64,000 nucleotides of DNA, from NCBI GenBank assembly GCA_041391825.1, contig JAWKNF010000008.1, positions 36,943-100,942 of the forward strand, in the 5' to 3' direction. Both the position numbers and the translations under genes were made by a program. This DNA is from Flavobacteriales bacterium (GTDB taxonomy: Bacteria > Bacteroidota > Bacteroidia > Flavobacteriales_F > PHOS-HE28). The notes under the pieces are model-generated. The model did no database searches, was not told where the DNA came from, and worked only from the letters and a program-made list of their open reading frames with translations. Below, in pieces: positions 1 to 64,000 of the stretch. The number at the start of each line of letters is the position of its first letter. The first letter of the stretch is position 1.

Positions 1-1562
1 GCTTGGGCTTCTGCAGGGCATTGGCGTCCACACCGCCGCTCAGGATCTTTCCACTTGCTGGTTGTACGGTGTTGTACGCGCGTGCCAAGCGGGTGATCGA
101 GTCGAGCAGGATCACCACGTCATGGCCGCATTCCACCATGGCCTTGGCTTTTTCCAGTACGATGCCGGCCACCTGCACGTGCCGCGCAGCGGGTTCATCG
201 AAGGTGCTGGCGATCACTTCTGCATTCACACTGCGGGCCATGTCCGTCACTTCTTCCGGACGTTCATCGATCAACAGGACGATCAGGTAGGCCTCCGGGT
301 GGTTCGCGGCGATGGCGTTCGCCACGTCCTTCAGCAATACCGTCTTACCGGTCTTGGGCTGGGCCACGATCAATCCGCGCTGCCCTTTACCGATGGGGGC
401 GAAGAGGTCCAGAACACGCATGCTCACGTTGGCATCCTTTGCACACAGGTTGAACTTCTCGTCCGGGAAGAGCGGGGTCAGGAACTTGAAGGGAACGCGG
501 TCGCGCACCCATTCCGGATCGCGGCCGTTGATCGTTTCCACCTTGATGAGCGGGAAGAACTTATCGCCCTCACGCGGTGGGCGAACGTATCCGTGTACCG
601 TATCCCCCAGCTTCAATCCGTACTGCTTGATCTGCTGTTGGTTCACATACACATCATCCGGTGATGCGAGGTAGTTGTAATCGCTGCTGCGCAGGAATCC
701 ATAGCCCTCGGGCATCACTTCCAGCACGCCATCGGTCTCCACGAAGGCATCGAAGTTGAACACCTCGCGTTGCGGCCGGTTCTCCCCGCGTTGATCGCGG
801 TCCTGGCCTTGGCGTTGGTCCCTGTCCCGACGATCTCCTCGCTGGTCCCGCTCACCTCGCTGGTCACGATCGCCGCGGCCTTGGTCACGGTTCTGGTCCC
901 GAGGCTGGTCCTTCTGTTGGTCCTTGTTCTGATCACGGTTCTGGTCCCGATCATTCCCGCGCTGACGATCCTGTTGGCCACGCGGTTCACGGCCGTCCCG
1001 ATCACGTCTGTCCTTTCGTCCACGATCACGTGCATCACCGCCGGATCCTTGGCCCTCTGCCTGTGGTTGTTGACGGTCCTCACCACGCTCCCTCCGTTCG
1101 TTGCGTTGCTGGTGATCACTCTGGGGTCGTTCGCGGCCGTCGGCATTCGATGACCTCACCTCTCTGCTTTCTGCCGGCTTCTTTTCGGAACTTGCCGGAA
1201 CTGCTCCCGCGGCGTCCGCATCATCTGCGTCGTCGTCATCCTCGCCATCCTCGTCGTTATCATCGTCGTCGTCATCATCATCGTCGTCGTCCCCGTCCCC
1301 GAGGTTCAACGGCAATTCCGGTTCTGGATCTTCCTCGGGAACAACTTCGTCCGCGGTGCCCAAGGCGGTTATAGCATTCTCGTCCTCAACGAATTTGGGG
1401 CCGATCGGCTTACTGGGAGCGGGATCCGCAGGCTGGTTCTCCAGGATCTTGTTGATCAGGTCCTGCTTTTTCAGCGTATCGGCTTTCTTCAGGTTCATCT
1501 GGCGGGCAAGCTCCTTCAACTCGGAGAGCTTCATGCCGCTCAGTGCGTTCTGGTCGTACATG
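1..1562 (-). CDS. rho: Transcription termination factor Rho. The C-terminus is truncated at the window edge. A long acidic then RD/RG/Q-rich low-complexity insert lies between the N-terminal domain and the ATPase core.
   Basis: Reverse-strand translation reads [42 protein letters not shown]..., then a D-rich tract, RDQNRDQ-type repeats and an OB-fold region. It ends with the canonical [59 protein letters not shown]... P-loop and RNA-binding motifs. The frame is uninterrupted. Confidence 0.9.
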
Positions 1563-1817
1563 TACGTGAGAATGGTGTTGGGCGCGGAATTGACCGTTCG
1601 ATCGGTCCTAAGCGGTAAAAGCCGTTATGGCTTCGTTGTGGATGCCTGGATGTAGGGACGCAAGAGAGGACCTATTTGACGTGGAACGTCATTACGACGT
1701 CCGCCCGGTCCCAAGTGTAACGATGCAATGTTACGGGGATCCGTTGAAAGTGCCAACCGTAAATTCCCGATAGGCCCGGAACATGCGGAAGCCGACCAAG
1801 CTTATTTTCGCGGCCAG

Positions 1818-2291
1818 ATGTGGCAACGCAAACAAAGCTTATTCCTTTTCTTGGCAGCAGCGCTGTCCTTCGCGACCTGGGCCTTCCCGGTCGCCACCTA
1901 CGACCAAGGAGGAGCCGCCTATGAGTTCCGGACCACAGGCTTGTACGGGGCCGGGGGTATGGAACTGGTCGATGTGGGCATGAAGATCCCCTTTTCCATC
2001 ATCCTGAGCGTTCTAGGCCTGGCGCTGCTACTGACGATCGCACTGTACAAGAACCGGCCACGTCAAATGCGCTTCGTGCGAGGGACCTATTTGCTGATGC
2101 TGGGCGTGATCGCCTTTTTGTTCATCACGGATAATTCCATGCGGGCCTATCTGGAGCGTTCCGGGGAAGTGGTGGGCCATTATGGGCCGAGCTTCTACTT
2201 CCCAATGGTGATCCTCGTCCTCGCCTTCCTTGCGGAGCGCGGTATCCGTAAGGATGAGGATCTGGTGAGAAGCGTGGACCGCTTGCGCTGA
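1818..2291 (+). CDS. Small multi-pass membrane protein, DUF4293-like.
   Basis: Internal ATG gives MWQRKQSLFLFLAAALSF..., followed by 3-4 hydrophobic helices. The longer upstream extension of the ORF is not protein-like. Confidence 0.5.
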   Translation: MWQRKQSLFLFLAAALSFATWAFPVATYDQGGAAYEFRTTGLYGAGGMELVDVGMKIPFSIILSVLGLALLLTIALYKNRPRQMRFVRGTYLLMLGVIAFLFITDNSMRAYLERSGEVVGHYGPSFYFPMVILVLAFLAERGIRKDEDLVRSVDRLR

Positions 2292-3062
2292 TCAGCTTTT
2301 GGCCACTTGGGCCTTGAACTTCGCGATCGCCTCCCGGGTGAATTGGCTGAGGACCAATCGACCGCTTATCGCAGCGCGCTCTGCGAGCAGTTCATCCCAG
2401 TCCTCGGTCCCTCTCCATAGCACTTTTTTCAGGTCCGCCATGGCCTCGGGGCTGTATGCCGCCAATTCCTTGGTGTGAGCGTCGATCCGCTCGTCCAAAG
2501 CTTCCACGGTGGGAAAGGTCTCTGCGTATAGGCCGCGCTGTACACACCAGTCCGCTTCGCGCCTCAGGGCAGGCGTTGCGGAAAGTAGCCCGAAGGTACC
2601 GGAGCCGGTCTTTCGCTCCACCGCCGGACCGACCACGAACGGACCGATGCCGATGGCCAGCTCGCTCAAGCGGGCGCTTGCCTTGCTGTGTGCATAGGCG
2701 ATATCCACCGCACTGGCCAGCCCAACGCCGCCGCCTACCGTGTGCGCATGTATCCGACCGATGACAAGTACGGGTGCCTTCCGGATCGCGTTGATCACCA
2801 AGGCGAAGCCGCTGAAGAACACCAGACCTTGTTCCTCGTTCTCGATCGATACAAGTTCGTCAAAGCTGGCACCTGCACAGAAAGCACGGTCGCCCTCGCT
2901 GCGTAGCACGATCACGCGCACGGCCTTGTCCAGCCCCGCATTTTCGATCGCCTTGGCCATGTCACGCAGGATATGTCCAGGGAGGCTGTTGCTCTTCGGG
3001 TGGTGGAAGGTCACAGTGGCCACACCGTTCACGGTGGCGCTTTTCACATATCCGTCAGACAT
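2292..3062 (-). CDS. Enoyl-CoA hydratase/isomerase (crotonase-fold) family protein.
   Basis: MSDGYVKSATVNGVATVTFHHPKSNSL... AFCAGASFDEL ... GGGVGLASAVDIAYA matches the crotonase oxyanion-hole motifs. The start was chosen at MSDGY; an upstream extension is possible. Confidence 0.75.
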   Translation of the reverse strand: MSDGYVKSATVNGVATVTFHHPKSNSLPGHILRDMAKAIENAGLDKAVRVIVLRSEGDRAFCAGASFDELVSIENEEQGLVFFSGFALVINAIRKAPVLVIGRIHAHTVGGGVGLASAVDIAYAHSKASARLSELAIGIGPFVVGPAVERKTGSGTFGLLSATPALRREADWCVQRGLYAETFPTVEALDERIDAHTKELAAYSPEAMADLKKVLWRGTEDWDELLAERAAISGRLVLSQFTREAIAKFKAQVAKS

Positions 3063-3197
3063 GATGGGTGTTGCGTTGGATCGATCCGTATTCGGCGCAA
3101 AGATCGGCCACGGCCGGGGTACAAATGTCATGACATCCATTTCACCTAATGTGACCTGTTGAAGAAATGGCGTCCCAAGTACAAACCCTAACAAAAG

Positions 3198-3623
3198 ATG
3201 CTAGATCAGATACTCTCCTCCCTGAAGGACAAGGCAACGCCAGAACTCATGAACAAGCTCGGCTTGAATGCCGACCAAGCCAACGGTTCCGTTACGGCCG
3301 CCGCCGATAGTGTAAAGCAAGTGGTATCCGGTGGAGATGGCTTCGGCATGGATGATGCGCTCAGCTTGTTCAGCAGTGCGAAGAACAGCGCTGGTGCCGA
3401 TGGGATGATGGGCAAGATCGGAGAGGTCCTCATGGGCAAACTCACCGGTCAAGTGGGACTTGATGCCGGGAAAGCCAGCGGCGTATCCGCCATGCTGATG
3501 CCCATGGTCATGGACCTGGTCTCCAAGCATGTTGGCGGTGACGCGAAGAACCTTCAGGGCCTGCTTGGAGGCGGCGGTATCGCCGATGCCGCGAAAGGCA
3601 TGCTGGGAAAACTATTCAAGTAG
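3198..3623 (+). CDS. Hypothetical protein, Gly/Ala/Met-rich, possibly DUF937-like.
   Basis: A 141-aa ORF with protein-like composition and no recognisable catalytic motif. Confidence 0.45.
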   Translation: MLDQILSSLKDKATPELMNKLGLNADQANGSVTAAADSVKQVVSGGDGFGMDDALSLFSSAKNSAGADGMMGKIGEVLMGKLTGQVGLDAGKASGVSAMLMPMVMDLVSKHVGGDAKNLQGLLGGGGIADAAKGMLGKLFK

Positions 3624-3734
3624 TATTGCTCCGGGACGCCCGTGATCGAACGGCCTCTGATGCTGACCGCTGAAGGGGCCGTTCGTGTATCCTTTCGAAC
3701 GGCCGGAGGAATGCTTCGGACGGTAGCGCTCGGT

Positions 3735-4805
3735 TCAGGCAGCGATAGCGACGGGTTGGGGGCGCTCCGGAATAGGTGCTGTCCGGCTTTTCAAGAATGC
3801 GATCACGTCGTCGTTCGTTGGATAGCGACCATCGATATCCACGAAATGTTCGGCCAACAGGTCGTAGCGCTTACGCATCAGTCGAAAGAACACGTCCATG
3901 TAATTCAACCCGGCGAAAACGACAGCTTCATTCTCCGCGAAATCATTCACGTGCTTTTGGAAGTAGACCGGATGTTCGGTCCAATGCATGGTGGGGTCCA
4001 CATGATGGCTGATGTGGTAGCCATCGTTCCAGCACCTGTGGTTGAACTTCACGTTGATACAGGTGATGCTGTTCTTGAAATGATGCCCGGGTTCTTCTGC
4101 ATCCACGAAGGTGTGCTGCACCCAATTTCCGGCCATGGCCACGAGCCGAAAGATCAGGAACGGTATGATGAACACCGCTAAGGTCGCAGGAAGGTCCACG
4201 AAGCTCATCGCGATGCAAAAGCAAATGAAGAGCAGTTCACCGCGAATGACACCGATGAACAGCTTCTTTCGTTTTCGACGGAACAGGTACATGGCCAAAG
4301 TGGCGATCCCGGTGAACAGGAAACGGATGTAGTAATGAGCAAAGCCCCGAACCGAATCCCGCTGGTAGCTCATGGTACTGCTCTCGTCGGCTTCGAGGTT
4401 GTTCTCGGTATGGTGCATTCCCACGTGATGGGCCCGGTAGGTTTCCGGGCTTTGACCGAAGAACGGCGCCAGGACCCACGGGATGATCACGTTGAGCGCA
4501 CCATGGCCTTCCTTGTAAAGGGGGCGATGGGTGCTGCAGTGCATCATCAACCCGAAGGGGCCTTTGAAGTACACATTGTTCAAGTAGAAGTAGACCGCTG
4601 CGATGCCCACCCACGCCCAGCCGGAAATGAAGGGCATGTACAGCAATACGGCCAAGGGGACCATGAAGAAGGCCACCTGCAGCGTGAGGTAGGGGAAGGG
4701 AAGGTCCCTTTTGTCGCGAAGAAAACGGAGGAAGAACCGGTCGATGTAACCGTGTTCAACGTTCGGGTCGTATACAGGGTCCGTGATAACGGGGAGTCTG
4801 AGCAT
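3735..4805 (-). CDS. Membrane fatty-acid desaturase family protein.
   Basis: Histidine boxes HHVGMHH and HISHH lie within a multi-TM protein. Confidence 0.75.
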   Translation of the reverse strand: MLRLPVITDPVYDPNVEHGYIDRFFLRFLRDKRDLPFPYLTLQVAFFMVPLAVLLYMPFISGWAWVGIAAVYFYLNNVYFKGPFGLMMHCSTHRPLYKEGHGALNVIIPWVLAPFFGQSPETYRAHHVGMHHTENNLEADESSTMSYQRDSVRGFAHYYIRFLFTGIATLAMYLFRRKRKKLFIGVIRGELLFICFCIAMSFVDLPATLAVFIIPFLIFRLVAMAGNWVQHTFVDAEEPGHHFKNSITCINVKFNHRCWNDGYHISHHVDPTMHWTEHPVYFQKHVNDFAENEAVVFAGLNYMDVFFRLMRKRYDLLAEHFVDIDGRYPTNDDVIAFLKSRTAPIPERPQPVAIAA

Positions 4806-4973
4806 AGGGGGTTTCAGGGGCGCAAGCTAAGGCTATCCGGATGGTCCTGTTGATCGGTGCATTTCCTTGGGAATGCCGAACGTGCGGTCCAATATCAGGA
4901 TCGGGTTTGAGGATCGAAGGATCCAATGCACTTTGTATCGTCCGATGAAGAATGATTAAGAAGATCAGTTGGA

Positions 4974-7528
4974 ATGCTCGTTGAACGACTGATCGCGCAT
5001 GCCGTTACATTGAATGACCATGTCGCGGTCCGTTCGGTAACGGACAGGAGTACTCACGTATGGTGAGCTGCCACGGAGCTTCAGTGCGATCCGGGACTGG
5101 TTGCTGGATCGAGGGATCGAAGCTGGCGACCATGTTGGCATCGCCATGTCCAATGGCCCGGACCTGGCGATCGCTCTGCTTGGTACAGCCATGCATGCCA
5201 CTGTTACTCCGATGGATCCTGCACAGGTCCCCTTGGAATGGAGTTCCGTGCTTCGTCACGTAGGGGCGAAGGCTTTGATCACGGACCCGACCAACGAACA
5301 GGTCGCCCGTTCCGTGGGGCGTTCGTTGTCCATACCAGTTCACGTCATCCCATTTCTTCACGAAGGCCCTTTGGGTCGTTTGGCCGGTGTGGATAGGCCA
5401 GCGAAGGGATTCATGCCACCTGCTGAGGATCATATCCTGTTGATGCATCGAACCTCAGGTACCACGGGTACGAGCAAGCGCGTCCCACTGCGTATGGTGA
5501 ACATCGCTGCGCAGGCTTGCAATACGGCGGAAAGCCTGCTCTTAACCGCTGATGATCGCATTCTACAGGTGATGCCGCTGTTCCATATGCACGGCTTCGG
5601 ATACCTTACGGGTACGTTATGGAGCGGTGGTACAGTGGTCTGTACCCCGGGGCACGATGGAAGAAAGTACCCGGAGTGGTGCCGAGCGTTCCGTCCAACT
5701 TGGTTCTCTGCATCCCCGGCCATTCTTCAGGACATGGCACGGATACATGCGAAACATCCCGATCTCAAGGTCAGTTCACCCTTCCGGTTCGTCAGGTCCT
5801 TGTCCGCCGCCATTTCGGCACCATTGATCGAGGAGATCGAGAAAGTGACCGGCGCTCCGTTAGTGGAACAGTATGGACTGACCGAAGCGCTTTCTCCAGT
5901 GATTGCCAACAGGCCATTGGGTGGTGAACGGAAACGAGGTGCCATCGGCAAGCCTTTCCGCACCGAGGTCCGAATAGTCGATGGGAACGGAAAGGACGTG
6001 GCCGGTGGCTCCACTGGGGAGATCGTGCTTCGGGGGACCGGCGTCATACCTGCATATGCCGAGAGCGACGAGGTCAACACGCGTTCATGGTTCGGTGAAT
6101 GGTTCCGTACCGGGGACTTGGGAATGATCGACGAAGACGGCTTCGTTCATCTTTCGGGTCGCTTGAAGGAAGAGATCAATCGGGGCGGAGAGAAGATCGA
6201 CCCTTTGGAGGTCGAGAACGCCTTGATGGGTCATCCCGGCGTTCAAGCTGCCGCGGCCTTCGCTGTTCCGCACCCGACGCTTGGTGAGGATGTGGCTATT
6301 GCATACGTGCCTTCCGGGGTGCCGATACCGAGCAACGACTTGCGCAACTGGATGCAGGAGCGGATCTCGTTGCACAAGGTACCGAAGGTCTTCCATGCGT
6401 TGGAGGCGCTTCCGGTCACCGCAACCGGCAAGTTGAAACGCTTGGAATTGGCCAGCACCCTGCGATCAGGTTTGAACGGAGCGCTGACGCACGACCATTC
6501 GCTTGACAGTACGGAGGGGTATGAGCACGCCACTGACCGCGCACCGGTCCTGGCCAAACCGGAGCAAGCGGATCGCGCCCCGGATCTGCTCCCGGCCACG
6601 TACATAGAGCGGACCATCGCCATGGTCTGGGGTCAGGAATTGCGGCGTGATCGGATCTATTTGGATGATGACTTTTTCCAGATCGGGGGGGATAGCCTTT
6701 CCGGCGTGCGTACTTGTGCCCGCATCAGTGAAATGCTGGAGGCGAAGGTTGACCTGGCCCTGTTGTTCCGGCGACCTTCCCTGCGCGATTTTGCCGGTGC
6801 GCTGACCTCCAGTGACCGGGTGGACCATTGGCTGAACCTGACCCCGATCCGGCTTTCAGGCCCGTATACGCCATTCGTGTGCGTGCATGGCGATGAAGGG
6901 AACTACAACCTGCCTCGGCTTTTCAGCGACGATCGTCCGTTCATCGGGTTCATGCACCAAGGCGAGGATGGCAAGGGTATGCGGTACAAGACCATCCGTT
7001 CCATGGCACGGCACTATGTGAACGGAATTGCTCGAGGCACGACCCGAAGGGCCCTATATCCTGTCGGATTCAGTACGGGAGGATCCTGGCATTCGAGATG
7101 GCGCAACGCCTGGTTGCCATGGGAAAGAAGGTCCCACTGCTAGTCATGTTGGACACGCGTGGCCCGACCTTCAATTGGTGGCGCTATTCGCCACGAACGA
7201 AACTGGCCGATGCTACGCGGCGAATACCTGCGTCCGCGCTGTGAGCGGTACTTGCGCAAAGGCGTGCCCATCCCTTTCGATCTTCGCAATTTTTACATCA
7301 TCAACACCTACCGCAAGGCCGTGGGCCTACCGTCCGAAGCCCTATGCCGGTGAGGTACTATACATACGGAGCGCCCAACGAGCCGAAGAACTCATGGGTT
7401 GGGATGATCGTTGACCGGTCCGGTGCACGTGGAGGTGGTGGAAGGGAAGCACTTGGCATTATTCGCGAGCCCATGTTGCTGAGTTGGCTTCCGTATTGGA
7501 AAAGTTCATGGAGGACAAGGGGATATGA
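4974..7528 (+). pseudogene. NRPS-like adenylation (acyl/aryl-AMP ligase) + PCP + thioesterase gene. It is frameshifted at the 5' end (about 5045) and several times in the thioesterase domain (about 7030-7500).
   Basis: In-frame stop at 5037-5039; the N-terminus reads MLVERLIAHAVTLNDHVAVRSVTDRS, then shifts frame into TYGELPRSFSAIRDWLLDRG. About 2 kb of AMP-binding domain is intact (SGTTGTSKRV, YGLTE, GEIVLRG, KLKR). The PCP motif DDDFFQIGGDSL is present. The thioesterase pieces are spread over three frames: GYSTGG-like, ILAFEMAQRLVAMGKKVPLLVMLDTRGP and HVAELASVLEKFMEDKGI-stop. Confidence 0.7.
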
Positions 7529-7579
7529 TGCCTTTGGAGATCCGGGAATTCCGGCTCTGCGAATGCTGATGTCACTTCT

Positions 7580-8305
7580 TCATCGTCGTGCTGTCAACTC
7601 TCCTTCGATCTGTTCCATCAACACGAGGATCCGCTCCTCGAAGCCTTGATAGATCCGGACCATATGTCCCGCGTGAACACGTTCATGCGCACCACGCCTT
7701 TGAACGGGTTGTCGTCCATGAGCTACGGGATCGATGGGGTAGCCGCTCTTCCAAACGGTGTCCATCACCACCTTGGCGTAAATGTGCGGCCCAGATCGAC
7801 CAGGCTGAAGATGCGAATCGAATCCTTGTTCCACCTTGTTCAGGTAGGTGTAGCGTTCAGAATACAGCGTCGTGATGCTGCGTCGCAAACTATCGTTCCG
7901 GATCAGGTCGAAGCCGATGCTCTTCAGGTTGTCGAGGCCGATGTATTGGGTGTGAGCACCGTGCTCCCGAACAGGTTCCCGTAGTGGACCCGCAAGCGAA
8001 TCATGGAAGGGCGTACGGTCCTCCAAATGCTTCAACACGGCCACATTCCCATTCAACAGGCGTTGGTTCATGCCGATGTTGTACCGGCAATCCTGAAGGT
8101 CCGCCTCCAGGTTGCTGCGCATCTCGGCCAATAGCCCGATTTCCTTGGCGGCTTCCTTGCGCCCGGCGTTCCAGTTGTTCAGCTGCAGGGCCAGGAAGAT
8201 CCCGATCACCACCAGTAGGATCTCGCCTACGGCGTATGTGAGGTAGCGTGTAACGCGACCCTTGGCCAGTAGACCTTGGCGGATCTGGCGGAAGAGGCGG
8301 GTCAT
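7580..8305 (-). CDS. DUF6090-like single-pass membrane protein, paralog 1 of a tandem array.
   Basis: Internal start MTRLFRQIRQGLLAKGRVTRYLTYAVGEILLVVIGIFLALQLNNWN gives the conserved N-terminal anchor. The ATGA overlaps the next paralog. Confidence 0.65.
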   Translation of the reverse strand: MTRLFRQIRQGLLAKGRVTRYLTYAVGEILLVVIGIFLALQLNNWNAGRKEAAKEIGLLAEMRSNLEADLQDCRYNIGMNQRLLNGNVAVLKHLEDRTPFHDSLAGPLREPVREHGAHTQYIGLDNLKSIGFDLIRNDSLRRSITTLYSERYTYLNKVEQGFDSHLQPGRSGPHIYAKVVMDTVWKSGYPIDPVAHGRQPVQRRGAHERVHAGHMVRIYQGFEERILVLMEQIEGELTARR

Positions 8306-9081
8306 GGGTGTGACTGTATCTCGTGTTGCAGCGCCTGGACCAAAGTGTCCGAATGCTGTATCATCGTGTAGGCATGCCTGCGGTTCCGCTCGGTGGAACG
8401 GTGCGATCGGTGAAGTGCGGACTTCAGGTCGATGCATTCGCGGGACCTGCGGTCCAGGTACCACGGATGATCCTTCAATGCGGTACGGCCGTAAACCCGG
8501 TAGTCGTCGGCCAGGTCGTTGAAACCGTATTTGCATTCCTTCCAAGCGTTGTTGGCTTCTTCGTTCCACTCGATGACGTAGCGCTCTTCCCGGTCCAGCA
8601 GTTGATAATACTTCTGGATGCGTTTCATCAGGCTATCGGGACCCAGTGAATAGAAGCGGCCAGAACTGAGCATCTCACGGTATACGGCATTGCTCATGTT
8701 ATACAGGCTGCCGTCATACAATTCGCCTGCTTCCAGCATCCAGACCATGCGCTCCTCATCAAGGCCCTCCGTGATATATGCAATGGCCGTGTCGATACGG
8801 CCCAGCATGGGTGTCCAGCCCATTCGCACCTTCTGGAATGAATACATGGTATCCAAGTAGTGCAGTCGGTCGATGTTGATGGCGAGTTCGTCCTGCATGC
8901 GTTCCATGAGGCGCACATTGGTGCGCTCCTGTTTCCACTGTGCGCTGGTATCATTGACCTGCAGTGCGATGAGGATCCCGATCACCACCAGCACGATCTC
9001 GCCGATGGCATAGACCAGGTAGCGCGTCAGTCGATTCTCCTTCAAGAGGCGCTGCCGGATGGTGTTGAAAATGCGGGGCAT
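8302..9081 (-). CDS. DUF6090-like single-pass membrane protein, paralog 2.
   Basis: MPRIFNTIRQRLLKENRLTRYLVYAIGEIVLVVIGILIALQVN... Confidence 0.7.
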   Translation of the reverse strand: MPRIFNTIRQRLLKENRLTRYLVYAIGEIVLVVIGILIALQVNDTSAQWKQERTNVRLMERMQDELAINIDRLHYLDTMYSFQKVRMGWTPMLGRIDTAIAYITEGLDEERMVWMLEAGELYDGSLYNMSNAVYREMLSSGRFYSLGPDSLMKRIQKYYQLLDREERYVIEWNEEANNAWKECKYGFNDLADDYRVYGRTALKDHPWYLDRRSRECIDLKSALHRSHRSTERNRRHAYTMIQHSDTLVQALQHEIQSHP

Positions 9082-9084
9082 GGT

Positions 9085-9834
9085 TCAGTTTTCCTGGTGT
9101 TCCAGTTCAATGCGGATCCGTTCCCTGCACGCGGCCACCTTCTCCGCAAGGCCCCGGTAGTTGCTCAGCATGTACACGCGCAGATCAAGGTTCATGAGCA
9201 CGGCGTTCTTGAACAAGTCGTCGGTCTTCAGTGCACTGAAGTCTTTTGGGCGCCCCGAACTCAATGCCATGCGCTTGTCCACGCTCGGGTCGATCACCAT
9301 CCTATCGATCACTGCGGGTATGACCACAGCATATTGCAAGGCATGGTCGTCCTGCTTCTCGAAATCGATCACATTGTGATAGCTGAATGAGTAGAGTTGA
9401 GTGATCATCATACGCAGGGAGTCGTTGGAGATGATCTCCAGCCCACGTGACTTCAGCGTTTCGTAGGCGCTGTAGTTCATCACCGAGCGTGTGGTGTAAA
9501 GGAGGTTGCCGAAATACTGGTCCATGGTATCGGAATATGCTTCATGCTCCTCCAAGCTTTTCAGTACCATTTCCGCAGCGCGCCGCCGCACTTCGTTGAA
9601 ATCAATGTTGAATTGGATGTCCACGGAATCCGCCTGTAGGTTGTTGGCGATCTCCTTCAGGTACTTGATCTCCACCTGCTTCAACTGCTGTTCGTTGTTC
9701 CAGTTGTTCAGCTGCAGTGCGATGACGATCCCGATGACCACCAGCACGATCTCGCCGATGGCATACGCGAGGTACCGTGTGATGCGGCCCTTGGCCAGCA
9801 GGCTCTGGCGGATGCTGCGGAGGAATCGGATCAT
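9085..9834 (-). CDS. DUF6090-like single-pass membrane protein, paralog 3.
   Basis: MIRFLRSIRQSLLAKGRITRYLAYAIGEIVLVVIGIVIALQLNNWN. Confidence 0.7.
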   Translation of the reverse strand: MIRFLRSIRQSLLAKGRITRYLAYAIGEIVLVVIGIVIALQLNNWNNEQQLKQVEIKYLKEIANNLQADSVDIQFNIDFNEVRRRAAEMVLKSLEEHEAYSDTMDQYFGNLLYTTRSVMNYSAYETLKSRGLEIISNDSLRMMITQLYSFSYHNVIDFEKQDDHALQYAVVIPAVIDRMVIDPSVDKRMALSSGRPKDFSALKTDDLFKNAVLMNLDLRVYMLSNYRGLAEKVAACRERIRIELEHQEN

Positions 9835-10565
9835 GGGTCTTCGGTCTTGGCCAGTTCACGTTCGATCATGGCCATGAGGCGGCTTGTCTCCTTACGTGCT
9901 ATCTCATATTCACCGGCGATGTGGTTGTTGGTCACCGCCTTCCAGCGCACGGCCGTCTGGAACTCCAGGTCGTCCATAAGACCTTCATAGTCGTGGGGTG
10001 TGGAATCCCACCAAGGCCTGTTGATGCGAACGCGTTTCAGCACCACGGGGAGGATGTTGTGCACCTGGTCCTCGGACAGCATTTCCTTTTCCAGCTTGAG
10101 CAGGCGCGTGATGTCCAGGGAATACAGCTTGGTGATGGCGATGCGGATGCTGTCGTTCCGGATCAGGTCGAAGCCGATGCTCTTCAGGTTGTCGTACGCC
10201 GATGTGTTCAGCGTGGCTACGCCATGGATGAGGATCCGCCCGTAGTGCAGCGACATCGAGTTCTGCCAGGGTCTACGGGCCTCCAGTCCATTGACGATGT
10301 GATCGGCCGAGGCGCCGATGTCCAGGCTCCAGTCGCGGTTGCCCGCATGGTCCAACGAGTCCATGTGAAGGTTTCTGAGCAACTCCTTCAGGATCTTTTG
10401 CTCCTGCACGCTGCGCTTACGGCCCTCGTTCCAATTGTTCACCTGCAAGGCCAACAGGATGCCGATCATCACCAGGGCGATCTCACCAATGGCGTAGAGC
10501 AGGTAGCGGGTGAAGCGGTTCTCTTTAAGCATACGTTGACGGATATGTCGGAAGAACCTGATCAT
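9831..10565 (-). CDS. DUF6090-like single-pass membrane protein, paralog 4.
   Basis: MIRFFRHIRQRMLKENRFTRYLLYAIGEIALVMIGILLALQVNNWN. ATGA overlaps the neighbours on both sides. Confidence 0.7.
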   Translation of the reverse strand: MIRFFRHIRQRMLKENRFTRYLLYAIGEIALVMIGILLALQVNNWNEGRKRSVQEQKILKELLRNLHMDSLDHAGNRDWSLDIGASADHIVNGLEARRPWQNSMSLHYGRILIHGVATLNTSAYDNLKSIGFDLIRNDSIRIAITKLYSLDITRLLKLEKEMLSEDQVHNILPVVLKRVRINRPWWDSTPHDYEGLMDDLEFQTAVRWKAVTNNHIAGEYEIARKETSRLMAMIERELAKTEDP

Positions 10566-11302
10566 GGGGCCAGTTCCTTGTCGATCATTTCAATAACCTT
10601 TTCCGCCTGCCGGATACTGATCTCGAACTGCCTTTTGAACCAACCTTCGAGCTTCTGTTTCCGATGTGTGATCAGGTTCCTCAAGTGCTGGTCCCCGATC
10701 AGGCGTTCCGGGTCAACGGGTACGGCGGATCTGAAGAAATCGTATTCCTTCATTTCCTTTAAGTAGTAGTCTCCGAAAGTTTGATGGTCGAACTGGTATT
10801 CTGTGTCCATATACCCCTGCATGTAGTGATAGCGTCCTTCATACAGGTCGCTTAACGCGGCTCTGAGCGTGTCATTGGAGATCAGGTCGATGCCCGTTGC
10901 TTTCAGGTTCTCGTAGGCGGCTTTGTTCGGCGTGAAAACGCCCTGGGCAGGGACATTCCCGAAATGCACGTTCAAGGAGTCGTGATAGGGGATGGCACCG
11001 TCGATGAAGTCGATAAGGATGGCAGCGGAACGAGAAACGATGCCATAGATGCGCATGTCCTCCTTGAAGTCCTTGATGTCCACAAGGAGGTTGGTCCTTA
11101 GTTCCTTGAGCGTCGCTTCTTCCAGGCGCGCTCTTTTCCGGCTGTCGTTCCAGTTGTTCACCTGCAAGGCGAGCAGGATGCCGACCATCACCAGCACGAT
11201 CTCGCCGATGGCATACGCGAGGTACCGCGTGATGCGGCCCTGGGCCAGCAGGTTTTGGCGGATGGTGCGGAAGAACCTGATCATGGTGTTTGCGTTCGCC
11301 AA
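10562..11302 (-). CDS. DUF6090-like single-pass membrane protein, paralog 5. The true start is probably MIRFF at 11284.
   Basis: MANANTMIRFFRTIRQNLLAQGRITRYLAYAIGEIVLVMVGILLALQVNNWN. Confidence 0.7.
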   Translation of the reverse strand: MANANTMIRFFRTIRQNLLAQGRITRYLAYAIGEIVLVMVGILLALQVNNWNDSRKRARLEEATLKELRTNLLVDIKDFKEDMRIYGIVSRSAAILIDFIDGAIPYHDSLNVHFGNVPAQGVFTPNKAAYENLKATGIDLISNDTLRAALSDLYEGRYHYMQGYMDTEYQFDHQTFGDYYLKEMKEYDFFRSAVPVDPERLIGDQHLRNLITHRKQKLEGWFKRQFEISIRQAEKVIEMIDKELAP

Positions 11303-11317
11303 GATGGCAAAGAGAAA

Positions 11318-11352
11318 GGGAGGTCGAACATGAACCTCCCTTTCTTTTCATA
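11318..11352. terminator. Perfect 12-bp-stem hairpin (AGAAAGGGAGGT-N10-ACCTCCCTTTCT) with a flanking T-run. Candidate intrinsic terminator separating the lipoprotein gene from the DUF6090 array.
   Basis: Inverted repeat read directly from the sequence. TTTTCAT lies on the + side and only a weak U tract on the - side. Confidence 0.4.
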
Positions 11353-11378
11353 GGACGTCGGTCCTTGGCCACTCGACC

Positions 11379-11945
11379 TTACTTCTTCACCGCTGGAGCT
11401 GCAGGGGGGGTGGTGCCCAATTGATGGAACACGGAGAGGCGGTCAAAGTAGGTATAGCTCTTGGTGATCTTGCCGCCCTCGACGCGTGCATCGTAGAAGA
11501 AGGGCACCCTGTAAGGCTTGCCGGTGGCGTTGTCGGTCGCTGAGTAGGTGCCCCAGTAGTGTACCCAATCGCCAGCGTATTCGTTGCCATCCGCCACGGT
11601 GACACATTCGGCGAATACTCTCTCCATCCGCTGGTCACTGCGGGTGCTGTCGTTCTTCATCCAGCCTTCGATGACCCCTTCCACATCCGAGGAATCCGGT
11701 GGCGTGAACGTGTTGTTGGCGTAGTATCCCGGGGCCACGGCAGCGCGGATGGAAGCCTCATCGGCCTTGATCAGTGCATTCAAGTACGATTCCACCACAG
11801 CTATGTTCGCATCGGCCTCCTCGGGAATGGAGGATAGCGGATGTTCATAGTGTTCGGGAACAGGTGGGCAAGGCTCGGGTGCTGCACAAGAGAAAAGCAG
11901 CAGACCAGGGAGTGCTATCGCAAGTACTTTCTTCGTGGTGTTCAT
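11379..11945 (-). CDS. Lipoprotein with a SnoaL-like/NTF2-like domain.
   Basis: Signal peptide MNTTKKVLAIALPGLLLFSC (lipobox Cys). The rest of the protein has a SnoaL/ester-cyclase-like fold signature. Confidence 0.6.
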   Translation of the reverse strand: MNTTKKVLAIALPGLLLFSCAAPEPCPPVPEHYEHPLSSIPEEADANIAVVESYLNALIKADEASIRAAVAPGYYANNTFTPPDSSDVEGVIEGWMKNDSTRSDQRMERVFAECVTVADGNEYAGDWVHYWGTYSATDNATGKPYRVPFFYDARVEGGKITKSYTYFDRLSVFHQLGTTPPAAPAVKK

Positions 11946-12061
11946 GTGGTGGGGTTTTGGTTCGGATCAGGGTTCGGTCCAAAGGTGTTCCTTCAGGAGG
12001 ATCCGTCACCTCGTAGAAATACCGGTTTTCGGATCTGTATGGATCCGCCTACCTTCGAAAA

Positions 12062-12505
12062 ATGAACTGGACGAAAGTGTTAGGGTATGCTGAACAAGGA
12101 AATCCGGCGCCGGATGAACGGGTCGAACGGACAAAGGAGGAGTGGCGTTCCTTCTTGTCGGCAGAAGCTTACCGCGTGACCCGCGAGCACGGCACGGAGC
12201 GGGCATTCAGTTCGCAAATGTGCTCGCTTTTCGAACCGGGCGAGTATGCTTGTGTATGCTGCGGGACCACCCTGTTCGACGCTGCAACGAAGTTCGAGAG
12301 CGGTACCGGGTGGCCATCATTCACACTTCCCATCAAGGAGAACGTGGTCGCCTATAAGAAGGACGGTAGTTATGGCATGGTCCGTATCGAGGCCTTATGC
12401 AATACCTGCGATGCTCATTTGGGGCATGTGTTCCCTGATGGCCCCGCACCGAGCGGATTACGCTATTGCATGAACGCGGTGTCCTTGAAGAAGGCTGACG
12501 GGTGA
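12062..12505 (+). CDS. msrB: Peptide-methionine (R)-S-oxide reductase MsrB.
   Basis: Two CxxC pairs (CVCCG and CNTC), GTGWPSF and RYCMNAVSL, the SelR hallmark motifs. Confidence 0.85.
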   Translation: MNWTKVLGYAEQGNPAPDERVERTKEEWRSFLSAEAYRVTREHGTERAFSSQMCSLFEPGEYACVCCGTTLFDAATKFESGTGWPSFTLPIKENVVAYKKDGSYGMVRIEALCNTCDAHLGHVFPDGPAPSGLRYCMNAVSLKKADG

Positions 12506-12547
12506 TCGTGATATGCGCTGCTGGGGAAGGGTGAAGGCCGGTCCTGT

Positions 12548-13963
12548 TCAGCGTGTCAGTGCCTTCAGCATGCCGCTGAACACCATCCCGTGGAAGGGAT
12601 ATACGGCATACCAATAGATCCTGCCGCTGAGGCCCTTTGGTCGAAAGGTCGCCGTTTGCTGCAATCGGTCATCGACGAGCTTGAATTCGAGCCAAGCCTC
12701 TCCGGGTAGTTTCATTTCAGCGAAAAGGAGCAAGCGACCCTCTTCCTTGTTCGCGTACAGAACGCGCCAGAAGTCCACCGCGTCGCCCACATCCAGTCGG
12801 TCGTCATGTGTGCGCCCACGCCGCAGACCCACACCACCCATCAACTTGTCCATGAAACCTCTTATGCGCCAGAGCCAAGTGGCACTGTACCAACCGGTAT
12901 TGCCACCGATCCGCCAGATGCGCTCGATACACTGCGCACGATCCTTGAAGGTTCGAGATCGTTGGTCCACAAAGCAGCCGAAGCGTGGCACCTCGATGAA
13001 TTCCGATACCTCCGATTCGAATCGACCGCTGATCCGCGAATCCTTCCAACTGGAGATCACAGCGTTGCTCTCCACCTTCTGCAAGGTCCTGTGGAGCGCT
13101 TCTTCATATCCGATGGGGGTGATGTTCAGCAGTTCGGCCAGTGCATGATCACGACAGACCACCTCGATCTTCATGCTGTCCACCAGCGATGAGGCAAGCT
13201 TGTAGGAGGTGGAGGTGATGAAGTAGAGCCAATAGGAGGAAAGCTTCGGTGTCATCACCGGGACCACACCGATCCACCGTTTCAGCCCTCGGACCTTGGC
13301 GAAACCGAGCAACATCTCCTTGTACGAGAGAACGTCCGGTCCACCGATGTCGAAGCTTCTACCATAGGTTTCTGCACGCAGTAACGAGTGTCGGAGGAAG
13401 CGGACCACATCGGCGATCCCGATCGGTTGGCAAAGTGTATCGAGCCATCGGGGGGCGATCATGACAGGAAGCTTCTCGACCAGATCGCGAATGATCTCGA
13501 AAGAGGCGCTGCCGGAACCAATGATGATGCCCGCCCGCAAGGTGGTCAGCGGATGGTCGCCCAAGGCCAATTCGGTTTCCACATCCTTTCTCGAGGCAAG
13601 GTGTTCGCTCAATCCTTGCTCATTGACAATGCCGCTCAGGTAGATGACCTGCTGCAGTCCTCTTCCTTGCATCGCCTTCCGGAAGTTCCGTGCGCACCGC
13701 AGTTCCATTTCCCTGAAATCCTCCGATGCGGACATCGAGTGGATGAGGTAATAGGCCGCATCGATCCTCGCGGGAAGTTCACCAAGCGTTCGCTCGTCAA
13801 GAAAGTCCGCTTCAACGACCTCTAAGCTCGTACGAAGTGCTTCCGGTGGATGGAATCGATCCCGATTGCGCACACAGCAGACCACTGTATGCCCATCCTG
13901 GACCAATGCGGGCAGAAGACGTTGGGCGATGTATCCGGTGGCACCGGTCAGGAGGATCCGCAT
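12548..13963 (-). CDS. NAD(P)-binding atypical SDR/NmrA-like oxidoreductase fused to a DUF2867 domain.
   Basis: MRILLTGATGYIAQRLL Rossmann motif; C-terminal DUF2867-like tail ...YWYAVYPFHGMVFSGMLKAL. Confidence 0.7.
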   Translation of the reverse strand: MRILLTGATGYIAQRLLPALVQDGHTVVCCVRNRDRFHPPEALRTSLEVVEADFLDERTLGELPARIDAAYYLIHSMSASEDFREMELRCARNFRKAMQGRGLQQVIYLSGIVNEQGLSEHLASRKDVETELALGDHPLTTLRAGIIIGSGSASFEIIRDLVEKLPVMIAPRWLDTLCQPIGIADVVRFLRHSLLRAETYGRSFDIGGPDVLSYKEMLLGFAKVRGLKRWIGVVPVMTPKLSSYWLYFITSTSYKLASSLVDSMKIEVVCRDHALAELLNITPIGYEEALHRTLQKVESNAVISSWKDSRISGRFESEVSEFIEVPRFGCFVDQRSRTFKDRAQCIERIWRIGGNTGWYSATWLWRIRGFMDKLMGGVGLRRGRTHDDRLDVGDAVDFWRVLYANKEEGRLLLFAEMKLPGEAWLEFKLVDDRLQQTATFRPKGLSGRIYWYAVYPFHGMVFSGMLKALTR

Positions 13964-14049
13964 CTACTATCGTTCAATGGTCGGGCCGGGGTGATGGGTT
14001 CATGCCAGGATCGCACCCTCGGCATGGTCACCGAATACCTTGGCCAGAC

Positions 14050-14565
14050 CTAGTTGATGGCGATGCCCCACCAACCAACACAGCCAGGCATCGGCCTCGT
14101 GTCGGTCCTTGGGTGTTGGAGGAGGAGTTGGAACATACCTGCCATCAAACGTAGGTGATGCTGTGGGATGGACCGCCTGCCGGGTATCTTCAGATAATCC
14201 CATTCGATCCGCACCAATGCGGATGGATAGGCTTCGAACACTTCGATGCCAGACGATCGCCATTGCGACGCCGCCTGTATGGCACGTGCCGTAAGACCTC
14301 CAAGGAACATGGGGCTCATGCCGCCTGTTTCGCGGTCAGCACGTCTGAAGAAATGGTCGTTTCCCTTGCCGTAGTAGGCTGCCGGAAGCGTCAATGGCGC
14401 ATCCATGTAAATGGCTGCAGGTCCGATCCCCTTCACCCGTTCCATCATCCAGCTATCCGACTCTTGACCTTTCATGGACCGCTCGAAGCGGAACAGACCA
14501 CGATCACGGTAGCAGATGACCGTGGTACCTGCATACTGTGCGCCGTAGTCGATCCCGATGAACAT
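14050..14565 (-). CDS. Hypothetical protein, possibly an RNase H-like fold (DUF429-like).
   Basis: Internal start MFIGIDYGAQYAGTTVICY... The upstream extension of the ORF is not protein-like. Confidence 0.4.
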   Translation of the reverse strand: MFIGIDYGAQYAGTTVICYRDRGLFRFERSMKGQESDSWMMERVKGIGPAAIYMDAPLTLPAAYYGKGNDHFFRRADRETGGMSPMFLGGLTARAIQAASQWRSSGIEVFEAYPSALVRIEWDYLKIPGRRSIPQHHLRLMAGMFQLLLQHPRTDTRPMPGCVGWWGIAIN

Positions 14566-14651
14566 CACGCTCAGAACACCCCGCTTTGCGGAAGGTTCAT
14601 CGGGCCGTGCAGTTGTGCGAACAGGATGGCATGGGCGGCTGTTCAAGTTCC

Positions 14652-15343
14652 ATGAAACAAGCACCAGTTCTGATCATCGGCGCCACACGAGGCATTGGCC
14701 GTGCGATCGCCCAAGGTCTGATCGCAGATGGTCATGATGTGGTCTCTGCCAGCAGGGGAGTACAGGCACCGGAAGGGGTCCTGAAGCACATTCAATTCGA
14801 CTCCGTGGGCGCTGAATTGGACGTAAGTCTGCTGCCTGACGCGCTAGCAGGCTTGGTGTACTGTCCAGGAAGTATCGACCTCAAGCCGCTGCGATCGGTC
14901 CGTGCAGAGGAGGTACGGGATGCCTTCGACCTCAACGTGGTCGGAGCGCTGAACGTTGTTCGGGCGTGCGCCGATCGACTGAAACGGAGCCCGGGCTCCG
15001 GCATCGTGTTGTTCAGTACCGTGGCGGTCCAGCGTGGCTTGCCTTTCCATACGGGAGTGGCCGCCGTGAAAGGTGCAGTAGAAGGCATGGCACGGGCGAT
15101 GGCCGCAGAATTCGCCCCCACGGTCCGGGTGAATTGCATCGCGCCGGGGCTCACCCGCACGACACTTGCGGAAAAGCTGTTGAACACACCGGAGAAGGAA
15201 AAGGCTGCTGGCGACAGGCATCCGATGAAGCGCGTGGGTGAGCCGGAGGATGTCGCTGCCATGGCGCGGTTCCTGCTTTCCCCACAAGCTTCGTGGATCA
15301 CGGGCAGGTCATCGGAGTGGATGGAGGCATGAGCGCCATCTGA
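14652..15343 (+). CDS. Short-chain dehydrogenase/reductase (SDR) family oxidoreductase with a single-base frameshift near the 3' end (about 15300).
   Basis: MKQAPVLIIGATRGIGRAIA (TGxxxGIG). After ...SWITG the canonical C-terminus QVIGVDGGMSAI-stop is in the other frame. This is consistent with a one-base deletion in ACCGGG. Confidence 0.75.
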
Positions 15344-15423
15344 GCGCTCGCTCACCCGCTTGGACCGTTAGTGTCCGGACCACCTTCACATGGATACCTT
15401 ACCTTCAGTGCAAAGAACCGATC

Positions 15424-15642
15424 ATGAACGACACGAATGGTTCCAATGATCCGCTGAGCCCGGTCTACCAGCACGATCCAGGAAGAGTGCGGCCGGTGAA
15501 ACGCATCGGCAGCTTGGGTTCCAAACAGAACCTCGCTGTGCTGATCGTCATCGCCGCAGTGCTTCTAGCGCTCTTTGCCTTGGTGGGAGGAAGCGAAGAA
15601 GAACAGGTACCTGCAGAGCCGGTTCCGACCGAGGTCCAGTAG
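15424..15642 (+). CDS. Small membrane protein (72 aa, one TM helix).
   Basis: MNDTNGSNDP...NLAVLIVIAAVLLALFALVGG... starting at the internal ATG. Confidence 0.35.
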   Translation: MNDTNGSNDPLSPVYQHDPGRVRPVKRIGSLGSKQNLAVLIVIAAVLLALFALVGGSEEEQVPAEPVPTEVQ

Positions 15643-15648
15643 TGACTA

Positions 15649-16194
15649 TCACCGTAGTGCGATGTGCAGCTCCTCGGGGGTGATGCGCCACGCACCGTAG
15701 TGCTGGATCGTATGGGGTTCAACAGCACTGCAACGTTCGAATATCTTGACCAGAACAGCTAAGGTGTCAGGCATATGGATGTGCTCGATGGAGGTCCCTT
15801 GTTCGAAGTTGCAGGAGATGGAACGCGGTGCTCCCTGCTCCGCCGCGTGGTAGGCGCTGATCACTTGCGAACGTATTGCTTCGTTGCTGTCCTCGAGCTT
15901 GCGTTGGGGGATGTAGAGCGTGACGGTGGTCAAACCATCCTTGGTGTGGGTGAATTCGGAACATCCCTCAGGTTCAGGGACAATAGGATCCGATGATGGG
16001 GTCGATGTTGGGCGCATCACATCGATCCGGTCGATATCCTGCTCTCCGAAAGGATCCTGCATCGAGGGGTGCGGTTCCGGGGGAAGAGCGACCGTTGGAG
16101 TTTCCGCTACCACGCTCTGCACCCGATCACCTCGTTCATCTGTGCATGCCAACAGGAGCAAGAACAAGAAGGGTATTGCACGTGAGTTGCTCAT
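15649..16194 (-). CDS. Lipoprotein, hypothetical.
   Basis: MSNSRAIPFLFLLLLACTDE signal peptide with lipobox Cys. Confidence 0.5.
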   Translation of the reverse strand: MSNSRAIPFLFLLLLACTDERGDRVQSVVAETPTVALPPEPHPSMQDPFGEQDIDRIDVMRPTSTPSSDPIVPEPEGCSEFTHTKDGLTTVTLYIPQRKLEDSNEAIRSQVISAYHAAEQGAPRSISCNFEQGTSIEHIHMPDTLAVLVKIFERCSAVEPHTIQHYGAWRITPEELHIALR

Positions 16195-16333
16195 TGGAGC
16201 GGTCTGCAAGGCAAAAGAGCAGATCCCGCGCCAGATCGTTCGATCGGCGGTGATGGTGGGTGACTGGTGCCGGGCCTCGTTCGCTCGTGAAGGACATTCG
16301 CGTGCGATCGTTGATGGGGCTTAGGTTTACCCC

Positions 16334-17551
16334 GTGATCTCGGCGACCCGGGCATACCGCTACTACCTGGACTCCTTCAACGGCCTCAGCCGAGAGGTAT
16401 GGATCCTCGCGGGCATCACCTTCGTGAACAGGGCGGGAACGATGGTGATCCCCTTCCTCTCGCTCTACCTCACGATGGACATGGGTTTGAGCCTTCAGCA
16501 GGTAGGTTGGGTCATGAGCTCGTTCGGCGCGGGTTCCGTGCTTGGTTCATGGTTGGGCGGACGGTTGAGCGACAAGCTCGGGTTCTACGATGTGATGATC
16601 GGTGCGCTGCTCACCTCGGGATCGGCCTTCATCCTTCTGCAGTTCGTGCACGGCTTCCTTCCGTTCTGCGCGGGCGTTTTCGTGCTCATGCTGCTGTCCG
16701 ATGCCTTCCGACCGGCCATCTTTGTGGCGATCAGGGCCTATGCCAAACCGGAGAACCGCACGCGCGCGATCACCTTGATCCGTTTGGCGATCAACTTGGG
16801 CTTCAGCCTCGGTCCGGCCATCGGCGGTCTCATCATCGCCACGTGGAGTTATAGCGGCTTGTTCTGGGTGGACGGTCTTACCTGCTTCATTGCCGTTCTC
16901 TTGTTGATCCGCGGTCTGCCACGCAAGAAAGCGCGATCGGACGGCGACGCGGCACGGACCGATGCCAAGCGCTCCCCATACCGCGATGGTCCGTTCCTTT
17001 TCTTCCTGCTCACCACCGTGCTGATCACCATCCCTTTTCTGCAGTACTTCAGCACGATGCCGCTGTTCTACAACGAGGTCCACGGACTCAGCGAATTTCA
17101 GATCGGTGTGCTCTTGGGTATGAACGGGCTGCTGATCTTCTTGGTGGAGATGCCCTTGATCAAGTTCTGTGAGGACCGGGCCATCGACCGGTTCCGGATC
17201 CTTCGCTTCAGTGTGTTGCTCTTCGTGTTCAGTTTCGTGGTGCTGAACGTCTTTCCGACGATCGCCTTCCTCTGGATCGGCATGGTGCTGATGACCGTGG
17301 GAGAAATGCTCAATTTCCCGTTCATGAACCGTTTCGCCTACGATCGTTCCGACCACGGGCCACCCGGTGCGTACATGGCACTGTTCACCATTTCGTGGAG
17401 CGTTGCACACATCATCGGTCACACCTTGGGGCTGAACCTCGTGGCGCAATTCGGATTCGAGCTTACGTGGTGGTTGTTCGGGGGAATGCTCGTAGTGGCG
17501 ATCGGCATGCTGTTCCTTTTGGAACGCTTGGTAGGCCTCGAGGGTCCATAG
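16334..17551 (+). CDS. MFS transporter.
   Basis: Twelve predicted TM helices and a GxLxDKxG-like motif (GGRLSDKLG). Confidence 0.75.
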   Translation: MISATRAYRYYLDSFNGLSREVWILAGITFVNRAGTMVIPFLSLYLTMDMGLSLQQVGWVMSSFGAGSVLGSWLGGRLSDKLGFYDVMIGALLTSGSAFILLQFVHGFLPFCAGVFVLMLLSDAFRPAIFVAIRAYAKPENRTRAITLIRLAINLGFSLGPAIGGLIIATWSYSGLFWVDGLTCFIAVLLLIRGLPRKKARSDGDAARTDAKRSPYRDGPFLFFLLTTVLITIPFLQYFSTMPLFYNEVHGLSEFQIGVLLGMNGLLIFLVEMPLIKFCEDRAIDRFRILRFSVLLFVFSFVVLNVFPTIAFLWIGMVLMTVGEMLNFPFMNRFAYDRSDHGPPGAYMALFTISWSVAHIIGHTLGLNLVAQFGFELTWWLFGGMLVVAIGMLFLLERLVGLEGP

Positions 17552-17647
17552 CTGCGGTTCAAGGCTCCGACCTGTTCTCGACGATCGACGCTCAGCCAGC
17601 ATTGACCAAAGGTTGAAACCCTATTGCTGAATGCGCGTTCAAGGCCC

Positions 17648-19432
17648 ATGAAAATTGCGGCCGCTTCCTCGTGGATGTTCGCTATTGCCTTCCTGTTGTC
17701 AGCTTCGGCCGGGATGGGCCAGACCATTGGTCCCCGCAATCCGGGCACCACAGGGAACAACTCCGGTGTTGGTGCCACGAATTGGGCCAGCACCGGTAAC
17801 AGCATTTCCAGCGACAATAACTATTCGACGGTTTCGACCAAGGGCATCACCCGCTACTTGACCACCACCAATTATGGGTTCGCAATACCAACTCCTTCCG
17901 GTATCGCCGGGATCCAATTGGAAGTGGAGCGTAGCACCAATGCTCCAACGGCCGTGGCGCTGTTGAATGGTTGGAGCACAGGGACCACCAAGACCATTTC
18001 CGCTGGGACCGATCGTTGCCTGATCGTCACATACGTTCAGGAGAACGGCATCAATACGCGCGACATCACCGCGATGACGTACGGGGGACGGGCCATGACG
18101 CAAATAGCTGAACAAACAGCGGGCACAACTGGAGGGTTTTCGGCCCGTTTGGAAGTTTGGATGTTGCTCGAGGCGGATCTGTCCTTGGCCTCGTCCACCG
18201 CGATCGTTCCCACCTTCGGCTCGTATACGGCCTTGGAATACTGTGAGGCCTTCAGCTCTGCGGTCTTCCAGAACGTGGACCAGACCCAGCCCGTCGGGAG
18301 CGCGATCAGCACGGGCGCTTCGAACCCACCCAGCTCGGCCAATCCCCACCAATTGGGGACTCCGATCACGACCTTGGCAGGAAGCATGGCGATCAGTGTT
18401 GTCACCGAAGGGAACAATACCACACCGGCTATCACCGACGGAGGAACGAATACCTATACGATCAATTCAGGTTACACGGAAGGCACCGACCTCTATTTTG
18501 CCAATACCTCGGTAGCGCCGACTTCCGGCGCCTGTTTTCAGACCGCGCACAAGGCGATCGCCTCGAACGGTACCGAGCAGCCGAGCTGCACCTTCAATGG
18601 TAGTGTGAATCGGTGGGCGATGATCGCGTTCACGTTGCAACGATCGAACGAATTCGATCATCGTGTGCAATTGATAAAGGGAGGTGTGATCGGTGGTCTC
18701 GACCTATCGAATACCTCGCCTTGGCCAACAACGGATACCTACGCGACCTATGGTGGTCCGCTGGAGTTGTGGGGACGGAGTTGGACCACGGCGGAAATCA
18801 ATGCGAGCAATTTCGGGGCAGCGCTAGCAGCAAAAGTTGCGAACGGCACCGCCCGGGTGGACCACATGCGGGTCACGGTGTACTACTACAGCACCTTGCC
18901 AGTTGAGTTGCTTTACTTCCATGCAGAAGCGGATGGCCCTTCGGTCCGCTTGGAATGGGCGACGGCTACCGAGCGTGAGAATGATCACTTCATTGTTCAG
19001 CGGAGCAGTGATGGGTTCGTCTTTGAAGATGTGGCACGGATCCCGGGTGCGGGCGACTCGAATGTTGCACGTTTCTATTCGATCCACGACCCAAGACCGA
19101 ACATGGGCATCAGCTACTATCGATTGGTGCAGGTCGACAATGATGGGACGACCGATGAAAGCGCGATGGTACCTGTGGATATGATGAGTGCTGAACTTTT
19201 CATCTATCCGAACCCCGCGGAAGAGGTGCTTACGATCCGCGACCCTGAGGCACGTGCGGTCGAGGTCGGTGTCCATGATGGATCCATGCGCTTGGTGCGA
19301 TCCGCGAACATCCGATCGGAGGAGCCCATCCTCCTATTGAGTGGGCTTCCTGATGGCACGTACACATTATTGCTGCGCGCTGGTGATGATACTCAGGTTT
19401 CGCGCTTGGTCAAGGTATCGCGATCCAATTAG
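17648..19432 (+). CDS. Large secreted protein with a T9SS C-terminal sorting domain.
   Basis: Signal peptide MKIAAASSWMFAIAFLLSASA. An ELLYFHAEADGPSVRLEWATATERENDHFIVQRS domain is present. The CTD reads ELFIYPNPAEEVLTIRDP...GTYTLLLRAGDDTQVSRLVKV. Confidence 0.75.
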   Translation: MKIAAASSWMFAIAFLLSASAGMGQTIGPRNPGTTGNNSGVGATNWASTGNSISSDNNYSTVSTKGITRYLTTTNYGFAIPTPSGIAGIQLEVERSTNAPTAVALLNGWSTGTTKTISAGTDRCLIVTYVQENGINTRDITAMTYGGRAMTQIAEQTAGTTGGFSARLEVWMLLEADLSLASSTAIVPTFGSYTALEYCEAFSSAVFQNVDQTQPVGSAISTGASNPPSSANPHQLGTPITTLAGSMAISVVTEGNNTTPAITDGGTNTYTINSGYTEGTDLYFANTSVAPTSGACFQTAHKAIASNGTEQPSCTFNGSVNRWAMIAFTLQRSNEFDHRVQLIKGGVIGGLDLSNTSPWPTTDTYATYGGPLELWGRSWTTAEINASNFGAALAAKVANGTARVDHMRVTVYYYSTLPVELLYFHAEADGPSVRLEWATATERENDHFIVQRSSDGFVFEDVARIPGAGDSNVARFYSIHDPRPNMGISYYRLVQVDNDGTTDESAMVPVDMMSAELFIYPNPAEEVLTIRDPEARAVEVGVHDGSMRLVRSANIRSEEPILLLSGLPDGTYTLLLRAGDDTQVSRLVKVSRSN

Positions 19433-19635
19433 TTCGATCCGTTCAGGATCGCAAAGTTGTCAGATCCGGGGCCCGAGAAGACCTTCATTGCCTCTCGAAT
19501 GCCTTGTTCTCATACCGAAACGAGCTTTCGGCCCCCTGTGGATCGCTCCGTGCGGTATGATCAAGATCCGCAAGACGCTGCTGATCTCGGCATTGGTCCG
19601 GATCGAGCTTCCCATCTCTCGGGCATCGAGGATCA

Positions 19636-21081
19636 GATCTTATCCAAGGTCTCCAGCAAGAACCCCCAGAACTTCTGTACAGAGGGATTCTGGACGCGCT
19701 CATCGGGGAGTGTGCTCCCTTGATGTTCGGCCCAAAGGAGATCATTTCCATTTGCGGGTAGTTGGTGCCGAGAATTCCGCATTCCAATCCAGCGTGACAT
19801 GCCAGTACGTGAGGCTCACCATTGAAGCGCTTCCGGTAGATCTCGGACATCAATTTCACGATACCGGCCCCTGGACGAGGCGTCCAGCCTGGATAGGAGC
19901 CTGAGAATTCCACCTTTGCACCAGATCAGTTCGAACACCGCACGGATCGCCAGCGCTTCGTCCATCTTCTCGCTGTCCACCGAACTCCGTGTCAGGCACA
20001 TGGCGGTATAGTTGCCATCCTTCAGTTCAATGCGTGCCAGGTTGTTCGATGTTTGGGTAAGACCATCCACATCCGGGCTCATGCGGTAGATCCTGTTCGG
20101 ACAGGCCTGCACAGCACGCAGGAAACGAGCTTGATCTTCAGCGGCCATGCATTTGGCGGGCGTCTCCGCTGGACCGAGTTCGATCGATAGTTCCGGATCG
20201 GTGGAGAGGTATTCCGACTGGATCACACCTTTCAATTCCTCCAGTTCCGCTTTGAAGGTGTTCATCGTGGCTTCCGGTATAAGGATGGTGGCGACACTCT
20301 CGCGTGGTATCGCGTTCCGCAAGCTGCCGCCTTCGATCGCTGCCACTCGCAGGCGGTGGTGCTCACCGCTCAGCAGGATCCGGTTCATGATCTTGTTCGC
20401 ATTCCCCAGCCCCCGGTGGATATCCATGCCGGAATGGCCACCATTCAATCCGGAGACCACCAAGTTGAATGCCCTGAGGCCGTTGGGTGAGGCTTCCTCC
20501 TTGTATTTGCCCGAGGCAGTTACATCCACACCACCTGCGCAACCGATCGTCAACTCATCATCATCCTCGGTGTCAAGGTTCAGCATGATGCTGCCGTCAA
20601 GGAGCCCACCTTTCAGTTCGAACGCACCGGTCATCCCGGTCTCTTCATCGATCGTAAAGAGCGCCTCCAGCGGTGGGTGGGGGATCGCCGTGGAGGACAA
20701 CAGTGCCATGATCGCGGCCACTCCGATGCCATTGTCCGCACCGAGCGTTGTGCCTTCGGCCTTCACCCAATCCCCTTCCACCTTCATGCGGATGCCTTCT
20801 TCATCGAAGTCGAAGACCGTGTCGTTGTTCTTTTGGTGCACCATGTCCAGGTGGCTCTGCAGTACGACCGTTGTGGCCTTCTCCTTGCCCTTGGTACCGG
20901 GCTTCTTGATGATCACATTGCCGGCGTGGTCCACGTACGTTGATAGTCCGAGCCCTTCGCCGAATTCCTTGATGAATCGGATCACGCGCTCCTCTTTCTT
21001 GCTCGGCCGTGGCACGGCGTTGAGGTCGGCGAAGTGGTTCCAGAGGGCGGTGGGTTCGAGTGCGCGGATGGCTGCGTTCAA
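19636..21081 (-). CDS. pepD: Aminoacyl-histidine (Xaa-His) dipeptidase PepD, M20 family, interrupted by two single-base frameshifts (about 19690 and about 19900).
   Basis: HLDMV, GADNGIGVA, DEETGMTG, then in the shifted frame YPGWTPRPGAGIVKLMSEIY...AGLECGILGTNYPQMEMISFGPNIKGAHSP. The following DERVQNPSVQKFWGFLLETLDKI-stop needs one extra G at CCGAT. Confidence 0.75.
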
Positions 21082-21306
21082 AATGGTGGTGTTTCAGGTG
21101 ATATGATCCAGGCTCTCTTGCATGAGCGCCACTGTGCTTGCAAAGTAATCGCTGCGAAGGACATCGGCCGAACGAGGCCCGGATGGACCTGTGGGATGGT
21201 CGTGGTCGGAATGGTACAACTGTTCGTCACCGGCACCACTTCGCATCCCCGACGCGATCCCCCCCGGGCCTGGGCCCAGCTACTTTGGACCCGCCCCTCG
21301 AATCTC

Positions 21307-22554
21307 ATGGACCGTTCGATAGATCCCCGACCCGCGAAGAGGCGGAACCTGATCAGGTATGCCGGCATCGTCGTCCTCATGGTCATATTGAGTTGGTTGT
21401 TCGTGCGCGGATCAGGCACGGGTCGCGTTCGGGTCGAGGCAGCGAAAGTGCAGGTTGGCACGGTCGAAGAAGGCATGTTCCGCGAGTTCATCCCGGTGAC
21501 CGGAACAGTGCAGCCGATCCAGACCGTGTTCCTCGATGCGCCTGAGGGTGGCACGGTGAAGCACCGCTTCGTTGAGGATGGGCACATGGTACGGGCTGGG
21601 GAGCAGATCCTCGAATTGAGCAATCCACAACTCCACATGGACGCGATCAACCGCGAGGCACAATTGCTCGATCAACAGAACAATCTGCGCAACACGCGTC
21701 TCGCGATGGATCAGCAGACCACCCGCCTGAAGGATGAATTACTGGACCTGGACAAGGACCTTGTGCGACTGGAACGCGATGCGCGGATCGACGCGCGCTT
21801 GATGAAGGACTCGCTGATCGCGAAGAACACCTTCTTGAGCAACCAGGAACACCTGCACTACATGCGCGAGAAGCGCAAACTGCTGGCTCAGAACCTACGG
21901 ACCGATTCGATCTTCAGGCTTTCGCAGGTGGGGCAGATCGGTAGTTCCTTGGAGCTGATCCAGCAGAACCTGCAATTCCTGCGCGATAACTTGCAGAACC
22001 TGGTGATAAAGGCACCGATCGATGGCCAGCTCAGCGGCTTGAACGTAGAGATCGGCCAGACCAAGCAACGCGGGGAGCGGATCGGACAGATCGATGTGCT
22101 TGACGGTTTCAAGGTGCGCGCCAGGATACCGGAGCATTACGTAAGTCGTGTAAGCACCGGGCAGCGTGGAACGTTCGTACATGCCGGTAAGGAGCATGTG
22201 ATCGAGGTATTCAAGGTATTCCCCGAAGTGAGCAACGGGGAATTCGATGTGGACCTGCGGTTCGTCGGCGATATGCCCACGGATTTCCGGAGGGGACAGT
22301 CCTTCCAGGTGCGCTTGCAATTGAGCGAGGACCTCAAGGCCGTGATGCTGCCTCGTGGGCCGTTCTTCCAGGACACCGGGGGGCAATGGGTATATGTGAT
22401 CGATGCGGAAGGCACGGCCGTGAAGCGCGACGTGAAGCTTGGACGACAGAACCCTGACATGTACGAGGTGCTGGAAGGACTGCGACCAGGGGATCGCGTG
22501 GTGACCGGTCGATACTCCGCTTACAATAACGCCGACGAACTCATCATCAAGTAA
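21307..22554 (+). CDS. HlyD-family membrane fusion protein (MacA-like periplasmic adaptor).
   Basis: N-terminal TM helix, coiled-coil region and beta-barrel/lipoyl motifs. Lies directly upstream of the ABC ATPase. Confidence 0.75.
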   Translation: MDRSIDPRPAKRRNLIRYAGIVVLMVILSWLFVRGSGTGRVRVEAAKVQVGTVEEGMFREFIPVTGTVQPIQTVFLDAPEGGTVKHRFVEDGHMVRAGEQILELSNPQLHMDAINREAQLLDQQNNLRNTRLAMDQQTTRLKDELLDLDKDLVRLERDARIDARLMKDSLIAKNTFLSNQEHLHYMREKRKLLAQNLRTDSIFRLSQVGQIGSSLELIQQNLQFLRDNLQNLVIKAPIDGQLSGLNVEIGQTKQRGERIGQIDVLDGFKVRARIPEHYVSRVSTGQRGTFVHAGKEHVIEVFKVFPEVSNGEFDVDLRFVGDMPTDFRRGQSFQVRLQLSEDLKAVMLPRGPFFQDTGGQWVYVIDAEGTAVKRDVKLGRQNPDMYEVLEGLRPGDRVVTGRYSAYNNADELIIK

Positions 22555-22592
22555 GGCCTATCCCAGCATCGAACGAACCAAGACCAAGAACC

Positions 22593-23288
22593 ATGAACCT
22601 CCTGAGAACGCAACAGCTTTCCAAGGTCTACCGCACGGATACCGTGGAGACCACCGCTCTGAACAACGTGGACATCGAGATCGCGCAAGGGGAGTTCGTG
22701 GCGATCATGGGTCCCAGCGGTTGTGGCAAATCCACGCTCCTGAACATCATCGGATTGCTCGATGCCCCTAGCAGTGGAAATTACTTCGTGAGCGGCGAGG
22801 ATGTCAGCGCATACAACGAGCGTAGGCGGGCCGAGCTCAGGAAGAACACCATCGGTTTCGTGTTCCAAAGCTTCAATCTGATCGATGAGCTGACCGTTGA
22901 GGAGAACATCGAGTTGCCATTGATCTACACGGACCTACCGAAGGCCGAACGCAAACTGCGGACCGAGGAGGTGATGCAGCGGATGAACATCACCGCACGT
23001 GCCAAACACTTCCCGCAGCAACTCAGCGGTGGCCAGCAGCAGCGTGTGGCCATCGCGCGAGCGGTGGTGAACCGTCCGAAGCTCATCCTTGCTGATGAGC
23101 CCACCGGTAATCTGGACAGTGCGATGGGCGAGGAGGTGATGGACCTGCTCGCTGAACTGAACAAGGCCGGCACCACCATCGTGATCGTGACCCATAGCAT
23201 GCGCGATGCCGGCTACGCACAGCGGACGATCAAACTGCTAGATGGACGGATCGTGGATGCTTCCGTACCCACGAGCGCACTGCTGTGA
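22593..23288 (+). CDS. ABC transporter ATP-binding protein (MacB/LolD-type).
   Basis: Walker A GPSGCGKST, signature LSGGQQQRVAIARA, Walker B ILADEPTGNLD. Confidence 0.9.
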   Translation: MNLLRTQQLSKVYRTDTVETTALNNVDIEIAQGEFVAIMGPSGCGKSTLLNIIGLLDAPSSGNYFVSGEDVSAYNERRRAELRKNTIGFVFQSFNLIDELTVEENIELPLIYTDLPKAERKLRTEEVMQRMNITARAKHFPQQLSGGQQQRVAIARAVVNRPKLILADEPTGNLDSAMGEEVMDLLAELNKAGTTIVIVTHSMRDAGYAQRTIKLLDGRIVDASVPTSALL

Positions 23289-23338
23289 AGAAGAGGGAAT
23301 TGGAACCCGATGGATGCTAGCAACGGAACCCGAACATC

Positions 23339-25774
23339 ATGCTTCGCAATTACATCCTGATCGCTTGGCGCACGCTGATGCGTGACAAGCTATTCGCGGC
23401 CCTCAACATCATCGGGCTGGCGATCGGTATCGTGGCGTGCATGCTCATCTATATCCATGTGCAGGATGAACTCAGCTTTGATGCGCACCACACGAAAGCC
23501 GATCGCATATACCGTATTCAGGCGCATTACAAGTTCGGTGATACGGAGGATGACTTCGGGATCACGCCCTTCCCGATCATGGAAGCCCTGCTGGCGGATT
23601 ACCCGGACATCGAACAGGGCGTGTCCCTCCTGCAACTTGGTAACACCACCTTGGAGTATGAAGGAAAACCTTATGTCGCCGAGGACGCATACAATGCTGA
23701 TACGAGCACTTTCCGGGTCTTCGATTTTACTTGGGTGAAAGGTGGTCCAGAGGCCTTGGACGAGCCGGACAACATCGTGATCATGCAGGAGATGGCCACG
23801 CGCATGTTCGGCGCGGAAGACCCGATCGGCAAACTTGTAACGCGCAACGGTCGTAGCTTGAAGGTGGCCGGAGTTATCGATGAGATGGCGGAGAACACGC
23901 ACATTCCCATGGGTGTGTTCATGAGCCGCTTGGGCATGTCCCCTGAGGCCAGGGAGCAACTCGGCCAGAGCTGGGGCAACAACAGTTGCTACAACTACCT
24001 GGTGCTGGGCGCCGGTGTGGACGAGGTCGCTTTCCAGGGCAAGATGGATGCGTTCGTGAGCAAGTACATCGTGCCGCAATGGGGTGGCGAGGACTTCCAT
24101 GGTGACATCCGCTTCAACCTCGAGCCCCTGCGTGAAGTGCACTTCAACAACGACCTGATCTACGATACACCGAAGAAGGGGAACAAGGCGTATGTGACCC
24201 TCTTTGCCATCGTGGCATTCCTGATCCTTGCCATCGCTTGCATCAATTACATCAACATGAGCACCGCCGATGCCACACGTCGCGCCAAGGAAGTGGCCTT
24301 GCGGAAGGTGAGCGGCGCCCAGCGGGGACAGCTCGTCGCGCAGTTCATCGGCGGCAGCGTGATGATCGCCGTGATCGCGATCCTTGTCGCCCTGGTGCTG
24401 CTGTGGCTGCTACTGCCGGCCTTCAATGGTCTGACAGGCAAGGAGGTCGGCATGGACCATCTGTTGCGTGGAGGTTTCGTTGGCGTCGTTCTCTTGATCG
24501 TGCTGGTGATCGGTGTGCTTGCGGGTAGCTATCCGGCATTCTTCCTGAGCCGGTTCAGTCCGCAAATACTCTTGAAGGAAGGGGTGATCGGTGGAGCCGG
24601 GAAGGGCAGGGTCCGAAAGGTCCTGATGGGTGTTCAATTCGGAATAGCGCTGTTCATGGTCGTGGGCACGCTGGCGGTCTTCGCCCAGTTGCATTGGTTG
24701 CGTACCTCGGATATGGGCTTTCGCAAGGAGAATCTGCTCAACATAAGAATGCCACTGCCGCAGGGGCCGGATACCCTTGCTTGGGACGCGTTGCGTACGG
24801 TGAAGACCGAACTGATGCGTGAGAGTTTCGTCATCGGCGCATCGTTCACGCAGAACCTCCCCGGGCAGAGCGGAGGACGATGGGTGTTGCAGGCCAACAC
24901 TCCTGAGGGTCGGATCGACAAGCCCATGCCTACCATGAGCACTGATGCCGACTTCCCCGCATTGCTCGACGTGGAACTCGTGACCGGCCGGTACTTCGAT
25001 CCCGCGATACCGAGCGACGCGAACAACGCCGTGATGGTGAATGAAAGCGCGGTCCGAGCCTTCGGATGGATCGATCCGCTGGCCGAAAAGATCTTTGTCG
25101 GTGGTGACGAAGAAGCCGATCCACCGCAACCAGAGCAGGAACTCGCCGTGATCGGCGTTGTGAAGGACTTCCACTACACGAGCCTGCACACACCGATCGA
25201 ACCATTGGTGATGTTCCAAAGCAGTCAGCGCTATGGTGCGCAGAATTTGGTGCTGCGCCTAAGTCCCGGGGACGTCCAAGCTCAGTTGACCACTTTACAA
25301 GCCGACTGGAAGCGTTTGTTCCCGAACGATGATTGGGAGGCCGTGTTCCTGACGGACAGCATCGCGAGGTTGTATGAAACTGAGGACAAGTTGTTCCGTG
25401 TGTTCACCGCCTTCGCCGTGCTAACCATACTGCTCACCGTAATGGGCCTTTATGGTCTTGCTTACTTCACGGCGGAACAACGCACACGGGAGATCGGCAT
25501 CAGGCGGGTCATGGGAGCGCCGCTCTTGGACATCGTGCGGCGGATGAACCGGGATTTCGTCGTCCTTCTTGTGCTGGCCACCATCGTCGCGTTTCCTCTC
25601 GCGGTGTATGCGATCGGACGTTGGCTGGAGAGCTTCGCTTATCACGCGACGATCTCACCGCTGCTCTACCTCGCTGCCTTCCTGATCACCTTGTTGGTCA
25701 CCGTCGTAACCGTCACCATTCAAGCATACAAGGCCGCGATCGCCGACCCCGTCAAAGCGCTTCGACATGAATGA
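23339..25774 (+). CDS. ABC transporter permease, FtsX/MacB-type (DUF214), 811 aa.
   Basis: MacB_PCD-like N-terminal region and two FtsX 4-TM modules. The frame is uninterrupted. Confidence 0.85.
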   Translation: MLRNYILIAWRTLMRDKLFAALNIIGLAIGIVACMLIYIHVQDELSFDAHHTKADRIYRIQAHYKFGDTEDDFGITPFPIMEALLADYPDIEQGVSLLQLGNTTLEYEGKPYVAEDAYNADTSTFRVFDFTWVKGGPEALDEPDNIVIMQEMATRMFGAEDPIGKLVTRNGRSLKVAGVIDEMAENTHIPMGVFMSRLGMSPEAREQLGQSWGNNSCYNYLVLGAGVDEVAFQGKMDAFVSKYIVPQWGGEDFHGDIRFNLEPLREVHFNNDLIYDTPKKGNKAYVTLFAIVAFLILAIACINYINMSTADATRRAKEVALRKVSGAQRGQLVAQFIGGSVMIAVIAILVALVLLWLLLPAFNGLTGKEVGMDHLLRGGFVGVVLLIVLVIGVLAGSYPAFFLSRFSPQILLKEGVIGGAGKGRVRKVLMGVQFGIALFMVVGTLAVFAQLHWLRTSDMGFRKENLLNIRMPLPQGPDTLAWDALRTVKTELMRESFVIGASFTQNLPGQSGGRWVLQANTPEGRIDKPMPTMSTDADFPALLDVELVTGRYFDPAIPSDANNAVMVNESAVRAFGWIDPLAEKIFVGGDEEADPPQPEQELAVIGVVKDFHYTSLHTPIEPLVMFQSSQRYGAQNLVLRLSPGDVQAQLTTLQADWKRLFPNDDWEAVFLTDSIARLYETEDKLFRVFTAFAVLTILLTVMGLYGLAYFTAEQRTREIGIRRVMGAPLLDIVRRMNRDFVVLLVLATIVAFPLAVYAIGRWLESFAYHATISPLLYLAAFLITLLVTVVTVTIQAYKAAIADPVKALRHE

Positions 25775-25786
25775 TCCCTGGTCGCC

Positions 25787-28195
25787 ATGCTGAAGAACAT
25801 CCTCCTGACAGGCCTGCGCAACTTGGCGCGCAACAAGCTCTACACGCTCATCAACCTGTTGGGTCTGGCCACGGGCATCGCCTGTTTCGTGCTCATCGGG
25901 CTTTATGTCCGGTATGAACGGAGCTATGATCGCTTCGTACCGCATGCGGATCGGGTGCATCGCGTGGTGGGCGAGATCGAGATGGAAGGGCAGGGGGAGC
26001 ACAGTAGCAGCATGGTCTTCGGCCTGGGGCCCACCTTGCTACTGGACCATCCCGAACTCATCGATACGTACTGCCGTTGGTTCGATTTCCAGGATCCGCA
26101 ACACTCCCTGAAAGTGGGTGATAGCCTCAGCACGAACAAGCTATTCACCGAGACCGGACTGTATCTGGTGGACAGTACCGTATTCGAATTGTTCGGTTAC
26201 CCGTTGAAGATCGGCGACCCGAACAGTGCCCTTGCCCGACCGGGGAGCATCGTGCTTAGCGAAGCGCTCGCGAAGAAGTACTTCGGCGATGAGGATCCGA
26301 TGGGGCAATTGATGAAATGGGACGGCACCATGGATGTGCAGGTCACGGGCATCTTGGGTGAGGTCCCGACCAATTCACACATCCGATTCGAAGGCCTTGT
26401 CAGCATGGGTACCATTCTTCAGTATTGGCAGAACATAGAGAAGAACAACTGGGTATGGAACCCGTGCTGGACCTATGTGCGCCTACAGGAGAACGTCAGC
26501 GTTGCGGAAGTGGATCGCATCTTCCCTTCATTCATCCAGAAATACTATCCGGACTTCCTCAAGGACCAGGTCGGTCACCAACTGCAAGCCATCACGGATA
26601 TCCACCTCACGTCGAAGCTTGATTTTGAAATGCACCAGAACGGCGATGCAGGCAGTGTGAACATCCTTTGGGCCATCGGCTTTTTCATCCTCATCCTTGC
26701 CGGCGTGAATTTCATGAACTTGGCCACCGCGCGCAGCGCTTACCGTGCACGCGAGGTGGGTGTGCGCAAAGCGGCCGGAGCGACGCGAGGGCAGCTGATC
26801 GCCCAATTCCTGCTGGAGAGCATGTTTATGAGCGTGATCGCCGCAGTGGTCGCTTTGCTGTTGATCAAGTTGCTGATGCCGGCATTCAATGTCCTTGCCG
26901 GGGAAGCGATCACCTGGCCTGCGATGGTGGTCCCGGTCGTGCTTGGCATCGCATTGGTGCTGGGAGTGTTGAGCGGGGTATACCCGGCCTTCTTTCTTTC
27001 TTCGTTCCGGCCGGCCTTGGTGCTGAAGGGGAACACAGGAAGCAGTACGCGCGGGCAGGCGCTGCGCAGGGGGTTGGTCGTGGTGCAATTCGCCATTGCG
27101 CTGGTGCTGATCATCGGAACTGTGTTCGTTCATAAGCAGCACGACCATTTGATGCAGGTCGATCTGGGGTTCGACAAGGAGCAGGTGATGCTGATCCCTG
27201 TTCGCGCGCCCATGGCGAATGTGTACACAGCGATCTTCCCGGAACTGAAGAACATCAGCGGTGTCAAAGCGGTCTCTTGGGCGAACGACATCCTCGGCAA
27301 GAAGCACAACACGCACGAATTCAATTGGGGTGTCATGGAGCAGGGCAAGTGGACCTACCTGCCGGCGCTTTACGTGAACGAGGACTTCAATGATGTGGCC
27401 CATATCGACCTGCTGGCTGGCCGCTGGTTCTCACGTGACTACCCCGGTGACGATTCCCTGAGCGTGATCGTGAATGAGACCTTTGCGCGACAGACACACC
27501 CCGACGATCCAGCCAAGGCCATCGGCGATCGCATGGATACACCGCATGGCGAAGAGCGTATCATCGGTGTGGCGCGGGACTTCGCCTTCGATCCCTTGTT
27601 CAAGGCCGTGCAACCTTTCGTGTTCGACATGTGCCAGCCGAACGATCGTGGTCAATGGATCCGTTACATCTATCTGCGCTTGGAGGCGGGTGACCCGACA
27701 CCGGTCATCGCTGCGGCACGCGAAGAGTGGAATGCACGTACAACCGAGTTCCCCTTCGAGTACCAGTTCTTGGATGAGCAATTGAACATGCAGTATGCCG
27801 CACAAGGGCGGCTGGCGCAGCTCATCGGGCTCTTTTCTTTGCTGGCTGTGTTCATCGCATGCCTGGGACTGTTCGCCCTGGCGAGTTGGACGGCTGAAAA
27901 GCGGACACGAGAGATCGGTATCCGCAAGGTGATGGGCGCTGACACGTTGCAGGTCACCTATCTGGTGACCCGGGACTTCCTGTTGCTCGTTCTCATCGGT
28001 GCGGTGCTGGCCATTCCACTGGCCTGGTTCGGTGTAGGCCGTTGGCTTGAGAATTTCGCATTCCGCACGGCTATCGATCCAATGGTATTCATCGGCGCGG
28101 CCTTGGTCGTGCTCTTGATCGCTGCATTCACGGTCAGCTTTCGGGCCGTTCAAGCAGCGCGGACCGATCCTGTTCGGGCGCTAAGGCATGAGTGA
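25787..28195 (+). CDS. ABC transporter permease, FtsX/MacB-type (DUF214), 802 aa; paralog of the preceding gene.
   Basis: Same architecture as the preceding gene. It ends with the same DPVRALRHE motif. Confidence 0.85.
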   Translation: MLKNILLTGLRNLARNKLYTLINLLGLATGIACFVLIGLYVRYERSYDRFVPHADRVHRVVGEIEMEGQGEHSSSMVFGLGPTLLLDHPELIDTYCRWFDFQDPQHSLKVGDSLSTNKLFTETGLYLVDSTVFELFGYPLKIGDPNSALARPGSIVLSEALAKKYFGDEDPMGQLMKWDGTMDVQVTGILGEVPTNSHIRFEGLVSMGTILQYWQNIEKNNWVWNPCWTYVRLQENVSVAEVDRIFPSFIQKYYPDFLKDQVGHQLQAITDIHLTSKLDFEMHQNGDAGSVNILWAIGFFILILAGVNFMNLATARSAYRAREVGVRKAAGATRGQLIAQFLLESMFMSVIAAVVALLLIKLLMPAFNVLAGEAITWPAMVVPVVLGIALVLGVLSGVYPAFFLSSFRPALVLKGNTGSSTRGQALRRGLVVVQFAIALVLIIGTVFVHKQHDHLMQVDLGFDKEQVMLIPVRAPMANVYTAIFPELKNISGVKAVSWANDILGKKHNTHEFNWGVMEQGKWTYLPALYVNEDFNDVAHIDLLAGRWFSRDYPGDDSLSVIVNETFARQTHPDDPAKAIGDRMDTPHGEERIIGVARDFAFDPLFKAVQPFVFDMCQPNDRGQWIRYIYLRLEAGDPTPVIAAAREEWNARTTEFPFEYQFLDEQLNMQYAAQGRLAQLIGLFSLLAVFIACLGLFALASWTAEKRTREIGIRKVMGADTLQVTYLVTRDFLLLVLIGAVLAIPLAWFGVGRWLENFAFRTAIDPMVFIGAALVVLLIAAFTVSFRAVQAARTDPVRALRHE

Positions 28196-28227
28196 GCGAT
28201 CCGGCATGTTCCATTGATCCGCCGCGG

Positions 28228-29052
28228 TCATCTGTCGAAAGTGGACAGCGGTGTCTGGGCCCCGGTATCACCTACCGTGCCGAGGTCCTTGCGGAGCAGG
28301 CGTTGAATGTTACGGGAGCGTTCGATGAGCTTTTCTTGCTCTTCCGCCACCCACCACACCCCAGCATAATAGGTGGCCAATAGATTACCCAGTTCGATCT
28401 TCAAGGGGTGCGAGGCCGGAAGGTCCCAGAACGGTAGGGGTGGACGTTTGACCACGTGCAGGCCGGTGAGCGAAGGTGGTGCCCAATCGCTCAGGATCCG
28501 GATGTTGTCCAAGTGCGTGTTCACGAAGGGCGTGTAGAGGTCGGTCCATTGGTCCGTGACACCGATGGCCTCGATGCTGTTCACCAGATCCACCGAAGCG
28601 TAGAAGTCAACGATCGCTCTTTTCACGGAGTCGTTCCGCAGGAGCTTCAGGTTGCCCGATGACTCCATCTCCTTGTAGATATTGGACGTCAGCACGGTAG
28701 TGACGATGGTCATCGTTCGCGCGAGGTCGAAGTGCATGGTGTCCATGTTCGAGCCACCTGGTCCCTTTGCCAGTTCGGCAATGATCCGGTTCGCGGCCTT
28801 CAGCGCCTCGCGGTTCGAAACGGCCAAGCCTGCAAGTACCCTTGAATTGAGTTGGCTTTCTTCCAAGAGCGCGGTCATGTATTCGCGTTCCTCAGCCCGC
28901 GCCAGTCGGTCCGCGTTCCAGTTGTTCAATTGCAGCGCGATCAATATCCCGATCACGACCAGCACGATCTCACCGACCGCGTAAAGCAGATATCGGGAGA
29001 ACGTGTTCCGGGAAAGCAAGCGCTGGCGGATGGATCGGAAGAAGCGGATCAT
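28228..29052 (-). CDS. DUF6090-like single-pass membrane protein, paralog 6 (unlinked copy).
   Basis: MIRFFRSIRQRLLSRNTFSRYLLYAVGEIVLVVIGILIALQLNNWN. Confidence 0.7.
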   Translation of the reverse strand: MIRFFRSIRQRLLSRNTFSRYLLYAVGEIVLVVIGILIALQLNNWNADRLARAEEREYMTALLEESQLNSRVLAGLAVSNREALKAANRIIAELAKGPGGSNMDTMHFDLARTMTIVTTVLTSNIYKEMESSGNLKLLRNDSVKRAIVDFYASVDLVNSIEAIGVTDQWTDLYTPFVNTHLDNIRILSDWAPPSLTGLHVVKRPPLPFWDLPASHPLKIELGNLLATYYAGVWWVAEEQEKLIERSRNIQRLLRKDLGTVGDTGAQTPLSTFDR

Positions 29053-29175
29053 GGTGGGCAACACAAGATGCGAGATCGGCTTGGAAGATGGACAATTGGC
29101 GATCAGTACTTGCTGTAGGGGATGACATGCTCAGGGCTCCATGCGTTTTCGCTTCCCTGTCCGTATTTTGCTGTC

Positions 29176-29619
29176 ATGCCGACTGATACGGAGATCTTCA
29201 CCAGCAAGGTCGCATTGCGCTGGGCGGACATCGATGCGAACTTCCATGTGCGCCATACGGTCTTCTATGACTTGGGGTCGGAGCAACGCATCCGGTTGTT
29301 GGGTGAGCTTGGAGCGCCCTTGAGCGACATGCAGTTGAACGGTTACGGTCCGGTGCTCTTCCGAGAGGAATGCCGCTTCCTCAAGGAGGTGAAGCTGGAG
29401 GACAGTGTACAGATCACCGTCTCCATTCGTGGGTTGAGCAAGGACCATCGGAAGTTCGGATGGCGCCACGTGCTCGAGCGCAACGGTGAGACCTGTGCGA
29501 TCGTGGAGGTGGACGGCGCATGGTTCGATAGCCGTACGCGGAAGGTCTTCGTACCACCGCAACAAGTGGTTGATGCCATGGATCGCTTTCCGCGCTCCGA
29601 GGATTTCGTTTGGATCTAG
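29176..29619 (+). CDS. Acyl-CoA thioesterase, hotdog fold (4HBT-like).
   Basis: MPTDTEIFTSKVALRWADIDANFHVRHTVFYDL... matches the YbgC/4HBT pattern. Confidence 0.65.
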   Translation: MPTDTEIFTSKVALRWADIDANFHVRHTVFYDLGSEQRIRLLGELGAPLSDMQLNGYGPVLFREECRFLKEVKLEDSVQITVSIRGLSKDHRKFGWRHVLERNGETCAIVEVDGAWFDSRTRKVFVPPQQVVDAMDRFPRSEDFVWI

Positions 29620-29643
29620 CTGCGATCGATCACCTGCGCCGGA

Positions 29644-30213
29644 TCACCAGACCAGGTCCGACCCGTAGGGCGCGGTGGCGATCACGTGCACGGAAACGTA
29701 CTGCGTGAGCGGGTCCACATCGACCCTGAACGCGGTCAGGGTGTACGCTTCCGTCGTTCCCGTACGGGCTATGAAGGTCGAATAGCGCAGGTCGGGTGGC
29801 GGGGCCTGTATCCCGCGGGCCGCACCGCCATAGGCCCTGAATGTTGCCAGCACTTCGCCGAAGATCCAGCGCCGGTCCGTGTGATGCGGGTCCTCTTCCA
29901 GCGCACTGTGCAACAGTGTGCCATGTGCACCGAGCTGCGCGGGGATTTCGGCCTCGCCGCTGTTGTCCGAACGCATCAGCAGCGTGCCGGCAGCGCATTG
30001 TACCACCGTGCTGCAATGCCCGCTACTGCTCGGAACATCATCCGTGCCTTCCGATCGGCCGGTGATGATCAGGTCCGGGATATGGTCACCGGTCAGGTCG
30101 ACTTCGAGGTAGGGAAGGACGCCACATGGATCCATGAGGTACAGATCGTCGCCCGGTTGTGCACAGAGCAGTGTACACCAGATGGATCCGATCAAGAGGA
30201 ATGTCGTTCTCAT
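29644..30213 (-). CDS. Secreted hypothetical protein.
   Basis: Signal peptide MRTTFLLIGSIWCTLLCAQ. The ATGA overlaps the upstream gene. Confidence 0.5.
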   Translation of the reverse strand: MRTTFLLIGSIWCTLLCAQPGDDLYLMDPCGVLPYLEVDLTGDHIPDLIITGRSEGTDDVPSSSGHCSTVVQCAAGTLLMRSDNSGEAEIPAQLGAHGTLLHSALEEDPHHTDRRWIFGEVLATFRAYGGAARGIQAPPPDLRYSTFIARTGTTEAYTLTAFRVDVDPLTQYVSVHVIATAPYGSDLVW

Positions 30214-30731
30214 CGTCGTGCCAATGGAATATCGATCACGGTAAAAGGCGCCTCGTTCGCGTCCATGTGGTAGGCTTCATGGTCGTATCTGCCGCAAAGC
30301 GAATAAGGGATGCCCATCGGTATCGGCATGATCGTCTGAACGAATACGGTACCGCTTCGCCAATTACGTTCATCCTGTACCAGAATGGAACAGCCGCGTA
30401 GGTCCGTGCCCAGGCCGATCACCAGTACGTAGTTATCCTGAGCGATCGGGAAGAGCCTATCGCCGTGCCGCGGGCGGTGGTTCACACCAAGTGCGTCGAA
30501 GGCATCCGGGTCGTTGTTCCTGAAAAATGGTGGGAACGGACGACCACCGTAGGTCATGGGTACATTGTTGCTGTCCAGCAAGGTGATGCGCAGGTCCTTG
30601 AGCACCGTACCATCACCGGTAGCGTGTGGCCGCACAACGAGGAGCGCTGCACCGCAATACCCACAATGCTGTGCGGGGAGAAAGTGGCCGAAAAGGCAAA
30701 GAAGGAGGAATGGAACGATGCGCATGATCAT
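30210..30731 (-). CDS. Secreted hypothetical protein.
   Basis: Signal peptide MIMRIVPFLLLCLFGHFLPAQ. Confidence 0.5.
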   Translation of the reverse strand: MIMRIVPFLLLCLFGHFLPAQHCGYCGAALLVVRPHATGDGTVLKDLRITLLDSNNVPMTYGGRPFPPFFRNNDPDAFDALGVNHRPRHGDRLFPIAQDNYVLVIGLGTDLRGCSILVQDERNWRSGTVFVQTIMPIPMGIPYSLCGRYDHEAYHMDANEAPFTVIDIPLARR

Positions 30732-30778
30732 CTGTACACGCCACCGCTCAGGAGGTTCGATCGCCCACGGGAGGATCC

Positions 30779-31665
30779 TCAGTCAACCGACATGCGATAC
30801 CGCTCTTCCTCCGTAGCACGTCCACTGGGGACCAAAGCCTTCCCATCCCAGCGCAGGTATTCGCGCCGCACGAAGCGTGTGATGTAGGACGTGTCCTCGT
30901 CCTCAGGCGCGTCCTGATAGTCGCTGGTCACGCGGATGATGGTGCTCGCGATGCCCTCCATGTCGCTTGGATGGATGAAGGACACGTTGGTGCTGAACGC
31001 ACCGTCGGGCGAACCCATCAGGTCGGCCACATGGTGGAACTTTCCACCGCTCCAGAACACAACGACCTCGCCGGTCGTGCATCCGCAACCACCGATGCAT
31101 GGAACGCGCAGGGTGATGATGTCATCCACCAAGGGCACGCCAAGATCGCCCTGGTTGTTCACTTCATCGAAGCCATGGGCGAAGCTCCGCACCACGATGC
31201 GGTCCAGTTCCTTTCCGTTCTGTAAGGCCACGATCCGGTATCCATGGTCAGTGACCCCGGTATCGGATGGGGTGATGTGGTCAATGCCTCCGACGAATTT
31301 CACCGTTGCATCGGCCGTGCTGCCGAAGCTGCGCTGCGCGATATGACCGCCCCATACCCAACCGTTGTCTTCGATCCCGCTATTACGCGGTACCACGCGC
31401 TGGTCAAACCGTGGAGGCGGAGTTCTTCCGGGCTACGCTCCTCGATCGAGACCGGTGTGCCGGCTGACAGTGTGGCCACGAGACCGGCTTGGACGAAGGG
31501 TGCGCTGCGCATCGCCACATCGCCTCGGAGGATGTATTCTCGCTGTGTTTCCTGCGGAAAGAGGTAATTGCCCCTGGGCGTGTGGTGCACGGTAGGTACT
31601 TCCTCCTGTGCCACGATGAACGAAGGCAACAGGACAAGGACCTGGATCGACTTAAGTCGTCGCAT
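30779..31665 (-). CDS. Secreted hypothetical protein, apparently frameshifted near 31300-31396.
   Basis: Two overlapping minus-strand ORFs. The upstream one starts with signal peptide MRRLKSIQVLVLLPSFIVAQ and runs into the downstream ORF. Confidence 0.4.
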
Positions 31666-31913
31666 TGCCTCCAAGGGGTTCATGGCCCGCACTGCGCCAT
31701 GTTCCAAAGGTAGCGCCATGTGCAGGGGAGTGGATGCGGTTTCACCCGGTTCGGCACACACTCCCGCGAGATCACATCATCCACGTACGATACATCGCGC
31801 ATGACAGGAGTCCACTTCGGGCCCGGATCAGATCATGCGGCAATGTCGTTGTAATACCGGGAACATGCCACTTGCACGAGACACGTGAACAAGGAACTTA
31901 TAGGAGTGGATCA

Positions 31914-32655
31914 TCAGCGCATCAGCATCACCGGATGCATACGTCGACTGTTCCGGCCCATCGCCTCCACCCATGCCACCGAAGTGCCAACAGGGATCTG
32001 CTGCACATCAAGCGGGATGATGCGTTCCTCACCAGCCGACATGTCGGCGTCCATCAATACGTGGGACCGACGGCCCAAGGCATCCACTACGGTGATGCGC
32101 ACACGTTGTGCCGTGGTGCTGCGTACACGCACACTCGCCACCTCGCTCATCGGATTGGGCGAAACCACCAGTTGCAGGTCATCGTCGCTGGCGATGCTGT
32201 CCGCGGCAACGGGCTCACAAGCACCCAATAGGCAACCGTGCGCCAAGTGGGCCGGCACACCGTTCGCGCTGATGCAGATCGTATGCGCATTCGCGGGGTT
32301 CCCGGGTGGTATGTGACAGACCGCCACCTTGTTTCCGTTGTTGCCGCAATGCACATCCACTACGTTCACGAAAACGGAATCCGAGGCCATGCATAAGGTG
32401 TCGTCCGTCAGCGTCACCACGTACCATCCACTGGTCGTATCACACACGGTAATGGAAGCCCCTGTGGAACCGTTGCTCCAGAGCAGCGCTGCGGGTTGCG
32501 CAGCGGTCACATCAGGGACTGAGGGTGGCACAGGCCAGCGGTTCATAGCCCCAGTAGATGGTAACGGTGTCCGCAGGAAGGTCCACACTGCACTGGGCAT
32601 GTGCGAAGGTGGTGGCCAGAAGAAGGGCGGTGGAAAGCGCGTAGCGTTGGATCAT
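31914..32655 (-). CDS. Small secreted Cys-rich protein with a CHIPPGNP motif and a T9SS-like C-terminal domain; frameshifted near 32500.
   Basis: Signal peptide MIQRYALSTALLLATTFAHAQ in one frame, with the body in the next frame. Conserved block KVAVCHIPPGNPANAHTICISANGVPAHLAHGCLLGAC. C-terminal LQLVVSPNPMSEVASVRV... Confidence 0.5.
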
Positions 32656-33186
32656 ATGCCCTCAAGTTAGGTCCGTTTTGTTCCTGTTGTCAAGGCTGAT
32701 ACCGAAGTGGGGACCCGTTCCAGGATGCTAAGGACCGGGTGGTCGTTCGTGTGTACCGCATGCAAATGCGTCCTGCAACCCTTGTTCGATCAACGCTTCT
32801 CAGCAATAAAGCCATCGCACAACCCGGCGGGCAGGGCATGGACGTGCATTTCGATGTTCAGGATGAAGGCGTTCATCAGGCCTTGGATCACGAGAATGCA
32901 GATCGGGCGACCGCGTACCGATCCAAGCTGATCGATCGGCGGACGGAGGAGGGTTTCGACACCATTATCCGGCACCGTACGAGCCACACGGAGGACCTGC
33001 GCTCCTTTGAGGAATACATATGGTGCGTTATTTCGGAGATCGCCAAGCCATGCCCTTCCTAGGCCCCCAGCATGGATCGCACGAACAGTCGTAGATCTGG
33101 TGGCTCCGAACTTCAGGTATGACGTAAATTGTGGTGTACGGTGCAGGCCATGAGCAAGGTGGCTCGCACTGAAAGATATCCGATCG

Positions 33187-33963
33187 ATGAAGCAAACTCC
33201 TTTTCCTCTTGGGTTTCTACCCGCTTCGGGTGCATTCGCACAGCTCCCCAACGGGAGCACGGCACCAGACTTCACCCTCACCGACTACTACGGCACCACG
33301 CACAACCTGTATGCCTACTTGGATGCGGACAAGACCGTGTTCGTGGAGATCTTCGCTGCCCATTGCCCCACGTGCTGGGCCTACCATCAGACGCACCGGC
33401 TGAAGAACATCTACGAGCAGTACGGCCCCGATGGTACGGATGAATTGATGGTGCTGGCCTTGGAGCACGATCCCTGGAACGACTCCACCGCCTTCACCGG
33501 GAACCATGAACCGTGGGTAACGGCAGGGGATTGGTTGACAAGTACCCCATACCCGATCTTCAACGTGGAGGATCCGGATCGCGGGGTGTTCACGGACTAC
33601 AACGTCACCTACTACCCGGTGATCTACAAGATCTGTCCGGACCGGATCCTGGAGCGTGTGTTCCCCTCCGAAACGGAAACACAGCTCTACCAGAAAGTGG
33701 AGGAATGCCAGTTGTTCGCCGCGATCGAAGAGGGGCCGGACCTGGGCCTGATCCGCGTCGATCCGCTCTCGCGCAGCCTGATCATCGATCGTTACCAGGA
33801 GGTGCAGGGGCTGGAGGTGATGGACCTGCAAGGGAGGACCATCCGAAGCATCGGGGCCATCAACAGCTCGACCATACCGCTGGGTGAGCTTCGGACCGGG
33901 GTTTATCTGTTCCGCATCCGAACGGAGCGCGGGCCTGTGGTGAAACGCTTCGTGTTGGAGTAG
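33187..33963 (+). CDS. Thioredoxin-like (TlpA/redoxin family) thiol-disulfide oxidoreductase with a T9SS C-terminal sorting domain.
   Basis: Signal peptide; APDFTLTDYYGTTHNL...KTVFVEIFAAHCPTCW has the CxxC motif. The CTD reads GLEVMDLQGRTIRSIG...LGELRTGVYLFRIRTERGPVVKRFV. Confidence 0.75.
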   Translation: MKQTPFPLGFLPASGAFAQLPNGSTAPDFTLTDYYGTTHNLYAYLDADKTVFVEIFAAHCPTCWAYHQTHRLKNIYEQYGPDGTDELMVLALEHDPWNDSTAFTGNHEPWVTAGDWLTSTPYPIFNVEDPDRGVFTDYNVTYYPVIYKICPDRILERVFPSETETQLYQKVEECQLFAAIEEGPDLGLIRVDPLSRSLIIDRYQEVQGLEVMDLQGRTIRSIGAINSSTIPLGELRTGVYLFRIRTERGPVVKRFVLE

Positions 33964-33992
33964 GAGGACGGCCCTGCGGTCGGAGCGGCCTG

Positions 33993-35569
33993 CTACTGAA
34001 CGATCAACTTCTTCGCGAAGGAGCCATGGTCCGTACTGACCCGCACGAAATAGATGCCATGTTTCAGATCGGAAAGGTCGATCGACCCCCGATCCTGTTG
34101 CAGCACGAAGGACCGCAGTTCGTTGCCGAGCAGGTCCACTACTTGCACCATTGGTCGGGTCATACCGCTGAAGCGCGGGTAGTACAGCACCGTGCGGTCT
34201 TGGGCCGGGTTCGGGTACAGCGCGAAGGCATCTTCCGCATCCGACATGTCCGGACCCAGCGTTGTGTTTGTGTTGATCGTGACCGCTTGGGAGAAGTTGT
34301 TGGAGCAGTTCGAAGCATTGGTGTTGTTCACGACCACGTTCACAGTGCCGATCGGACCAGCACCCCAGTTGACATCGATGCTGTTGGTGGAGGAGGAGCC
34401 CGTTCCGCCGTCAACGATCCATGCATAGGTGTAGCTGGCGACCAGTGGAACACTGTATGTGGCCGACTGACTGCGCAACAGTGGCAGGGCCATCGATCAT
34501 CATGGAAGGTCGCGGAGCGCTGCCCAGAAGGCGTTGAAGTTGGCCCTGTTGGAAATTGCCCACGTACACGGTGTCGCTGGCGACATGGATCGCTTGTACG
34601 GTGCTCCACACGTTCGACGCACGAGGCGTTCTAACAGGTGGCCTGCGCGCATTGCTGATCCTGGATCTGCGTACACATAGCGTTTGTCCGCCCAGGAGGT
34701 AGGAGTTAAGCGCCACCCAGATGTAGTCGCCATCCGGTAGAGGCTCAGTGTTTCAAAGCTGCTGTTGTTCGGAGCGAAAGGGTCACGTTGCCGCTGAGGT
34801 CATAGGCCGCAACGCCTTGACGAGGTACCCCACCGACCATGTCGAAATCGCCACCCACGCAGAGGTGGTCGTTCGTGGCGCACGATGGCCGTGACCCTGA
34901 AGCGAGCCATCAATGGTCCGGACAGGTGGCTGTCCAAGGCCCCGGTGAGCTTGTCGAAACGACAGAGGTCGCCGTACACGAGGCTGGTACAAGCTGAACT
35001 GCCCACCCACGTACACATGGTCATCGCCCACATGCACGGCATTGATGTTCGGCCCGCCGGCACTGAAATCCGGGGAGCCTCTGCCATCCGGTGGCCAAGC
35101 CTGTGGCATCCACGGCAACGAGCCTCGAAGGGTTCAGCTTGCAGTAACAGAAGGTGCTGTCTTCCACACCAACGCCTTGCCTCCAGGAAATGAAATTCGC
35201 ACTGTCGTCTACCTGTTCTGTTGCCCGTGGCCAGGTCGAACATGCAAATGCCCAGTCTGGGCTGGCTGTTCACGGTCTGGAATGGATTCCACCGACCATC
35301 AGTTTGTCCGCCACCCCGTTGATGGAGGTGACCGTGTTCGTGATATCCGTCGGGCTCCAGGCATCGAGTTCGTTGGTGGTGGCGCTGGAAGGGCCAGGCC
35401 AGCGCGGAACGCCATCGACCATGCTGAATTGCTCACCGATGTAAACGGTATTGCCGACCTTCTCGATGGCGTACACATCCGTGTTCGGTACAGGCCCGCC
35501 GAGCAGGGTTTGCGAGGGCGGCAAATGAGAGGGAACAGAGCAGGAGGGTAAGGAGGGTCTGGCGTGCAT
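33993..35569 (-). pseudogene. T9SS cargo protein with beta-propeller-type repeats and an Ig-like region, broken by many frameshifts.
   Basis: N-terminal signal peptide MHARPSLPSCSVPS... then VYAIEKVGNTVYIGEQFS, with NAVHVGDDHVYVGGQFS repeats in other frames. The C-terminal piece carries YAWIVDGGTGSSSTNSIDVNWGAGPIGTVNVVVNN and the T9SS CTD ALYPNPAQDRTVLYYP...GIYFVRVSTDHGSFAKKLIV. At least five frame changes are seen. Confidence 0.55.
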
Positions 35570-35707
35570 GGAGCCTGTACGTGCAAGACGGGCAATGGAG
35601 GATGGTTGTGCGGGCGGCCACGCCTTAGTCGCGCTTCTTCACACCCTGATAGAGGCCCAGCAGCTCGTCAAGCACTCAGATAGGGAATGCGCCAACGCAC
35701 AAGGCCA

Positions 35708-35790
35708 GCGCATTTTGCAAGACCAACCTATGTCCCGGCGCAGCCGACCACAGCGCGCATTTGCATAGGCTGTGACAGTCTTGCAGCACA
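35708..35790. repeat. Hairpin (inverted-repeat) element TTTTGCAAGAC...TGCATAGG...GACAGTCTTGCA, copy 1 of 3.
   Basis: Shares the TTTGCAAGAC-(C)CTATGTCC...GCATTTGCATAGG...GACAGTCTTGCA skeleton with copies at 44596-44680 and 45160-45235. Confidence 0.6.
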
Positions 35791-36499
35791 CAACCCATCA
35801 ACACCTCCCATCGCGATGCACCCCACTGGTCCCGCTCACCTCGTCCTGAGCTTCTTCACCGCTGCTGCAAGCACGCCTCAGGTCGAATTCGCCCGCGTTC
35901 AGCGCGTCCAAGCGAAGTGTAGCGCAAGGGCCAGCGTGCCGAGGTCCTCGTAGGGGCCACTGCTCACCCTCTCCATGGCGCGATTCTGACCGTCATTTTG
36001 ATGAGTACCCATTTGCCCTGGGTAAGTCCCGCCAGCTGTATCAGGCGCAATCGATACTTCCAGTTCCGTGCGGGTCATGGCGGTGCGGATCCTTCAAAGG
36101 ACGAGAACGCGGCTTTGTTGCGGATAAGGCGCCGTTGCTGCCGTCGTAGACCGACCGCGCTTATCGCATGTTCTAACCGTCGTGCGCTATGTGCAAGTAG
36201 CATCACGCATTGCACATACACAGCTACATCATGCGCCAGTCGTCGGCAGGTGGCCGCAAAGCGGGGATGTCCACGATCAGCGCGGCCGCGTCCGGCTCGG
36301 GGTCTTGTGCTGCGAGCCAGTGCGAGCTTGGACTGGCTTTGGTAGCCTGCCCCGGGCCCGACTCCGGGGTGGCGCCTTTTTTGATGGAAGCCCTGGCAGA
36401 ATTGATGCGGGGCCGGCGAAGCAAAAGGTGAAGACAATAGCGGACACCAAACTGCAGGCATTGCCCACACAGCATTGTCATCCATCACCAAGCATGCGG

Positions 36500-36915
36500 A
36501 TGCACTGTCACTTCGCACTGCTTGGTCCGCCACGTAGCACTGTTGGGTCCGTCACGTAGCACGTGGTGCTCCGTCACTTAGCACTGGTTGGTCAATCACT
36601 TACACTGCATCCATCAGGCAGCACTGGGTGGTCCATCACTTAAGCACTGGGTGGTCCACCACTTAGCACTAGGTGGTCAGGGACCACTCTACACTGGGTG
36701 GTCCACCACTTGAAGACTGGGTGTCCACCACTTAGCACTGGGCAATGCACCACTCAGCACTGGGTGGTCCATCACTTAGCACTGGGTGGTCCACCACTTA
36801 CACTCAGGTGGACCACTTAGCACTGGGTGGTCCACCATCAGTATTGGTGGTCGACCACTTAGCACCGGGGTGGTCCATCACTTAGCACTGGGTGGTCCAT
36901 CACTTAGGCCTGTAT
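36500..36915. repeat. Tandem array of about 18 imperfect 22-bp units, consensus CACTTAGCACTGGGTGGTCCAY.
   Basis: Read directly: ...cacttagcactgggtggtccat cacttagcactgggtggtccac cacttagcact... Copies are more degenerate at the left end. No ORF is present and the unit length is not a multiple of 3. Confidence 0.85.
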
Positions 36916-37975
36916 GCCGCCGTGCACGCCCCCGCTTATGGTAGTTTCCGATAGCATTATAGGACTTTCCAGTTACCGTATCGGCAACGGCGATAGGCCG
37001 CATGTCCTGTGCACGAGCGCCGCGCGAGGGACGCCATGGAATTCACCAGCGGCCGAAAAACCAAGAACGCCATGAGAGCGAACATCAAGACGGACTTGCC
37101 AACATGCTGCCCCCAGCCTTGCTGGCCTTCTTCAACCACATCATCGCGAAGCTCACCGGCAATCGCGACGTTCCTCAATCCGCCCATGTCCATAGTGGAT
37201 ATGACCACCCGGAAGTTGCCGCAGACTGCCATCTCCGCCGCCATCGATGGCAACAGCACCGACCGCGCCCACCGCAACGCCGTGGTGAAGGAGGTGCAGG
37301 ACGTGCTGCGCATCACGGCGGGGATCATGCGCGCGCCGAATGCGAGCGGCGACGCCGAGCCTGCTCACCACCGGCGGCTACCCTGGCCAAACAGCCCGAG
37401 ACGTACACGGAGTGTGGCATCCCCAAGAACGCAGCGCCAGTGCCACTGATGTAAGCGGCGAGGGTGAAGCTGTGGTGGGCTGCACGCAGGCCGCGCGCAT
37501 GTTCCGCATCGAACAGGCTTTCACCAGTGACCCCACCCTGGGCGAGACCACCCAGCCAACGTAGCAGGGGTGAGCCGCCAGCGCGTTTCACCGTTCCGGT
37601 CCTCTACGCCTGGCAGCTACTTCTAATTCCGCATCATCGCCATGGGCATCGACAGAAGGCCTACTGGCTGACGGCACTGGGCTGCCCCAGATAGCTCGGT
37701 ACCCCAGTCCTGACATGCCAGCCCCGGCACCGAAGAGGAATGCGGAGGTGGCGGGGTTATTGCGTTAGCTGCAATACCCACGCCAGCCTGCCGTAGCCAA
37801 TGGCCTTTAACCCGCCGGGCGTCTGTTGGTGACGAATGCCTGTATGGACGTTACAAAAAGCTTATGCAAGAAGAAGCATTATCGGTTGTAGTGTTGTAGT
37901 GGCTTGTCAGTAACTGTGTGGAAAGGCTTTGTATTTGGGATATTACTAGCGAACATTTGTCTCCATCTTAGCGCA

Positions 37976-39322
37976 ATGCGCTTTGTCGATTTATTCGCCG
38001 GTCTAGTGGCTCACGTTGGGCTCGAACGACTTGGACACGAGTGTGTCTTCGCGAGTGAGTTGGACCTGATGTTACAGGACGTGTCTATGAAAAGAATCAT
38101 GGTATTCGTCCAGTAGGTGATATTCGAAAGGTGAAATCTGGGCGATGTGCCCGAACACGACATTCTATGTATGCTTCCATGCCAACCATTTTCTAAGGCG
38201 GGAGAACAAGCTGGATCTGATTGTCTACGAACGGCTCACTTCGATGAAGTTCATCGGGTAATCCGATACCGTAAGCCTGAGTACGTCATCCTTGAGAATG
38301 TCCCGAATCTGCGGCACTCACGATGATGGGCGTACATGGGCATCAATCAAACAGAGCCTTGAGTAGGCTCGGATACGCGGTTGCAGAATGTATCTACTCG
38401 CCGCATGAGTTTGGCATAATTCTGATCTGAAAGCGACTGCCGCCCGTTGCTAAGCGAGACGAAGGGTTCTGCTGGCCGAAGCGACCTGTGAACCTGTCGT
38501 CGTTGCGCAACATTCTTGACAAGGAGCCAATTGGTGCCCGACCACTCAGCCCCAGTTGTAGACTGTCTGGAAGTATGGCAGGACTTCTTGAATCGAATAC
38601 CCAAGGACGCCCCATTTTCCAGTCATGGTCGATGGAGTTCGGTGCGACGTACCCTTCGAGGAGCAGACGCTGTTCTCTAGGCAGCGAAGGGCTTAGGCAT
38701 ATCGAGGGGCGCAAGGTATGAGACTTGACAGAAGAGATATTCCAGATGCGTTCGAGGCGCTGCTATCTTATGCGCGCACTGAGGACGACCAGTTCCCAGC
38801 TTGGGAAGCGAGCGTTCATAAGGCCGAACCGAGCGTTCTATCAGAAACACAAACGAGAACTGAAATCGTGGTTGCTGGAGATCCTCCGCTTCCCACCGTC
38901 GCCGCAGAAGTTCGAGTGGAATTGTAAGGGAGGTGAGCGCGATGTTTGAAGTATGATCCAGTTTCGGCCTAGGCGCGTGCAACGACCTGACACGAGTCCT
39001 TCATTGGTCGCAATGATCACTACACAGGTTCATCATCGGCTGGGAACGCTACATGACCACTAATGAATGCGCTCAATTACAATCGTTTGGACTGCTGAAG
39101 CATCTGCCCTCCACTGGAACGAAAGCCTTTAAGGCGTTTGGCAATGCGGTGAATGCAAGGTTGGTGGCCAACGCTGGCGAACTTCTTGATGCCCATCAGG
39201 ATGCTGCACCATCCGCTACGAAGCCAATCAGGCAGAGCACCACTTACTGCTCGCTTGATATGTATCTTCTTTACTATGGACGTCAATATCCGCCCAGGGG
39301 TCAATATTCTTTCTGTACTTAA
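37976..39322 (+). pseudogene. C5 cytosine-specific DNA methyltransferase (Dcm-type), heavily frameshifted and stop-interrupted, inside a low-GC segment.
   Basis: Motif I MRFVDLFAGL...GLERLGHECVFASELD; motif IV QPFSKAGEQAGSD in a shifted frame; motif VI ILENVPNL; motif X LTTNECAQLQSFGLLKHLP...AFKAFGNAVNARLVA. No single frame stays open for more than about 90 aa. Confidence 0.7.
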
Positions 39323-39344
39323 TACCTGAGCTATAAGCATTGGT

Positions 39345-40481
39345 ATGCTCGGCGAGTTCGTCGACAATGCAGTCAACAGCGGCATAGAGCGCAATTGGAA
39401 TCGACTGCAATCGATGCATGGTCAAGGTTACAAGCTGCGCGTGGACATTGAGACGATAAGAACGACGGTGTGTCGCATCGTTATCTGCGACAATGCTGCT
39501 GGCATCGCTTCTGTCGACTACCAACGTGCTTTTCGGACCGCAGAGATACCAATTGATCGTACTGGTTTCTCTGAGTTCGGGATGGGGATGAAGAGTGCTG
39601 GCTTCTGGTTCACCAACACATGGACTGTCCGCACAAAAGCCATTGGTGAGAACCGTGCAGGCAAGATTTATTTGATCTAGCCAGGGCATCATGGATGGTG
39701 GTCTTGAGACTCTGCCGGTGGAAGAGGAGCTCGCGAAAATGGAGGAGCATCATCGAGTTGGTACTTCTTTCGGCCAGCTAAGATGGTCAAGAGACCATTG
39801 GAAAGATTTCAAGGAGCATCTCACGAGCATCGCCAGTTCCTCAATGTGAGGGGAAGCTGGAGATATATTATGACGGCGAGTTGCTCCACTATGAAGAACT
39901 TAAAATTCTGGAAGCGGCTAATCCCAGAGACCCCGGGCAAAGTGGTCGTCTGAAGAAGCAAGTGGACGTCCGACTTGCAGGCAACAAGCGCATACACGGG
40001 TTCGTAGCGATTCGCGAGGAAGCGAAGCTGTCGTGGAGGCTTGGATTGGCCTTGTTCCGTCGCGGTCGGTCGATCTTGGGGAGCGGGGATGGCTATCGAC
40101 TCCACTTCCGTGTTCGGACAACCTAACAGTTAGTCGCTATCAACGGCATTCAAGAACTACACGTCGAAGGCTTTGGAGTAAGCCATACAAAGGATGTTAT
40201 CCAGTGGGAACATTCCCGAAGAGGACTTCGTTGGTTCTCAGGAAGTGATTGATGCAGAGCCGTTGCCGATTTTGAAGATGGCGGAAGAATACCGCGCACG
40301 AACAAGGACCACGAGCATTGTCCGAGCAGCACAATCTGCAGCAGCGTCAACGGCGCAAGCTTCTGGCGCGGCGCAAGCGATCATCGATGGCCAGCGACAT
40401 GAGCAAAAGCTGTTCCTAGCCCACTGCCAGTATCGCTTCCTTTGTCAGTTGAGATACCTGCAACCAAAGAGTTCAAATTGA
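39345..40481 (+). pseudogene. GHKL-type ATPase (HATPase_c_3/MORC-like), frameshifted after about 110 aa.
   Basis: N-box EFVDNAVNSG, G1 box ICDNAAGI, G2 box FGMGMKSAG in the first 111 aa. Downstream pieces continue in other frames. Confidence 0.55.
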
Positions 40482-40815
40482 CTTTTCTCGTATCAGGAGT
40501 GGCTCGTCACTATCGATCTGGCGAACGATTCTGCAATAGAGGACTGGCTGGATATATCGCAGAACCAAAGGAGCGATAGGCAGCGCCAATTGAAAATTCG
40601 CGTGAACCTTCGCGCATCCGTTCATGCAACGGTTCAGTGGGGCATCCGGGGAACAGATCGAGCTCATGTTGCGCGTTGCGGGCTGCGTTAGCCATTGCAG
40701 AGACTATTGCTCGATGTTGGGGTTCGACAAGCGGGTACTATCAGACAGCATAAACGAGTTGCCCAGAAGTTGCCCTTATGCGCCGAGCGAGACGAACGAC
40801 TAACAGGTGGCATGA

Positions 40816-42400
40816 GTGATATTCAACTTGATTGAACCAAACATGGCATCTTCTGGTGTTGGCTGGGTACCTGCAATTGGGCAGGAGACCGAAGATCTTC
40901 TTGAACACTTCAAGGGGAAGTTGGACGAAGTGCAGGGAGCGAGAACCTCATTGAATCAACGACTCGGATTTCGGCCAATGCGCTCTAACAGTTGGCCCTG
41001 CAGACAACAGCAACCGGTCTGGTAGCTGGATATGTTCAGAGCGGCAAGACGATGTCCTTTACGACCGTGGCTGCGATGGCAGTGGACAACGGCTATCCAG
41101 TGGTAATTGTAATAACTGGCACGTCCAACGACCTATATCGACAGTCCGCACAGCGACTTGAACAAGACCTCTGCCTTCATTCGCGCTTTGACCGCAAGTG
41201 GCAACATCTGCAAGAACCAAGACAGAACGAAGGTGACCGCATCAGCAGGATACTCCAGATTGAGGACCCTAGCGTGCCAATTCCTTGATCGACAGATACT
41301 TTGTTACAATCAAGAAGAACTGGAGTGTGCTACGGAGGCTGATCACTTTGCTGCGCCAATGCGACCTGAACGGAATTCCTGCTTTGATCATCGATGACGA
41401 GGCGGATCAGGCGAGCTTGAACACTAGAGTGAACGATGACGATGAGAGCGCTACTTACGCCCGTATTCGTGGGCTCCGAGGTTTATTCCCCTGTCAAGCA
41501 CCTTTCTGCAGTACACTGCTACGCCGCAAGCCAATCTACTCATCAACATCCTTGATAGCCTTTCTCCCGACTTTGTTGAGTTGCCAACACCCGGTGAAGA
41601 CTACTCCGGTGGTATCGAGTTTTTCGGTGATGACTCCAGGTCTCGTTCGCGATATACCCGTGAACGAACTACCTGCGCGGAACAACCCTGCACCTGAGGT
41701 TCCTGAAACCTTGATGGAAGCGATGCGTGTGTTCTTCCCGCTGGTGTGGCTATCGGCACATTAAGGGTGAGGCGCGTCAGGGCAAGAACCGCAGCATGTT
41801 GGTACATCCATCTCGAGAAACCAATCCACAGGGGTACTATGCACAATGGGTCAGGCATCTCAAGCGCCACTGGAAGCGGACTCTTTCTCAGCCGGAGGGC
41901 ACCAGGACGATAGGAGTTACTCGAGGACTTCAAGTCGGCGTTTGATGATATCGCCCAGACTGTTCCCGAGGACTGCCGACATGGGAGGAAGTCTCCAATG
42001 CATTGTGCCGGGCGATTGCAAAGACCGATAGCGGGGAAGTGAACTCAACCACGCGTTTGGTGGCTGATACCAATTACATCAGACTATGCGCGGATACTCA
42101 TTGGCGGCTACACTCGATCGGCTTCACAATTGAAGGTCTAACGGTGACTCATATGCCGCGAGGACTTGGGTCTATGGAACTGCTGACACGCTGCAACAGC
42201 GTGCTCGCTTCTTTGGTTATAAACGGAGCTATTTGGGGTATTGCAGGCTGTACTTGGATGCTGGCGTCCGAGATGCCTTCATTGACTACGTGGAGCACGA
42301 GGAGAGCATACGAAGAATTGAATGACCTCAGAACGCGACAAGTGCCGTTGAAGCAATGGCGGCGGGCGTTCATCTGTCTCTCCTGATTGCAAACTCACGC
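40816..42400 (+). pseudogene. Z1-domain-like P-loop NTPase, the kind of protein typically linked to C5-MTase genes; multiply frameshifted.
   Basis: LQTTATGLVAGYVQSGKTMSFTTVAAMAVDNGYPVVIVITGTSNDLYRQSAQRLEQDL is a Z1-type Walker A segment. It is followed by ...GIPALIIDDEADQASLNT (Walker B/DEAD-like) in another frame. Confidence 0.5.
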
Positions 42401-44504
42401 GGAGAAACGTTCTTTCGTTGACCATCTCCGTGATGGCGGCGACCGGTGGTTCTGGGTGAAGGCTCCGCATGCATCTATGGACTTGTGTGGCGAACCGAAT
42501 TGCATTCGACTTTTACCGACCGGCACAGTTTCTGGAACCACCTCGGCGATCTTTCGGTGCTGCTGCCACGCGGTACATGGGGTTGCTGGATTGGCGCTCA
42601 GTGACGTTTGCGAGCAGCTTCTTTTCTCAGAGGCGTTCCGAACCTGAAGAGAATCAGAAGTACGGGGTGCCTTCCAGATTGATAGGTTCCTCAGAGAGCA
42701 TCCGCATGAGCTATGCGATGTCTACATCATCTGACCGGACGATAGTGCACGATGCCGCTAACGACAAGCAGGAGATCGATAACATTTTTCAGCTCGAATA
42801 GACAGGAAGGTGATCCGCAGTACTACCTTGGTGACAGAGAAATTCACGCAGAGAGATTGACTATTCAATTGCGGCGCTTGACATTGACCCAGAACGGGGC
42901 AGAGATCAAGCACAGACATTCCGGTGCTGGCAATCTGGGTGCCTGGTTCTATGGAGCAGCAATGGCTTGTTCAATGACTAGTTGATGAAGGAGTTGCTCA
43001 AAGCGTTTGAGTTCCCTTCCTGCCTGCGTGATTCTTCTGCGGGGTTGTTCGCATTTCATACCCTCCTTGCTCTTTCCCAAGGCCCGGTTCCTCATTGCGA
43101 AGACAACTTCTTGTGTGAGGCATGCATGCTCATAGGTACGGCTGCATCCTTGGCTACACTTCCACCGCCTTTACGGTTAGAGAATCCTCACCGTTCAGCA
43201 TGTACTGACGGTCGAGTTCATAAGTTATATGGCTGCGGGTACATTCTCTGTGGTTCTTCGCAATAGCCAGCGTTCATTGGTAGAGATGTTCGTCAGGTTT
43301 TGCGGTTGTTGCTACGCATCAACTTCCTGGGACCCCATAGCGGCTGATGCGGCTTCCCACATCCAGAGGCTCGTCCTCTTCGCTTCTTCAGCACCTGCGC
43401 AAGCCAAGCACCAAGACCATTCAAGGGCTTTGAGTGAACTCTTTCTATCGCTACACGAGATAACCCTGAACGGGTCAATGGATGGCATGTGCATCCAATG
43501 GGCCTGCACGATTTCATCTTGAAGAAATTCGCTGAGGCTAACATGCCTCATAAGGTTAGTCGCATCGCTTTTCGCACAATCAACTTTCTCCACCAAGGGG
43601 GGGCATCGCTCTTCGTAGCGTCAGTGCTAATGGAACGATCCGGTCAGGGTATATCAGTGTTCGACCTGCCGAGAGGGCGCATGCACGCCTTTCTCCCAAT
43701 GCCTCACTTCTTCTTGATAGCACGCATCAATAATTTCAACGCTTGGTCTCGACTACGTGAAGTGTTGGCGGAAATCACCTGACGCTGCCTGCGCAGCAGA
43801 CTCCACTCCTCTTCTTTCCTTGGATGTGGTGCCACGCCTGTCCGCTGACACTCCCGAGCGGGTTACTGAGCATCTCCTACACCGTCAGATTATTTGACTT
43901 GACGGCGAGCCGGATTTGGTCGTTGCGTGAGCGACCGCAGCGAAAATCCCGCAAGCGTCCAGTATATTTAGGCGCGCCCAAACCTTTAAAATGTTGCCCG
44001 TGTCCAGTCACTTCAATTTTGGTCCATACCTTCCGCACCATCGTCAGCATCGCAGCAATAGCCACCGTCTCGCCGGCTGTAAAGTCGTTTATTCAGGAAT
44101 CTGTTCTTGCCAGTAGTGCAGGTGCTCCTTATAGCCGTTCCTTTCAGGGTGTTCCAAGTCCAGCATCCGCCTAGCGCCGCATCAAACGCCGCCAACTGTT
44201 CGCTTTGCACAACTCGATGAGTCTTCGTAAAGAGCATACTCGCCGTAGAGATGGAAGATGGTGTTGCCGAAGGTCCTGTCAGCTGCCCCTTGCTGACTGG
44301 TCTCGAGGCTGCAGTCCGCGAGTTCAGTTTTCAGCCATCCGGCATCGTTGTGGAGCATAGGAATCGTCGCTTGAGCAATGCTTCGGAAATGGGCATAGGT
44401 TCCGATGTCAACGAGCACGCTTCTCATCGATCTCCTCAACGCTCGCGGACCTTGCGTTTGAGGTTAAAGACGACGACATCCCACCATATCGTGCAGTCAG
44501 TTTT

Positions 44505-44770
44505 GGATAGAGCTTTCACCATGGTCAAGATCGTCGCTGTCGCCACCGTCTCCCGGTCTCATCCACATAAGAATGCTTCCGCGCATGCGGCCCGCGCTTT
44601 TTGCAAGACTGTCCTATGTCCTATGCAGCCCACCACGGGGTTCGCATTTGCATAGGACATCAGACAGTCTTTGCATCGTACAACATCAGCGCCGATCGAG
44701 TTTCCGGACCATGGTAAGAATAGTGGCAATGGCAACCGTCTCCCTGTTTCATCCACCACATCCACCAGCC
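44505..44770. repeat. About 260-bp repeat block, copy A. It contains the hairpin element and two copies of the sub-motif GCGATGGCAACCGTCTCCC-GTTTCATCCAC.
   Basis: Direct comparison with 45085-45350 shows the same order of sub-motifs at roughly 80% identity. A further partial sub-motif copy lies at about 44055. Confidence 0.7.
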
Positions 44771-45084
44771 ACTTCATGAGCCCTTGGTCTTATAGTTGAA
44801 CTTCTCACTAACAGGACCATGGTCACGAGGAAGTGAGTCCCGATGGCAATTAACAAATAGAACCACCACACAAGTGCATTGCCTCTCGAAAGAGCGAACA
44901 GTCCGTACAGAAGAGGAGTTAATTGTACAGTGCCAGGATGACCAGATGGCGGAAGATGGTTGTTTCGACTCCTGCTGCGTGCGGCGAGTGCGAAAACTGC
45001 CGCCCTCAGCAATAGATAGCCGACGAGTAGCCGACCAGGTCATCCCCGCATGGTCTCATCCGTTCTGATCCAACTTCCCCACCG

Positions 45085-45350
45085 TCGTCAAGACGTCGCA
45101 ATGGCCACCGTCTCCCGGTCTCATCCACAAAAGAAGAAGCCCGCGCACAAGGCTCAGTAAGCGTAAGACTGTACCATGTCCTATGCGCCCAGCATGGGGC
45201 TCAGATTTGTATATAGACACCGGACAGTCTTGGTATCGTACTGCTCATCGCCCTCCGATCGAGCTTCCGGACCATGGTAAGAATAGAAGGCGATGGCAAC
45301 GGTCTTCCAGTTTCGTCAACACATCCACCAGGAACTTCACAATGCCTGTC
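45085..45350. repeat. About 260-bp repeat block, copy B.
   Basis: See copy A. Confidence 0.7.
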
Positions 45351-45399
45351 GCGATGTCTGCACCTCCTTAGGGGCTGTCCTCGGTCTTCGGCTTCTTCT

Positions 45400-47250
45400 C
45401 CCGATCCACCTCTCTTTCACCGTGAACTTCACTTGATCACGGCGCCGGGGTATACTGGCTTGCGAAGCGGGCTTCCTCGACGCCGTAGTTCAGCAGCACC
45501 GGCCCTTTGGCGCATCCACGAAGAGCATGCGCGGCTGAGGATGAAGTGCTGTGCGCCACACGTCCGGTGAAGATGGTGCCGTCCAGGCGTTCTCGTCCAT
45601 GTGGGCGTAGAACTTGTCGCGCACGAGGTCCGCGAAGTTGTTGATGTCGTCCAGCGTCACGGTGTGCTTCTCGCCATCACGGTATCGCCCACCCGCACCG
45701 AAGTGCAATGCGGAAGGTGTGCTTCGGTGTAATCGTTTGCTTGGCACTTGTTGGTACTGTTGCGTGAGCGCGGTGATGGTGGTGGGGCTGCTCGATGGCG
45801 GTGTTGCAGTGCAGCACGCCGCGCTTGCCGCCCATCTCCTGGCCGCCACCCGCGCGACCAGGACCGCCGTGGCCAGCGTGGCCAAGGGTGAGCTTTCGTG
45901 GCCGGTGTTCTCCTTCGCCATGTCGCGGTCGATCACCAGCATGCGGCCGTGGTGGCTCGCAGCACCCCACACGAACTGCTGTGCGATGCTGTCGTCGTAG
46001 GTCGCGATGCCGGTACAGAGGCTCTTGCCGAGCTTGGTGAGGGCCACGGCATCGTCGATGTCCTTGTAGGGCATCAAGGTGCTCACCGACCGAAGGCCTC
46101 GATGTTGTGGCTTCGCTGGTTCTTCCACGGGTCCTTGTTCAGCAGCAGGGATGGGGCTCGCGGCTGCACCTTCGCCGCATCGGCACCGGTCACTCTACGT
46201 TTTTCGGGTCGCCGTACACCGTACCGCCGCCCTTCATCAGTTCGGCGAGGCTGTCGCGCATCAGCAGTGTTGCGTCTGTCCGGCGAGGGCACTCATGGCG
46301 CACGCCTTCGGCACGCGGGTCACCGATCACCGTGCCGAGGCGCTTGCCCAGCGACCTGCACATCCTCCACCAGGTTCTCGGGCACCCGCGATGCGCCGCG
46401 CACCGGTGCAGCGCTGGCCGCACTTCGTCATCTCCTTGCCGACCTCCTCTGATGAAGAGCGTGAACTCCTCGGTATCCGGCGTGGCATCGGGACCGAGCA
46501 CGATGCTGTTCAAACTGTCGGCCTCCATGCCGGTGCCACGCTCTCGGCGATGATGCGCGGGTGGCTTTCAGCATGCGGCCGGTCTTCGCACTACCGGTAA
46601 AGGTGACGACGTCCTGGCTTTCGACACGATCGAGCAGATCACCGCACTACCCACTTCATCAGCTGCAACGCCCCTTCGGGCAAGGGATCTGCTTTCGACG
46701 ATCGCCTTCGCCATCGCTTCGCGAGGTAGCTCGTCACGGTAGCGGGCTTCACCACGGCGGGCATCCCGGCCATCCAATTCACGGCGCACTTCTCCAGCAT
46801 GCCCCAGATAGGGAAGCGAACGCGTTGATGTGCACGGCCACGCCCTCCTTCGGCACCATGATGGTGGCCCATGAACGTCCCGCCGGCGGCTGGTGAGCAC
46901 CGGTGGTCCATCCACATAGAAGGGCATGCTGAGCCTGCTTGCGCAAGCTGGCGTTGGCGAACACGTTGCCGATGCCGCCCTCGATGTCCACCTGCACTCG
47001 TCGGCCTTGGTGGCGCCGGTGGTAGGCCGCATCTTGTAGAACTCGTCCTTGCGGTCCATGAGGTAGAGCGCGAGGGCCTTCACATGCGGCCGCTCCGGGA
47101 AGGTCATCTTGCGCAGGGGAGGACCGGCCCACTTCGCGGGCGTAAGTGAGCATGGCGCCGAAGTCCAGGCCGCTGCTTGACGTTGTGGCGATGAGTTGCC
47201 GGTGGAGGCGTCCACCAATTCACTTTATTGCCGGTGCCGGCACCCAGTGG
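45400..47250 (-). pseudogene. PaaZ-like bifunctional aldehyde dehydrogenase / MaoC-hotdog hydratase gene, high GC, riddled with frameshifts.
   Basis: Minus-strand fragments: ALDH motifs FPIWGMLEKCAVNWMAGMPAVVKPATVTSYL, ...MAKAIVES... and GDPRAEGV. The C-terminal MaoC piece reads HTVTLDDINNFADLVRDKFYAHMDENAW. The pieces are spread over all three frames. Confidence 0.5.
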
Positions 47251-47339
47251 CCGGCGATGTAGTTCTGTAGCTGCATTGGTGCTAAGGTCGGGAGGAATCG
47301 GGGAACGGCAGAGGAATGCGAATACATCCGCGATCACGT

Positions 47340-48795
47340 AGAGAGCACTTCGCTACCGCTCGTGGGTGGGGATGGTCGGGAATACATCCATAGACACAGA
47401 CGCTCTTGCCAACGCTCGTGGTGCTGGATGGTCGGCCGTGACCGCCGATTACGTTGATGTAGGTATTCTGCTACCGCTCGTGGGTGGGGATGGTCGGGAA
47501 TACATCCACAGATGTCACATCACTTCGCTAACGCTCGTGTGCTGGGATGAGTTGAATGTAGATCCGCCAACATGTTGATGCACTCGCTACTGCCGTGCGG
47601 CGTTGCCGGGCAACTCATCAGGAAAGGCTGCCGTTAGGCAAGCGATCTGCGTAATCTGCATCAGTTCTTTCCTTGACCATCCACAGATGTCGCTGCATCA
47701 CTTCGCCAACGCCCGTGTGCTGGGATGGTTGGGGAACACATCCGCGGATTACGCAGAGGTACTCGCTACCGCTCGTGGGTGGGGATGGTCGGGAATACAT
47801 CCACAGATGTCACGCATCACTTCGCTAACGCTTGTGTGTTGGGTTGGTAGGGAATATATCCGCGGATTACGCAGGACCTGTCCTGCCTAGTGGGAGGCAC
47901 CGCTACCGCTCGTGTGGCATTGCAGGGTATCTCTTATCAGCAAAGGTTGCCGTTAGCAAGCCATTCGCGTAATCTGCGATCAGTCTCTTTCCTTGACCAT
48001 CCACAGATAACACAGATCACTTCGCTAACGCCGTGTGCTGGGATGGTTGGGAATACATCCGCGGATTACGCAGAGGTATCGCTACTGCTCGTGGGTGGGG
48101 ATGGTCGGGAATACATCCACGGATGTCACGCATCACTTCGCTAACGCTTTCGTGTGTTGGGCTGGTAGGGAATACATCCGCGGATTACGTAGAGTAGACT
48201 CGCTACCGCTCGTGGGTGGGGATGGTCGTAAATACATCCACAGATGTCATTGCATCACTAACGCTCGTGTGCTGGGATGGTCGGGTCGTAGATCCGCCGA
48301 TTGCGCTGATGCACTCGCTACCGCTCGTGTGGCATTGCAGGGCATCTCATCAGGACAAGGCTGCCGTTAGGCAAGCCATCTGTGTCATCTGTGGATCGTT
48401 CTTATTCTTCCTTGATCATCCACAAATGTCACGGATCACTTCGCCAACGCTCGTGTGCTGGGATGGTCGGGTCGTAGATCCGCCGATTACGCTGATGCAC
48501 TCGCTACCGCTCGTGGGTGGGGATGGTCGGGAATACATCCACAGATGTCACGGATCACTTCGCTAACGCTCGTGTGCTGGGATGGTTGGGGAATACATCC
48601 GCGGATTACGCAGAGGTACTCGCTACCGCTCGTGTGGCGTTGCCGGGCAACTCATCAGGAAAAGGCTGCCGTTAGGCAAGCCATCTGCGTGATCCCGATT
48701 CTCGGGACAGGTCCTGCGGATCGTTTCTTTTTCCTTGACCATCCACAGATGTCACGGATCACTTCGCTAGTGCTCGTGGCTGGGATGCGTTGAAC
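47340..48795. repeat. Complex higher-order tandem repeat of about 1.45 kb. It alternates about 59-bp X and Y units (CGCTCGTG..GGGATGGTCGGGAATACATCC...) with interspersed about 125-bp Z units.
   Basis: More than 20 units read directly from the sequence. Each unit has the GGATG-N10-CATCC mini-hairpin. Y units carry the palindrome TCCGCGGA. Z units share GGCATTGCAGGGCATCTCATCAGGA-AAGGCTGCCGTTAGGCAAGCCATCTG. There is no consistent reading frame. Confidence 0.85.
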
Positions 48796-48828
48796 GTAGC
48801 GGCCTCCGGGCGTGCGGATGATGGGGCG

Positions 48829-49805
48829 TCACTCGATGAGCAACGATACTGCTGCGACCGTGCCGTTGCGGCCATCGGTCAAGCGCATTTCGTAGACCCC
48901 GGAGGAAGCGGGGGAGCTGGATGGATCGGCCTTGTACTGGCTTGATGGACCACACGGCCCGAACCGGAGAAGAGTTGCACCATGCAGCCGCTCGCATCCA
49001 CGGACAAGTGGACCTCCTGATCGTGGGTCACCGGGTTCGGGCATATGGGTGAAGGTGTCCGGTGCTTCCAGCATGACCGCCACGACGCGGGAAGTGGTGG
49101 AGCCTGCCGTCCAGGTCCGTCTGCCGCAAACGGTAGTAGGTGGTGCCGACGATCGGCCCGGTGTCGGATACGTTGTAGCGTTGGCAGGCTGGAGCTATGC
49201 TCCACGGCTTCGCCACACATGCAACAGGTCCTGGAAGGTGGTCCCATCGGTACTCCGTTCCACGGTGAAATGGTCGTTGTCCGTTTCGCTTGCCGTGCTC
49301 CACTCCAGGTCCACGGCGTTCGTGCCGGGGCTTGCTGTGAAGGAGACCAGTTCGATGGGCAACACGGAGATGGTGCAGGGAATGGTGCTGATCGGTGAGC
49401 GATGGACCGCTGATGCGGATGTTGACGGTGTTGCGCCCAACGCGGTGGGGCTGGCCGTGGTATACAGTCGGTACGGGTGGTCCAGGCATTGGAAGTGAGC
49501 ACGGTACCCGATCCACCGTTGTTGGGCAAGTCGAAATAGATACTGCTCGACCAGGAAATGTATCCCTGCACAGGGTACATGCTGCCTGGTGCGTTCGGTC
49601 CGGATGAACGCGATGTCATAAGCCATGTGCGCACCACGTAATTGTAGCCGCCCGCAGTTGTCCGTTGCAGGGACGTGATGGCCACGGGCCGCACGTTCAG
49701 GAACACGGTGTACCTGTTGGTGGAATTGACGGAGCACATCGCTTGGCACACCGGACCGGGGAGCAGGGATAGGATGAAGAGGGAGAGGATGGATCGGAGC
49801 ATGAC
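48829..49805 (-). pseudogene. Secreted T9SS-type protein, frameshifted.
   Basis: Signal peptide MLRSILSLFILSLLPGPV. The domain LPIELVSFTASPGTNAVDLEWSTASETDNDHFTVERSTDGTTF, and YNVSDTGPIVGTTYYRLRQTDLDG in another frame, parallel the intact gene at 17648-19432. Confidence 0.5.
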
Positions 49806-49867
49806 AGGATGTGAGCGACCTTCTACGCGCCTGCACGGCTTCCCGTTACGATGCTGTGTGCCGCGGT

Positions 49868-50367
49868 TCAACGCCGCATGGCGCAGATCAGCTCGTCCTC
49901 CGTACGACCGTTCTTGGAAGAACGTGCCTGCATGCGCGCTTCCAGCACGAAGCCTGCCTTTTCCAACACCCGCTGCGAAGCGGTGTTGCTGCCGTATGGT
50001 CGCAGCATCCGGCATCTCCGGCAGCAGCTTGAACCACGTGCCACCGCTTGCTGGATGGCAGGTGCCATGATGCCCTTGCCCTGATGCTGCTTGCCATCCA
50101 GTAGCCCAGCCTCGCAATGGTGGCGATAGACGTCGCCTTGCGGAGCTGATGCCTACGGCGCCCACTGCTTCGCTGTCCACATCAATGGCCAGCAATGGTA
50201 CCTGCGGTCCGCGCTACGAAGCGGGCGAGGAATGCTTTGCCGTGTTCCTCGGTGTACGGGTGTGGAAAGGCATCCGCGAGATTATCGGCCACCGTGGCGT
50301 CGCTGGCGTGTTCCACCAGTGCAGGCAGGTCGGCCATGGTCCACGGGCGAAGCGTGAAGTGCGTCAT
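49868..50367 (-). pseudogene. GNAT-family N-acetyltransferase (RimJ/RimL-like), frameshifted mid-gene.
   Basis: N-terminal MTHFTLRPWTMADLPALVEHASD...; C-terminal piece RPYGSNTASQRVLEKAGFVLEARMQARSSKNGR in a different frame. Confidence 0.5.
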
Positions 50368-50371
50368 TCGA

Positions 50372-51769
50372 TCACCAGCTTTTCACGCTGCGCGATCCTT
50401 CGTGCGCCATGCATCGCATACGCACCGGGTGCGATACCGCCGCCAAGAGCCTGAAGGCGATGATACCCGTGCTTTGTGCGCTACGAAGCAAGCGCCCTTG
50501 TGCGTCGAACAACTTCATCAGTGCTCCCGCAGGTGCAGCGATGTGGACAAGACCTTGCACTGGTTGGGCCGCATCCGCTATATCTTGTCCGACCTTCCGG
50601 CATGCTCGTGGTGCAGGTCTCGAAGGCGCTGGCATCGAGCAGCGCATGCTGGCAGCGCACGGTGCGACCCGTGGGTGTACGTATTCGTCCCATGCCACCA
50701 AGGCATAGCCGCTGTTCGAATACCCGGCGGGGATCCCGCGGTTGTGGGCCGGTGAGGCGTTGTCGATGTGGTAGTCGTAGTTGTTCGGGTCGGCGAAGCC
50801 GATGAGGGCGAAGACGGGTTCCTTCAGATTGCCAGCGGTGTCGGTTTGCAGCGGAAAGAAGTTCGCCACGAACTGTCCTTGGCCGGCCAGGATGTTGCTG
50901 TAGGCCTTGAAGGCCGTCGCGCTGTTCATGCTGAAGAAGCTGCCCACCGTGCGTTCGTTCACCAGCGTGTTGTTGATGGCGAACAGTTCGTGCGGGCCGG
51001 GGTTGCTCATGCTCTCCAGCCCAAAGCCGATCATATTGCTGTTCTGCCCTTGTTGGCCTTGGTGCAGCACGTTGCCGATCAGGTAGGCCTGTCCGCCATC
51101 GGGCAGGTCGATCTCGCGGCTGGCGTTGCCGTTCTGTTCGTTGCTGAAGCGGTTGTATTCGATGACGTTCACATGCGCGCGGCTCTTGAGCTCGTGGCCC
51201 ACATTGGTGTGGTGGCTGTAGTTGTAGCGGAACCACAAGGTGTCGGTGTGGTTGATGTAGAGGTTGTGCGAGAAGCCATCGCCGAAGCCGTTGTGCGCGA
51301 ACTCGCAGTGCTCGATGGTGATGTTGCTCGGGCTGGCGTTCGGCGTGCCGGCCAGGATGCCGTTCTCGTTATAATGGAAGTAGCAGTGCCGCACGGTGAG
51401 GTGCTTCCCTTCCATGCGGATGCCGGCACCGTTGTGGTCGGGCACGCTGCACTCGCTGAATTCGATCCATTCCACCGTGGTGCGGTCCCCTTGGATCACC
51501 CAGATCCCCTTGTTGCCCCAGGCGTTGCCATTGCTCTCCAAGTGTGCTCTGCCACCGACGCCACGCAGCAGCAGGTCATCGGCGGTCCAGTTAGTGACAT
51601 CGGATGGATACACGCCGGCGGCGATGTTCACCGTATCGCCATTACCCACCAAGGCCGCCACTTGGCTCGGCGCCGTGTAGGCTTCGCCGGGACCGACGGA
51701 CCACTGGGTGGCCTGCATGGCAAGGCTGGTGGTTGCAGCGAGAAGAAAGAGGAGCGATCGGTCGCGCAT
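50372..51769 (-). CDS. Secreted right-handed beta-helix (pectate-lyase-like) protein with a T9SS-like C-terminal tail; possible frameshift near 50480-50560.
   Basis: Signal peptide MRDRSLLFLLAATTSLAMQA. Repeated NxxGxxI/HNxF beta-helix rungs (HCYFHYNENGI, EHCEFAHNGFGDG...). C-terminal ...KLFDAQGRLLRSAQSTG CTD-like segment follows a low-complexity stretch. Confidence 0.6.
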   Translation of the reverse strand: MRDRSLLFLLAATTSLAMQATQWSVGPGEAYTAPSQVAALVGNGDTVNIAAGVYPSDVTNWTADDLLLRGVGGRAHLESNGNAWGNKGIWVIQGDRTTVEWIEFSECSVPDHNGAGIRMEGKHLTVRHCYFHYNENGILAGTPNASPSNITIEHCEFAHNGFGDGFSHNLYINHTDTLWFRYNYSHHTNVGHELKSRAHVNVIEYNRFSNEQNGNASREIDLPDGGQAYLIGNVLHQGQQGQNSNMIGFGLESMSNPGPHELFAINNTLVNERTVGSFFSMNSATAFKAYSNILAGQGQFVANFFPLQTDTAGNLKEPVFALIGFADPNNYDYHIDNASPAHNRGIPAGYSNSGYALVAWDEYVHPRVAPCAASMRCSMPAPSRPAPRACRKVGQDIADAAQPVQGLVHIAAPAGALMKLFDAQGRLLRSAQSTGIIAFRLLAAVSHPVRMRCMAHEGSRSVKSW

Positions 51770-51787
51770 ACGACCAAAGTTATCAGA

Positions 51788-52669
51788 TCACTCCGCGGGG
51801 CCCGATGGCTCCTGCTCCGAGGGGTCGGGCGGTGCTGCTCTTCGCTTTGGCGGCTCGGGCATTTCCGCACCACAACGGCGGCAATACCGGGCATCGGGCA
51901 AATGGCCGGTGGCGTGGCAGCTCATGCACTCCTGGCCGGCGTCCACGTTCTTCACGATCTCGCCGCTCACGATGCCGGTGGGTACCGCGATGATGCCGTA
52001 ACCGAGGATCATGATGAAGGAGGCCAGCGCCTGCCCGACCACTGTTTGCGGGGCGATATCGCCATAACCAACAGTGGTAAGGGTGACGATCGCCCAATAG
52101 ATGCTGCGCGGTATGCTGGTGAAACCCGCCTCGGGGGTCTCCACCATGTACATGATGGTGCCGAACACGATGGTGATGGCGAACACGCCGAGCAGGAACA
52201 CCGAGATCTTCTGGCGACTGGCCATGAGCGCACGTCCGATCACGCCGGCCTCGGTGACGTAGCGGGCCAGTTTCAGGATCCGGAAGATCCGCAACAGGCG
52301 CAGCGATCGGATGACCATGAGGGAATGTGCACCACCGAAGATCAGCCCGAGGTAGGTGGGAAGGATGGAGAGCAGGTCCACGATACCGAAGAAGCTCAAG
52401 GCATAACGCATGGGACGCCTGATGCTCCATAGGCGTAGGCCATACTCGATGGTGAACAACGTGGTGAAGCCCAGTTCAGCGTAGTACAACGCACGGCCAT
52501 ATTCGGCCTTGATCTCCGACACGCTTTCCAGCATGACCAGCAACACGCTGATGACGATGGCCCACAGCAGGATCACATCGAACAGCTTGCCCATGGGCGT
52601 GGTGGTCCCGAAGATGATCCGGAACACCTCTTGCCGCAGGTCGCCTTTGGCCGGCTTATCGTAGGACAT
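51788..52669 (-). CDS. Voltage-gated (Kv-like, 6-TM) potassium channel with a C-terminal CxxC-x12-CxxC zinc-ribbon tail.
   Basis: S4 segment RSLRLLRIFRILKLAR with Arg at every third position. Selectivity filter TLTTVGYGD. Tail reads QECMSCHATGHLPDARYCRRCG. Confidence 0.8.
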   Translation of the reverse strand: MSYDKPAKGDLRQEVFRIIFGTTTPMGKLFDVILLWAIVISVLLVMLESVSEIKAEYGRALYYAELGFTTLFTIEYGLRLWSIRRPMRYALSFFGIVDLLSILPTYLGLIFGGAHSLMVIRSLRLLRIFRILKLARYVTEAGVIGRALMASRQKISVFLLGVFAITIVFGTIMYMVETPEAGFTSIPRSIYWAIVTLTTVGYGDIAPQTVVGQALASFIMILGYGIIAVPTGIVSGEIVKNVDAGQECMSCHATGHLPDARYCRRCGAEMPEPPKRRAAPPDPSEQEPSGPAE

Positions 52670-52693
52670 GTGGCAAAGGAAGCGGAAAGTCGA

Positions 52694-54460
52694 TCAAATG
52701 ATCAAGCGCACACCGCCGAGGTCCGCAACGCGGTACGGGAAGCGATCGCCCGGCGAGCCGATGAACATGAAGTTGGTGGGGATCCTCCACTCCGCGCTCA
52801 GGCGTTCCACCAGTTCAGGACCGAATGTCCCTTGCAGTTGGATGAATTCCACATGGAGCTCCGGGTACGCGCGGTCCAGCACGTTCAGGTCGGAAAGGAA
52901 GCTCGCTGACACGGATCCACCTTCCTTCAGCACGGTGACGATGCGCAACTTCGCTGTGATCTCGTTCTCGGTCACGTAGATCATGACCTGGTTCAGGACG
53001 GCGATGTCATCGCCTTTGGTGAAGAAGATGAATTCCTGCTCCTTGAGCTGACGGATCACGCGCGAAAGGCGCATCCGGCTGAATTTGGCCAGCGCCTGCA
53101 TGGAATCCAGGAAGCTCGAGACCACCACCACGAGGTATTCGAGGATGACATTGCGTTTCAGGAAGAGGTAGATCACCAGGATCGTGGGGATGAAATACTG
53201 GAGGAACACGACCAAGTGTTCGGGATGGAGCTTGACATTGCCGTACAGGGCTGTGACCACCGCCACCAGGGCCAGGAACACCACGAAGGGTGTGGCCGAT
53301 TCGGGGCGTGGCAGACGTGCCCGTTTGATCTTCAGGAGGAAATTCCCGAAGGCGAAGAAGGCCATCACGATGAGGAAGGAAATGGTGTACACCCCTGCCA
53401 GTGCGCCGAGTTCGCCGGCGGTGATGAACAACACCGAGATGCACAAGGCATAGAACACGATGAGGATGCGTGGCGAGCTTCCGCGCTTGTTCTCTTTCAG
53501 CAGGAATTGCGGCAGCACGCGGTCCAGGGTCATGCGCTTGATCAGGCCGCTGACGCCCACGAAACTGGTGAGTACGGCACCGCAGAGCACCAGCACGGCA
53601 TCCACCGAGATCAGTGTGCCGAGCCAAGCCCCGCCGACCTCCATGCCCATGAAGGAGAGCAATGCCTCGCGATGTTCGCCCACCTGCGCGATGGGGATCA
53701 CCATGATGGCCAGCAGGGCCATGAGCGGGTTGATGATCGTAACGGCCAACCACATGTTGCGGAGGGTGAGGCGGAAGACACCGGGTGCCTGTTCCTCCAC
53801 GAAGTTGGCCGAGCTCTCGAAGCCGCTCACGCCGAGCATCGCCGTACTGAAGCCGAAGAAAATGGCCGCCGCCATTCCGCCAGCGGGCAGTGGGGAGGAG
53901 AAGTTCAGCGCACCGACCTCCAGTCCGTTCATGGCAACGTACAGGCCCCCGCCGATGATCAGGATGGCCATGCTGGAAAGGTGCACGATGAAGATGACCA
54001 CGGCCACAACGGACGATTCGCCGATGCCCGCCATGGTGAGCATGAGAAAGAGCGAGAGCACCACCACCGTGGCGATCATTACAGGGAGCGAGGGCACCAG
54101 GTGGTTCAGGTAGTGCATGGCCTCATTGCCACTGATCACCGCCGTGGCCATGTAGCTGAGGATGGTAAGACAGGCAGCTACACTGGCGTTGGTCTTGTTC
54201 GTTGTGTTCAGCAGCACGTTGTAGGCACCACCGTTCAACGGGAGCGCGCCCACCACTTCGCCATAGATCTTCCGGTAGAGGAACAGCACGCCGGCCACGA
54301 GCAAAAGCGCGACGAAAGCCCAAGGCCCGGCGTACCCGATGGTGAGCGCGCTCACATAGAGACAGCTGCTGGTGATGTCATTACCGCAGATGGCCGTGGC
54401 GGCCAGCTGTCCCAGTTTCTTCGGGTGGTGCTTATGAGGGCTGAGGGATGATGTGGACAT
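52694..54460 (-). CDS. APC-superfamily amino acid/polyamine permease with a roughly 170-aa C-terminal soluble domain.
   Basis: Twelve TM helices starting MSTSSLSPHKHHPKKLGQLAATAICGNDITSS. The first 46 codons of the ORF overlap mscS and are not protein-like, so the start was set at the internal Met. Confidence 0.75.
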   Translation of the reverse strand: MSTSSLSPHKHHPKKLGQLAATAICGNDITSSCLYVSALTIGYAGPWAFVALLLVAGVLFLYRKIYGEVVGALPLNGGAYNVLLNTTNKTNASVAACLTILSYMATAVISGNEAMHYLNHLVPSLPVMIATVVVLSLFLMLTMAGIGESSVVAVVIFIVHLSSMAILIIGGGLYVAMNGLEVGALNFSSPLPAGGMAAAIFFGFSTAMLGVSGFESSANFVEEQAPGVFRLTLRNMWLAVTIINPLMALLAIMVIPIAQVGEHREALLSFMGMEVGGAWLGTLISVDAVLVLCGAVLTSFVGVSGLIKRMTLDRVLPQFLLKENKRGSSPRILIVFYALCISVLFITAGELGALAGVYTISFLIVMAFFAFGNFLLKIKRARLPRPESATPFVVFLALVAVVTALYGNVKLHPEHLVVFLQYFIPTILVIYLFLKRNVILEYLVVVVSSFLDSMQALAKFSRMRLSRVIRQLKEQEFIFFTKGDDIAVLNQVMIYVTENEITAKLRIVTVLKEGGSVSASFLSDLNVLDRAYPELHVEFIQLQGTFGPELVERLSAEWRIPTNFMFIGSPGDRFPYRVADLGGVRLII

Positions 54461-55268
54461 CGCGCTGTGGGTAGGGTATCTGGATACCTGCCTCGCGGAA
54501 GCGTTCGCGGATGGCGAAGCGGATCTCGCTCTTGGTCTGTTCGATGCTGAAGATATTGCGGCTCCAGAAGAGGATCTCGAAGTCCAGCGAGCTATCACCG
54601 AAATTGATGAGCCGTGTGACCACGGGGTGTTCCGGGTCGTTGGTGATCACCATGGGGTGGGACAATGCGCAAGCATCGAGGATCCGCTGCACGGTGCGCT
54701 CATCCGATCCATAGGCCACCCCCACGTTCAACCGGAACCGCGTTTCCAATGAGTTATGCGACCAGTTCACCACGTTCTCGTTGATGAAGCGATGATTGGG
54801 GACGATCACGTTCATTCCATCGCGGGAATACACGGTGGATGTCCGCAGGTTGATGGTCGTAACGCGACCCACTAGACCTTCGACCTCCAGCACGTCGCCC
54901 ACGCGAATGGTGCCTTCAGCAAGGATGATGATCCCCGACACCACATCATTGAAGGTCTGCTGTAGACCCAAGCCAAGACCGACGAGCAATGCGGCCGACC
55001 CGGCGATGAGAAAAGTGATGTTGAAGCCGAGCAGTTCCAGGCAGGTCACCAACACGCCCACCCACACGCAGTACTTCAGGAGCAGGAATGCGGAGTGCAG
55101 ACGGGAGGCTTGATCCGGATGCGCTCGCGCCCGGTGGTCCAGGATCCCTCGAACAACGCGTAGGAGGATCATTGCCGCCAACAGGACCAGCAAGGCGTAG
55201 AACGCGCTTCCGAAGGTGACCGTATGGTCTCCCAGTTTCACCAGGGTCTCGTTGAGCAATGCACGCAT
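54432..55268 (-). CDS. Small-conductance mechanosensitive channel (MscS family).
   Basis: Three TM helices followed by the conserved beta-domain (...GDVLEVEGLVGRVTTINLRTSTVYSRDGMNVIVPNHRFINENVVNWS...). Confidence 0.8.
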   Translation of the reverse strand: MRALLNETLVKLGDHTVTFGSAFYALLVLLAAMILLRVVRGILDHRARAHPDQASRLHSAFLLLKYCVWVGVLVTCLELLGFNITFLIAGSAALLVGLGLGLQQTFNDVVSGIIILAEGTIRVGDVLEVEGLVGRVTTINLRTSTVYSRDGMNVIVPNHRFINENVVNWSHNSLETRFRLNVGVAYGSDERTVQRILDACALSHPMVITNDPEHPVVTRLINFGDSSLDFEILFWSRNIFSIEQTKSEIRFAIRERFREAGIQIPYPQRDVHIIPQPS

Positions 55269-55450
55269 GGAAGCAATTCCGGACAGGTATGGGTAGGCCC
55301 TGCGGGAACGTCGTAAAGCTAGGGCACTGTGGTAAGGGAACCAGTGAGCAACGTGGAAGGTGGTTCCCGCGTGGCGGTTGACAAAGAATGATGAACGTGG
55401 ATCGCTAAGGCCGGTTCCTTCCCATCTTCGTACCCTTACTCGTCGAGACC

Positions 55451-56800
55451 ATGACGCTGGATCAGATCCTGAACTACTTGCGCCTGGGTCCGGATGCGGA
55501 GGATCCGCACTTGGCCATGGAGTCCATCGAGAAGGGGGTGGTGTTCCGGGGTACCAATCTGCTGATCCTGGTGTTCGCCATCCTCATCGCCTCGGTGGGT
55601 CTGAATGTCAATTCGACCGCTGTCGTGATCGGTGCCATGCTGATATCGCCGCTGATGGGTCCCATCGTGGGTGTCGGTGCCGGCATGGGGGTGATGGACC
55701 TCTCCTTGGTCCGAAGGGCATTGAAGAACCTGGGTTTCGCGGTGGGCGCAAGTTTGATCACCTCCACCTTGTACTTCCTCATCAGCCCTCTGGGCGATGC
55801 CTATTCGGAGATCTTGGCGCGTACGTCACCGACGATCTGGGATGTGCTCATCGCCACAGCTGGTGGTTTCGCGGGTATCATCGCCACAGCGAGCAAGGAG
55901 CGGACCAGAGGGAATGTGGTGCCCGGTGTGGCCATCGCTACGGCGCTCATGCCACCGTTATGCACTGCCGGTTATGGCCTTGCCCATTTGAATTGGTCCT
56001 TCTTCATCGGTGCACTATACCTCTTCCTCATCAATTCGGTGTTCATCAGCATCTCGGCCCTTTTCACGGTTCGTTGGTTGGGCTACCCGACCAAGGTCAT
56101 GGAGGATGAACGGATGAGAACACGGATCCGGAGATTCACGACGATGATCGTTTTCGTGACCGTGGCCCCCAGCGTGTTCATGGCCTACCGGCTTGTGCGC
56201 CAGAATGCCTTTTTGAACAATGCCAGCAAGTTCGTGGCGAACGAGACCACCGTTCCCGAGAATTTTCTGGTGGACCATTCCATCGATGCACCGGTGCGAA
56301 AGATCACATTGGTGTATATGGGCAATGGTATACCTGCCGAAAAGGAGGCGGAAATGCGAGCGCGCCTCGCTTCGTACAGCATTCCCAATGCGATGTTGGA
56401 GATACGGACCGGACTATCGCTCTCGGAATTGGGAAGCAAGCAACGGATGGTGAACGAAGGCCTCCAGCGCCAAGTGGATGAAGGTCGTGCGGTCATGGCG
56501 CGCCTATCCTCCTTGAACGACAGTCTCGCTTCCGCTAAGCTTCAACGGGATAGGCTCTTGGATGAAGCTCGGGCCGAGCATCCGGGGCTGCATTGGCTGG
56601 TGGTCAATGATCTTCCGCGTAACGCCCTAGGTGCCGATACGTTGGATAAGGTAGTGACGGCACATTTCACGAGTGTGCCGGACAGCGCAGAACTGCGGCG
56701 CTTGGAGCGGTGGCTCTTGGTCAAGCTGGACGGGAGCCGCCACACGCTTGCGGTGACCAGCGAAGAGCCGCAGGTCACCGCATCGCGCGAGCGCCGCTGA
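55451..56800 (+). CDS. DUF389 (TIGR00341) family membrane protein.
   Basis: Characteristic repeated hydrophobic pairs with the LISPLMGPIVG and LMPPLCTAGYGLA motifs. Confidence 0.7.
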   Translation: MTLDQILNYLRLGPDAEDPHLAMESIEKGVVFRGTNLLILVFAILIASVGLNVNSTAVVIGAMLISPLMGPIVGVGAGMGVMDLSLVRRALKNLGFAVGASLITSTLYFLISPLGDAYSEILARTSPTIWDVLIATAGGFAGIIATASKERTRGNVVPGVAIATALMPPLCTAGYGLAHLNWSFFIGALYLFLINSVFISISALFTVRWLGYPTKVMEDERMRTRIRRFTTMIVFVTVAPSVFMAYRLVRQNAFLNNASKFVANETTVPENFLVDHSIDAPVRKITLVYMGNGIPAEKEAEMRARLASYSIPNAMLEIRTGLSLSELGSKQRMVNEGLQRQVDEGRAVMARLSSLNDSLASAKLQRDRLLDEARAEHPGLHWLVVNDLPRNALGADTLDKVVTAHFTSVPDSAELRRLERWLLVKLDGSRHTLAVTSEEPQVTASRERR

Positions 56801-56857
56801 AGGCGGCATCCCAACAACGGTACCTTTGCAAGCGGTCACTTGATCGAGGACCCTGTC

Positions 56858-58393
56858 ATGAGCAAGAAAAAGAAAGAGACCGCGAAGAAGGTGGAGGTGC
56901 GTCCATTGGAAATGGCCACCTACGAGGATTTCGTTGAGGCGATGAAAGCGGCTTATCCGGACATGAGCGGAGTGCTGTGGAGGAAGGCCACGATCCAGAA
57001 GCTGATCGCCATGTTCCCCGAAGGCCAACTCGGGGTGTTCGTCAGTGGTAAGTTGGCGGGTTGCGCGCTATCGATCATCGTGGATATCGAGAAGATCGGT
57101 CTGGACCATGACTACATGAAGGTCACCGGCGCGTACTCCTTCAATACCCACGATCCGGCTGGAAATACGCTTTACGGCATCGAGGTGTTCGTGCACCCGG
57201 AGTTCCGGGGCATGCGCTTGGGCCGGCGCTTGTACGAGGCACGCAAGGAACTGTGCGAACAGATGAACTTGCGTTCGGTGATGTTCGGCGGACGGATACC
57301 GAACTACCACAAATACGCGGCCAAGATGAGCCCGAAGGAATACATCCGGAAGGTGCGCGAGAAGGAGATCTATGATCCGGTCCTGTCCTTCCAGATCTCC
57401 AATGAATTCCACGTCATGAAGCTCCTGAAAGGCTACATGCCGGAGGACACGGGGTCATTGGAGTACGCCACGTTGATGGAGTGGGACAACATCTACCACA
57501 ACGAGGACAACTACGGCAGGAGTTGGGAGCGGAACGTGCGTCTTGGGCTGATCCAATGGCAAATGCGTTCCTACAAGGACAGGGACGAATTGTTCGATCA
57601 ATTGGACTACTTCCTGGAGGTGGTGAGCGGCTACAACAGCGACTTCGCGGTGCTGCCGGAGTTCTTCAATGCGCCCTTGATGGCGGCGTACAATGATAGG
57701 AGCGAGGCAGAGGCCATTCGTTGCTTGGCCGAACACACCGATGCGATCCGTGATCACCTGGTGGCCCGGGCCGTGAAGTACAATGTGAACGTTGTTTCCG
57801 GTAGCATGCCCATGATCGATGATGGGAAACTGTACAACGTCGGCTTTCTCTGCCGTCGGGATGGCACTTGGGAGCGTTACGAGAAGATCCACATCACACC
57901 GAACGAGCGGGGTGCATGGGGCATACAAGGTGGCCGTGAGGTGAAGGTGTTCGACACCGATTGCGGACGCGTCGGGGTCCTGATCTGCTACGATTGCGAA
58001 TTTCCCGAACTCGTGCGGATCATGGCGTTGAAAGGGATGCAGATCCTTTTCGTGCCCTTCCATACGGATACACAGACGGCCTTCTCACGCGTGCGGCACT
58101 GTGCGCAGGCGCGCGCCATCGAGAACGAATGCTTCGTGGCGATCGCCGGTAGCGTGGGCAACCTGCCTCGGGTGAGCAACATGGACATCCAGTTCGCGCA
58201 GAGCGCCGTGTTCACACCATGCGACCATGCATTCCCTTCCACCGGTATCAAAGGCGAAGCGACCACGAACACGGAAATGGTATTGGTGGTCGATGTGGAC
58301 CTGAGCCTCTTGAAGGACCTGCACCACAACGGCAGCGTACAGAACCTGAAGGACAGGCGGCCGGATCTTTACCGGCTCGAACTGGTCACGTGA
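56858..58393 (+). CDS. Bifunctional N-terminal GNAT acetyltransferase / C-terminal carbon-nitrogen hydrolase (nitrilase superfamily).
   Basis: GNAT motif VFVHPEFRGMRLGRRLYEA. CN-hydrolase catalytic triad context: E (AVLPEFFNAP), K (YEKIHI), C (GVLICYDCEFPE). Confidence 0.8.
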   Translation: MSKKKKETAKKVEVRPLEMATYEDFVEAMKAAYPDMSGVLWRKATIQKLIAMFPEGQLGVFVSGKLAGCALSIIVDIEKIGLDHDYMKVTGAYSFNTHDPAGNTLYGIEVFVHPEFRGMRLGRRLYEARKELCEQMNLRSVMFGGRIPNYHKYAAKMSPKEYIRKVREKEIYDPVLSFQISNEFHVMKLLKGYMPEDTGSLEYATLMEWDNIYHNEDNYGRSWERNVRLGLIQWQMRSYKDRDELFDQLDYFLEVVSGYNSDFAVLPEFFNAPLMAAYNDRSEAEAIRCLAEHTDAIRDHLVARAVKYNVNVVSGSMPMIDDGKLYNVGFLCRRDGTWERYEKIHITPNERGAWGIQGGREVKVFDTDCGRVGVLICYDCEFPELVRIMALKGMQILFVPFHTDTQTAFSRVRHCAQARAIENECFVAIAGSVGNLPRVSNMDIQFAQSAVFTPCDHAFPSTGIKGEATTNTEMVLVVDVDLSLLKDLHHNGSVQNLKDRRPDLYRLELVT

Positions 58394-59618
58394 TCTGCTC
58401 GGGTGGAAGGGTGCCCACGTCGATCGGTCCATCTTCCTCCGGACCCTTTATCAAGGGCCTGTCACCGAGAAGGCCGAAAGCCATGATCAAGCAGGTGCCC
58501 AGCACCATCAGGAACAACAGTCCAAGGCCGACGCCCGGCATCTTCAGTTCCGGGGGTAGTGAGAAGTAGAGCAGGATACTGATCAACCCACGCGGGGTCA
58601 CGTACACCAACGGTCGGAGGTCCATGCGCAGGACGGCCTTCAAGAACAGCGCACGCACCACATAGGTCGCTGCGAGCAGGATCATACCGACAAGGATGAC
58701 GGTCCGGTCGGCGAGTTGCATCAGGATCACGGTGTAGCCGAAGACCACGAAGAAGAAGGTGCGGATCAGGAACGCACTTTCACCGGAAAGGGAATGGAAC
58801 TGTTCCAGGTCCCGTTTGAAGTCCGGATAAATGAAGCGTTTCTTGAACCATTCGAACGGCAGCTGTTCCGCGTTGGCCAGGAACATGCCGAAGGCCAACA
58901 CCACCACCAGTGAGGAAAGGTGGAACTGCTTGCCCACCGCGTACACGAGCACAAGGATCGCCATGATCAGGAAGAACTTCACCTTGTGCTTGATCCGCCC
59001 AAGGATCCACAGCAGCGCCATGGAGAAGAGGGCGCTCAGGATCAACACGCTCAGGATCTCCCCGCCCAATCGGCTGAATGCCCCGAGACCGAAGCTGTCA
59101 TTGCTTACGATGAAATTGAAGAACACGATGCCGAGGATGTCCGAGAATGACGACTCGTACACGACGAACTCCTTCCGCTCCATGGGTTGCCCGGAAACCG
59201 AAGGGATCGCCACGGCACTGCTGATCACGCTGAGAGGTATGGCATTCGCCACGCATATGATCCACTCCGTTCCTGTGATGTAGTGCAAAAGGCCGGCGAT
59301 GGCAGCGCTCGTGATCAGCAGAATGAGCAACGCGGATAGGAAAGCCTTACCGATGATGGTGCGTTTCTCGGGTCTGTATTCCAGGTCCAAGGCCCCTTCC
59401 AACACGATCAGGATCAGGCCCACGTTCCCTAGTGTCGGAAGGATCAACTGCATGTCCATGACCCGGAAGCTCCATGCATCCGCGATCACGCGTAGGACGA
59501 TACCGAGACCGAGAAGCAGCAGCACGGCCGGCACGCTCGTCCGCCTCGCGAACAGGTCGAAGAGGTAGCTGAAGATGACCAGCCCACTGAGGAAGATGAG
59601 GATGCTATAGGTATCCAT
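58386..59618 (-). CDS. Cation:proton antiporter (CPA/Na+-H+ exchanger family).
   Basis: Eleven to twelve TM helices. Start chosen at MDTYSILIFLSGLVIF. Confidence 0.7.
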   Translation of the reverse strand: MDTYSILIFLSGLVIFSYLFDLFARRTSVPAVLLLLGLGIVLRVIADAWSFRVMDMQLILPTLGNVGLILIVLEGALDLEYRPEKRTIIGKAFLSALLILLITSAAIAGLLHYITGTEWIICVANAIPLSVISSAVAIPSVSGQPMERKEFVVYESSFSDILGIVFFNFIVSNDSFGLGAFSRLGGEILSVLILSALFSMALLWILGRIKHKVKFFLIMAILVLVYAVGKQFHLSSLVVVLAFGMFLANAEQLPFEWFKKRFIYPDFKRDLEQFHSLSGESAFLIRTFFFVVFGYTVILMQLADRTVILVGMILLAATYVVRALFLKAVLRMDLRPLVYVTPRGLISILLYFSLPPELKMPGVGLGLLFLMVLGTCLIMAFGLLGDRPLIKGPEEDGPIDVGTLPPEQIT

Positions 59619-59752
59619 GTCCGGATGCCGAAGATGCGGAGAATGTTCGAGGATGTGGCCCGGGCCTGCGCGGTCGGCGTTCCAGCGAACACGGGAACCT
59701 GGCATCGACCAATGGTCATGGTCTGTCCAGGTCCGTCGGTGCTGAGCTCAGC

Positions 59753-61915
59753 CTACTTCACCGGATAGGTCGGTGTGAAGCCCACGTTGTGGAAGAAGAA
59801 GGCCCACTTATCGGCCTGCTGCTCAATGATCATGCTGGTCGGCATCCCCGCACCGTGTCCGGCCTGTGTCTGAACACGTATCAATACCGGATCATCGCCT
59901 TGTTGTGCGGGTTGCAGGGTGCTGATGAACTTGAAGCTATGCGCGGGCACCACCCGATCATCGTGGTCAGCGGTCATCACCATCGTTGCCGGATACTTCG
60001 CCGGCTTGATGTTGTGCAAGGGCGAGTAGGCCATGAGGTAGTCGAGTTCCTCCTTGCTGTTGTCGGCATTTCCATATTCGGGCACCCAACCGAAGCCGGC
60101 CGTGAATTTCTGGTAGCGCAGCATGTCCAATACGCCCACCTCCGGGAAGCATACGCCGAACAGCTCCGGACGCTGCGTCATGACCGCACCGATCAATAGA
60201 CCGCCGTTGCTGCCTCCGTTCACGCCGAGATGATCACGGTCGGTCCATTTCATGGCGACGAGGTATTCCGCCGCTGCGATGAAATCGTCGAACACGTTCT
60301 GTTTCTTCTCCTTCATGCCTGCACGGTGCCAGTCCTCGCCGTATTCACCACCTCCGCGCAGGTTGGCCAATGCGAACACACCACCCTGTTCCAGGAGCAG
60401 CATGCGGCTGGTGCTGAAGCTGGGGGAGAGGCTGACGTTGAATCCACCATAAGCATACAGCAGCGTCGGGTTCTTGCCGTTCGGGGTAACGTCCTTCCGG
60501 TGTACGATGAACATGGGCACCTTGGTGCCGTCCTTGCTCGGGTAGAACACCTGTTCGGTCGTGTACTGCTCCGGGTCGAACTTCAACTCCGGACGATAGA
60601 AGACCTCACTGGCACCCGTGGCGTAGTCGTACTTGAAGATCGTGCCGGGATCGGTGAAGCTTGTGAAGCTGTAGAAACCGAATGTTGCATCGCGCTTTCC
60701 GCCGAAGCCGCCGGCACTTCCGAAACCGTCACCGGGCAACTCGATGAGCTGTTCCCCGGTACCATCCATGTTGAAGCGGATGATGCGCGTCGTTGCATCC
60801 TTCAGGTAGCTGGCGAAGAGGTTGCCGCCGCCCGAGCTTACGCCTTCCAGAAGCTCTTTCCGTTCGGGTATCACGTCCTTCCAATTCTCTTTGGCCGGGG
60901 CCTTCGGGTCCACTTCCACCAAGCGGTAGTTCGGTGCATCCACCTCGGTCATCACCAGGAATTTCCCGGTGGCGGGTACGTAGTCCGTGATGCTCGTCTT
61001 GTGCTCGAAGCCCTGTTGCAAGGGGATCCATTTTGTGGTCGGGGTGGGGATGCCGCCTGAGCGTAGGTCGTGGAAATACATCTCGAAGCCATCGGTCCCG
61101 GTGCTCACGTACAGAGTGGCGTATTCCTCGCCTTCGGTGACGCCTGCACCGACGTAGAGATCGCCGTTCACCTTGTTCTCCCACACGAGCACATCCTTGT
61201 CCTGTGGGTCGCCCAACTTGTGGTAGTAGACCTTTTGGAATTTGCTGGCAGCGCTCAATTCGGTGCCTTTCGTCGGCGCTGGGTAGCGACTGTAGAAGAA
61301 GCCGTCCTTGTACCACGCCACACCGCTGAACTTCGCCCACTTCATCACATCGGGCAGTTGTTTCATGGTGCTCAGGTCCCACACGGTGATGTCCTGCCAG
61401 TCGCTGCCGGCCTTTTGCACGCTTACGGCCATGTATCGGTCGTCGGTACTGGCACCCATGAGACCGAAGGTGGTGGTGCCTTCCGGGTCGATCGCGTTCG
61501 GGTCGATGAAGACCTGGTCCTCACCGTCCAAGCCCTTGCGGTAGTTGATCACGAACTGGTTCTGCAGCCCGCTGTTCTTGCTGATGAAGTACAGGTCGCC
61601 GACCTTGTAGGGTGCACCCACCTTCGGGAAGTTGTAGAGTTCTTCATAGCGCTTGGCGAGCGCGTCACGGAAGGGGATCTTCTCCAGGTACGTCTGGGTC
61701 ACCGCGTTCTGGGCCTTCACCCATTCCGCCGTCTCCGCACTTGTGTCGTTCTCCAGCCAGCGGTACGGGTCAGCTACGAAGGTGCCGTGCAAGCTGTCTC
61801 CGGCCAGGGTATCCCGGCGGGTCTCTGGGTATTCCATTCGGGTCGTTTCGGTCGGTTCGGTGGTTCCGCAAGCGACGATGAGCAGCAGTGCTGCCAAAGG
61901 GAAGGTCCGCTTCAT
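59753..61915 (-). CDS. Prolyl oligopeptidase (S9A family) lipoprotein.
   Basis: Lipoprotein signal MKRTFPLAALLLIVACG. Beta-propeller N-terminal domain. Catalytic GGSNGGLL (Ser), DHDDRV (Asp) and a His region. Confidence 0.9.
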   Translation of the reverse strand: MKRTFPLAALLLIVACGTTEPTETTRMEYPETRRDTLAGDSLHGTFVADPYRWLENDTSAETAEWVKAQNAVTQTYLEKIPFRDALAKRYEELYNFPKVGAPYKVGDLYFISKNSGLQNQFVINYRKGLDGEDQVFIDPNAIDPEGTTTFGLMGASTDDRYMAVSVQKAGSDWQDITVWDLSTMKQLPDVMKWAKFSGVAWYKDGFFYSRYPAPTKGTELSAASKFQKVYYHKLGDPQDKDVLVWENKVNGDLYVGAGVTEGEEYATLYVSTGTDGFEMYFHDLRSGGIPTPTTKWIPLQQGFEHKTSITDYVPATGKFLVMTEVDAPNYRLVEVDPKAPAKENWKDVIPERKELLEGVSSGGGNLFASYLKDATTRIIRFNMDGTGEQLIELPGDGFGSAGGFGGKRDATFGFYSFTSFTDPGTIFKYDYATGASEVFYRPELKFDPEQYTTEQVFYPSKDGTKVPMFIVHRKDVTPNGKNPTLLYAYGGFNVSLSPSFSTSRMLLLEQGGVFALANLRGGGEYGEDWHRAGMKEKKQNVFDDFIAAAEYLVAMKWTDRDHLGVNGGSNGGLLIGAVMTQRPELFGVCFPEVGVLDMLRYQKFTAGFGWVPEYGNADNSKEELDYLMAYSPLHNIKPAKYPATMVMTADHDDRVVPAHSFKFISTLQPAQQGDDPVLIRVQTQAGHGAGMPTSMIIEQQADKWAFFFHNVGFTPTYPVK

Positions 61916-62016
61916 AATGCATGACGTGCGCCTTGGGGCGAACGGCGCAAAAGTAGCGGACTATCGATCGGGGCCGATGAAAGGTGGGCCGAACGGGGTC
62001 TTTGGCGATCGGCGGT

Positions 62017-63333
62017 TCAAGCGCGCTTGCGCCGTTCTTCGCGGATGCTCTCGAGTTCGTACACGGTGCCGGGCCCGGGAACGAGTTCGATACTGGTGTC
62101 CAACTGACCGGCCAAGGTGCGGATCAGGTCCATCCCCAAGCTCTTCGGTCGATCCCAATTCGTGCGGTCCGGTAGTCCCACGCCATCGTCACCGATGCGC
62201 AGGTGGATGCCACCTTCGTCAGAGCCGTCCAAGTGCACCATGATCGTGCCCTTGCTCCGCCCTTTGAAGGCGTATTTCAGCGAGTTGGAGATGACCTCGT
62301 TGATGATCAATCCCAAGGGGATCAGGGTGTCCACGCTCAAGGTGGGTACGTTGATCCGGATATCAAGGTCCAGCTTGATGTCGATGGTGTAGGCGTAGCA
62401 CAGGTCGCGCGTCAGATGGGCGAGGTAGGCGTTCACGTCGATGTTCGCCAGGTCCTTGCTCAAGTATGTTTGTTCGTGTACAAGGGCCATCGCCGCCACG
62501 CGGTTCACACATTCATTGAACAGTTCCATGGTCGCCGGGTCCTTCACCTGGTCCATCTGGAAGCGGATCAAGCTCTTCACGATCTGAAGATTGTTCTTCA
62601 CCCGGTGGTGGATCTCCTTCAACATGACTTCTTTCTCTTCCTTGCTCAGCATGGTCTCGCGCAACTCTTGATTGGTGCGCTCGAGCTTCATCTTGGCGTG
62701 ATCGAGCTGTTGGCTCCGGAATTCACTTTGTTGGCGAAGGTTATTGCTGACATAGACCAGCCAAGCAAAGACGATCGCGAGCAGACAGGATACGATCAAT
62801 AGGAACTGTGCTTCATCCCAACTGCCGGACAAGCTGCTGGTATGCGCGCCGAGCCCTTGTTCGTGCACGCTTCGCGAGGTCCGATCAACGGCCTTTTGCG
62901 CGCGTTGCAACATGAATTGGAACACCGCTTCGGTCGGGCGCTTGGCGCTCCAAACACCCTGATGCGCCATGGCATCGCGGTGCAAGGAGTCGGTCTGGTG
63001 AAGCAGCACATCGAGGGTGCCGGGCAGCTCGTCCATACCTGGGGACCTGGCATATTTGTCGTCGATCTTGGCAATGCGCTCATGCACCTTTTCAAGTTCA
63101 TTGTGCCAGAGGTACTGTCGCGTACCCACGTCCATGCGATGGGTCAGTCCGAGCTGATGCAGGGCGTCGTTCAGTTGGTTCAATTCATCCAATAGGTGCA
63201 CCTCCCTATCGATCGTGCGCTGCAGGTCGCGGGATCGCGAGACGAGAAGGAGCCCATAGCCGATGAAGGCGGCCATGAGGACGGTGGCCACCATGGGCCA
63301 AGAGCGGAAGAATGTTCGTTTCGAGGTGGGCAT
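62017..63333 (-). CDS. Sensor histidine kinase, HisKA_2/HWE-like type with HATPase_c_2; one N-terminal TM helix and a second TM helix near residue 200.
   Basis: H-box EIHHRVKNNLQIVKSLI. ATPase motifs LIINEVISNSLKYAF, GDDGVGLP, GMDLIRTLAGQL. Confidence 0.8.
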   Translation of the reverse strand: MPTSKRTFFRSWPMVATVLMAAFIGYGLLLVSRSRDLQRTIDREVHLLDELNQLNDALHQLGLTHRMDVGTRQYLWHNELEKVHERIAKIDDKYARSPGMDELPGTLDVLLHQTDSLHRDAMAHQGVWSAKRPTEAVFQFMLQRAQKAVDRTSRSVHEQGLGAHTSSLSGSWDEAQFLLIVSCLLAIVFAWLVYVSNNLRQQSEFRSQQLDHAKMKLERTNQELRETMLSKEEKEVMLKEIHHRVKNNLQIVKSLIRFQMDQVKDPATMELFNECVNRVAAMALVHEQTYLSKDLANIDVNAYLAHLTRDLCYAYTIDIKLDLDIRINVPTLSVDTLIPLGLIINEVISNSLKYAFKGRSKGTIMVHLDGSDEGGIHLRIGDDGVGLPDRTNWDRPKSLGMDLIRTLAGQLDTSIELVPGPGTVYELESIREERRKRA

Positions 63334-63381
63334 GGACGTGCCCTTTCAACGAGCCCGAGGCGCTCCGGGTTACGCTGGTGG

Positions 63382-63954
63382 CTACGGTTCCAAATTGGCC
63401 CGAATGCGGGACTCCATGGTCCGCAGCAAGGTCTCTATCCGAGCGGTAGCGCTCTCCCGCAGATCGGCATGCAGTGCGACCGTATTCCCATGCCCCAGTC
63501 CACGCACGGTCGTGATCGATGACTCATCGCGGAGCAAGCGGCCCATGCTGATACCGCCACGCGAGGTGGTGGTGTTCCCGGTGTGGATGAATTGCGACAC
63601 CACCACGCGGCATTCACCGGCCCGCACTTGGATGTGGATGGTATAGCCGATCGTTCCCATCGTCTCCTCCCGCCCGGTCAACATTTTCGAACGGAAGTTC
63701 ACGCGGGCAGCGCCCTCCACAACGCCTTCCTCACGGCTGGAACGGATCAATTTGGCCCCCGGCTCTTTTCCGAAGGTCCATGTCCAAGCCTCCATCACTT
63801 GATCGTAGAGTTGCACACCGTTCAACGGGATGCTCATTGAACGTGTGATCCCGAGCGGCTGAAGGGCGGTCTCAGGTTCTTGGGCCGCCGCTGGCCCACA
63901 TGTAAGCACCATAAGGATTATGTGGAGCAGGGGTCGGCGCATTCGAGGTCGCAA
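63382..63954 (-). CDS. Secreted hypothetical protein (DUF4468-like).
   Basis: Signal peptide MRPRMRRPLLHIILMVLTCGPAAAQ. No catalytic motif. Confidence 0.45.
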   Translation of the reverse strand: MRPRMRRPLLHIILMVLTCGPAAAQEPETALQPLGITRSMSIPLNGVQLYDQVMEAWTWTFGKEPGAKLIRSSREEGVVEGAARVNFRSKMLTGREETMGTIGYTIHIQVRAGECRVVVSQFIHTGNTTTSRGGISMGRLLRDESSITTVRGLGHGNTVALHADLRESATARIETLLRTMESRIRANLEP

Positions 63955-64000
63955 GTTAGTCCCGGGGCTTGCATCAAGGGGCTAACTTCGTGGTCTTATC

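Follow-up and report, generated by a model that had tools for sequence, protein, structure and literature searches.

Five consecutive minus-strand genes of the DUF6090 family, together with a sixth copy elsewhere in the 64,000-nucleotide stretch of Flavobacteriales DNA that we analyzed (hereafter the window), may encode a repertoire of periplasmic modules for recognition or sensing, each of which would report or recruit by way of a common anchor, organized as a co-oriented, recombining battery. We assign this reading a probability of roughly one half. With ORF coordinates taken from true ATG starts, the tandem opens with p5 (10562-11284; 240 aa; MEZ4739300.1) and continues through p4 (9831-10565; 244 aa), p3 (9085-9834; 249 aa; MEZ4739298.1), p2 (8302-9081; 259 aa), its most divergent member, and p1 (7580-8305; a 241-aa open frame); the solitary p6 (28228-29052; 274 aa), likewise on the minus strand, lies 17 kb from the array. 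A sequence-only reading of the window had placed six ORFs at these positions and proposed that they belong to DUF6090 (PF19578). All six are present, and all score above the Pfam gathering threshold of 23.5 bits, at 35.9 (p5), 30 (p4, where the match covers the anchor only), 38.7 (p3), 31.1 (p2), 30 (p1), and 26.3 bits (p6). GenBank already annotates them as "DUF6090 family protein". The Pfam entry describes a Bacteroidota family, which the window proteins match in length (∼240-275 aa) and in their N-terminal membrane helix. Membership in other Bacteroidota genomes is equally clear: a search with p3 gave 1,288 matches, close full-length relatives among them, and the GTDB species genomes contain at least 586 matches, mostly in Flavobacteriales, Saprospiraceae, and Cytophagales. 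NCBIfam holds no family for these proteins, and our literature search on DUF6090/PF19578 found no paper. One member is anomalous, as the similarity of two internal segments of p1 (∼7936-7995 and ∼7666-7731) to the family is confined to the +2 frame; with L003_6, the p1 orthologue, as the query, tblastn gave LRVHYGNLFGSTVLTPNTSA and LMDDNPFKGVVRMNVFTRD in frame 2. The cause is either decay or an assembly error.

The products are predicted to be single-pass inner-membrane proteins composed of a basic, amphipathic cytoplasmic helix of ∼24 residues, a membrane helix, and a periplasmic helical bundle of ∼200 residues. AlphaFold models p3 with a pLDDT of 93, with a helix at residues 2-14, an unbroken helix from 18 to ∼90, and long antiparallel helices thereafter; p2 is modeled with the same architecture (pLDDT 79). 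The mean net charge over 340 family copies is +5.5 ahead of the membrane helix and -0.3 behind it, which places the N terminus inside. The bundle appears to have an up-down topology, with the conserved ectodomain patches probably located close to the membrane. Among solved structures we found no specific relative of the periplasmic bundle, the match to the four-helix-bundle sensor domains of chemoreceptors and histidine kinases being no better than that to designed bundles. A Pfam scan of the six proteins detected no signaling domain, and no ligand pocket was identified.

The proposed combination of a constant anchor with divergent ectodomains was borne out, with protein identity between paralogs of 61-80% over the first 46 codons versus 10-30% over the rest, and DNA identity of 64-87% at the 5′ ends versus 32-45% at the 3′ ends. 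An independent repeat finder returned the same module as a 143-nt direct repeat (D1) in five minus-strand copies, 719-776 nt apart and 69-87% identical, which spans the amphipathic helix, the membrane helix, and a QxNNWN collar (reference copy 9694-9836; other copies 8165-8307, 8941-9083, 10425-10567, and 11144-11286). The C-terminal domains are mutually divergent, as had been claimed, yet they are homologous, with a common motif around G131, D138, and Y148. Across 340 copies, information content is 2.2-4.0 bits per column at residues 1-50 and 0.5-2.0 bits in the ectodomain, where secondary peaks occur at 51-70, 121-150, and 231-250 and where conservation drops as sequence distance from the anchor grows. 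At 21 of the 23 positions between Y24 and N46, a single residue predominates with a frequency of 0.64 or more. The membrane helix is conserved on every face, carries an invariant Glu28 near its cytoplasmic end and a G35xxxA39 motif, and is followed by the periplasmic QxNNWN collar. A profile search with the anchor alone matched 10,617 representatives of 50%-identity clusters. The retention of one protein motif by 340 copies spread over ∼80 genomes, and by >10,000 clusters of this kind, points to purifying selection on the protein, rather than gene conversion, as the main reason for the conservation of the anchor. The likeliest ground for such selection is that every paralog docks into a common membrane partner, or that the paralogs dock into one another.

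The genes are tightly coupled. The sequence-only reading counted ATGA stop/start overlaps at four of five junctions; there are four junctions, and the overlap occurs at three of them (p5/p4, p4/p3, and p2/p1), the p3/p2 junction reading TGAaccATG with a 3-nt spacer. Coupling itself extends to the family, in which 38% of 183 junctions overlap (31 of them as ATGA) and 69% are 20 nt or shorter, and the array genes are probably co-transcribed. An inverted repeat (I1) at 11310-11348, with 15-nt arms followed by a T-rich run on the minus strand, lies between a SnoaL-like lipoprotein gene (11379-11945) and p5 and looks like a terminator. The array therefore probably either has its own transcription start or needs read-through. 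A scan for sigma-70 promoters and terminators found none above the shuffled expectation; Bacteroidota promoters fall outside its scope.

In 82 related loci, all 345 copies are co-oriented. The number of copies ranges from one to 20 or more, and 66 copies have no neighboring copy within 300 nt. Arrays, the longest of 20 genes, are typical of the family, and a genome often has several of them. These data bear on the idea that the co-expressed paralogs associate through their membrane helices and build up an oligomer in the envelope, homomeric or heteromeric, that might act as a scaffold, channel, or stalk, in which case the array would supply subunits rather than alternative receptors. A membrane helix that is conserved on all faces and bears a small-xxx-small motif would suit such assembly, and the stop/start overlaps suggest matched expression. 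The range of copy numbers, the copies that stand alone (p6 included), and the shifts in membership and order between close relatives are, however, unlike machines of fixed stoichiometry such as minor pilins or Mce operons, and we consider co-assembly unlikely.

Turnover of the ectodomain repertoire between related genomes is rapid. Orthologues of p3, p4, p1, and p2 are spread over four genomes, each with different neighbors, and array membership and gene order differ even between close relatives; the p3 orthologue in locus L001 is 78% identical and the p4 orthologue in L005 is 79% identical. The NTF2-like genes upstream of the 18-copy array in L001 are unrelated, and no synteny was found there. 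In L083, similarity to the window stops just past the 5′ module of p1. This last comparison, which puts a recombination breakpoint at the module boundary, and the pairing of a constant 5′ module with variable 3′ parts are what a cassette or shufflon system would offer, with a single expressed copy being swapped by site-specific recombination at the conserved module. Each copy is nevertheless a complete gene with its own ATG in the same orientation and under purifying selection, no inverted repeats flank any unit, and no recombinase domain occurs among the Pfam-scanned window ORFs around the array. We therefore largely reject this model and regard it as highly improbable.

Gene conversion between the paralogs is supported. 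The 5′ ends of p3 and p5, described in the sequence-only reading as nearly identical over 130 nt, are in fact 87% identical over ∼140 nt, with a 64-nt stretch containing 2 mismatches and one exact run of 39 nt (minus strand; 9739-9777 in p3, 11189-11227 in p5). The probability of such codon identity by chance, given the amino acids, is ∼3e-6. A relative ∼95% identical at the DNA level (L085/L086) does not show this identity: over the corresponding 39 positions, its p3 and p5 orthologues have 8 differences. Two derived bases are common to the two window copies of the tract. The same codon is used by p3 and p5 at 31 of 37 sites, against 16.7 expected; family-wide, codons are shared in 1.28-fold excess within the anchor and in 1.02-fold excess outside it, and selection on the mRNA near start sites could account for part of the excess in the 5′ module. 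A second exact tract of 42 nt joins p1 (7893-7934) and p4 (10153-10194; minus strand; repeats D2/D3) and falls in the ectodomain motif DNLKSIGFDLIRND, with a chance of codon identity of ∼1.7e-5; over this tract, the amino acids are unchanged in the orthologues L003_6 and L005_2, which show 5-6 synonymous differences. Because it lies in the ectodomain, conversion is not limited to the anchor. The proposal that conversion homogenizes the anchor thus stands insofar as conversion is real in the 5′ module; it is not the main cause of anchor conservation. In the battery that we favor, the repeated 5′ module would serve as a recombination substrate giving rise to short conversion tracts and to the gain, loss, or swap of whole units, so that the set of ectodomains would turn over fast with each copy still under purifying selection.

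That selection is evident in dN/dS values of 0.08-0.23 overall: 0.18 for p5 (measured against the 95%-identical relative L085), 0.23 for p4, and 0.08 for p2, whose orthologue in L083 is 90% identical. The low overall ratio gives no sign of an arms race. It also speaks against a poly-immunity locus, in which the products would be membrane-tethered periplasmic immunity proteins directed at competitors' diverse periplasm-acting toxins. Same-strand arrays of divergent paralogs with quick gain and loss do recall orphan immunity islands, and the periplasmic placement fits. But we found no neighbor family that recurs around the 78 loci, and hence none of toxin, Rhs, or type VI genes, and an invariant anchor is needless for a mere tether. 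An origin in defense or on mobile elements was likewise set aside, as PADLOC models gave no match at E values up to 1 and neither phage genomes, plasmids, nor IMG/VR viral contigs gave matches. Taken with these observations, a poly-immunity function is improbable.

We found no conserved neighboring gene family. A Pfam census of 113 flanking proteins listed 135 families, none in more than 3 proteins. When 879 neighbor proteins were clustered all against all, the top cluster was a TPR histidine kinase found within 10 kb in 11 of 78 loci, lying 7 nt to 7.5 kb from DUF6090 genes in mixed orientation and within 300 nt in three loci; we regard this association as a weak lead. The suggestion that p6 sits downstream of a MacB-type efflux operon did not hold, because p6 and the macB-like gene (25787-28195, plus strand) are on opposite strands and converge, with their stops 33 nt apart. 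Only 2 of 82 loci have a MacB-like gene at a distance of 10 kb or less and no conserved co-oriented adjacency to MacB/FtsX genes was found, so the proximity looks like chance. The Pfam scan of window ORFs (1.7-29.6 kb for sigma factors) yielded no sigma-factor, kinase, or recombinase domain, and an ECF sigma cluster lies within 10 kb in 6 of 78 loci.

Comparison with known systems narrows the possibilities further. Of the sensor, anti-sigma, or receptor sets to which the array had been likened, a receptor or sensor is still plausible, but an anti-sigma factor is not, since only ∼24 cytoplasmic residues are available where ∼80 or more are needed and the scanned window ORFs yielded no candidate for an adjacent, co-transcribed ECF sigma gene. 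Four-helix-bundle sensors of chemoreceptors and histidine kinases (Tar, PcaY, PilJ, NarQ) have two membrane helices and a signaling output, whereas a DUF6090 protein has one helix, ends at its bundle, and lacks a HAMP, kinase, or methyl-accepting output. Type IV pilin-like proteins resemble DUF6090 in pairing a conserved hydrophobic helix at the N terminus, in which a Glu is invariant, with C-terminal domains that vary, and in being encoded by coupled genes in tandem; they differ in that the DUF6090 leader is 27 residues long and the C-terminal fold is all-helical. The pilin/pseudopilin motif requires Gly at -1, a hydrophobic residue at +1, and Glu at +5; in DUF6090 the corresponding sequence is YAIG-EIVLVV, with the Glu at +1 (G27-E28), and we reject the assignment. 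The sole sequence hint of pilin kinship is a nonsignificant geopilin match (E = 0.74). The arrangement that we propose is comparable to that of single-pass accessory proteins, which use helix-helix contacts to modulate membrane machines such as kinases. YycH and YycI, which act on WalK through their membrane helices, are regulators of this kind. They likewise combine an N-terminal anchor with an extracytoplasmic domain, from which output is possible only via the membrane helix; they are not homologous to DUF6090, and the window ORFs scanned contain no kinase domain. A shared docking partner for DUF6090, if there is one, would be encoded elsewhere in the genome.

A partner encoded at a distance would also be expected if the anchor worked in the manner of ExbD, TolR, or MotB, the single-pass components of proton-driven 5:2 motors. 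Its Glu-bearing helix would then be enclosed by a ring of the ExbB/TolQ type, and the variable bundles would pass the energy on to various targets in the periplasm. The two layouts agree in that the cytoplasmic N terminus is short and basic and the membrane helix after it, conserved on all faces, has its invariant acidic residue near the cytoplasmic end; the lack of a neighboring partner gene is also in keeping with such a role. This likeness to ExbD/TolR is a resemblance only: no Pfam match to ExbD/TolR was found at E values up to 1, the periplasmic fold is helical rather than the ExbD alpha/beta domain, and neither the top recurrent neighbor clusters nor the 25 listed flanking families include one that resembles ExbB/TolQ, making a motor subunit very doubtful. 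A broader and bolder form of our preferred reading, that DUF6090 arrays are a new, Bacteroidota-wide class of modular periplasmic receptors in which dozens of interchangeable helical-bundle heads per genome feed through one Glu-bearing helix into a common inner-membrane machine and are reshuffled at the 5′ module, strikes us as rather unlikely; candidates for that machine would be a proton-driven ExbB/TolQ/GldL-type ring or the TPR histidine kinase.

No paper within reach of our searches records DUF6090 arrays as long as 20 genes, gene conversion between their members, or the invariant anchor with its Glu. The repeated 5′ module breaks short-read assemblies, which is relevant to the annotation of DUF6090 loci, and conversion and unit turnover at this module matter for the comparison of strains. 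The hosts of DUF6090 include Bacteroidota of ecological importance in marine and wastewater settings. Such invariance of the anchor implies that it either has a specific partner or self-assembles, and finding this interaction could reveal a new mode of envelope sensing or organization in these bacteria.

The five consecutive minus-strand genes and the sixth copy recognized in the sequence-only reading were borne out by ORF listing and translation, each with a true ATG start. In transcription order, these are p5 (10562-11284), p4 (9831-10565), p3 (9085-9834), p2 (8302-9081), and p1 (7580-8305), with the solitary p6 (28228-29052) also on the minus strand. A Pfam search placed all six in DUF6090 (PF19578), as had been proposed, with scores of 26.3-38.7 bits, above the gathering threshold of 23.5; NCBIfam and PADLOC returned no match for these proteins. 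GenBank lists five of the six under the name "DUF6090 family protein" (MEZ4739296-300 and MEZ4739314); p3 matches a protein of a Flavobacteriales MAG there at 100% identity, whereas the exact sequence of p4 is absent from the protein collection searched. The array is a correctly spotted, previously annotated member of a catalogued family. The ATGA overlaps claimed for four of five junctions occur at three of four (p5/p4, p4/p3, and p2/p1), the p3/p2 junction reading TGAaccATG without overlap. Between the SnoaL-like lipoprotein gene (11379-11945) and p5 there is a strong hairpin (11310-11348, 15-nt arms) followed by a T-rich run on the minus strand, with room for a promoter of only ∼25 nt between it and the p5 start codon.

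Arrays are a general habit of the family, of which the five genes here are a modest example given that up to 20 copies occur elsewhere. A 50-residue anchor-only profile, searched against representatives of 50%-identity clusters, matched 10,617 of them at E ≤ 1e-3 and 8,314 at E ≤ 1e-10. The matches are mostly 236-268 aa long; a subclass of 341-354 aa carries an unannotated extension, and TPR or DUF6197 domains occur at the C terminus of rare members. One genome per GTDB species was scanned, yielding at least 586 confirmed matches; among the matches listed the main carriers are Flavobacteriales, Saprospiraceae, and Cytophagales, with some Balneolaceae and Ignavibacteria. All 345 DUF6090 genes in the 82 fetched loci lie on the strand of the query copy. 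The largest locus has 20 copies (Winogradskyella vincentii), followed by 18 in Croceivirga thetidis and 18 in the metagenome contig L001, including a p3 orthologue at 78%. With ATG starts refined, 38% of 183 junctions overlap (31 ATGA; 27 with an 8-nt overlap), and 69% are ≤20 nt. We note that the L001 array (at least 18 tandem genes at 5957-20750 of a 946 kb contig, JGI 3300048833) is split by an IS200-like Y1 transposase gene (17421-17882). Two of its copies, L001_4 and L001_11, match exactly over 350 nt of the C-terminal part and have N termini of different flavours, which makes them mosaic genes.

An amphipathic stretch, one membrane helix, and an extracytoplasmic C-terminal domain had been read from the sequence, and structural models agree. 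The AlphaFold model of p3 (64-sequence alignment; pLDDT 93, pTM 0.82) has an amphipathic helix at residues 2-14, a single continuous helix at 18-95 that includes the membrane segment (∼25-45), short helices at 102-109 and 122-130, long helices at 138-176 and 206-248, and a small hairpin at 179-196; the model of the most divergent copy, p2, follows the same plan (pLDDT 79). Net charge averages +5.5 N-terminal to the membrane helix and -0.3 C-terminal to it across 340 family members, which puts the N terminus on the cytoplasmic side and the bundle on the periplasmic side. We consider an ExbD-like motor subunit very unlikely.

Within the window, the copies share 61-80% protein and 64-87% DNA identity over the first 46 codons, compared with 10-30% and 32-45% thereafter, so the 5' ends are indeed more alike than the 3' ends at the DNA level. 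A repeat finder independently detected five direct repeats of 143 nt (69-87% identity). The C-terminal domains are divergent, as had been stated, yet they are still homologous, sharing invariant G131, D138, and Y148. Each alignment column carries 2.2-4.0 bits of information at residues 1-50 and 0.5-2.0 bits within the ectodomain, with lesser peaks at 51-70, 121-150, and 231-250. From Y24 to N46 the dominant residue has a frequency of at least 0.64 at 21 of 23 positions, and Y24, G27, E28, L31, I36, and A39 are at about 1.0; conservation thus extends to every face of the membrane helix. We infer that this invariant Glu-bearing helix may dock into a common partner or into other copies and that the variable bundles would serve as alternative periplasmic recognition modules. 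To the overall picture, recognition modules docking through a common anchor, we assign a probability of about 0.5; four rival readings share much of the rest. That the paralogs build a hetero-oligomeric structural complex is a reading to which the same anchor is relevant; we hold it to be unlikely, though with a real chance.

Gene conversion or recombination had been offered as what may homogenize the anchor. p3 and p5 share an exact 39-nt run (9739-9777 and 11189-11227) within a 64-nt stretch that has two mismatches, and they encode 31 of 37 identical amino acids with the same codon, where local codon usage would give 16.7; the observed level occurred in 0 of 200,000 simulations. Decisive here are contigs L085 and L086, which match the window at ∼95% identity over 9737-13000: between their p5 and p3 orthologues, 8 of these 39 positions differ. 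Compared with their own orthologues, the two window copies have 6 and 5 differences, respectively, and they have in common two derived bases found in neither orthologue, the pattern that conversion postdating the lineage split would leave. In the ectodomain motif DNLKSIGFDLIRND, p1 (7893-7934) and p4 (10153-10194) share an exact 42-nt tract, at which the orthologues from other genomes encode the same amino acids with 5-6 synonymous differences. Family-wide, paralog pairs with C-terminal identity below 40% show codon sharing of 1.28 times the expected level in the anchor, against 1.02 times outside it; at 40 of 43 loci the anchor has the higher ratio. On these sequence comparisons, conversion between copies is real. 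It is not the main cause of anchor conservation, however, which at phylum-level distances has to be attributed to protein-level selection.

Array content turns over quickly at the repeated 5' module. Four different genomes carry the orthologues of p3, p4, p1, and p2, amid neighbours that are unrelated, and at locus L083 an 85% DNA match spans p2 and ends just past the 5' module of p1, the ectodomain beyond being unrelated. The p2 orthologue of L083 and L084 has other flanking paralogs than in the window. L085 and L086, independent short-read contigs from close relatives, both end ∼100 nt into the p3 module, which evidently breaks assemblies. Each copy is under purifying selection, with dN/dS of 0.18 for p5, 0.23 for p4, and 0.08 for p2 (flanking genes, 0.05-0.09).

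p1 has an anomaly of its own. Two stretches of ∼20 codons match DUF6090 only in the +2 frame (gene nt 311-370, window ∼7936-7995, reading LRVHYGNLFGSTVLTPNTSA; gene nt 575-640, window ∼7666-7731, reading LMDDNPFKGVVRMNVFTRD), which implies four pairwise-compensating indels, and still the 241-codon frame is open throughout. The p4-identical tract starts exactly where the frame is restored (7934). The abutting AMP-binding/PCP gene (5101-7143, plus strand) is expected to encode a thioesterase domain at its 3' end, and the motifs PEGPYIL, GFSTGG, AFEMAQRL, and VEGKH are scattered over three frames at ∼7000-7650 (plus strand), requiring at least five frameshifts in ∼600 nt. An 8 kb low-GC island (37.5-45.5 kb) is likewise shattered. 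True decay and a local error in the consensus, in a part of the MAG that varies between strains, are equally likely.

The family has no conserved neighbouring gene. A Pfam census of 113 array-flanking proteins gave 135 families, each seen at most three times. When 879 proteins around 78 loci were clustered, the top cluster was a TPR-HisKA_3 histidine kinase at 11 loci by raw count, followed by a short-chain dehydrogenase (10 loci), a DUF5916/CBM9 protein (9), a beta-lactamase-like protein (8), and an ECF sigma factor (6). In three loci the kinase is no more than 300 nt from a DUF6090 gene, and in others up to 7.5 kb away, in mixed orientation. It adjoins DUF6090 genes in L077 (8259-10223, 7 nt upstream on the same strand), L022 (10804-12780), L081 (6704-8656), and L004 (3923-5712), sometimes accompanied by a LuxR-type response regulator, and DUF6090 proteins of L076 and L028 carry a C-terminal TPR domain. 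A functional link to the kinase is possible.

The window array is flanked by lipid and redox genes and the SnoaL-like lipoprotein gene. The scanned ORFs around it contain no regulator, sigma-factor, or recombinase domain, and we find a cassette-switching system hardly credible. The suggested anti-sigma role fails on this absence of a sigma-factor domain and on the rarity of a nearby ECF sigma factor (only six of 78 loci). Phage, plasmid, and viral collections held no DUF6090 matches; a poly-immunity locus seems to us distinctly improbable. A MacB-accessory role fails on two counts: p6, said to lie directly downstream of the MacB-type efflux operon, is convergent with the macB-like gene (25787-28195, plus strand), and MacB-like genes occur near DUF6090 at 2 of 82 loci. 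Elsewhere in the window, a 602-aa protein bearing a C-terminal sorting domain for type IX secretion (Por_Secre_tail; 17624-19432, plus strand) fits a Bacteroidota host.

The searchable papers do not mention DUF6090. New at the family level are the very large arrays, the invariant anchor, the conversion between copies, and the lack of a partner gene nearby. While they do not yet reveal a mechanism, these family-level points make DUF6090 a reasonable experimental target.

Follow-up and report, generated by a model that had tools for sequence, protein, structure and literature searches.

Hairpin repeats beside copies of the paaZ gene end mark a probable insertion hot spot in a Flavobacteriales genome

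Results

Organization of the paaZ locus

The DNA analysed here, called the window throughout, is a stretch of 64,000 nucleotides from Flavobacteriales bacterium (GCA_041391825.1). It contains a frameshifted paaZ gene on the minus strand, further copies of the 3′ end of this gene, a low-GC insert with frameshifted genes, and a hairpin-bearing unit (Table 1). The stretch from 35 to 48.8 kb is without long ORFs throughout, and the locus appears to be decaying, given the frameshifts in paaZ and in the island genes and the lost pairing of hairpins A and C. Pfam searches, covering plus-strand frames at 34.5-44.5 kb and ORF segments of at least 75 aa on both strands, found no recombinase, transposase or integrase domain between 34.5 and 45.3 kb, and the window has no tRNA genes. 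A plasmid database gave no relevant match for the repeat blocks, the iteron-like region or positions 20000-36500, and the window DNA is not a known plasmid. A plasmid origin or oriT beside a 22-nt array was considered and dropped, as no replication, partition or relaxase domains were found. Among database records for the window's proteins, the nearest is an NCBI Flavobacteriales MAG protein (locus tag R2818_08195, 99% identical).

Table 1. Features of the locus, in window coordinates.
Feature	Position	Strand	Description	Basis
Unit A	35685-35805	-	Decayed; hairpin proper 35716-35785	Fold z, block comparison, nhmmer
Low-GC inserted DNA	37750-45250	+	50-55% GC vs 58-65% around	
C5 DNA methylase gene	37976-38323	+	Frameshifted; in low-GC insert	
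HATPase_c_3 gene	39348-39653	+	Frameshifted; in low-GC insert	
Z1 domain gene	41751-42316	+	Frameshifted; in low-GC insert	
M0	44027-44076	-	Fifth paaZ-end remnant (GETVAIAAMLTMVRKV); end copy 44074-44027, sub-motif at 44037	
M1	44502-44566	-	Native-type paaZ-end copy (ETVATATILTMVKAL…), directly after unit B; end copy 44563-44502, sub-motif at 44518	
Unit B	44571-44693	-	Best-preserved copy; long hairpin 44602-44675	Fold z = -6, nhmmer
Orphan paaZ end, block B	44689-44786	-	32 codons (KWLVDVVDETGETVAIATILTMVRKLDRR, stop), replacement-type codons, then hairpin B; end copy 44786-44689, sub-motif at 44708	
M1′	45062-45128	-	Displaced native-type paaZ end (VDETGETVAIAT…KLDQN); 91% identical to L011/L012/L018 paaZ end; end copy 45125-45062, sub-motif at 45080	
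Unit C	45133-45256	-	Decayed; hairpin 45163-45235; short GC hairpin with T-rich tail 45137-45155 (minus strand)	
paaZ pseudogene	45252-47288	-	Aldehyde dehydrogenase + MaoC dehydratase; frameshifted; DNA 78-81% identical to relatives' paaZ; end copy 45346-45252, sub-motif at 45270	
paaZ pseudogene, terminal ~60 nt	45252-45315	-	Different, replacement-type codon version	

A first-pass annotation of this DNA had described a hairpin present three times, and all three copies are where it placed them; the arm sequence that it quoted is that of copy B. Hairpin-arm matches expected by chance, estimated on shuffled sequence, number 0.00. The repeated element exceeds the palindrome. It is a unit of 120 nt, present in direct orientation in all three copies and made up of a short GC hairpin, a T/A5 run, the long hairpin and ~17 nt more, so that the likeness among A, B and C runs ~30 nt past one arm and ~17 nt past the other. 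The units are 73% (A-B), 68% (B-C) and 56% (A-C) identical. An arm search and an nhmmer profile revealed no further copies in the remaining 54 kb of the window.

Units B and C lie within a duplicated block, which spans ~308 nt (44469-44776 and 45033-45339, 75% identical) and not the ~260 bp first proposed. Unit A is flanked by DNA unlike that around B and C, save that the final paaZ codons are faintly discernible on its right side. The copies had been assigned to the left border of the island and to the interior junction of low-GC DNA with the paaZ pseudogene. This is correct for C, which sits exactly at that junction; B is 560 nt inside the low-GC stretch, and A, ~2 kb outside the left border of that stretch (near 37750), is not at the border.

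Folding of the hairpins

Copy B is the sole intact palindrome. Its stem consists of 12 bp with one bulged T, a 2x2 internal loop and a further stem of 12-14 bp, and the predicted DNA fold (-27/-28 kcal/mol) reaches z = -6 on both strands. Copies A (z of -1.5/-2.0) and C (z of -1.1/-0.3) fold no better than shuffled sequences, so the long stem-loop attributed to all three applies to B, and pairing has decayed in the other two. Each arm of copy B is built of two tandem 7-mers (TGTCCTA/TGTCTGA), and the stem base in all copies is TGCAAGAC…GTCTT(T)GCA. Covariation in the fold is minimal, with one compensatory pair and an unfavourable covariation term. Rfam gave no match for the whole window at the gathering threshold or for 44300-45500 at an E-value threshold, and a 72-aa ORF spanning hairpin B, searched with HMMER against 1.84 billion proteins, had two weak matches only, both to long repeat proteins.

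In the sense of paaZ, an A5 run and not a U-tract follows the long hairpin on its 3′ side, and a canonical intrinsic terminator was dropped as an assignment for want of this tract. The short GC hairpin stands beyond the long one, and its tail is rich in T (CTTCTTTTGT in C, ATTCTTATGT in B). A terminator scan picked up the short hairpin of copy C only, and terminator-like sites are no more numerous than in shuffled sequences. The intact hairpin probably serves transcript 3′-end formation or insulation.

Copies of the paaZ end

The repeated sub-motifs of the duplicated block are real, occur five times (Table 1) and, on translation of the minus strand, are the last codons of PaaZ: the "GCGATGGCAACCGTCTCCC…" motif encodes VDETGETVAIATILTMVRKL. 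Hairpin C begins 16 nt past the in-frame TGA with which the paaZ pseudogene stops after RKLDRR, and hairpin B begins 13 nt past the stop codon of the 32-codon orphan end. Three ends carry a hairpin flank (A, B and C), and M1′, M1 and M0 are without one. Unit A has a recognisable paaZ end on neither side, and its assignment is by the 120-nt unit.

Comparison with relatives revealed two types of end. Identity of the window paaZ to that of relatives falls from ~85-90% to 67% at the start of motif M, near 45315, and homology stops at 45254, 19 nt from hairpin C. The switch from native to replacement type lies near GTGGATG (~45315), where M1 and M1′ also start. Over 16 codons encoding identical residues the two types differ by 11 synonymous codon changes; over 19 codons there are 6-11 synonymous and 2-3 non-synonymous differences, the latter mostly in the last two residues. 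The codon version of the window's replacement end matches that of ends directly upstream of the HicB cassette in the related loci L018 and L013. Judged from its codons, then, the present paaZ end in the window is a replacement. Orphan ends in relatives range from 17 to ~80 codons, a spread that does not suggest one fixed crossover site. The same base in GGnGAGAC is missing from M2′, M2, M1′ and M1 (4/4), which could be an assembly error or gene conversion and weakens arguments about dating.

We also considered that A is the original native paaZ flank. This was dropped since the native-type ends M1′, M1 and M0 have no hairpin, although it may yet hold, as the most distal, native-like end in L015 does carry one.

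The locus in relatives

Direct repeats made of the paaZ 3′ end flank foreign genes in the window (n = 5) and at the corresponding loci of relatives, with three ends in L013, four in L018, three in L015-L017 and three in L019-L022 (CP065018.1). Relatives with an intact paaZ have an ordered array in which paaZ is followed by a small cassette, mostly toxin-antitoxin, then a paaZ-end copy, another cassette and another end copy. A single peptide is encoded throughout, in synonymous codons particular to each end copy, and the arrays are all co-oriented with paaZ. The cassettes between the ends include DUF433/DUF5615-PIN, HicB and RelB/RelE-like genes, and a 1.08-kb cassette that is first in L018 is second in L013 (91% identity). 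No integrase or recombinase is annotated at these loci. The paaZ gene is also fragmented in L010-L012.

The hairpin is conserved outside the window at one place, contrary to the lack of conservation in relatives that the first-pass annotation had named as counting against its reading. L015/L016, from a different species, contain a homologous hairpin (TGTCCCATGTCCCATG…CATGGGACA) immediately past the stop codon of their most distal paaZ-end copy, with one compensatory change (T·A→C·G). A similarly built but unrelated hairpin, with arms of 20 nt and a loop of 22 nt, follows the last paaZ end in L018, and members of its sequence family are present after the final paaZ end in L010, L013 and L019. 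Together these hairpins indicate that the site past the final paaZ end regularly holds a long stem-loop. No inverted repeats were seen where cassettes end in L013, L015 and L018; only the flank past the last paaZ end has one. An nhmmer search found no unit copy in L019-L022. The relatives' genomes carry other small palindromic repeat families, some of them in frame within genes.

Scans of public collections used an exact pattern of the 21 specified bases kept in all three copies. They returned two loci in GTDB species genomes, three in JGI metagenomes and none in viral contigs, where about eight chance matches are expected in the genome collection by a rough estimate. The five loci have no likeness to the unit past the pattern and a few adjacent bases. 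Two candidates, L002 and L003, have a few extra bases in common with the unit and were rejected, as they belong to no Rfam family and their arms do not pair.

Discussion

Probable fossil gene ends at a proposed insertion hot spot

We consider it probable that the hairpins are modules of the 3′ flank, left behind by one paaZ end after another at an insertion hot spot, and thus junction scars rather than a transposon; there would be three copies because foreign DNA has repeatedly inserted into the paaZ 3′ end. The long hairpin and the adjoining short GC hairpin would form a flank module next to the paaZ stop codon on the minus strand, and the last 25-80 codons of the gene would be a hot spot for foreign DNA in this Flavobacteriales lineage, with inserts ranging from small toxin-antitoxin cassettes to several-kb islands. 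Every insert would supply its own replacement paaZ end, encoding the same peptide in other synonymous codons so that paaZ stays whole, and the earlier end would be displaced downstream as an orphan. Repeated rounds would leave a stack of fossil ends, in which hairpin C flanks the present gene end, B flanks the 32-codon orphan and A would flank an almost erased end. Block B and block C have a pair of end copies apiece, and their internal junctions are identical, which argues that at least one step was a segmental duplication and not an independent insertion. Insertion could proceed by a trans-acting site-specific recombinase or by RecA-mediated Campbell-type recombination between end copies.

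On this account there would be nothing unusual in the hairpin itself, which would be a stem-loop of the gene's flank that was copied together with fragments of the gene end. The wider interest lies in the recurrent hot spot in the last paaZ codons, which is common to at least six related genomes or MAGs, and in the defence and toxin-antitoxin cassettes that accumulate between synonymous paaZ-end copies at the relatives' loci, where no integrase was seen. If a directed mechanism is at work, the locus would be a tractable case for the building of flexible islands in Bacteroidota, and orphan C-terminal fragments of a core gene would be a simple signature for such hot spots in metagenomes.

A bolder reading, which we put forward tentatively and do not expect to hold in full, is that the paaZ 3′ end is a cassette-acquisition platform in an uncultured Flavobacteriales clade represented by wastewater and environmental MAGs, with the TGTCCYATG hairpin as the terminal element of the array, acting as a terminator or recombination signal. 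Small cassettes in a common orientation, mostly toxin-antitoxin, would be added beside paaZ, each with a synonymous copy of the last 25-80 codons. Such a platform would amount to an integron-like system that runs on a gene-end repeat, with neither attC sites nor a linked integrase.

Alternative explanations

An unlikely alternative is that the paaZ 3′ region simply underwent local segmental duplication in decaying DNA, with functionless hairpins as by-products and neither mobile DNA nor directed insertion. That B and C have both end copies and their internal junctions in common over 308 nt is what such a duplication would leave, and the lack of long ORFs from 35 to 48.8 kb and the fragmentation of paaZ in L010-L012 are in keeping with decay. 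However, B and C are only 68-75% identical, while the paaZ pseudogene retains ~80% identity to its counterparts in other species, so in-situ decay after a recent duplication cannot explain their divergence. The two end types also differ almost only synonymously, which argues for evolution in separate lineages, in each case as functional coding sequence. Moreover, the replacement type recurs beside cassettes in L013 and L018, and ordered cassette arrays exist in relatives whose paaZ is intact.

Nor do we give much credence to the idea that the hairpin is itself a recombination site of attC or Xer type, where a recombinase with its gene elsewhere in the genome would insert or exchange cassettes or islands. 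The two tandem 7-mers (TGTCCTA) per arm would give four potential protein-binding repeats arranged as a palindrome, and L015 has a concerted change in two left-arm and one right-arm 7-mers (CCTATG to CCCATG with CATAGG to CATGGG). The copies also sit at joins of DNA segments that differ in origin, and A has only the unit, and no flanks, in common with B and C. Against this, no such hairpin is present where cassettes join in L013, L015 and L018, the recurring element there being the paaZ end, nhmmer found no unit in L019-L022, the stem base lacks R″/R′ boxes (RYYYAAC…GTTRRRY), and no integron-type or other recombinase lies nearby. Pairing has been lost in A and C, so these copies were not maintained as sites. 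An integron attC assignment was rejected on the missing consensus boxes and the hairpin-free cassettes of relatives. The first-pass suggestion of recombination sites delimiting the island thus survives in that the copies mark hot-spot junctions, but the repeat that flanks the inserts is the paaZ 3′ end, and the hairpin belongs only to its downstream flank.

The first-pass reading of the unit as a MITE-like or REP-like mobile palindrome, or as leftover terminal inverted repeats of an IS, is very improbable: long imperfect palindromes do occur three times within 10 kb, in a group whose genomes hold other palindromic families, but likeness continues past the arms on both sides, no target-site duplications abut the arms of A, B or C (the sole flanking direct repeats are the 50-95-nt paaZ-end copies), all copies have a single orientation with B and C equally placed relative to the paaZ stop codon, no transposase was found at 34.5-45.3 kb, translated ORFs yielded no relative, and dispersed copies are absent from the 64-kb window, from ~300 kb of relatives' loci other than L015/L016, where the homologue has the same position, and from the genome, metagenome and viral pattern scans.

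Comparison with known systems

The gene-end flanks proposed here resemble REP/BIME palindromes and intrinsic terminators in having a long stem-loop just past the stop codon, accompanied by another, short GC hairpin with a tail rich in T; in L018 an unrelated family of hairpins fills this position behind the last paaZ end, and L010, L013 and L019 have members of that family there. The flanks differ in that the long hairpin has no U-tract after it, dispersed genomic copies are not in evidence, and the arms consist of tandem 7-mers. Integron arrays and CALINs (attC clusters without an integrase) likewise line up small co-oriented cassettes, often of toxin-antitoxin type, downstream from a fixed point, and an imperfect palindrome of ~75 nt with a bulged base stands at some junctions in the window. 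Here, however, the recurring boundary is a gene-end repeat and not a hairpin, the hairpin is without the R″/R′ consensus, the relatives' cassettes have no terminal palindromes, and no IntI-type gene was found.

Genomic islands accrete in tandem at the 3′ ends of tRNA and tmRNA genes, where successive insertions leave direct repeats of the gene end. The comparison of L013 with L018, in which the extra cassette adjoins paaZ, is similar; paaZ differs as a target in being protein-coding, with no integrase genes seen and repeats of varying length.

A close parallel is a protein-coding target, the 3′ end of E. coli icd, in which prophage e14 and phage 21 attach (Hill et al. 1989, as described in PMC13626634 and PMC6379469). 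There the insert supplies a replacement icd 3′ end and the original is displaced downstream as the 163-bp pseudogene icdC, and the two end copies are direct repeats that flank the insert and have mainly conservative or synonymous differences (PMC13626634, PMC6379469). The paaZ repeats differ from this case in having no adjoining integrase, in numbering five in the window and not two, in enclosing cassettes of 0.3-2 kb in relatives rather than a prophage, and in the conserved hairpin that flanks some of the ends. As at icd, direct repeats of the gene end flank the inserts, and the ends differ mainly at synonymous sites with the protein preserved.

Hairpin copies and the 120-nt unit

Three hairpin copies (A, B and C) listed in the first-pass annotation were confirmed by sequence reading and a repeat finder. 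Within the 64 kb a 22-nt arm probe matched at these sites only (0.00 matches expected in shuffles). As single-stranded DNA, copy B, to which A and C are related, reaches a folding energy between −27 and −28 kcal/mol (z = −6 for both strands); its 12-bp stem, in which one T is bulged, leads through a 2x2 internal loop to 12-14 bp more. The folds of A and C are no better than those of shuffled sequence. The unit common to the three copies is 120 nt, exceeds the palindrome and includes a short GC hairpin and a T5/A5 run. Unit identities (A-B 73%, B-C 68%, A-C 56%) place B nearest the common ancestor. Copies B and C lie inside a 308-nt duplicated block (44469-44776 and 45033-45339, 75% identity).

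Features of the window and paaZ cassette arrays of relatives (window coordinates unless a locus is named; "end" denotes a paaZ-end copy)
Feature	Position	Strand	Description
Hairpin A	35716-35785		Related to B, same orientation
Hairpin B	44602-44675		Long imperfect palindrome, same orientation as A and C
Hairpin C	45163-45235		Related to B, same orientation
120-nt unit A	35685-35805
120-nt unit B	44571-44693
120-nt unit C	45133-45256
Present paaZ gene end	45346-45252	minus	In-frame, ending RKLDRR*; hairpin C 16 nt later
M1'	45125-45062	minus	Native-type paaZ end
Block B orphan paaZ end	44786-44689	minus	32 codons, stop; hairpin B 13 nt later
M1	44563-44502	minus	Native-type paaZ end
M0	44074-44027	minus	Fifth paaZ-end remnant
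GGnGAGAC single-base gaps	45303, 45113, 44741, 44551		In four paaZ-end copies
C5 DNA methylase	37976-38323	plus	Frameshifted
HATPase_c_3	39348-39653	plus	Frameshifted
Z1 domain	41751-42316	plus	Split over two frames
Array after intact paaZ, L013	L013 7100-8900		DUF433 – end – HicB, DUF433, DUF5615 – end; 3 paaZ ends
Array after intact paaZ, L018	L018 7900-10700		HicB/DUF433, PIN/DUF5615 – end – HicB, RelB-like + unannotated ORF – end – ORF – end; 4 paaZ ends
Array after intact paaZ, L015-17	L015 9100-18650		Two ORFs – end – 8.3-kb island – end; 3 paaZ ends
Array after intact paaZ, L019-22 (complete genome CP065018.1)	L019 8700-10300		ORF – end – RelE-type pair – end; 3 paaZ ends

Copies of the paaZ 3′ end in the window

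A sub-motif from the first-pass annotation occurs five times in the window, and its minus-strand translation is the PaaZ C-terminus (…VDETGETVAIATILTMV(R/K)KL…), so that the window holds five copies of the 3′ end of paaZ, the aldehyde dehydrogenase and MaoC dehydratase gene. Copy A has a mere trace of the final paaZ codons, on its paaZ-proximal side. Against the paaZ genes at seven loci of other species, the window pseudogene has 78-81% DNA identity, a homology that runs as far as 45254.

Compared with three relatives' loci (L010-L012), the window paaZ is about 85-90% identical along its length and 67% identical over the last 60 nt, the fall beginning near 45315 at codons VDETG. The relatives' gene end is matched at 91% identity by M1', which lies 190 nt downstream and retains their …KLDQN tail. 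Together, these identities indicate that M1' is the native end, pushed downstream, and that paaZ now bears a replacement end. Both ends encode the same peptide (ETVAIATILTMVRKLD), with 11 of 16 codons differing synonymously, a signature of DNA with an earlier history as a working coding sequence in another place. L018 and L013 have the replacement codon version as well, immediately upstream of their HicB cassette.

The paaZ/island region is rich in frameshifts, and the remaining window has long ORFs. Relative to every relative, the paaZ-end copies M2', M2, M1' and M1 all lack the same base in GGnGAGAC, which M0 keeps (GGCGAGAC, about 44063). In M1', M1 and M2 the gap resembles a homopolymer miscall (G4 to G3), the alternative being a frameshift that gene conversion has spread; given a possible miscall, part of the apparent decay may be an assembly artefact.

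The window also has two repeat arrays. In the first, at 36509-36907, a 22-nt unit (CACTTAGCACTGGGTGGTCCAC) is repeated in tandem about 18 times, with higher-order 63- and 106-nt periodicity; it resembles iterons, and Pfam searches of the adjoining ORFs gave no replication or partition gene. A complex array at 47300-48760 (periods of about 60, 120 and 305 nt, units resembling CATCCACAGATGTCACGGATCACTTCGCTAACGCTCGTGTGCTGGGATGGTCGGGAATA) starts no more than about 30 nt from the paaZ pseudogene's 5′ end.

Cassette arrays after paaZ in relatives

Searching with the PaaZ C-terminus returned many orphan PaaZ C-terminal ORFs (50-91 aa) from Flavobacteriales MAGs, on contigs where an intact paaZ is followed by co-oriented cassette arrays. 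What separates the cassettes is a repeat of the final 25-80 codons of paaZ, in a synonymous codon version particular to each copy; the cassettes are of DUF433/DUF5615-PIN, HicB and RelB/RelE-like types, and some are unknown. A 1.08-kb HicB–DUF433–DUF5615 cassette that heads the L018 array takes second place in L013 (91% identity), which implies that L013 gained an extra cassette adjoining paaZ. The last roughly 350 nt are duplicated in L012 at 783-nt spacing. On the L006 contig a redoxin gene, homologue of window 33187-33963, is followed by 8 kb of toxin-antitoxin/defence genes and then by paaZ on the opposite strand. As a lead, the clade's paaZ cassette arrays are of greater interest than the hairpin, which is a familiar kind of feature.

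On JGI metagenome contigs of three further relatives (L010 8989-10803, L011 8872-11035, L012 9597-12120) paaZ is broken up into a number of short ORFs, and the gene seems to be repeatedly decaying, or poorly assembled, in this clade. Five of the relatives' orphan ORFs (P0163, P0167, P0175, P0181, P0185) have short peptides inserted in conserved PaaZ sequence (e.g. CHPERSEGQ, IPAHGRDRL, LACPGQRPG), which look like small palindromic repeat elements within coding sequence.

Stem-loops after the last paaZ end

Conservation of the hairpin in relatives, whose absence the first-pass annotation took to count against its reading, was found with the 120-nt-unit profile, which matches L015/L016 at 18649-18726, directly past the stop of the most distal paaZ end. 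The hairpin there (TGCACGATTGTCCCATGTCCCATG…CATGGGACAGGAGAC) is followed by a CCTTGTGCGCC block that aligns with the short GC hairpin of the window, and in its inner stem one pair has changed in a compensatory way, from T·A to C·G, in both left-arm 7-mers. No cluster of this 7-mer was seen elsewhere in the window or in ten relatives' loci that were scanned for it. After the last paaZ end of L018 stands a hairpin of another sequence but comparable build (GGGCGYGCCCCGGCTC…GAGCCGGGGTCGSGC; 20-nt arms, 22-nt loop), and the GGGCGYGCCCCGGCTC sequence family holds the same post-end position in L010, L013 and L019. Thus, the site after the final paaZ end regularly carries a long stem-loop, and the window hairpin is one such paaZ-end flank, conserved in at least two species. 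Members of the second family (GGGCGYGCCCCGGCTC…GAGCCGGGGTCGSGCTTTCCGCTGCAA) lie at L018 10671-10732, L013 about 8830-8900, L010 about 10910-10950 and L019 about 10285-10320, the site held in L015 by the TGTCCYATG hairpin shared with the window.

Role of the hairpin

Read in the direction of paaZ transcription, the stop codon is separated by 13-16 nt from the long hairpin, after which come A5, the short GC hairpin and a T-rich tail. The most likely role would be transcript-end formation or insulation of the restored paaZ. The long hairpin has no U-tract, the short hairpin of copy C is the only one to match the terminator pattern, and the count of such matches is not above shuffles. Alignment-based folding gave an unfavourable covariation term which, with the pairing lost in A and C, indicates that these two copies are not under selection now.

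The hairpin may possibly be a protein-binding site or itself a recombination site (attC- or Xer-like), the latter an idea already in the first-pass annotation. Four 7-mers suggest such a role. The first-pass idea is right in part, in that the copies do lie at junctions, but the recurring repeat is the paaZ end and not the hairpin. The MITE and lost-IS origins also put forward were rejected in favour of paaZ-end flanks, as no integrase or transposase is annotated in the L013, L018, L015-17, L019-22 or L012 loci or was found by Pfam on the three plus-strand frames of window 34.5-44.5 kb or in window ORF segments of at least 75 aa on both strands.

Origin of the three copies

As paaZ-end flanks, the three hairpins would mark three successive paaZ ends, remnants at an insertion hot spot, and the low-GC stretch 37750-45250 (GC 50-55%) would be one such insert. 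This stretch contains frameshifted genes, and its plus strand at 37750-43000 has the remains of a methylase-linked restriction-type island. Hairpin C is at the paaZ border, B is inside the stretch and A is 2 kb past its left border, so the hairpins do not simply delimit the island. Blocks B and C have the two end copies in common and agree in their internal junctions, so one step duplicated a whole junction. At 25-32%, the two blocks diverge more than paaZ does between species (about 20%), which argues for acquisition in an already-diverged state and against a recent duplication in place.

The nearest described parallel to these paaZ-end insertions is e14 at icd, where the final codons of icd come from the insert and the native end, 163 bp long, survives as a pseudogene on the other side of it (PMC13626634, PMC6379469).

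Follow-up and report, generated by a model that had tools for sequence, protein, structure and literature searches.

The array and the genes beside it

The window, that is, the whole stretch of DNA that was analysed, is 64,000 nt of a Flavobacteriales contig (JAWKNF010000008.1). It contains a tandem array with a period of 22 bp, located between a divergently oriented gene for an XRE-family helix-turn-helix (HTH) protein and a gene for a 207 aa protein, here called Y. The features discussed below are the following (window coordinates).

35856–36078, minus strand: XRE-family HTH gene, divergent from the array; aligns to the HTH gene of related locus L061 (8836–9075)
36079–36508, no strand: spacer between the start of the HTH gene and the array, with remnants of a MITE-like insertion
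36509–36907, plus strand: 22 bp tandem array, about 18 units, consensus CACTTAGCACTGGGTGGTCCAC
36935–37005, plus strand: conserved element of about 70 bp in the interval between the array and Y (TATGGTAGTTCCCGATAGCGTATGGGAGTTTCCCATACCGTATCGGCAACGGCGATAGGCCGCA in relatives), from alignments
37072–37694, plus strand: gene Y (207 aa), broken by small indels; aligns to L061 10001–10624
37976–39187, plus strand: gene for a C5 cytosine DNA methyltransferase, first of the cargo genes (Pfam DNA_methylase, E 3e-23)
39330–39677, plus strand: fragment of a GHKL-type ATPase gene, cargo (Pfam HATPase_c_3, E 9e-11)
45265–47290, minus strand: PaaZ-like Aldedh/MaoC_dehydratase gene, from tblastx and pairwise alignment to L061, L065, L066 and L074

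The first-pass annotation of the window had reported about 18 copies of a 22 bp repeat, and Tandem Repeats Finder recovers such an array at 36509–36907 (period 22, 18.3 copies). The same annotation described the repeats as perfectly tandem, which they are not: matches between units amount to 74% and indels to 10%, the register drifts through small indels, and in an approximate greedy parse 12 of the 18 units have a length other than 22. The leftmost four units (36509–36596) are in perfect 22 bp phase and differ from each other by substitutions. Eight matches to the 21-mer core are found at up to three mismatches, all of them within the array (shuffled sequences are expected to give none), and only three copies of the core are perfect. 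Since the units are contiguous and without spacers, and since every consensus unit carries TAG on the plus strand and TAA on the minus strand, so that no open frame can run through it, the array is real, unique within the window, non-coding and, as the annotation had held, not a CRISPR. Stops occur in all six frames of the consensus units of the main clade, and a period of 22, not being a multiple of three, does not fit a protein-coding tandem repeat. The window units also form a dyad, GGTGGT-CC-ACCACT, at the unit junction.

Folded as a single strand, the array did no better than shuffled sequences (z = -1.3), no family in Rfam was matched at the gathering threshold anywhere in the window, and scans of the whole window for tRNA and tmRNA were negative. 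The repeat is not dispersed, an alternative that the annotation had wanted checked: exact scans with the 21-mer found no match in the genome, viral and metagenome collections, nor did a BLASTn search with 35500–38000 against 72,556 plasmids and 50,697 phages.

The HTH gene of the window is broken by small indels, with a start (ATGACCCGCACGGAACTGG) readable at 36078 on the minus strand; in relatives it specifies 79 aa, and intact versions match HTH_3/HTH_31. The MITE-like remnants in the spacer between this gene and the array include a terminator-like hairpin at 36347–36382. The corresponding spacers of L065 and L068 are interrupted by an inserted segment of some 600 bp that is bounded by terminal inverted repeats, pieces of which insertion (…TCCACGATCAGCGCGG…, GGTGG…TTTTTT) recur in the window spacer. 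On the other side of the array, the element of about 70 bp, in which inverted repeats are nested, probably serves Y as its promoter/operator region. It begins 134 bp before the Y ATG in the window and 141–143 bp before it in six relatives. No match to the element was found in L066, where its inverted repeat TATCG-N7-CGATA is replaced by CTTGG-N7-CCAAG.

Beyond Y, the methyltransferase gene carries in-frame stops and indels and aligns in frame to residues 12–125 of M.HhaI, the HATPase_c_3 fragment is interrupted as well, and an intact pair of DNA_methylase and HATPase_c_3 genes is present in the matching region of L066. A Pfam search with six-frame translations of 34600–39399 returned DNA_methylase only. 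The Aldedh/MaoC gene is interrupted by about 32 small indels. The long ORFs on the flanks are unremarkable for Bacteroidota (HlyD, an ABC ATPase, two MacB/FtsX permeases and DUF6090), and there are small intact genes for a thioesterase (29.1–29.6 kb) and a redoxin (33187–33963), the latter ending in what, by eye, is probably a T9SS sorting tail.

The stretch of broken frames

Long ORFs are missing from about 29 kb to 45.5 kb, a codon-usage scan with the flanks as its training set detects no host-like coding signal between about 34.5 and 45.3 kb, and ORFs remain broken up to about 48.8 kb. GC content drops to about 52% at 38–45 kb. The array had been annotated as marking the left edge of a decayed island, yet it starts about 2 kb inside the ORF-poor stretch, which begins at about 34.5 kb. 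To characterise the broken frames, changes were counted as singletons in MAFFT alignments at sites showing no variation among the other relatives, because pairwise DNA alignment with a low gap penalty overstated indels even between intact genes. The counts were as follows.

Aldedh/MaoC, window: 88 singleton substitutions; 32 small indels (1–4 bp)
Aldedh/MaoC, relatives: 55–127 singleton substitutions; 0–1 small indels
Y, window: 49 singleton substitutions; 12 small indels
Y, relatives: 4–15 singleton substitutions (60 in the more distant L066); 0 small indels

The Y gene of L066 has one in-frame 3 bp indel. The indels of the window are mostly of 1–2 bp, comprise both insertions and deletions, and lie in non-repetitive contexts, and its substitutions are biased towards transitions (59 of 88, versus 32–53% in the relatives). 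Changes specific to the window fall at positions that are identical in six relatives, in coding and non-coding DNA alike. Over the region from about 34.5 to 48.8 kb this amounts to some 2% small indels with little or no excess of substitutions. As the indels are not accompanied by a matching excess of substitutions, the 14 kb or so of apparent decay is, on these alignments, quite probably a poorly polished long-read consensus over a strain-variable region rather than the product of pseudogene decay, and the notion of a decayed island is not supported. In homopolymer-run statistics the noisy stretch could not be told apart from the DNA on either side, and reassignment of a stop codon (TGA, TAG or TAA read as coding) restored no coherent long frames in 34.5–45 kb. 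Many of the related genomes are long-read MAGs from wastewater plants, judged by their "tig…" contig names.

The raggedness of the window array probably has the same source, given that the roughly 14 kb around it probably represents poorly polished consensus; if so, this genome probably has about 18 units in a clean 22 bp register. Pseudogenisation can be mimicked by a strain-variable stretch of a long-read assembly, for which the supposed decayed island would be an example.

Arrays at the matching position in related loci

Related loci were located through gene Y, by joining the broken frames to the right of the array across reading frames, and two of them (L081 and L082) were reached independently through the HTH gene. 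A synteny search through the upstream ABC-transporter permease (60 loci) reached no further than 28.2 kb and gave no information on the array. An array with a period of 22 bp is present at the matching position in all ten independent related loci that have enough upstream DNA. The arrays, with loci named together where they were grouped, are listed here.

L061/62/63: 26 units, CCACCACTTAGCACNAGGTGCT, 88% match
L065: 25 units, mainly CACCACTTATGTCGTAGTGGTC, 93% match
L066/67: 19–20 units, GTGGTnnnCGGTCAnCGAGGCC, 73% match
L068/69: about 8–13 units, CCACCACCCAGCACYGGGTGC
L074: about 17 units, CCACTACTTAGTACCAAGTGCT
L075: contig ends within the array
L076: about 21 units, 46% alike; Y only 62% identical
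L081: 21–22 units, with minor variants ACCACTTAGCACTGGGTGGTCG
L082/83: 19–20 units, TGCTCCACCACCCAGCACTACT

Most arrays have 17–26 units (400–570 bp), the number in L068 being lower (about 8–13), and these copy numbers may be unreliable since short-read contigs of relatives often stop inside the array (L063, L067, L075 and L083). The minor variants of L081 share the core CACTTAGCACTGGGTGGTC with the window consensus. An ORF of 211 aa called over the array of L082 is taken to be spurious. Large 22 bp arrays are confined to this locus: in 1.19 Mb of DNA from the clade all large arrays lie here, with the exception of a 60 bp array in the window and a 21 bp array at positions 1–149 of L074. A paralogous subfamily of Y-like genes that lacks the HTH gene has no array. 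The array is a conserved chromosomal element specific to one clade of uncultured sludge Flavobacteriales. This clade is narrow (18 clusters of Y and 19 of the HTH protein), so that shared ancestry could account for part of the conservation.

A constant module beside a variable region

Gene order is the same in the ten loci, with the HTH gene pointing away from the array, followed by the spacer, the array, the element of about 70 bp and Y, and the module occupies a syntenic chromosomal site. The HTH gene adjoins the array at every locus, over a spacer that measures 149–933 bp in the relatives, and the distance from the end of the array to Y is 148–216 bp at most loci and about 335 bp in L074. 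MITE-like insertions are tolerated on both sides of the array, towards the HTH gene in L065 and L068 and towards the promoter element in L074 and L075, which argues that the array is not tightly phased to either promoter. By our own reckoning L061, L065 and L068 agree in how the array is phased against the element of about 70 bp, and L074 departs from them owing to the insertion.

On the 3' side of Y, gene content differs in every lineage. The combinations seen are:

TIR_2 with HicAB and RelE
McrBC with EVE
Dcm with HATPase_c_3
RlaP
HNH_2 and MazG-like with CTD9, MC5 or HD-CE
Beta_protein with P4_cII

The right end of this variable stretch is the PaaZ-like Aldedh/MaoC gene in L061, L065, L066 and L074, and the gene marks the same border in the window. 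As the HTH-array-Y module stays constant beside lineage-specific cargo, the array forms the left border of a hotspot for the exchange of defence genes. This bears out the first-pass placement at a border, the region in question being variable and its genes exchanged horizontally. A search for Rep/initiator, Par, relaxase and integrase genes among the called genes within 6–10 kb on either side of the array in L061, L065, L066, L068, L081 and L082 found none, the sole exception being one rve fragment in L065.

Period, register and concerted evolution

The period is 22 in every array, and among about 200 units outside the window there are no indels that break the register. In L066 (19 units) the mean pairwise identity between units is 66%, and the autocorrelation is 0.73 at lag 22 versus 0.25 at lags 21 and 23 (z = 20.7). 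Units of L076 (21 units) are only 46% identical, with three near-invariant and nine near-random positions, and still the lag-22 signal gives z = 10.7. In both arrays the phase is unbroken over 420–460 bp. Neutral sequence that diverges is expected to gain indels, judging by general indel-to-substitution ratios, which are uncalibrated for these arrays. That units with no more than 46% or 66% identity retain the 22 bp register suggests that phasing is under selection. It also speaks against the earlier view of the array as a recent slippage product that is simply decaying. That view had cited the degradation of copies towards the left; the left-edge units are indeed variants, as they are in the related arrays, and it is only the explanation by simple decay after recent slippage that is not supported.

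Array interiors are lineage-specific (CCACCACTTAGCACNAGGTGCT, CACCACTTATGTCGTAGTGGTC, CCACTACTTAGTACCAAGTGCT and TGCTCCACCACCCAGCACTACT), and the units at array edges resemble a common form, approximately CCACCACCCAGCACTGGGTGC; L061 and L081, for example, have edge units in common and different interiors. This is concerted evolution with a conserved period. Dyads occur within the units of several lineages, as AGCACC-A-GGTGCT (L061), AGTGGT-CC-ACCACT (L065) and AGTACG-RY-CGTACT (L076), and are imperfect or unclear in L074 and L066. A conserved GTGGT/ACCAC core has the opposite orientation in L066 and L076. With a period of about two helical turns and often one dyad per unit, the arrays have the geometry of protein-binding sites, as the annotation had proposed.

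Gene Y and the HTH protein

The Y protein reconstructed from the window is 52–64% identical to proteins P0001–P0018, and Y proteins of the narrow clade are 76–91% identical to each other. The wider family comprises 678 representatives at E <= 1e-10. In an AF2 model Y is predicted to be a helical bundle plus an Fn3 domain (pLDDT 97 with a deeper alignment, 58 with a shallow one), and fold searches with this model matched the Fn3 domain only. Y had no match in PADLOC, NCBIfam or Pfam, and no nuclease-like fold or family was found for it.

The recognition helix of the HTH protein is nearly constant (QSKISDIE) in L061, L065 and L068 despite their differing units, so covariation between the HTH protein and the unit is weak, and a comparison of recognition helices with unit sequences gave no convincing pattern. 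The inverted repeat in the element of about 70 bp is changed in L066, whose HTH protein differs, which suggests that this element is the better candidate for the HTH operator.

Possible roles of the array

The array keeps its position and its period, has a roughly similar copy number in most lineages, is non-coding, and has no replication or partition genes beside it. We infer that it binds a protein, which protein this would be, and that it has a regulatory role. Tentatively, and while giving it less than an even chance, we favour the reading that it is a set of helically phased, cis-acting protein-binding sites that control or insulate Y and the variable genes. The array would act as DNA, and neither as RNA nor as protein. 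The units would serve as single binding sites, in most cases with a short dyad, and as 22 bp make about two helical turns, the sites would all face the same side of the helix. The array may be coated cooperatively by a small DNA-binding protein, for which the neighbouring XRE HTH repressor would be the obvious candidate, to give a nucleoprotein platform, and this platform would control or insulate Y and the adjacent variable genes. Unequal exchange and slippage would turn the units over, with selection holding the period. A simple operator model is disfavoured by the constant recognition helix, the tolerated insertions and the better credentials of the element of about 70 bp as an operator. 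It is also conceivable, if distinctly unlikely, that HTH-array-Y is an undescribed chromosomal device marking and controlling the border of the defence-gene hotspot, which might be a phased nucleoprotein filament of some 20 units that serves newly acquired defence genes as boundary, silencer or switch, or a novel defence or addiction pair made up of a 22 nt repeat RNA and the Fn3 protein Y.

A neutral minisatellite, of a single slippage origin within a long intergenic region, kept by descent and unequal exchange and without function, would account for the amplification of lineage-specific variants, the conserved edge units and the higher-order blocks, all of which are products of unequal exchange, and it would be at ease with the narrowness of the clade (Y 76–91% identical) and with insertions on either side of the array. 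It sits poorly with retention of the array in 10 of 10 loci, mostly at 17–26 units, despite complete turnover of the units, and with the exact 22 bp register and position-specific conservation in L076 (46%) and L066 (66%), and we regard it as fairly unlikely. That the array is an assembly artefact, collapsed or invented, is barely credible: the surrounding 14 kb or so does look like low-quality consensus, and short-read contigs of relatives often end in the array, but many assemblies, made independently and from different samples, have an array at this position, and in several of them unique sequence bounds it on both sides. A boundary that promotes recombination, in which oriented Chi-like or otherwise recombinogenic motifs make a homology or processing hotspot for swapping defence genes, is suggested by the location of the array, a single gene short of where the lineages begin to differ in gene content, and by the presence in the units of CCACCAC[C/T], the complement of which (GGTGGTGG/AGTGGTGG) we take to resemble the Chi sites of E. 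coli (GCTGGTGG) and H. influenzae (GNTGGTGG). The orientation of the motif is inconsistent, however, being reversed in L066 and L076, strict 22 bp phasing would be unnecessary for such a role, and the units diverge too fast to provide homology between strains; this makes the proposal very unlikely.

Two further readings assign the array to known kinds of repeat. As a transcribed 22 nt repeat RNA, either an antitoxin like those of type III toxin-antitoxin (TA) systems or a protein sponge, it would have Y as its partner, and the direct repeats are immediately upstream of Y, in fixed orientation in the main clade and with defence genes adjacent. Some units can form small hairpins, such as AGCAC-NNN-GUGCU, of which L074 has a G·U-compatible version (AGUAC/GUGCU). 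On the other hand, no intrinsic terminator was found in L061 9000–10100, where the conserved hairpins lack a T tract, and no sigma-70-like promoter was detected by a scan that does not cover Bacteroidota promoters. The MITE just upstream of the array in L065 and L068 carries a bidirectional terminator-like hairpin, the GTGGT/ACCAC core is reversed in L066 and L076, Rfam gave no match, about 20 copies of 22 nt are unlike ToxI, and the predicted helical bundle and Fn3 domain of Y do not suggest a nuclease, so that a repeat RNA is improbable. The annotation had compared the array with iteron clusters, and 22 bp direct repeats do fit classical iterons; the dyad in each unit and the small DNA-binding gene alongside likewise recall plasmid centromeres, and variable gene content begins close to the array. 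An origin of replication or a partition centromere from an integrated plasmid, phage or ICE is nevertheless highly improbable, as the flanks hold no Rep/initiator, ParA/ParM/TubZ, relaxase or integrase gene (only the rve fragment of L065), there is no similarity to the plasmids, phages or viral contigs searched, the HTH-array-Y module is stationary while the cargo changes, and about 20 units is well above the usual number of iterons. From the annotation's overall interpretation, then, the binding-array geometry and the border position are retained, and the iteron origin, the slippage decay and the decayed island are not.

Comparison with known systems

A limited literature search found no description or analogue of such an array, and it is compared here with four kinds of repeat that share some of its features.

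Minisatellites, VNTRs and the repeats of contingency loci also show concerted evolution, a homogenised interior, older units at the edges and a varying copy number. They differ from the present arrays, where the period is free of indels at 46–66% unit identity, conservation is position-specific, and the array is kept at one locus in every lineage examined.

ToxI consists of 5.5 repeats of 36 nt. With ToxIN, CptIN and TenpIN the locus shares direct repeats upstream of a protein gene and a phage-defence neighbourhood. In type III TA loci, by definition, the repeats precede a terminator and the toxin gene follows it (PMC12283969). Here no terminator was found between the repeats and Y of L061, insertions between array and gene are tolerated in L074 and L075, and the predicted fold of Y, a helical bundle with Fn3, is not that of an endoribonuclease of the ToxN, CptN or TenpN type.

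Partition centromeres are similarly repetitive, with 12 units of 43 bp in F sopC, each with an inverted repeat, 10 units of 11 bp in R1 parC, and 20 bp repeats in pSK41 parC. The likeness lies in the many tandem units with a dyad, the small DNA-binding protein encoded next to them, and the cooperative nucleoprotein filament that would be expected to form. The present locus differs in having no gene for a partition NTPase, in its chromosomal site, as opposed to a mobile replicon, and in its XRE-type HTH neighbour, which is neither of the ParB type nor of the ribbon-helix-helix type.

Iterons come closest in period. The gamma origin of R6K has seven iterons of 22 bp and pPS10 has four of the same length; in general iterons number about 3–9 and adjoin their own rep gene, together with DnaA boxes and an AT-rich unwinding region on the replicon. 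The arrays described here are like them in being head-to-tail, non-coding direct repeats with a 22 bp period and in keeping helical phase throughout, and unlike them in having about 20 units, a fixed chromosomal site, GC-rich flanks and no rep gene. How defence genes are regulated and exchanged is poorly understood in Bacteroidota. If the array is indeed a selected, phased binding platform, it would offer a clear example from nature of concerted evolution with a constant period and a unit sequence that turns over, and the locus would represent a chromosomal counterpart of plasmid iteron and centromere arrays at a defence-island hotspot of Bacteroidota.

Interrupted reading frames between 34500 and 48800

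The roughly 14 kb of the window from 34500 to 48800 contain no intact genes, and this gene-free appearance is caused by small indels (1-4 bp) that occur at roughly 2%. Substitutions are not in excess when compared with orthologues, and the sequence pattern is probably explained by an unpolished long-read consensus across a strain-variable region rather than by true pseudogenisation. The genes disrupted by indels are those for the HTH protein, Y (to the right of the 22-bp array), a C5 methyltransferase, a HATPase_c_3 protein and the PaaZ-like Aldedh/MaoC protein. At 34600-35500 (-), the broken frames carry repeated motifs, e.g. GGxFxxVDGVPR, which to the eye look like beta-propeller repeats and may be another interrupted gene, and a Pfam search of these frames gave no match at E < 0.01.

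Insertions and a conserved element around the array

Sequences flanking the 22-bp array in the window and in related loci (L numbers) with the same arrangement
L065 8700-9280; L068 8850-9480: MITE-like insertion, ~600 bp, in the spacer that separates array and HTH gene
L074 1085-1280; L075 169-376: separate insertion, ~190 bp, placed between array and conserved promoter-proximal element
Window 36935-37005; L061 9859-9930: conserved element, ~70 bp, upstream of Y

The ~600-bp insertion has terminal inverted repeats (…AAAGGTGGAGCCAAAGATCAACCACGATCAAAG / CTTTGATCGTGGTTGC…GGCTCCACCTTT…) and bears a strong, bidirectional, terminator-like hairpin. Remnants of it are found at 36260-36390 of the window, and the 'terminator' at 36347-36382 belongs to them. 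The ~190-bp insertion is different from this element, and contains the inverted repeat GAGCCTGTTTGGGTCTCTTC … GAGATCCCAAACAGGCTC. In another of the loci, L082, a gene caller placed a 211-aa ORF (5313-5948) over the array, on the strand that lacks stops by chance; the protein listed for it in public databases is almost certainly spurious.

Other tandem repeats

A second, complex tandem region (47600-48800) lies directly past the Aldedh/MaoC gene, and consists of ~60-bp units with higher-order periods of 119-121 bp and ~305 bp. The units include the palindrome ATCCGCGGAT, blocks such as GGCAACTCATCAGGAAAGGCTGCCGTTAGGCAAGC recur, and the region has no sequence relation to the 22-mer. No counterpart was seen in L074 past its Aldedh/MaoC gene. 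At the contig end of L074 (1-149), on the opposite side of the HTH gene, is a 21-bp tandem array distinct from the 22-bp one (7.1 copies of CGCATCAAGTCGAGCGCGTGA, 91% matches). A short repeat built on CGT/CAT trinucleotides, with periods of 3, 12, 15 and 18, occurs at 1219-1291 of the window.

Gene Y and its upstream element

Y belongs to a large family (P0019-P0167; 678 representatives at E <= 1e-10) of ~205 aa proteins without annotated function, and its AF2 model, which is very confident (pLDDT 97), predicts a helical bundle and an Fn3 domain. These organisms also have a paralogue of Y, which sits before an LRR-Roc-COR protein. Conservation of the ~70-bp element that precedes Y exceeds that of the adjacent coding sequence, and the element carries nested inverted repeats, TATGGGA-GTT-TCCCATA and TATCG-N7-CGATA. 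In L066, where the HTH protein is divergent, the latter is replaced by CTTGG-N7-CCAAG. The element may act as an operator or form an RNA hairpin.

What the first reader, a model, noticed from the sequence alone, without database searches (positions are those of the whole stretch)
37850..44500. Low-GC island carrying decayed remnants of a Dcm-linked defence module: C5-MTase, GHKL ATPase and Z1-domain P-loop protein
GC content drops visibly (roughly 48% versus above 60% flanks) from about 37.85 kb. Three recognisable genes follow in one orientation, each shattered by frameshifts and stops. They are a C5 cytosine methyltransferase (motifs I, IV, VI and X all identifiable), a HATPase_c_3-type GHKL ATPase, and a Z1-like P-loop protein (GYVQSGKT ... 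IIDDEADQ). Z1-domain proteins and HATPase_c_3 ATPases are described in domain databases as genomically associated with C5-MTase genes in poorly characterised restriction or abortive-infection-like systems. Here the whole module appears to be a fossil. The remaining roughly 2 kb (42.4-44.5 kb) has only short ORFs and may hold the missing nuclease or AIPR partner.
Basis: partly seen in the sequence, partly recalled or inferred. Interest (0 to 1): 0.65.

Follow-up and report, generated by a model that had tools for sequence, protein, structure and literature searches.

The report
Defence cassette shattered by sequencing errors
The low-GC island holds a complete four-gene methylase-linked restriction-like cassette of a widespread but untested kind, and its apparent decay is most likely a 12.8-kb stretch of uncorrected long-read sequence in a metagenome-assembled genome, not a biological fossil.

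Summary
At 37,957-43,934 the + strand carries a C5 methyltransferase, a GHKL ATPase and a P-loop/Z1 protein, all broken by frameshifts and stops. GC is about 52% against a 58% background.

The "missing partner" is a DUF4420 PD-(D/E)XK nuclease at 42,967-43,930, not AIPR. The Z1 gene runs on to 42,977. Intact copies of the same four-gene cassette (83-87% nucleotide identity) occur in other Flavobacteriales contigs. A more distant intact allele (67%) sits at the same site, downstream of paaZ.

The damage is probably not biological:
- The same density of small indels (1 per 43-57 nt, none above 7 nt, 176 events) also shatters the native paaZ gene on the opposite strand.
- It shatters the 5' two-thirds of a native T9SS gene, then stops abruptly at 34,476 inside that gene.
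- Single-base deletions ignore homopolymers.
- Substitutions are flat across codon positions and not AT-biased.
- They show a 2.4-fold transition asymmetry tied to the contig strand, as in raw nanopore reads.

Verdict: an ordinary member of a recognised Dcm-GHKL-Z1-DUF4420 neighbourhood, sitting in a low-accuracy stretch of a MAG. Genuine decay is not excluded (about 15%).

The parts
34476..47300 (.). Low-accuracy block. Small-indel density is 1 per 43-57 nt, against 0-1 per 500-950 nt outside it. The left edge lies inside the T9SS gene. The right edge lies between 47,242 and 47,470.
   Evidence: Indel counts against homologues inside and outside the block are. The last indel of the T9SS gene is at 34,476, followed by 483 nt with none. 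Two 49-nt repeats at 47,470 and 47,765 are 100% identical. The chance of that at 7% error per copy is 8e-4.
37957..43934 (+). Four-gene cassette, collinear with the intact cassettes L001, L003 and L004. Homology stops within about 20 nt of the outer gene ends.
   Evidence: blastn places L001 300-6372 on window 37,957-43,934 at 85.6% identity. L003 to L006 align at 83-87%.
37976..39258 (+). C5 cytosine DNA methyltransferase (442 aa when intact). It has 23 indels and 3 nonsense codons as written.
   Evidence: Pfam PF00145 scores 81.5 bits. After frame correction it is 85% identical to L001 at the amino-acid level. The intact homologue scores 221.6 bits on TIGR00675 and is M.HhaI-like, E 1.5e-51.
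39276..40803 (+). GHKL (HATPase_c_3) ATPase (512 aa when intact). It has 29 indels.
   Evidence: Pfam PF13589 hits. After frame correction it is 88% identical to L001. The fragment 39,345-39,680 is deposited as MEZ4739326.1 'ATP-binding protein'.
40812..42977 (+). P-loop/DEAD-Z1 helicase-like protein (731 aa when intact). It has 33 indels and 3 nonsense codons.
   Evidence: Pfam Z1 hits two frames. After frame correction it is 92.3% identical to P0001. PADLOC calls it 'Type II helicase domain protein' at 173.5 bits. The best fold matches are SF2 helicases.
42967..43930 (+). DUF4420 PD-(D/E)XK nuclease (317-323 aa when intact), the 'missing partner'. It has 19 indels.
   Evidence: tblastn mapping is. 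Counts are (19 indels; 3 nonsense codons and 78.9% identity after frame correction). The intact homologue scores 94.6 bits on PF14390. D184 and E193-V-K195 are invariant in 7 homologues.
44030..45128 (-). Four partial copies of the paaZ 3' end (44,030-44,076, 44,515-44,566, 44,708-44,783, 45,066-45,128), together with copies of the paaZ-downstream spacer and hairpin. These look like att-like scars of insertions.
45257..47298 (-). Native paaZ gene (688 aa when intact, GC about 64%), shattered by 45 window-specific indels.
   Evidence: It aligns at 84% nucleotide identity to L007.
33996..35640 (-). Native T9SS-sorted beta-propeller protein gene (538 aa when intact). The 5' 1.15 kb is shattered. 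The 3' 483 nt are clean.
   Evidence: The Por_Secre_tail domain is in the clean ORF.
35795..37956 (.). Left part of the inserted island. It has no recognisable gene. It contains a 22-nt tandem array (36,509-36,907) and a 64-66% GC segment (37.0-37.75 kb). Segment 35,685-35,794 repeats the paaZ-downstream spacer found at 44,571-44,684.

Best explanation
The window comes from a Flavobacteriales metagenome-assembled genome. About 9.5 kb of foreign DNA is inserted between the native paaZ gene and a T9SS-protein gene, at the 3' end of paaZ.

Shown:
- All four genes are present, collinear and full length relative to intact homologues.
- The frameshifts belong to a 12.8-kb block (34,476 to about 47,300) that also covers native genes on both sides.

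Inferred (about 80%): the block is uncorrected long-read sequence, probably a minus-strand nanopore read used to span a strain-variable, repeat-flanked island. On this reading the cassette in the real organism is intact.

Inferred by analogy (not tested): the intact cassette works as an ATP-dependent restriction-modification system.
- The methylase marks host DNA.
- The DEAD-Z1 motor translocates on unmarked DNA, as H.CglI does.
- It activates the PD-(D/E)XK nuclease.
- The GHKL ATPase acts as a dimerising clamp or switch, as in the MzaB-MzaC-MzaD core of the Mza anti-phage system.
For: Source. Flanking proteins are exact matches to MEZ47392xx-MEZ47393xx of a Flavobacteriales MAG contig of 177,481 nt.

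Cassette.
- Intact Dcm(442)-GHKL(512)-Z1(731)-DUF4420(317-323) cassettes occur in L001, L003, L004, L005 and L006.
- A 67%-identity allele occurs in L015 and L002.
- The window aligns end to end with L001: 5,978 nt against 6,073 nt, with no large deletion.

The damage is not gene-specific.
- Indel density is 1 per 57 nt in the cassette, 1 per 43 nt in paaZ and 1 per 44 nt in the T9SS 5' part.
- Outside the block, and between intact homologues, it is 0-7 events per 0.5-6.7 kb.

Sharp edge. The T9SS gene has 27 indels up to 34,476 and then none in its last 483 nt (P = 1.2e-5).

Error-like spectrum.
- 176 indels, none above 7 nt, mean 1.84 nt, with deletions about twice as frequent as insertions.
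- Single-base deletions fall in homopolymers no more often than chance.
- Window-specific substitutions are flat over codon positions in paaZ (49/39/44). In the cassette pos3 is 0.42, against 0.65-0.73 on the branches of intact copies.
- Pyrimidine transitions exceed purine transitions 2.36-fold on the + strand (243 versus 103, p = 3.5e-14). This holds in both the + strand cassette and the minus-strand paaZ.
- There is no AT bias.

Match to raw nanopore reads (PMC8486125).
- Deletions exceed insertions.
- Total error is 6-8% and higher at high GC.
- A<->G errors in the read strand are 3-5 times transversions and exceed C<->T errors.

No independent copy. The shattered ORFs exist only in this MAG's NCBI record.

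Function.
- NCBIfam finds MzaB, MzaC and MzaD similarity.
- PADLOC calls the Z1 protein a 'Type II helicase domain protein'.
- The DEAD-Z1 motor is characterised in CglI (PMC5861437, PMC4267653).
- The D...EVK nuclease motif is invariant in DUF4420 homologues.
- The best fold matches of the Z1 protein are SF2 helicases, including HsdR.
Against: - No read data, coverage or assembly method were available, so the artefact is inferred from pattern only.
- The flat, error-like substitution component (about 4.6% per site in the cassette, up to 6.6% in paaZ) is higher than the 1.2-2.2% mismatch rate reported for HAC-basecalled raw reads. Older basecalling, or the aligner turning insertion-plus-deletion pairs into mismatches, would have to account for the excess.
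- Nine nonsense codons, a damaged methylase motif I and a damaged nuclease EVK motif are equally what real decay would give.
- The transition asymmetry is not significant in the T9SS 5' part (43 versus 34).
- No error-free copy of exactly this allele was found in GTDB representatives or JGI contigs.
- A sharp edge could also arise from homologous recombination next to a truly decayed segment.
- The mechanism of the intact cassette rests wholly on analogy. Its proteins score far below the Mza cut-offs, and it lacks the CglI-type PLD nuclease.
Confidence: 0.78

Rival explanations
1. Genuine biological fossil. The whole paaZ-island-T9SS region, including the four-gene cassette, has been non-functional for some time in this lineage and has accumulated neutral substitutions and small indels.
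For: - Window-branch substitutions lose the third-position excess.
- Nine nonsense codons remain after frame correction, mostly C>T at CGA or CAG codons.
- Catalytic motifs are damaged.
- Deletions outnumber insertions, as in bacterial pseudogenes.
- No intact copy of exactly this allele was found.
Against: - Three unrelated units (foreign cassette, native paaZ, native T9SS gene) would need the same apparent age: indel density 1 per 43-57 nt.
- The decay stops abruptly inside the T9SS gene (P = 1.2e-5).
- None of 176 indels exceeds 7 nt, and the cassette keeps 98% of its length. Old bacterial pseudogenes carry larger deletions (established knowledge).
- Single-base deletions are not enriched in homopolymers.
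- There is no AT-biased mutation. In paaZ, AT>GC exceeds GC>AT per site.
- The 2.4-fold transition asymmetry follows the contig strand, not gene orientation.
Confidence: 0.15
2. In vivo localised hypermutation, or import of a damaged segment. A strand-asymmetric mutagenic process (for example error-prone synthesis on one strand), or recombination with a degraded donor, hit exactly this 12.8-kb stretch.
For: - The block has a sharp boundary.
- The substitutions are strand-coordinated across oppositely oriented genes.
- The location is a recombination or insertion hotspot with repeated paaZ 3' ends.
Against: - About 6-9% change per site, with 1.7-2.3% indel events, is far beyond any single known mutagenic event.
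- Both directions of the pyrimidine transition are raised (C>T and T>C), which deamination does not explain.
- The profile matches a sequencing-platform error model instead.
Confidence: 0.05

Closest known systems
CglI / NgoAVII ATP-dependent restriction-modification systems (M + R + H/N subunits)
   Same: Both have a C5 methyltransferase gene next to a P-loop/DEAD-Z1 helicase-like protein with Walker A, Walker B and a QxxR-type motif VI. In CglI this motor hydrolyses ATP, translocates on dsDNA and is required for cleavage by a separate nuclease subunit (PMC4267653, PMC5861437). PADLOC's REBASE-derived 'Type II helicase domain protein' model hits the Z1 protein at 173.5 bits.
   Different: The nuclease partner here is a DUF4420 PD-(D/E)XK protein, not a PLD-plus-B3 R-subunit. 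An extra GHKL ATPase gene is present. The Z1 protein has no detectable sequence match to any solved chain.
Mza anti-phage system (NCBIfam MzaB ATPase, MzaC Z1-domain protein, MzaD PD-(D/E)XK motif protein)
   Same: The same three domain types occur in the same gene order: GHKL ATPase, then Z1 protein, then PD-(D/E)XK protein. Each of the three hits the corresponding Mza model as its only or best NCBIfam hit. PADLOC MzaC also hits.
   Different: Scores are far below the equivalog cut-offs: 23.8 against 850, 144.4 against 1500, and 25.8 against 420. The cassette has four genes, with a Dcm methylase in place of further Mza components. PADLOC has no model that hits its GHKL or DUF4420 proteins.
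Dcm + Z1 helicase + DUF4420 island of Corynebacterium diphtheriae BH8, and the Pfam-noted Z1/HATPase_c_3/methylase neighbourhood
   Same: Both combine a Dcm-like methylase, a diverged Z1 helicase and a DUF4420 protein in a strain-specific inserted island (PMC5379612). A dcm / ATP-binding protein / Z1 gene run is also annotated on a Hymenobacter plasmid.
   Different: The Corynebacterium island also carries an EcoRII-like endonuclease, and its methylase is fused to an HTH domain. No experimental work exists on any of these islands.
Raw Oxford Nanopore read error profile (Delahaye and Nicolas 2021, PMC8486125)
   Same: - Deletions exceed insertions.
- Indels are short.
- About half of the deletions lie outside homopolymers.
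- Total error is 6-8% and higher in GC-rich sequence.
- Transitions dominate, with A<->G in the read strand well above C<->T. This would appear as a C<->T excess on the opposite (+) strand, as observed.
   Different: The mismatch share here is higher than reported for HAC basecalling. The platform and assembler of this MAG are unknown to me.

Membership tests
C5 cytosine DNA methyltransferase (PF00145 / TIGR00675) | Profile match above the curated cut-off | tested here: met
   The window frame scores 81.5 bits on PF00145 against a cut-off of 22. The intact homologue L001 scores 221.6 bits on TIGR00675 against 100.65 and matches M.HhaI at E 1.5e-51.
C5 cytosine DNA methyltransferase (PF00145 / TIGR00675) | Catalytic motifs I (FxGxG), IV (PCQ), VI (ENV) and X (GNAV) intact in the window copy | tested here: inconclusive
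   PCQPFS, ENV and GNAV are present. Motif I reads FAGLVAHVG after a 3-nt deletion. This may be sequence error rather than biology.
DEAD-Z1 helicase-like motor (H.CglI prototype) | Z1 domain preceded by a P-loop domain with Walker A and Walker B, and a QxxR motif VI | tested here: met
   PF10593 scores 143.8 bits in P0001 and hits two frames of the window. GYVQSGKT and IIDDEADQ are present. The sequence DTLQQRARFFGY is present, with Q465, R466 and R468 invariant in 40 homologues. The best fold matches are SF2 helicases, although TM scores are low.
CglI/NgoAVII-type R-M system | Partner R-subunit with a PLD nuclease domain and a B3-like DNA-binding domain | tested here: not met
   All intact cassettes hold only DNA_methylase, HATPase_c_3, Z1 and DUF4420 genes.
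Mza anti-phage system | MzaB, MzaC and MzaD proteins reach the NCBIfam equivalog cut-offs | tested here: not met
   Scores against cut-offs are 23.8 against 850, 144.4 against 1500 and 25.8 against 420.
Mza anti-phage system | Full gene set, including components beyond B, C and D | tested here: not met
   The cassette has four genes and the first is a Dcm methylase. Homology to relatives ends at the cassette edges.
DUF4420 PD-(D/E)XK nuclease (PF14390) | Profile match and a conserved D...(D/E)xK core | tested here: met
   The L001 protein scores 94.6 bits against a cut-off of 27. D184, E193 and K195 are invariant in 7 homologues at 30-89% identity. The window copy maps at 42,967-43,930, but its EVK stretch is disrupted by indels.
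GHKL ATPase (HATPase_c_3, PF13589) | Profile match and Bergerat-fold motifs (ExxxN, DxGxG, GxxGxG) | tested here: met
   The window scores 34.8 bits against a cut-off of 25. GEFVDNAVNSG, DNAAGI and FGMGMKSAG lie in ORF 39,345-39,680.
Biological pseudogene cluster ('fossil') | Disruptions confined to the decayed genes, and spread along each dead gene | tested here: not met
   The same indel density is found in native paaZ and in the T9SS 5' part. It stops abruptly at 34,476 inside the T9SS gene.
Biological pseudogene cluster ('fossil') | Natural mutation spectrum: AT-biased substitutions, homopolymer-centred 1-nt indels and some large deletions | tested here: not met
   There is no AT bias, but a 2.36-fold strand-tied transition asymmetry. 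Deletions follow the background run-length distribution. The largest of 176 indels is 7 nt.
Biological pseudogene cluster ('fossil') | The same disrupted sequence seen in an independent assembly or in the reads | not testable with these tools
   The shattered ORFs are found only in this MAG's NCBI record. GTDB and JGI scans returned other alleles only. No read data were available.

The most novel reading that the evidence does not exclude
The block is real. On this reading, a strand-asymmetric, indel-rich mutational process (or simultaneous abandonment) destroyed in vivo a 12.8-kb insertion hotspot. The damage took in a four-gene defence cassette and both flanking native genes, and left a knife-edge boundary inside a gene. 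A milder and more likely reading is that the intact cassette is an untested ATP-dependent R-M system combining a GHKL ATPase, a DEAD-Z1 motor and a DUF4420 nuclease, which moves without an integrase between paaZ 3' ends.
Probability: 0.06. Interest if true: 0.75.

Novelty: new member of a known kind. Interest (0 to 1): 0.22.

Why it matters
Practical value:
- It is a caution. A "decayed defence island" in a MAG can be an unpolished long-read patch, and such patches are most likely exactly at strain-variable, repeat-flanked islands.
- Fragments of these genes are already deposited as separate proteins (for example MEZ4739326.1).

Modest biological value:
- The Dcm-GHKL-Z1-DUF4420 cassette is widespread. 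7,252 of the 8,000 scored candidates matched the Z1 protein query at E <= 1e-5.
- Its three non-methylase proteins have no sequence match among solved structures.
- PADLOC 2.0 has no model that hits its GHKL or DUF4420 proteins.
- The cassette recurs downstream of paaZ in related Flavobacteriales, together with duplicated paaZ 3' ends. This offers a defined empty site (L018) and occupied sites (the window and L015) for studying how such cassettes move.

Tried and rejected
1. Mycobacterium leprae-like pseudogene-rich genome, suggested by 58% GC and the many broken ORFs. Rejected: flanking proteins are exact matches to a Flavobacteriales MAG, and the rest of the window has long ORFs.
2. AIPR or another partner in 42.4-44.5 kb. 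Rejected: no Pfam hit on either strand. The stretch is the Z1 C-terminus plus DUF4420.
3. Integrase or other mobility gene in the island. None was found at 35.6-37.97 kb, in the 37.5-45.6 kb frames, or around the L015 cassette.
4. tRNA integration site. There is no tRNA in the window. Rfam finds nothing at 33-50 kb.
5. Independent copy of the same allele.
   - Exact look-ups of flanking window proteins failed.
   - The GTDB scan returned only the JTS-AC70 MAG, which is L004.
   - The JGI scan returned more distant alleles.
   - The shattered ORFs exist only in this MAG.
6. Locating the right edge of the block inside the 60-nt repeat array. This was inconclusive because the units are heterogeneous. 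The 100% identical 49-nt pair only shows that the block ends before 47,470.
7. Transcription-linked mutation asymmetry. Rejected: the asymmetry keeps the same contig strand in oppositely oriented genes.
8. Mismatch-repair-deficient mutator spectrum. Rejected from prior knowledge of such spectra, which would put indels in homopolymers and give a far higher transition-to-transversion ratio. Here the indels are not in homopolymers, and the ratio is only 1.75-2.4.
9. Literature search for Mza gene content. It gave nothing usable.


Full report
**Observation.** The composition drop is real but milder than stated. GC is 0.64-0.66 at 37.0-37.75 kb and falls to 0.486 at 37.75-38.25 kb. It then stays at 0.49-0.54 to about 45.2 kb. 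The window average is about 0.58. Stop-masked translations of the + strand hit Pfam DNA_methylase (81.5 bits), HATPase_c_3 (34.8 bits) and Z1 (two frames). The minus strand hits nothing. The quoted motifs are in the ORF list. No ORF in the region exceeds 160 codons.

**Source.** I first suspected a pseudogene-rich mycobacterium. Exact look-ups showed otherwise. The flanking proteins are MEZ4739293 to MEZ4739333 of a "Flavobacteriales bacterium" MAG, on a contig of 177,481 nt. Outside 34.5-48.8 kb the window has normal long ORFs.

**What the module is.** A stitched Z1 query found 7,252 relatives among the 8,000 candidates scored, the best at 80% identity (P0001, 731 aa).
- The contigs that carry it and its cluster mates (L001, L003, L004, L005, L006) all hold the same compact cassette: DNA_methylase (442 aa), HATPase_c_3 (512-517 aa), Z1 (731 aa) and DUF4420 (317-323 aa).
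- L001 positions 300-6372 align to window 37,957-43,934 at 85.6% identity. Homology ends within about 20 nt of the outer genes.
- tblastn and a global alignment place the genes as follows:
  - methylase, 37,976-39,258
  - GHKL ATPase, 39,276-40,803
  - Z1 protein, 40,812-42,977
  - DUF4420 nuclease, 42,967-43,930
- So the "unexplained 2 kb" is the C-terminal third of the Z1 protein plus a PD-(D/E)XK nuclease gene. No AIPR is present.
- Intact copies are 53% GC, so the low GC belongs to the cassette and is not a result of decay.

**The damage.** Against L001 the window has 104 indel events, 87 of them frameshifting. There are 68 deletions and 36 insertions, all of 7 nt or less.
- Intact cassettes that differ from each other by 8-15% have only 1-4 gap events.
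- After frame correction the four proteins are 85, 88, 92 and 79% identical to L001. Nine nonsense codons remain.
- On a four-sequence alignment, substitutions private to the window fall 105/111/155 on codon positions 1/2/3. Pos3 is 0.42, against 0.65-0.73 on the branches of intact copies.
- That fits about 99 constrained changes plus about 272 position-blind ones, or 4.6% per site.

**The damage is not confined to the module.**
- paaZ (47,298-45,257, minus strand, 64% GC, clearly native) aligns to three intact orthologues that have no gaps among themselves. It carries 45 private indels. Its private substitutions fall 49/39/44 on the three codon positions.
- A native T9SS-sorted protein gene (35,640-33,996, minus strand) aligns at 84% to L018. 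It has 27 indels between 35,630 and 34,476 and none in its last 483 nt (P = 1.2e-5).
- Control alignments just outside are clean: 33,188-33,974 against L018, and 21,476-28,193 against L002.
- On the right, indels continue to 47,242. Two 49-nt repeats at 47,470 and 47,765 are identical, which is unlikely at this error level (8e-4).
- The block is therefore 34,476 to about 47,300. The ORF-free 47.3-48.8 kb stretch is simply a non-coding array of 60/119-nt units.

**Natural decay or sequence error?** Several features point to error.
1. Three unrelated units show the same density of indels: 1 per 43-57 nt.
2. The block has a knife-edge inside a gene.
3. None of 176 indels exceeds 7 nt (mean 1.84). 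The cassette keeps 5,978 of 6,073 nt.
4. Single-base deletions hit non-repeated bases about as often as chance predicts. 12 of 25 (cassette) and 10 of 22 (paaZ) lie in runs of length 1, against a background of 0.55-0.56.
5. There is no AT bias. In paaZ, AT>GC transitions outnumber GC>AT transitions even though the gene is 64% GC.
6. Private transitions are strand-asymmetric. On the + strand the cassette has C>T 106 and T>C 77 against G>A 51 and A>G 28. The same + strand excess appears in paaZ, which is transcribed from the other strand: 60 against 24. Combined, 243 against 103, p = 3.5e-14. This rules out a transcription-linked cause.

A strand-aware study of raw nanopore reads reports just this profile (PMC8486125):
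- Deletions exceed mismatches, which exceed insertions.
- Total error is 6-8% and higher at high GC.
- About half of the deletions lie outside homopolymers.
- A<->G confusions in the read strand are 3-5 times transversions and exceed C<->T confusions.

A minus-strand read would give the observed + strand C<->T excess.

Points against the error reading:
- The mismatch share here is higher than that study's 1.2-2.2%.
- The asymmetry is not significant in the short T9SS segment.
- I had no reads.
- No error-free copy of this exact allele turned up. The shattered ORFs exist only as proteins of this MAG.

I put the artefact reading at about 0.8, genuine decay at about 0.15, and something stranger at about 0.05.

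**Setting.** L018 starts in the last 33 nt of paaZ and runs through a hairpin spacer straight into the T9SS gene. That is the empty site.
- In the window about 9.5 kb (35,795-45,257) lies between these two genes.
- The spacer is repeated at 35,685-35,794 and 44,571-44,684.
- The last 50-90 nt of paaZ recur at 44,030, 44,515, 44,708 and 45,066.
- L015 has an intact cassette of a different allele (67% nucleotide identity) at the same place and in the same orientation. It also has two paaZ 3' copies and a PIN-like gene.
- Other relatives carry other cargo downstream of paaZ.
- No integrase was found.
- A strain-variable, repeat-flanked island is exactly where a short-read graph breaks and a long read would be used to bridge it.

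**How the intact cassette probably works (inference).**
- The methylase is M.HhaI-like in its catalytic half.
- The Z1 protein has Walker A, Walker B and QxxR motifs that are invariant across 40 homologues. It hits PADLOC's "Type II helicase domain protein" model. Its predicted structure (mean pLDDT 74.9, pTM 0.52) finds SF2 helicases, including HsdR, as its best fold matches, though only weakly: E about 1e-4 and TM-scores of 0.13-0.19 on the query length.
- In CglI such a DEAD-Z1 motor translocates on DNA and licenses a separate nuclease (PMC4267653, PMC5861437).
- DUF4420 is a PD-(D/E)XK family (PMC3424549). D184, E193 and K195 are invariant in 7 homologues.
- The GHKL, Z1 and DUF4420 proteins hit MzaB, MzaC and MzaD respectively, in the same gene order, but far below the cut-offs.

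The most likely mechanism is an ATP-dependent restriction-modification system. Unmethylated DNA is tracked by the motor and cut by the PD-(D/E)XK subunit, with the GHKL ATPase acting as a dimerising switch. None of this was tested.

**Comparison and verdict.** By definition the cassette is neither a CglI-type system (it has no PLD/B3 subunit) nor an Mza system (scores and gene set both fail). It belongs to the Dcm-Z1-DUF4420(-GHKL) neighbourhood already noted by others (PMC5379612; Hymenobacter plasmid). It is a new member of a known but uncharacterised kind. The feature that made it look unusual, wholesale decay, is most likely not biological. Interest is low. The useful outputs are the corrected gene map, the warning about this contig, and the paaZ hotspot.

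Noticed in passing
window 44,030-45,330 and 35,685-35,794; L015 13,417-13,958; L018 1-256: The 3' end of paaZ looks like a recurrent insertion hotspot. The window has four extra copies of the last 50-90 nt of paaZ, plus duplicated spacer and hairpin. L015 has two copies next to an intact cassette and a PIN-like (DUF5615) gene. L018 shows the empty site, with paaZ, spacer and T9SS gene in direct succession. The copies differ mostly at codon third positions, as if each came in with a different element. No integrase was found.
   Followed up: partly
window 47,300-48,800: A 1.4-kb non-coding array of about 60-nt and 119-nt units of two alternating types, interspersed with a longer hairpin-containing unit. 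It has no Rfam match and no ORF.
   Followed up: partly
window 36,509-36,907: A tandem array of about 18 copies of a 22-nt unit (CACTTAGCACTGGGTGGTCCAC) inside the island. Copies match at 74% with 10% indels. Part of that heterogeneity may be sequence error.
   Followed up: no
window 37,000-37,750: A 64-66% GC segment between the 22-nt array and the low-GC cassette. It has no Pfam hit in any frame. Its origin is unknown and it may be a shattered native or foreign gene.
   Followed up: partly
L002 7,115-13,180 (GCA_016713875.1) versus window 21,476-28,193: A related Flavobacteriales MAG carries the other cassette allele next to an IS110 transposase and the MacB/FtsX-ABC-MFP genes. Those genes are syntenic (75% nt) with window 21.5-28.2 kb, so the cassette sits at a different site there. 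Its GHKL gene is split by a frameshift and its DUF4420 gene is called short, possibly also through assembly error.
   Followed up: partly
L012 2,288-8,106 and L013 3,846-6,625: Downstream of paaZ these relatives carry a different cargo: an 807-aa TPR protein, a 122-aa protein, an 827-aa HSP70/MreB-like protein, a DUF6804 protein and a MazG-like protein. This looks like another defence-type module at the same hotspot.
   Followed up: no
window 39,345-39,680; 46,190-46,528; 33,993-34,493: Fragments of the broken genes are deposited in NCBI as separate proteins of this MAG: MEZ4739326.1 'ATP-binding protein' (111 aa), MEZ4739328.1 hypothetical (112 aa) and MEZ4739322.1 T9SS sorting-domain protein (166 aa). 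Each is a singleton cluster.
   Followed up: yes
L019 (NZ_CP095048.1, Hymenobacter cellulosilyticus plasmid) 2,790-8,060: An isolate plasmid carries dcm, an ATP-binding protein, a Z1-domain protein and a 193-aa hypothetical protein. They lie beside HNH, HEPN and DUF262 genes and a tyrosine recombinase. This is a defence-island context for a shorter variant of the module.
   Followed up: no
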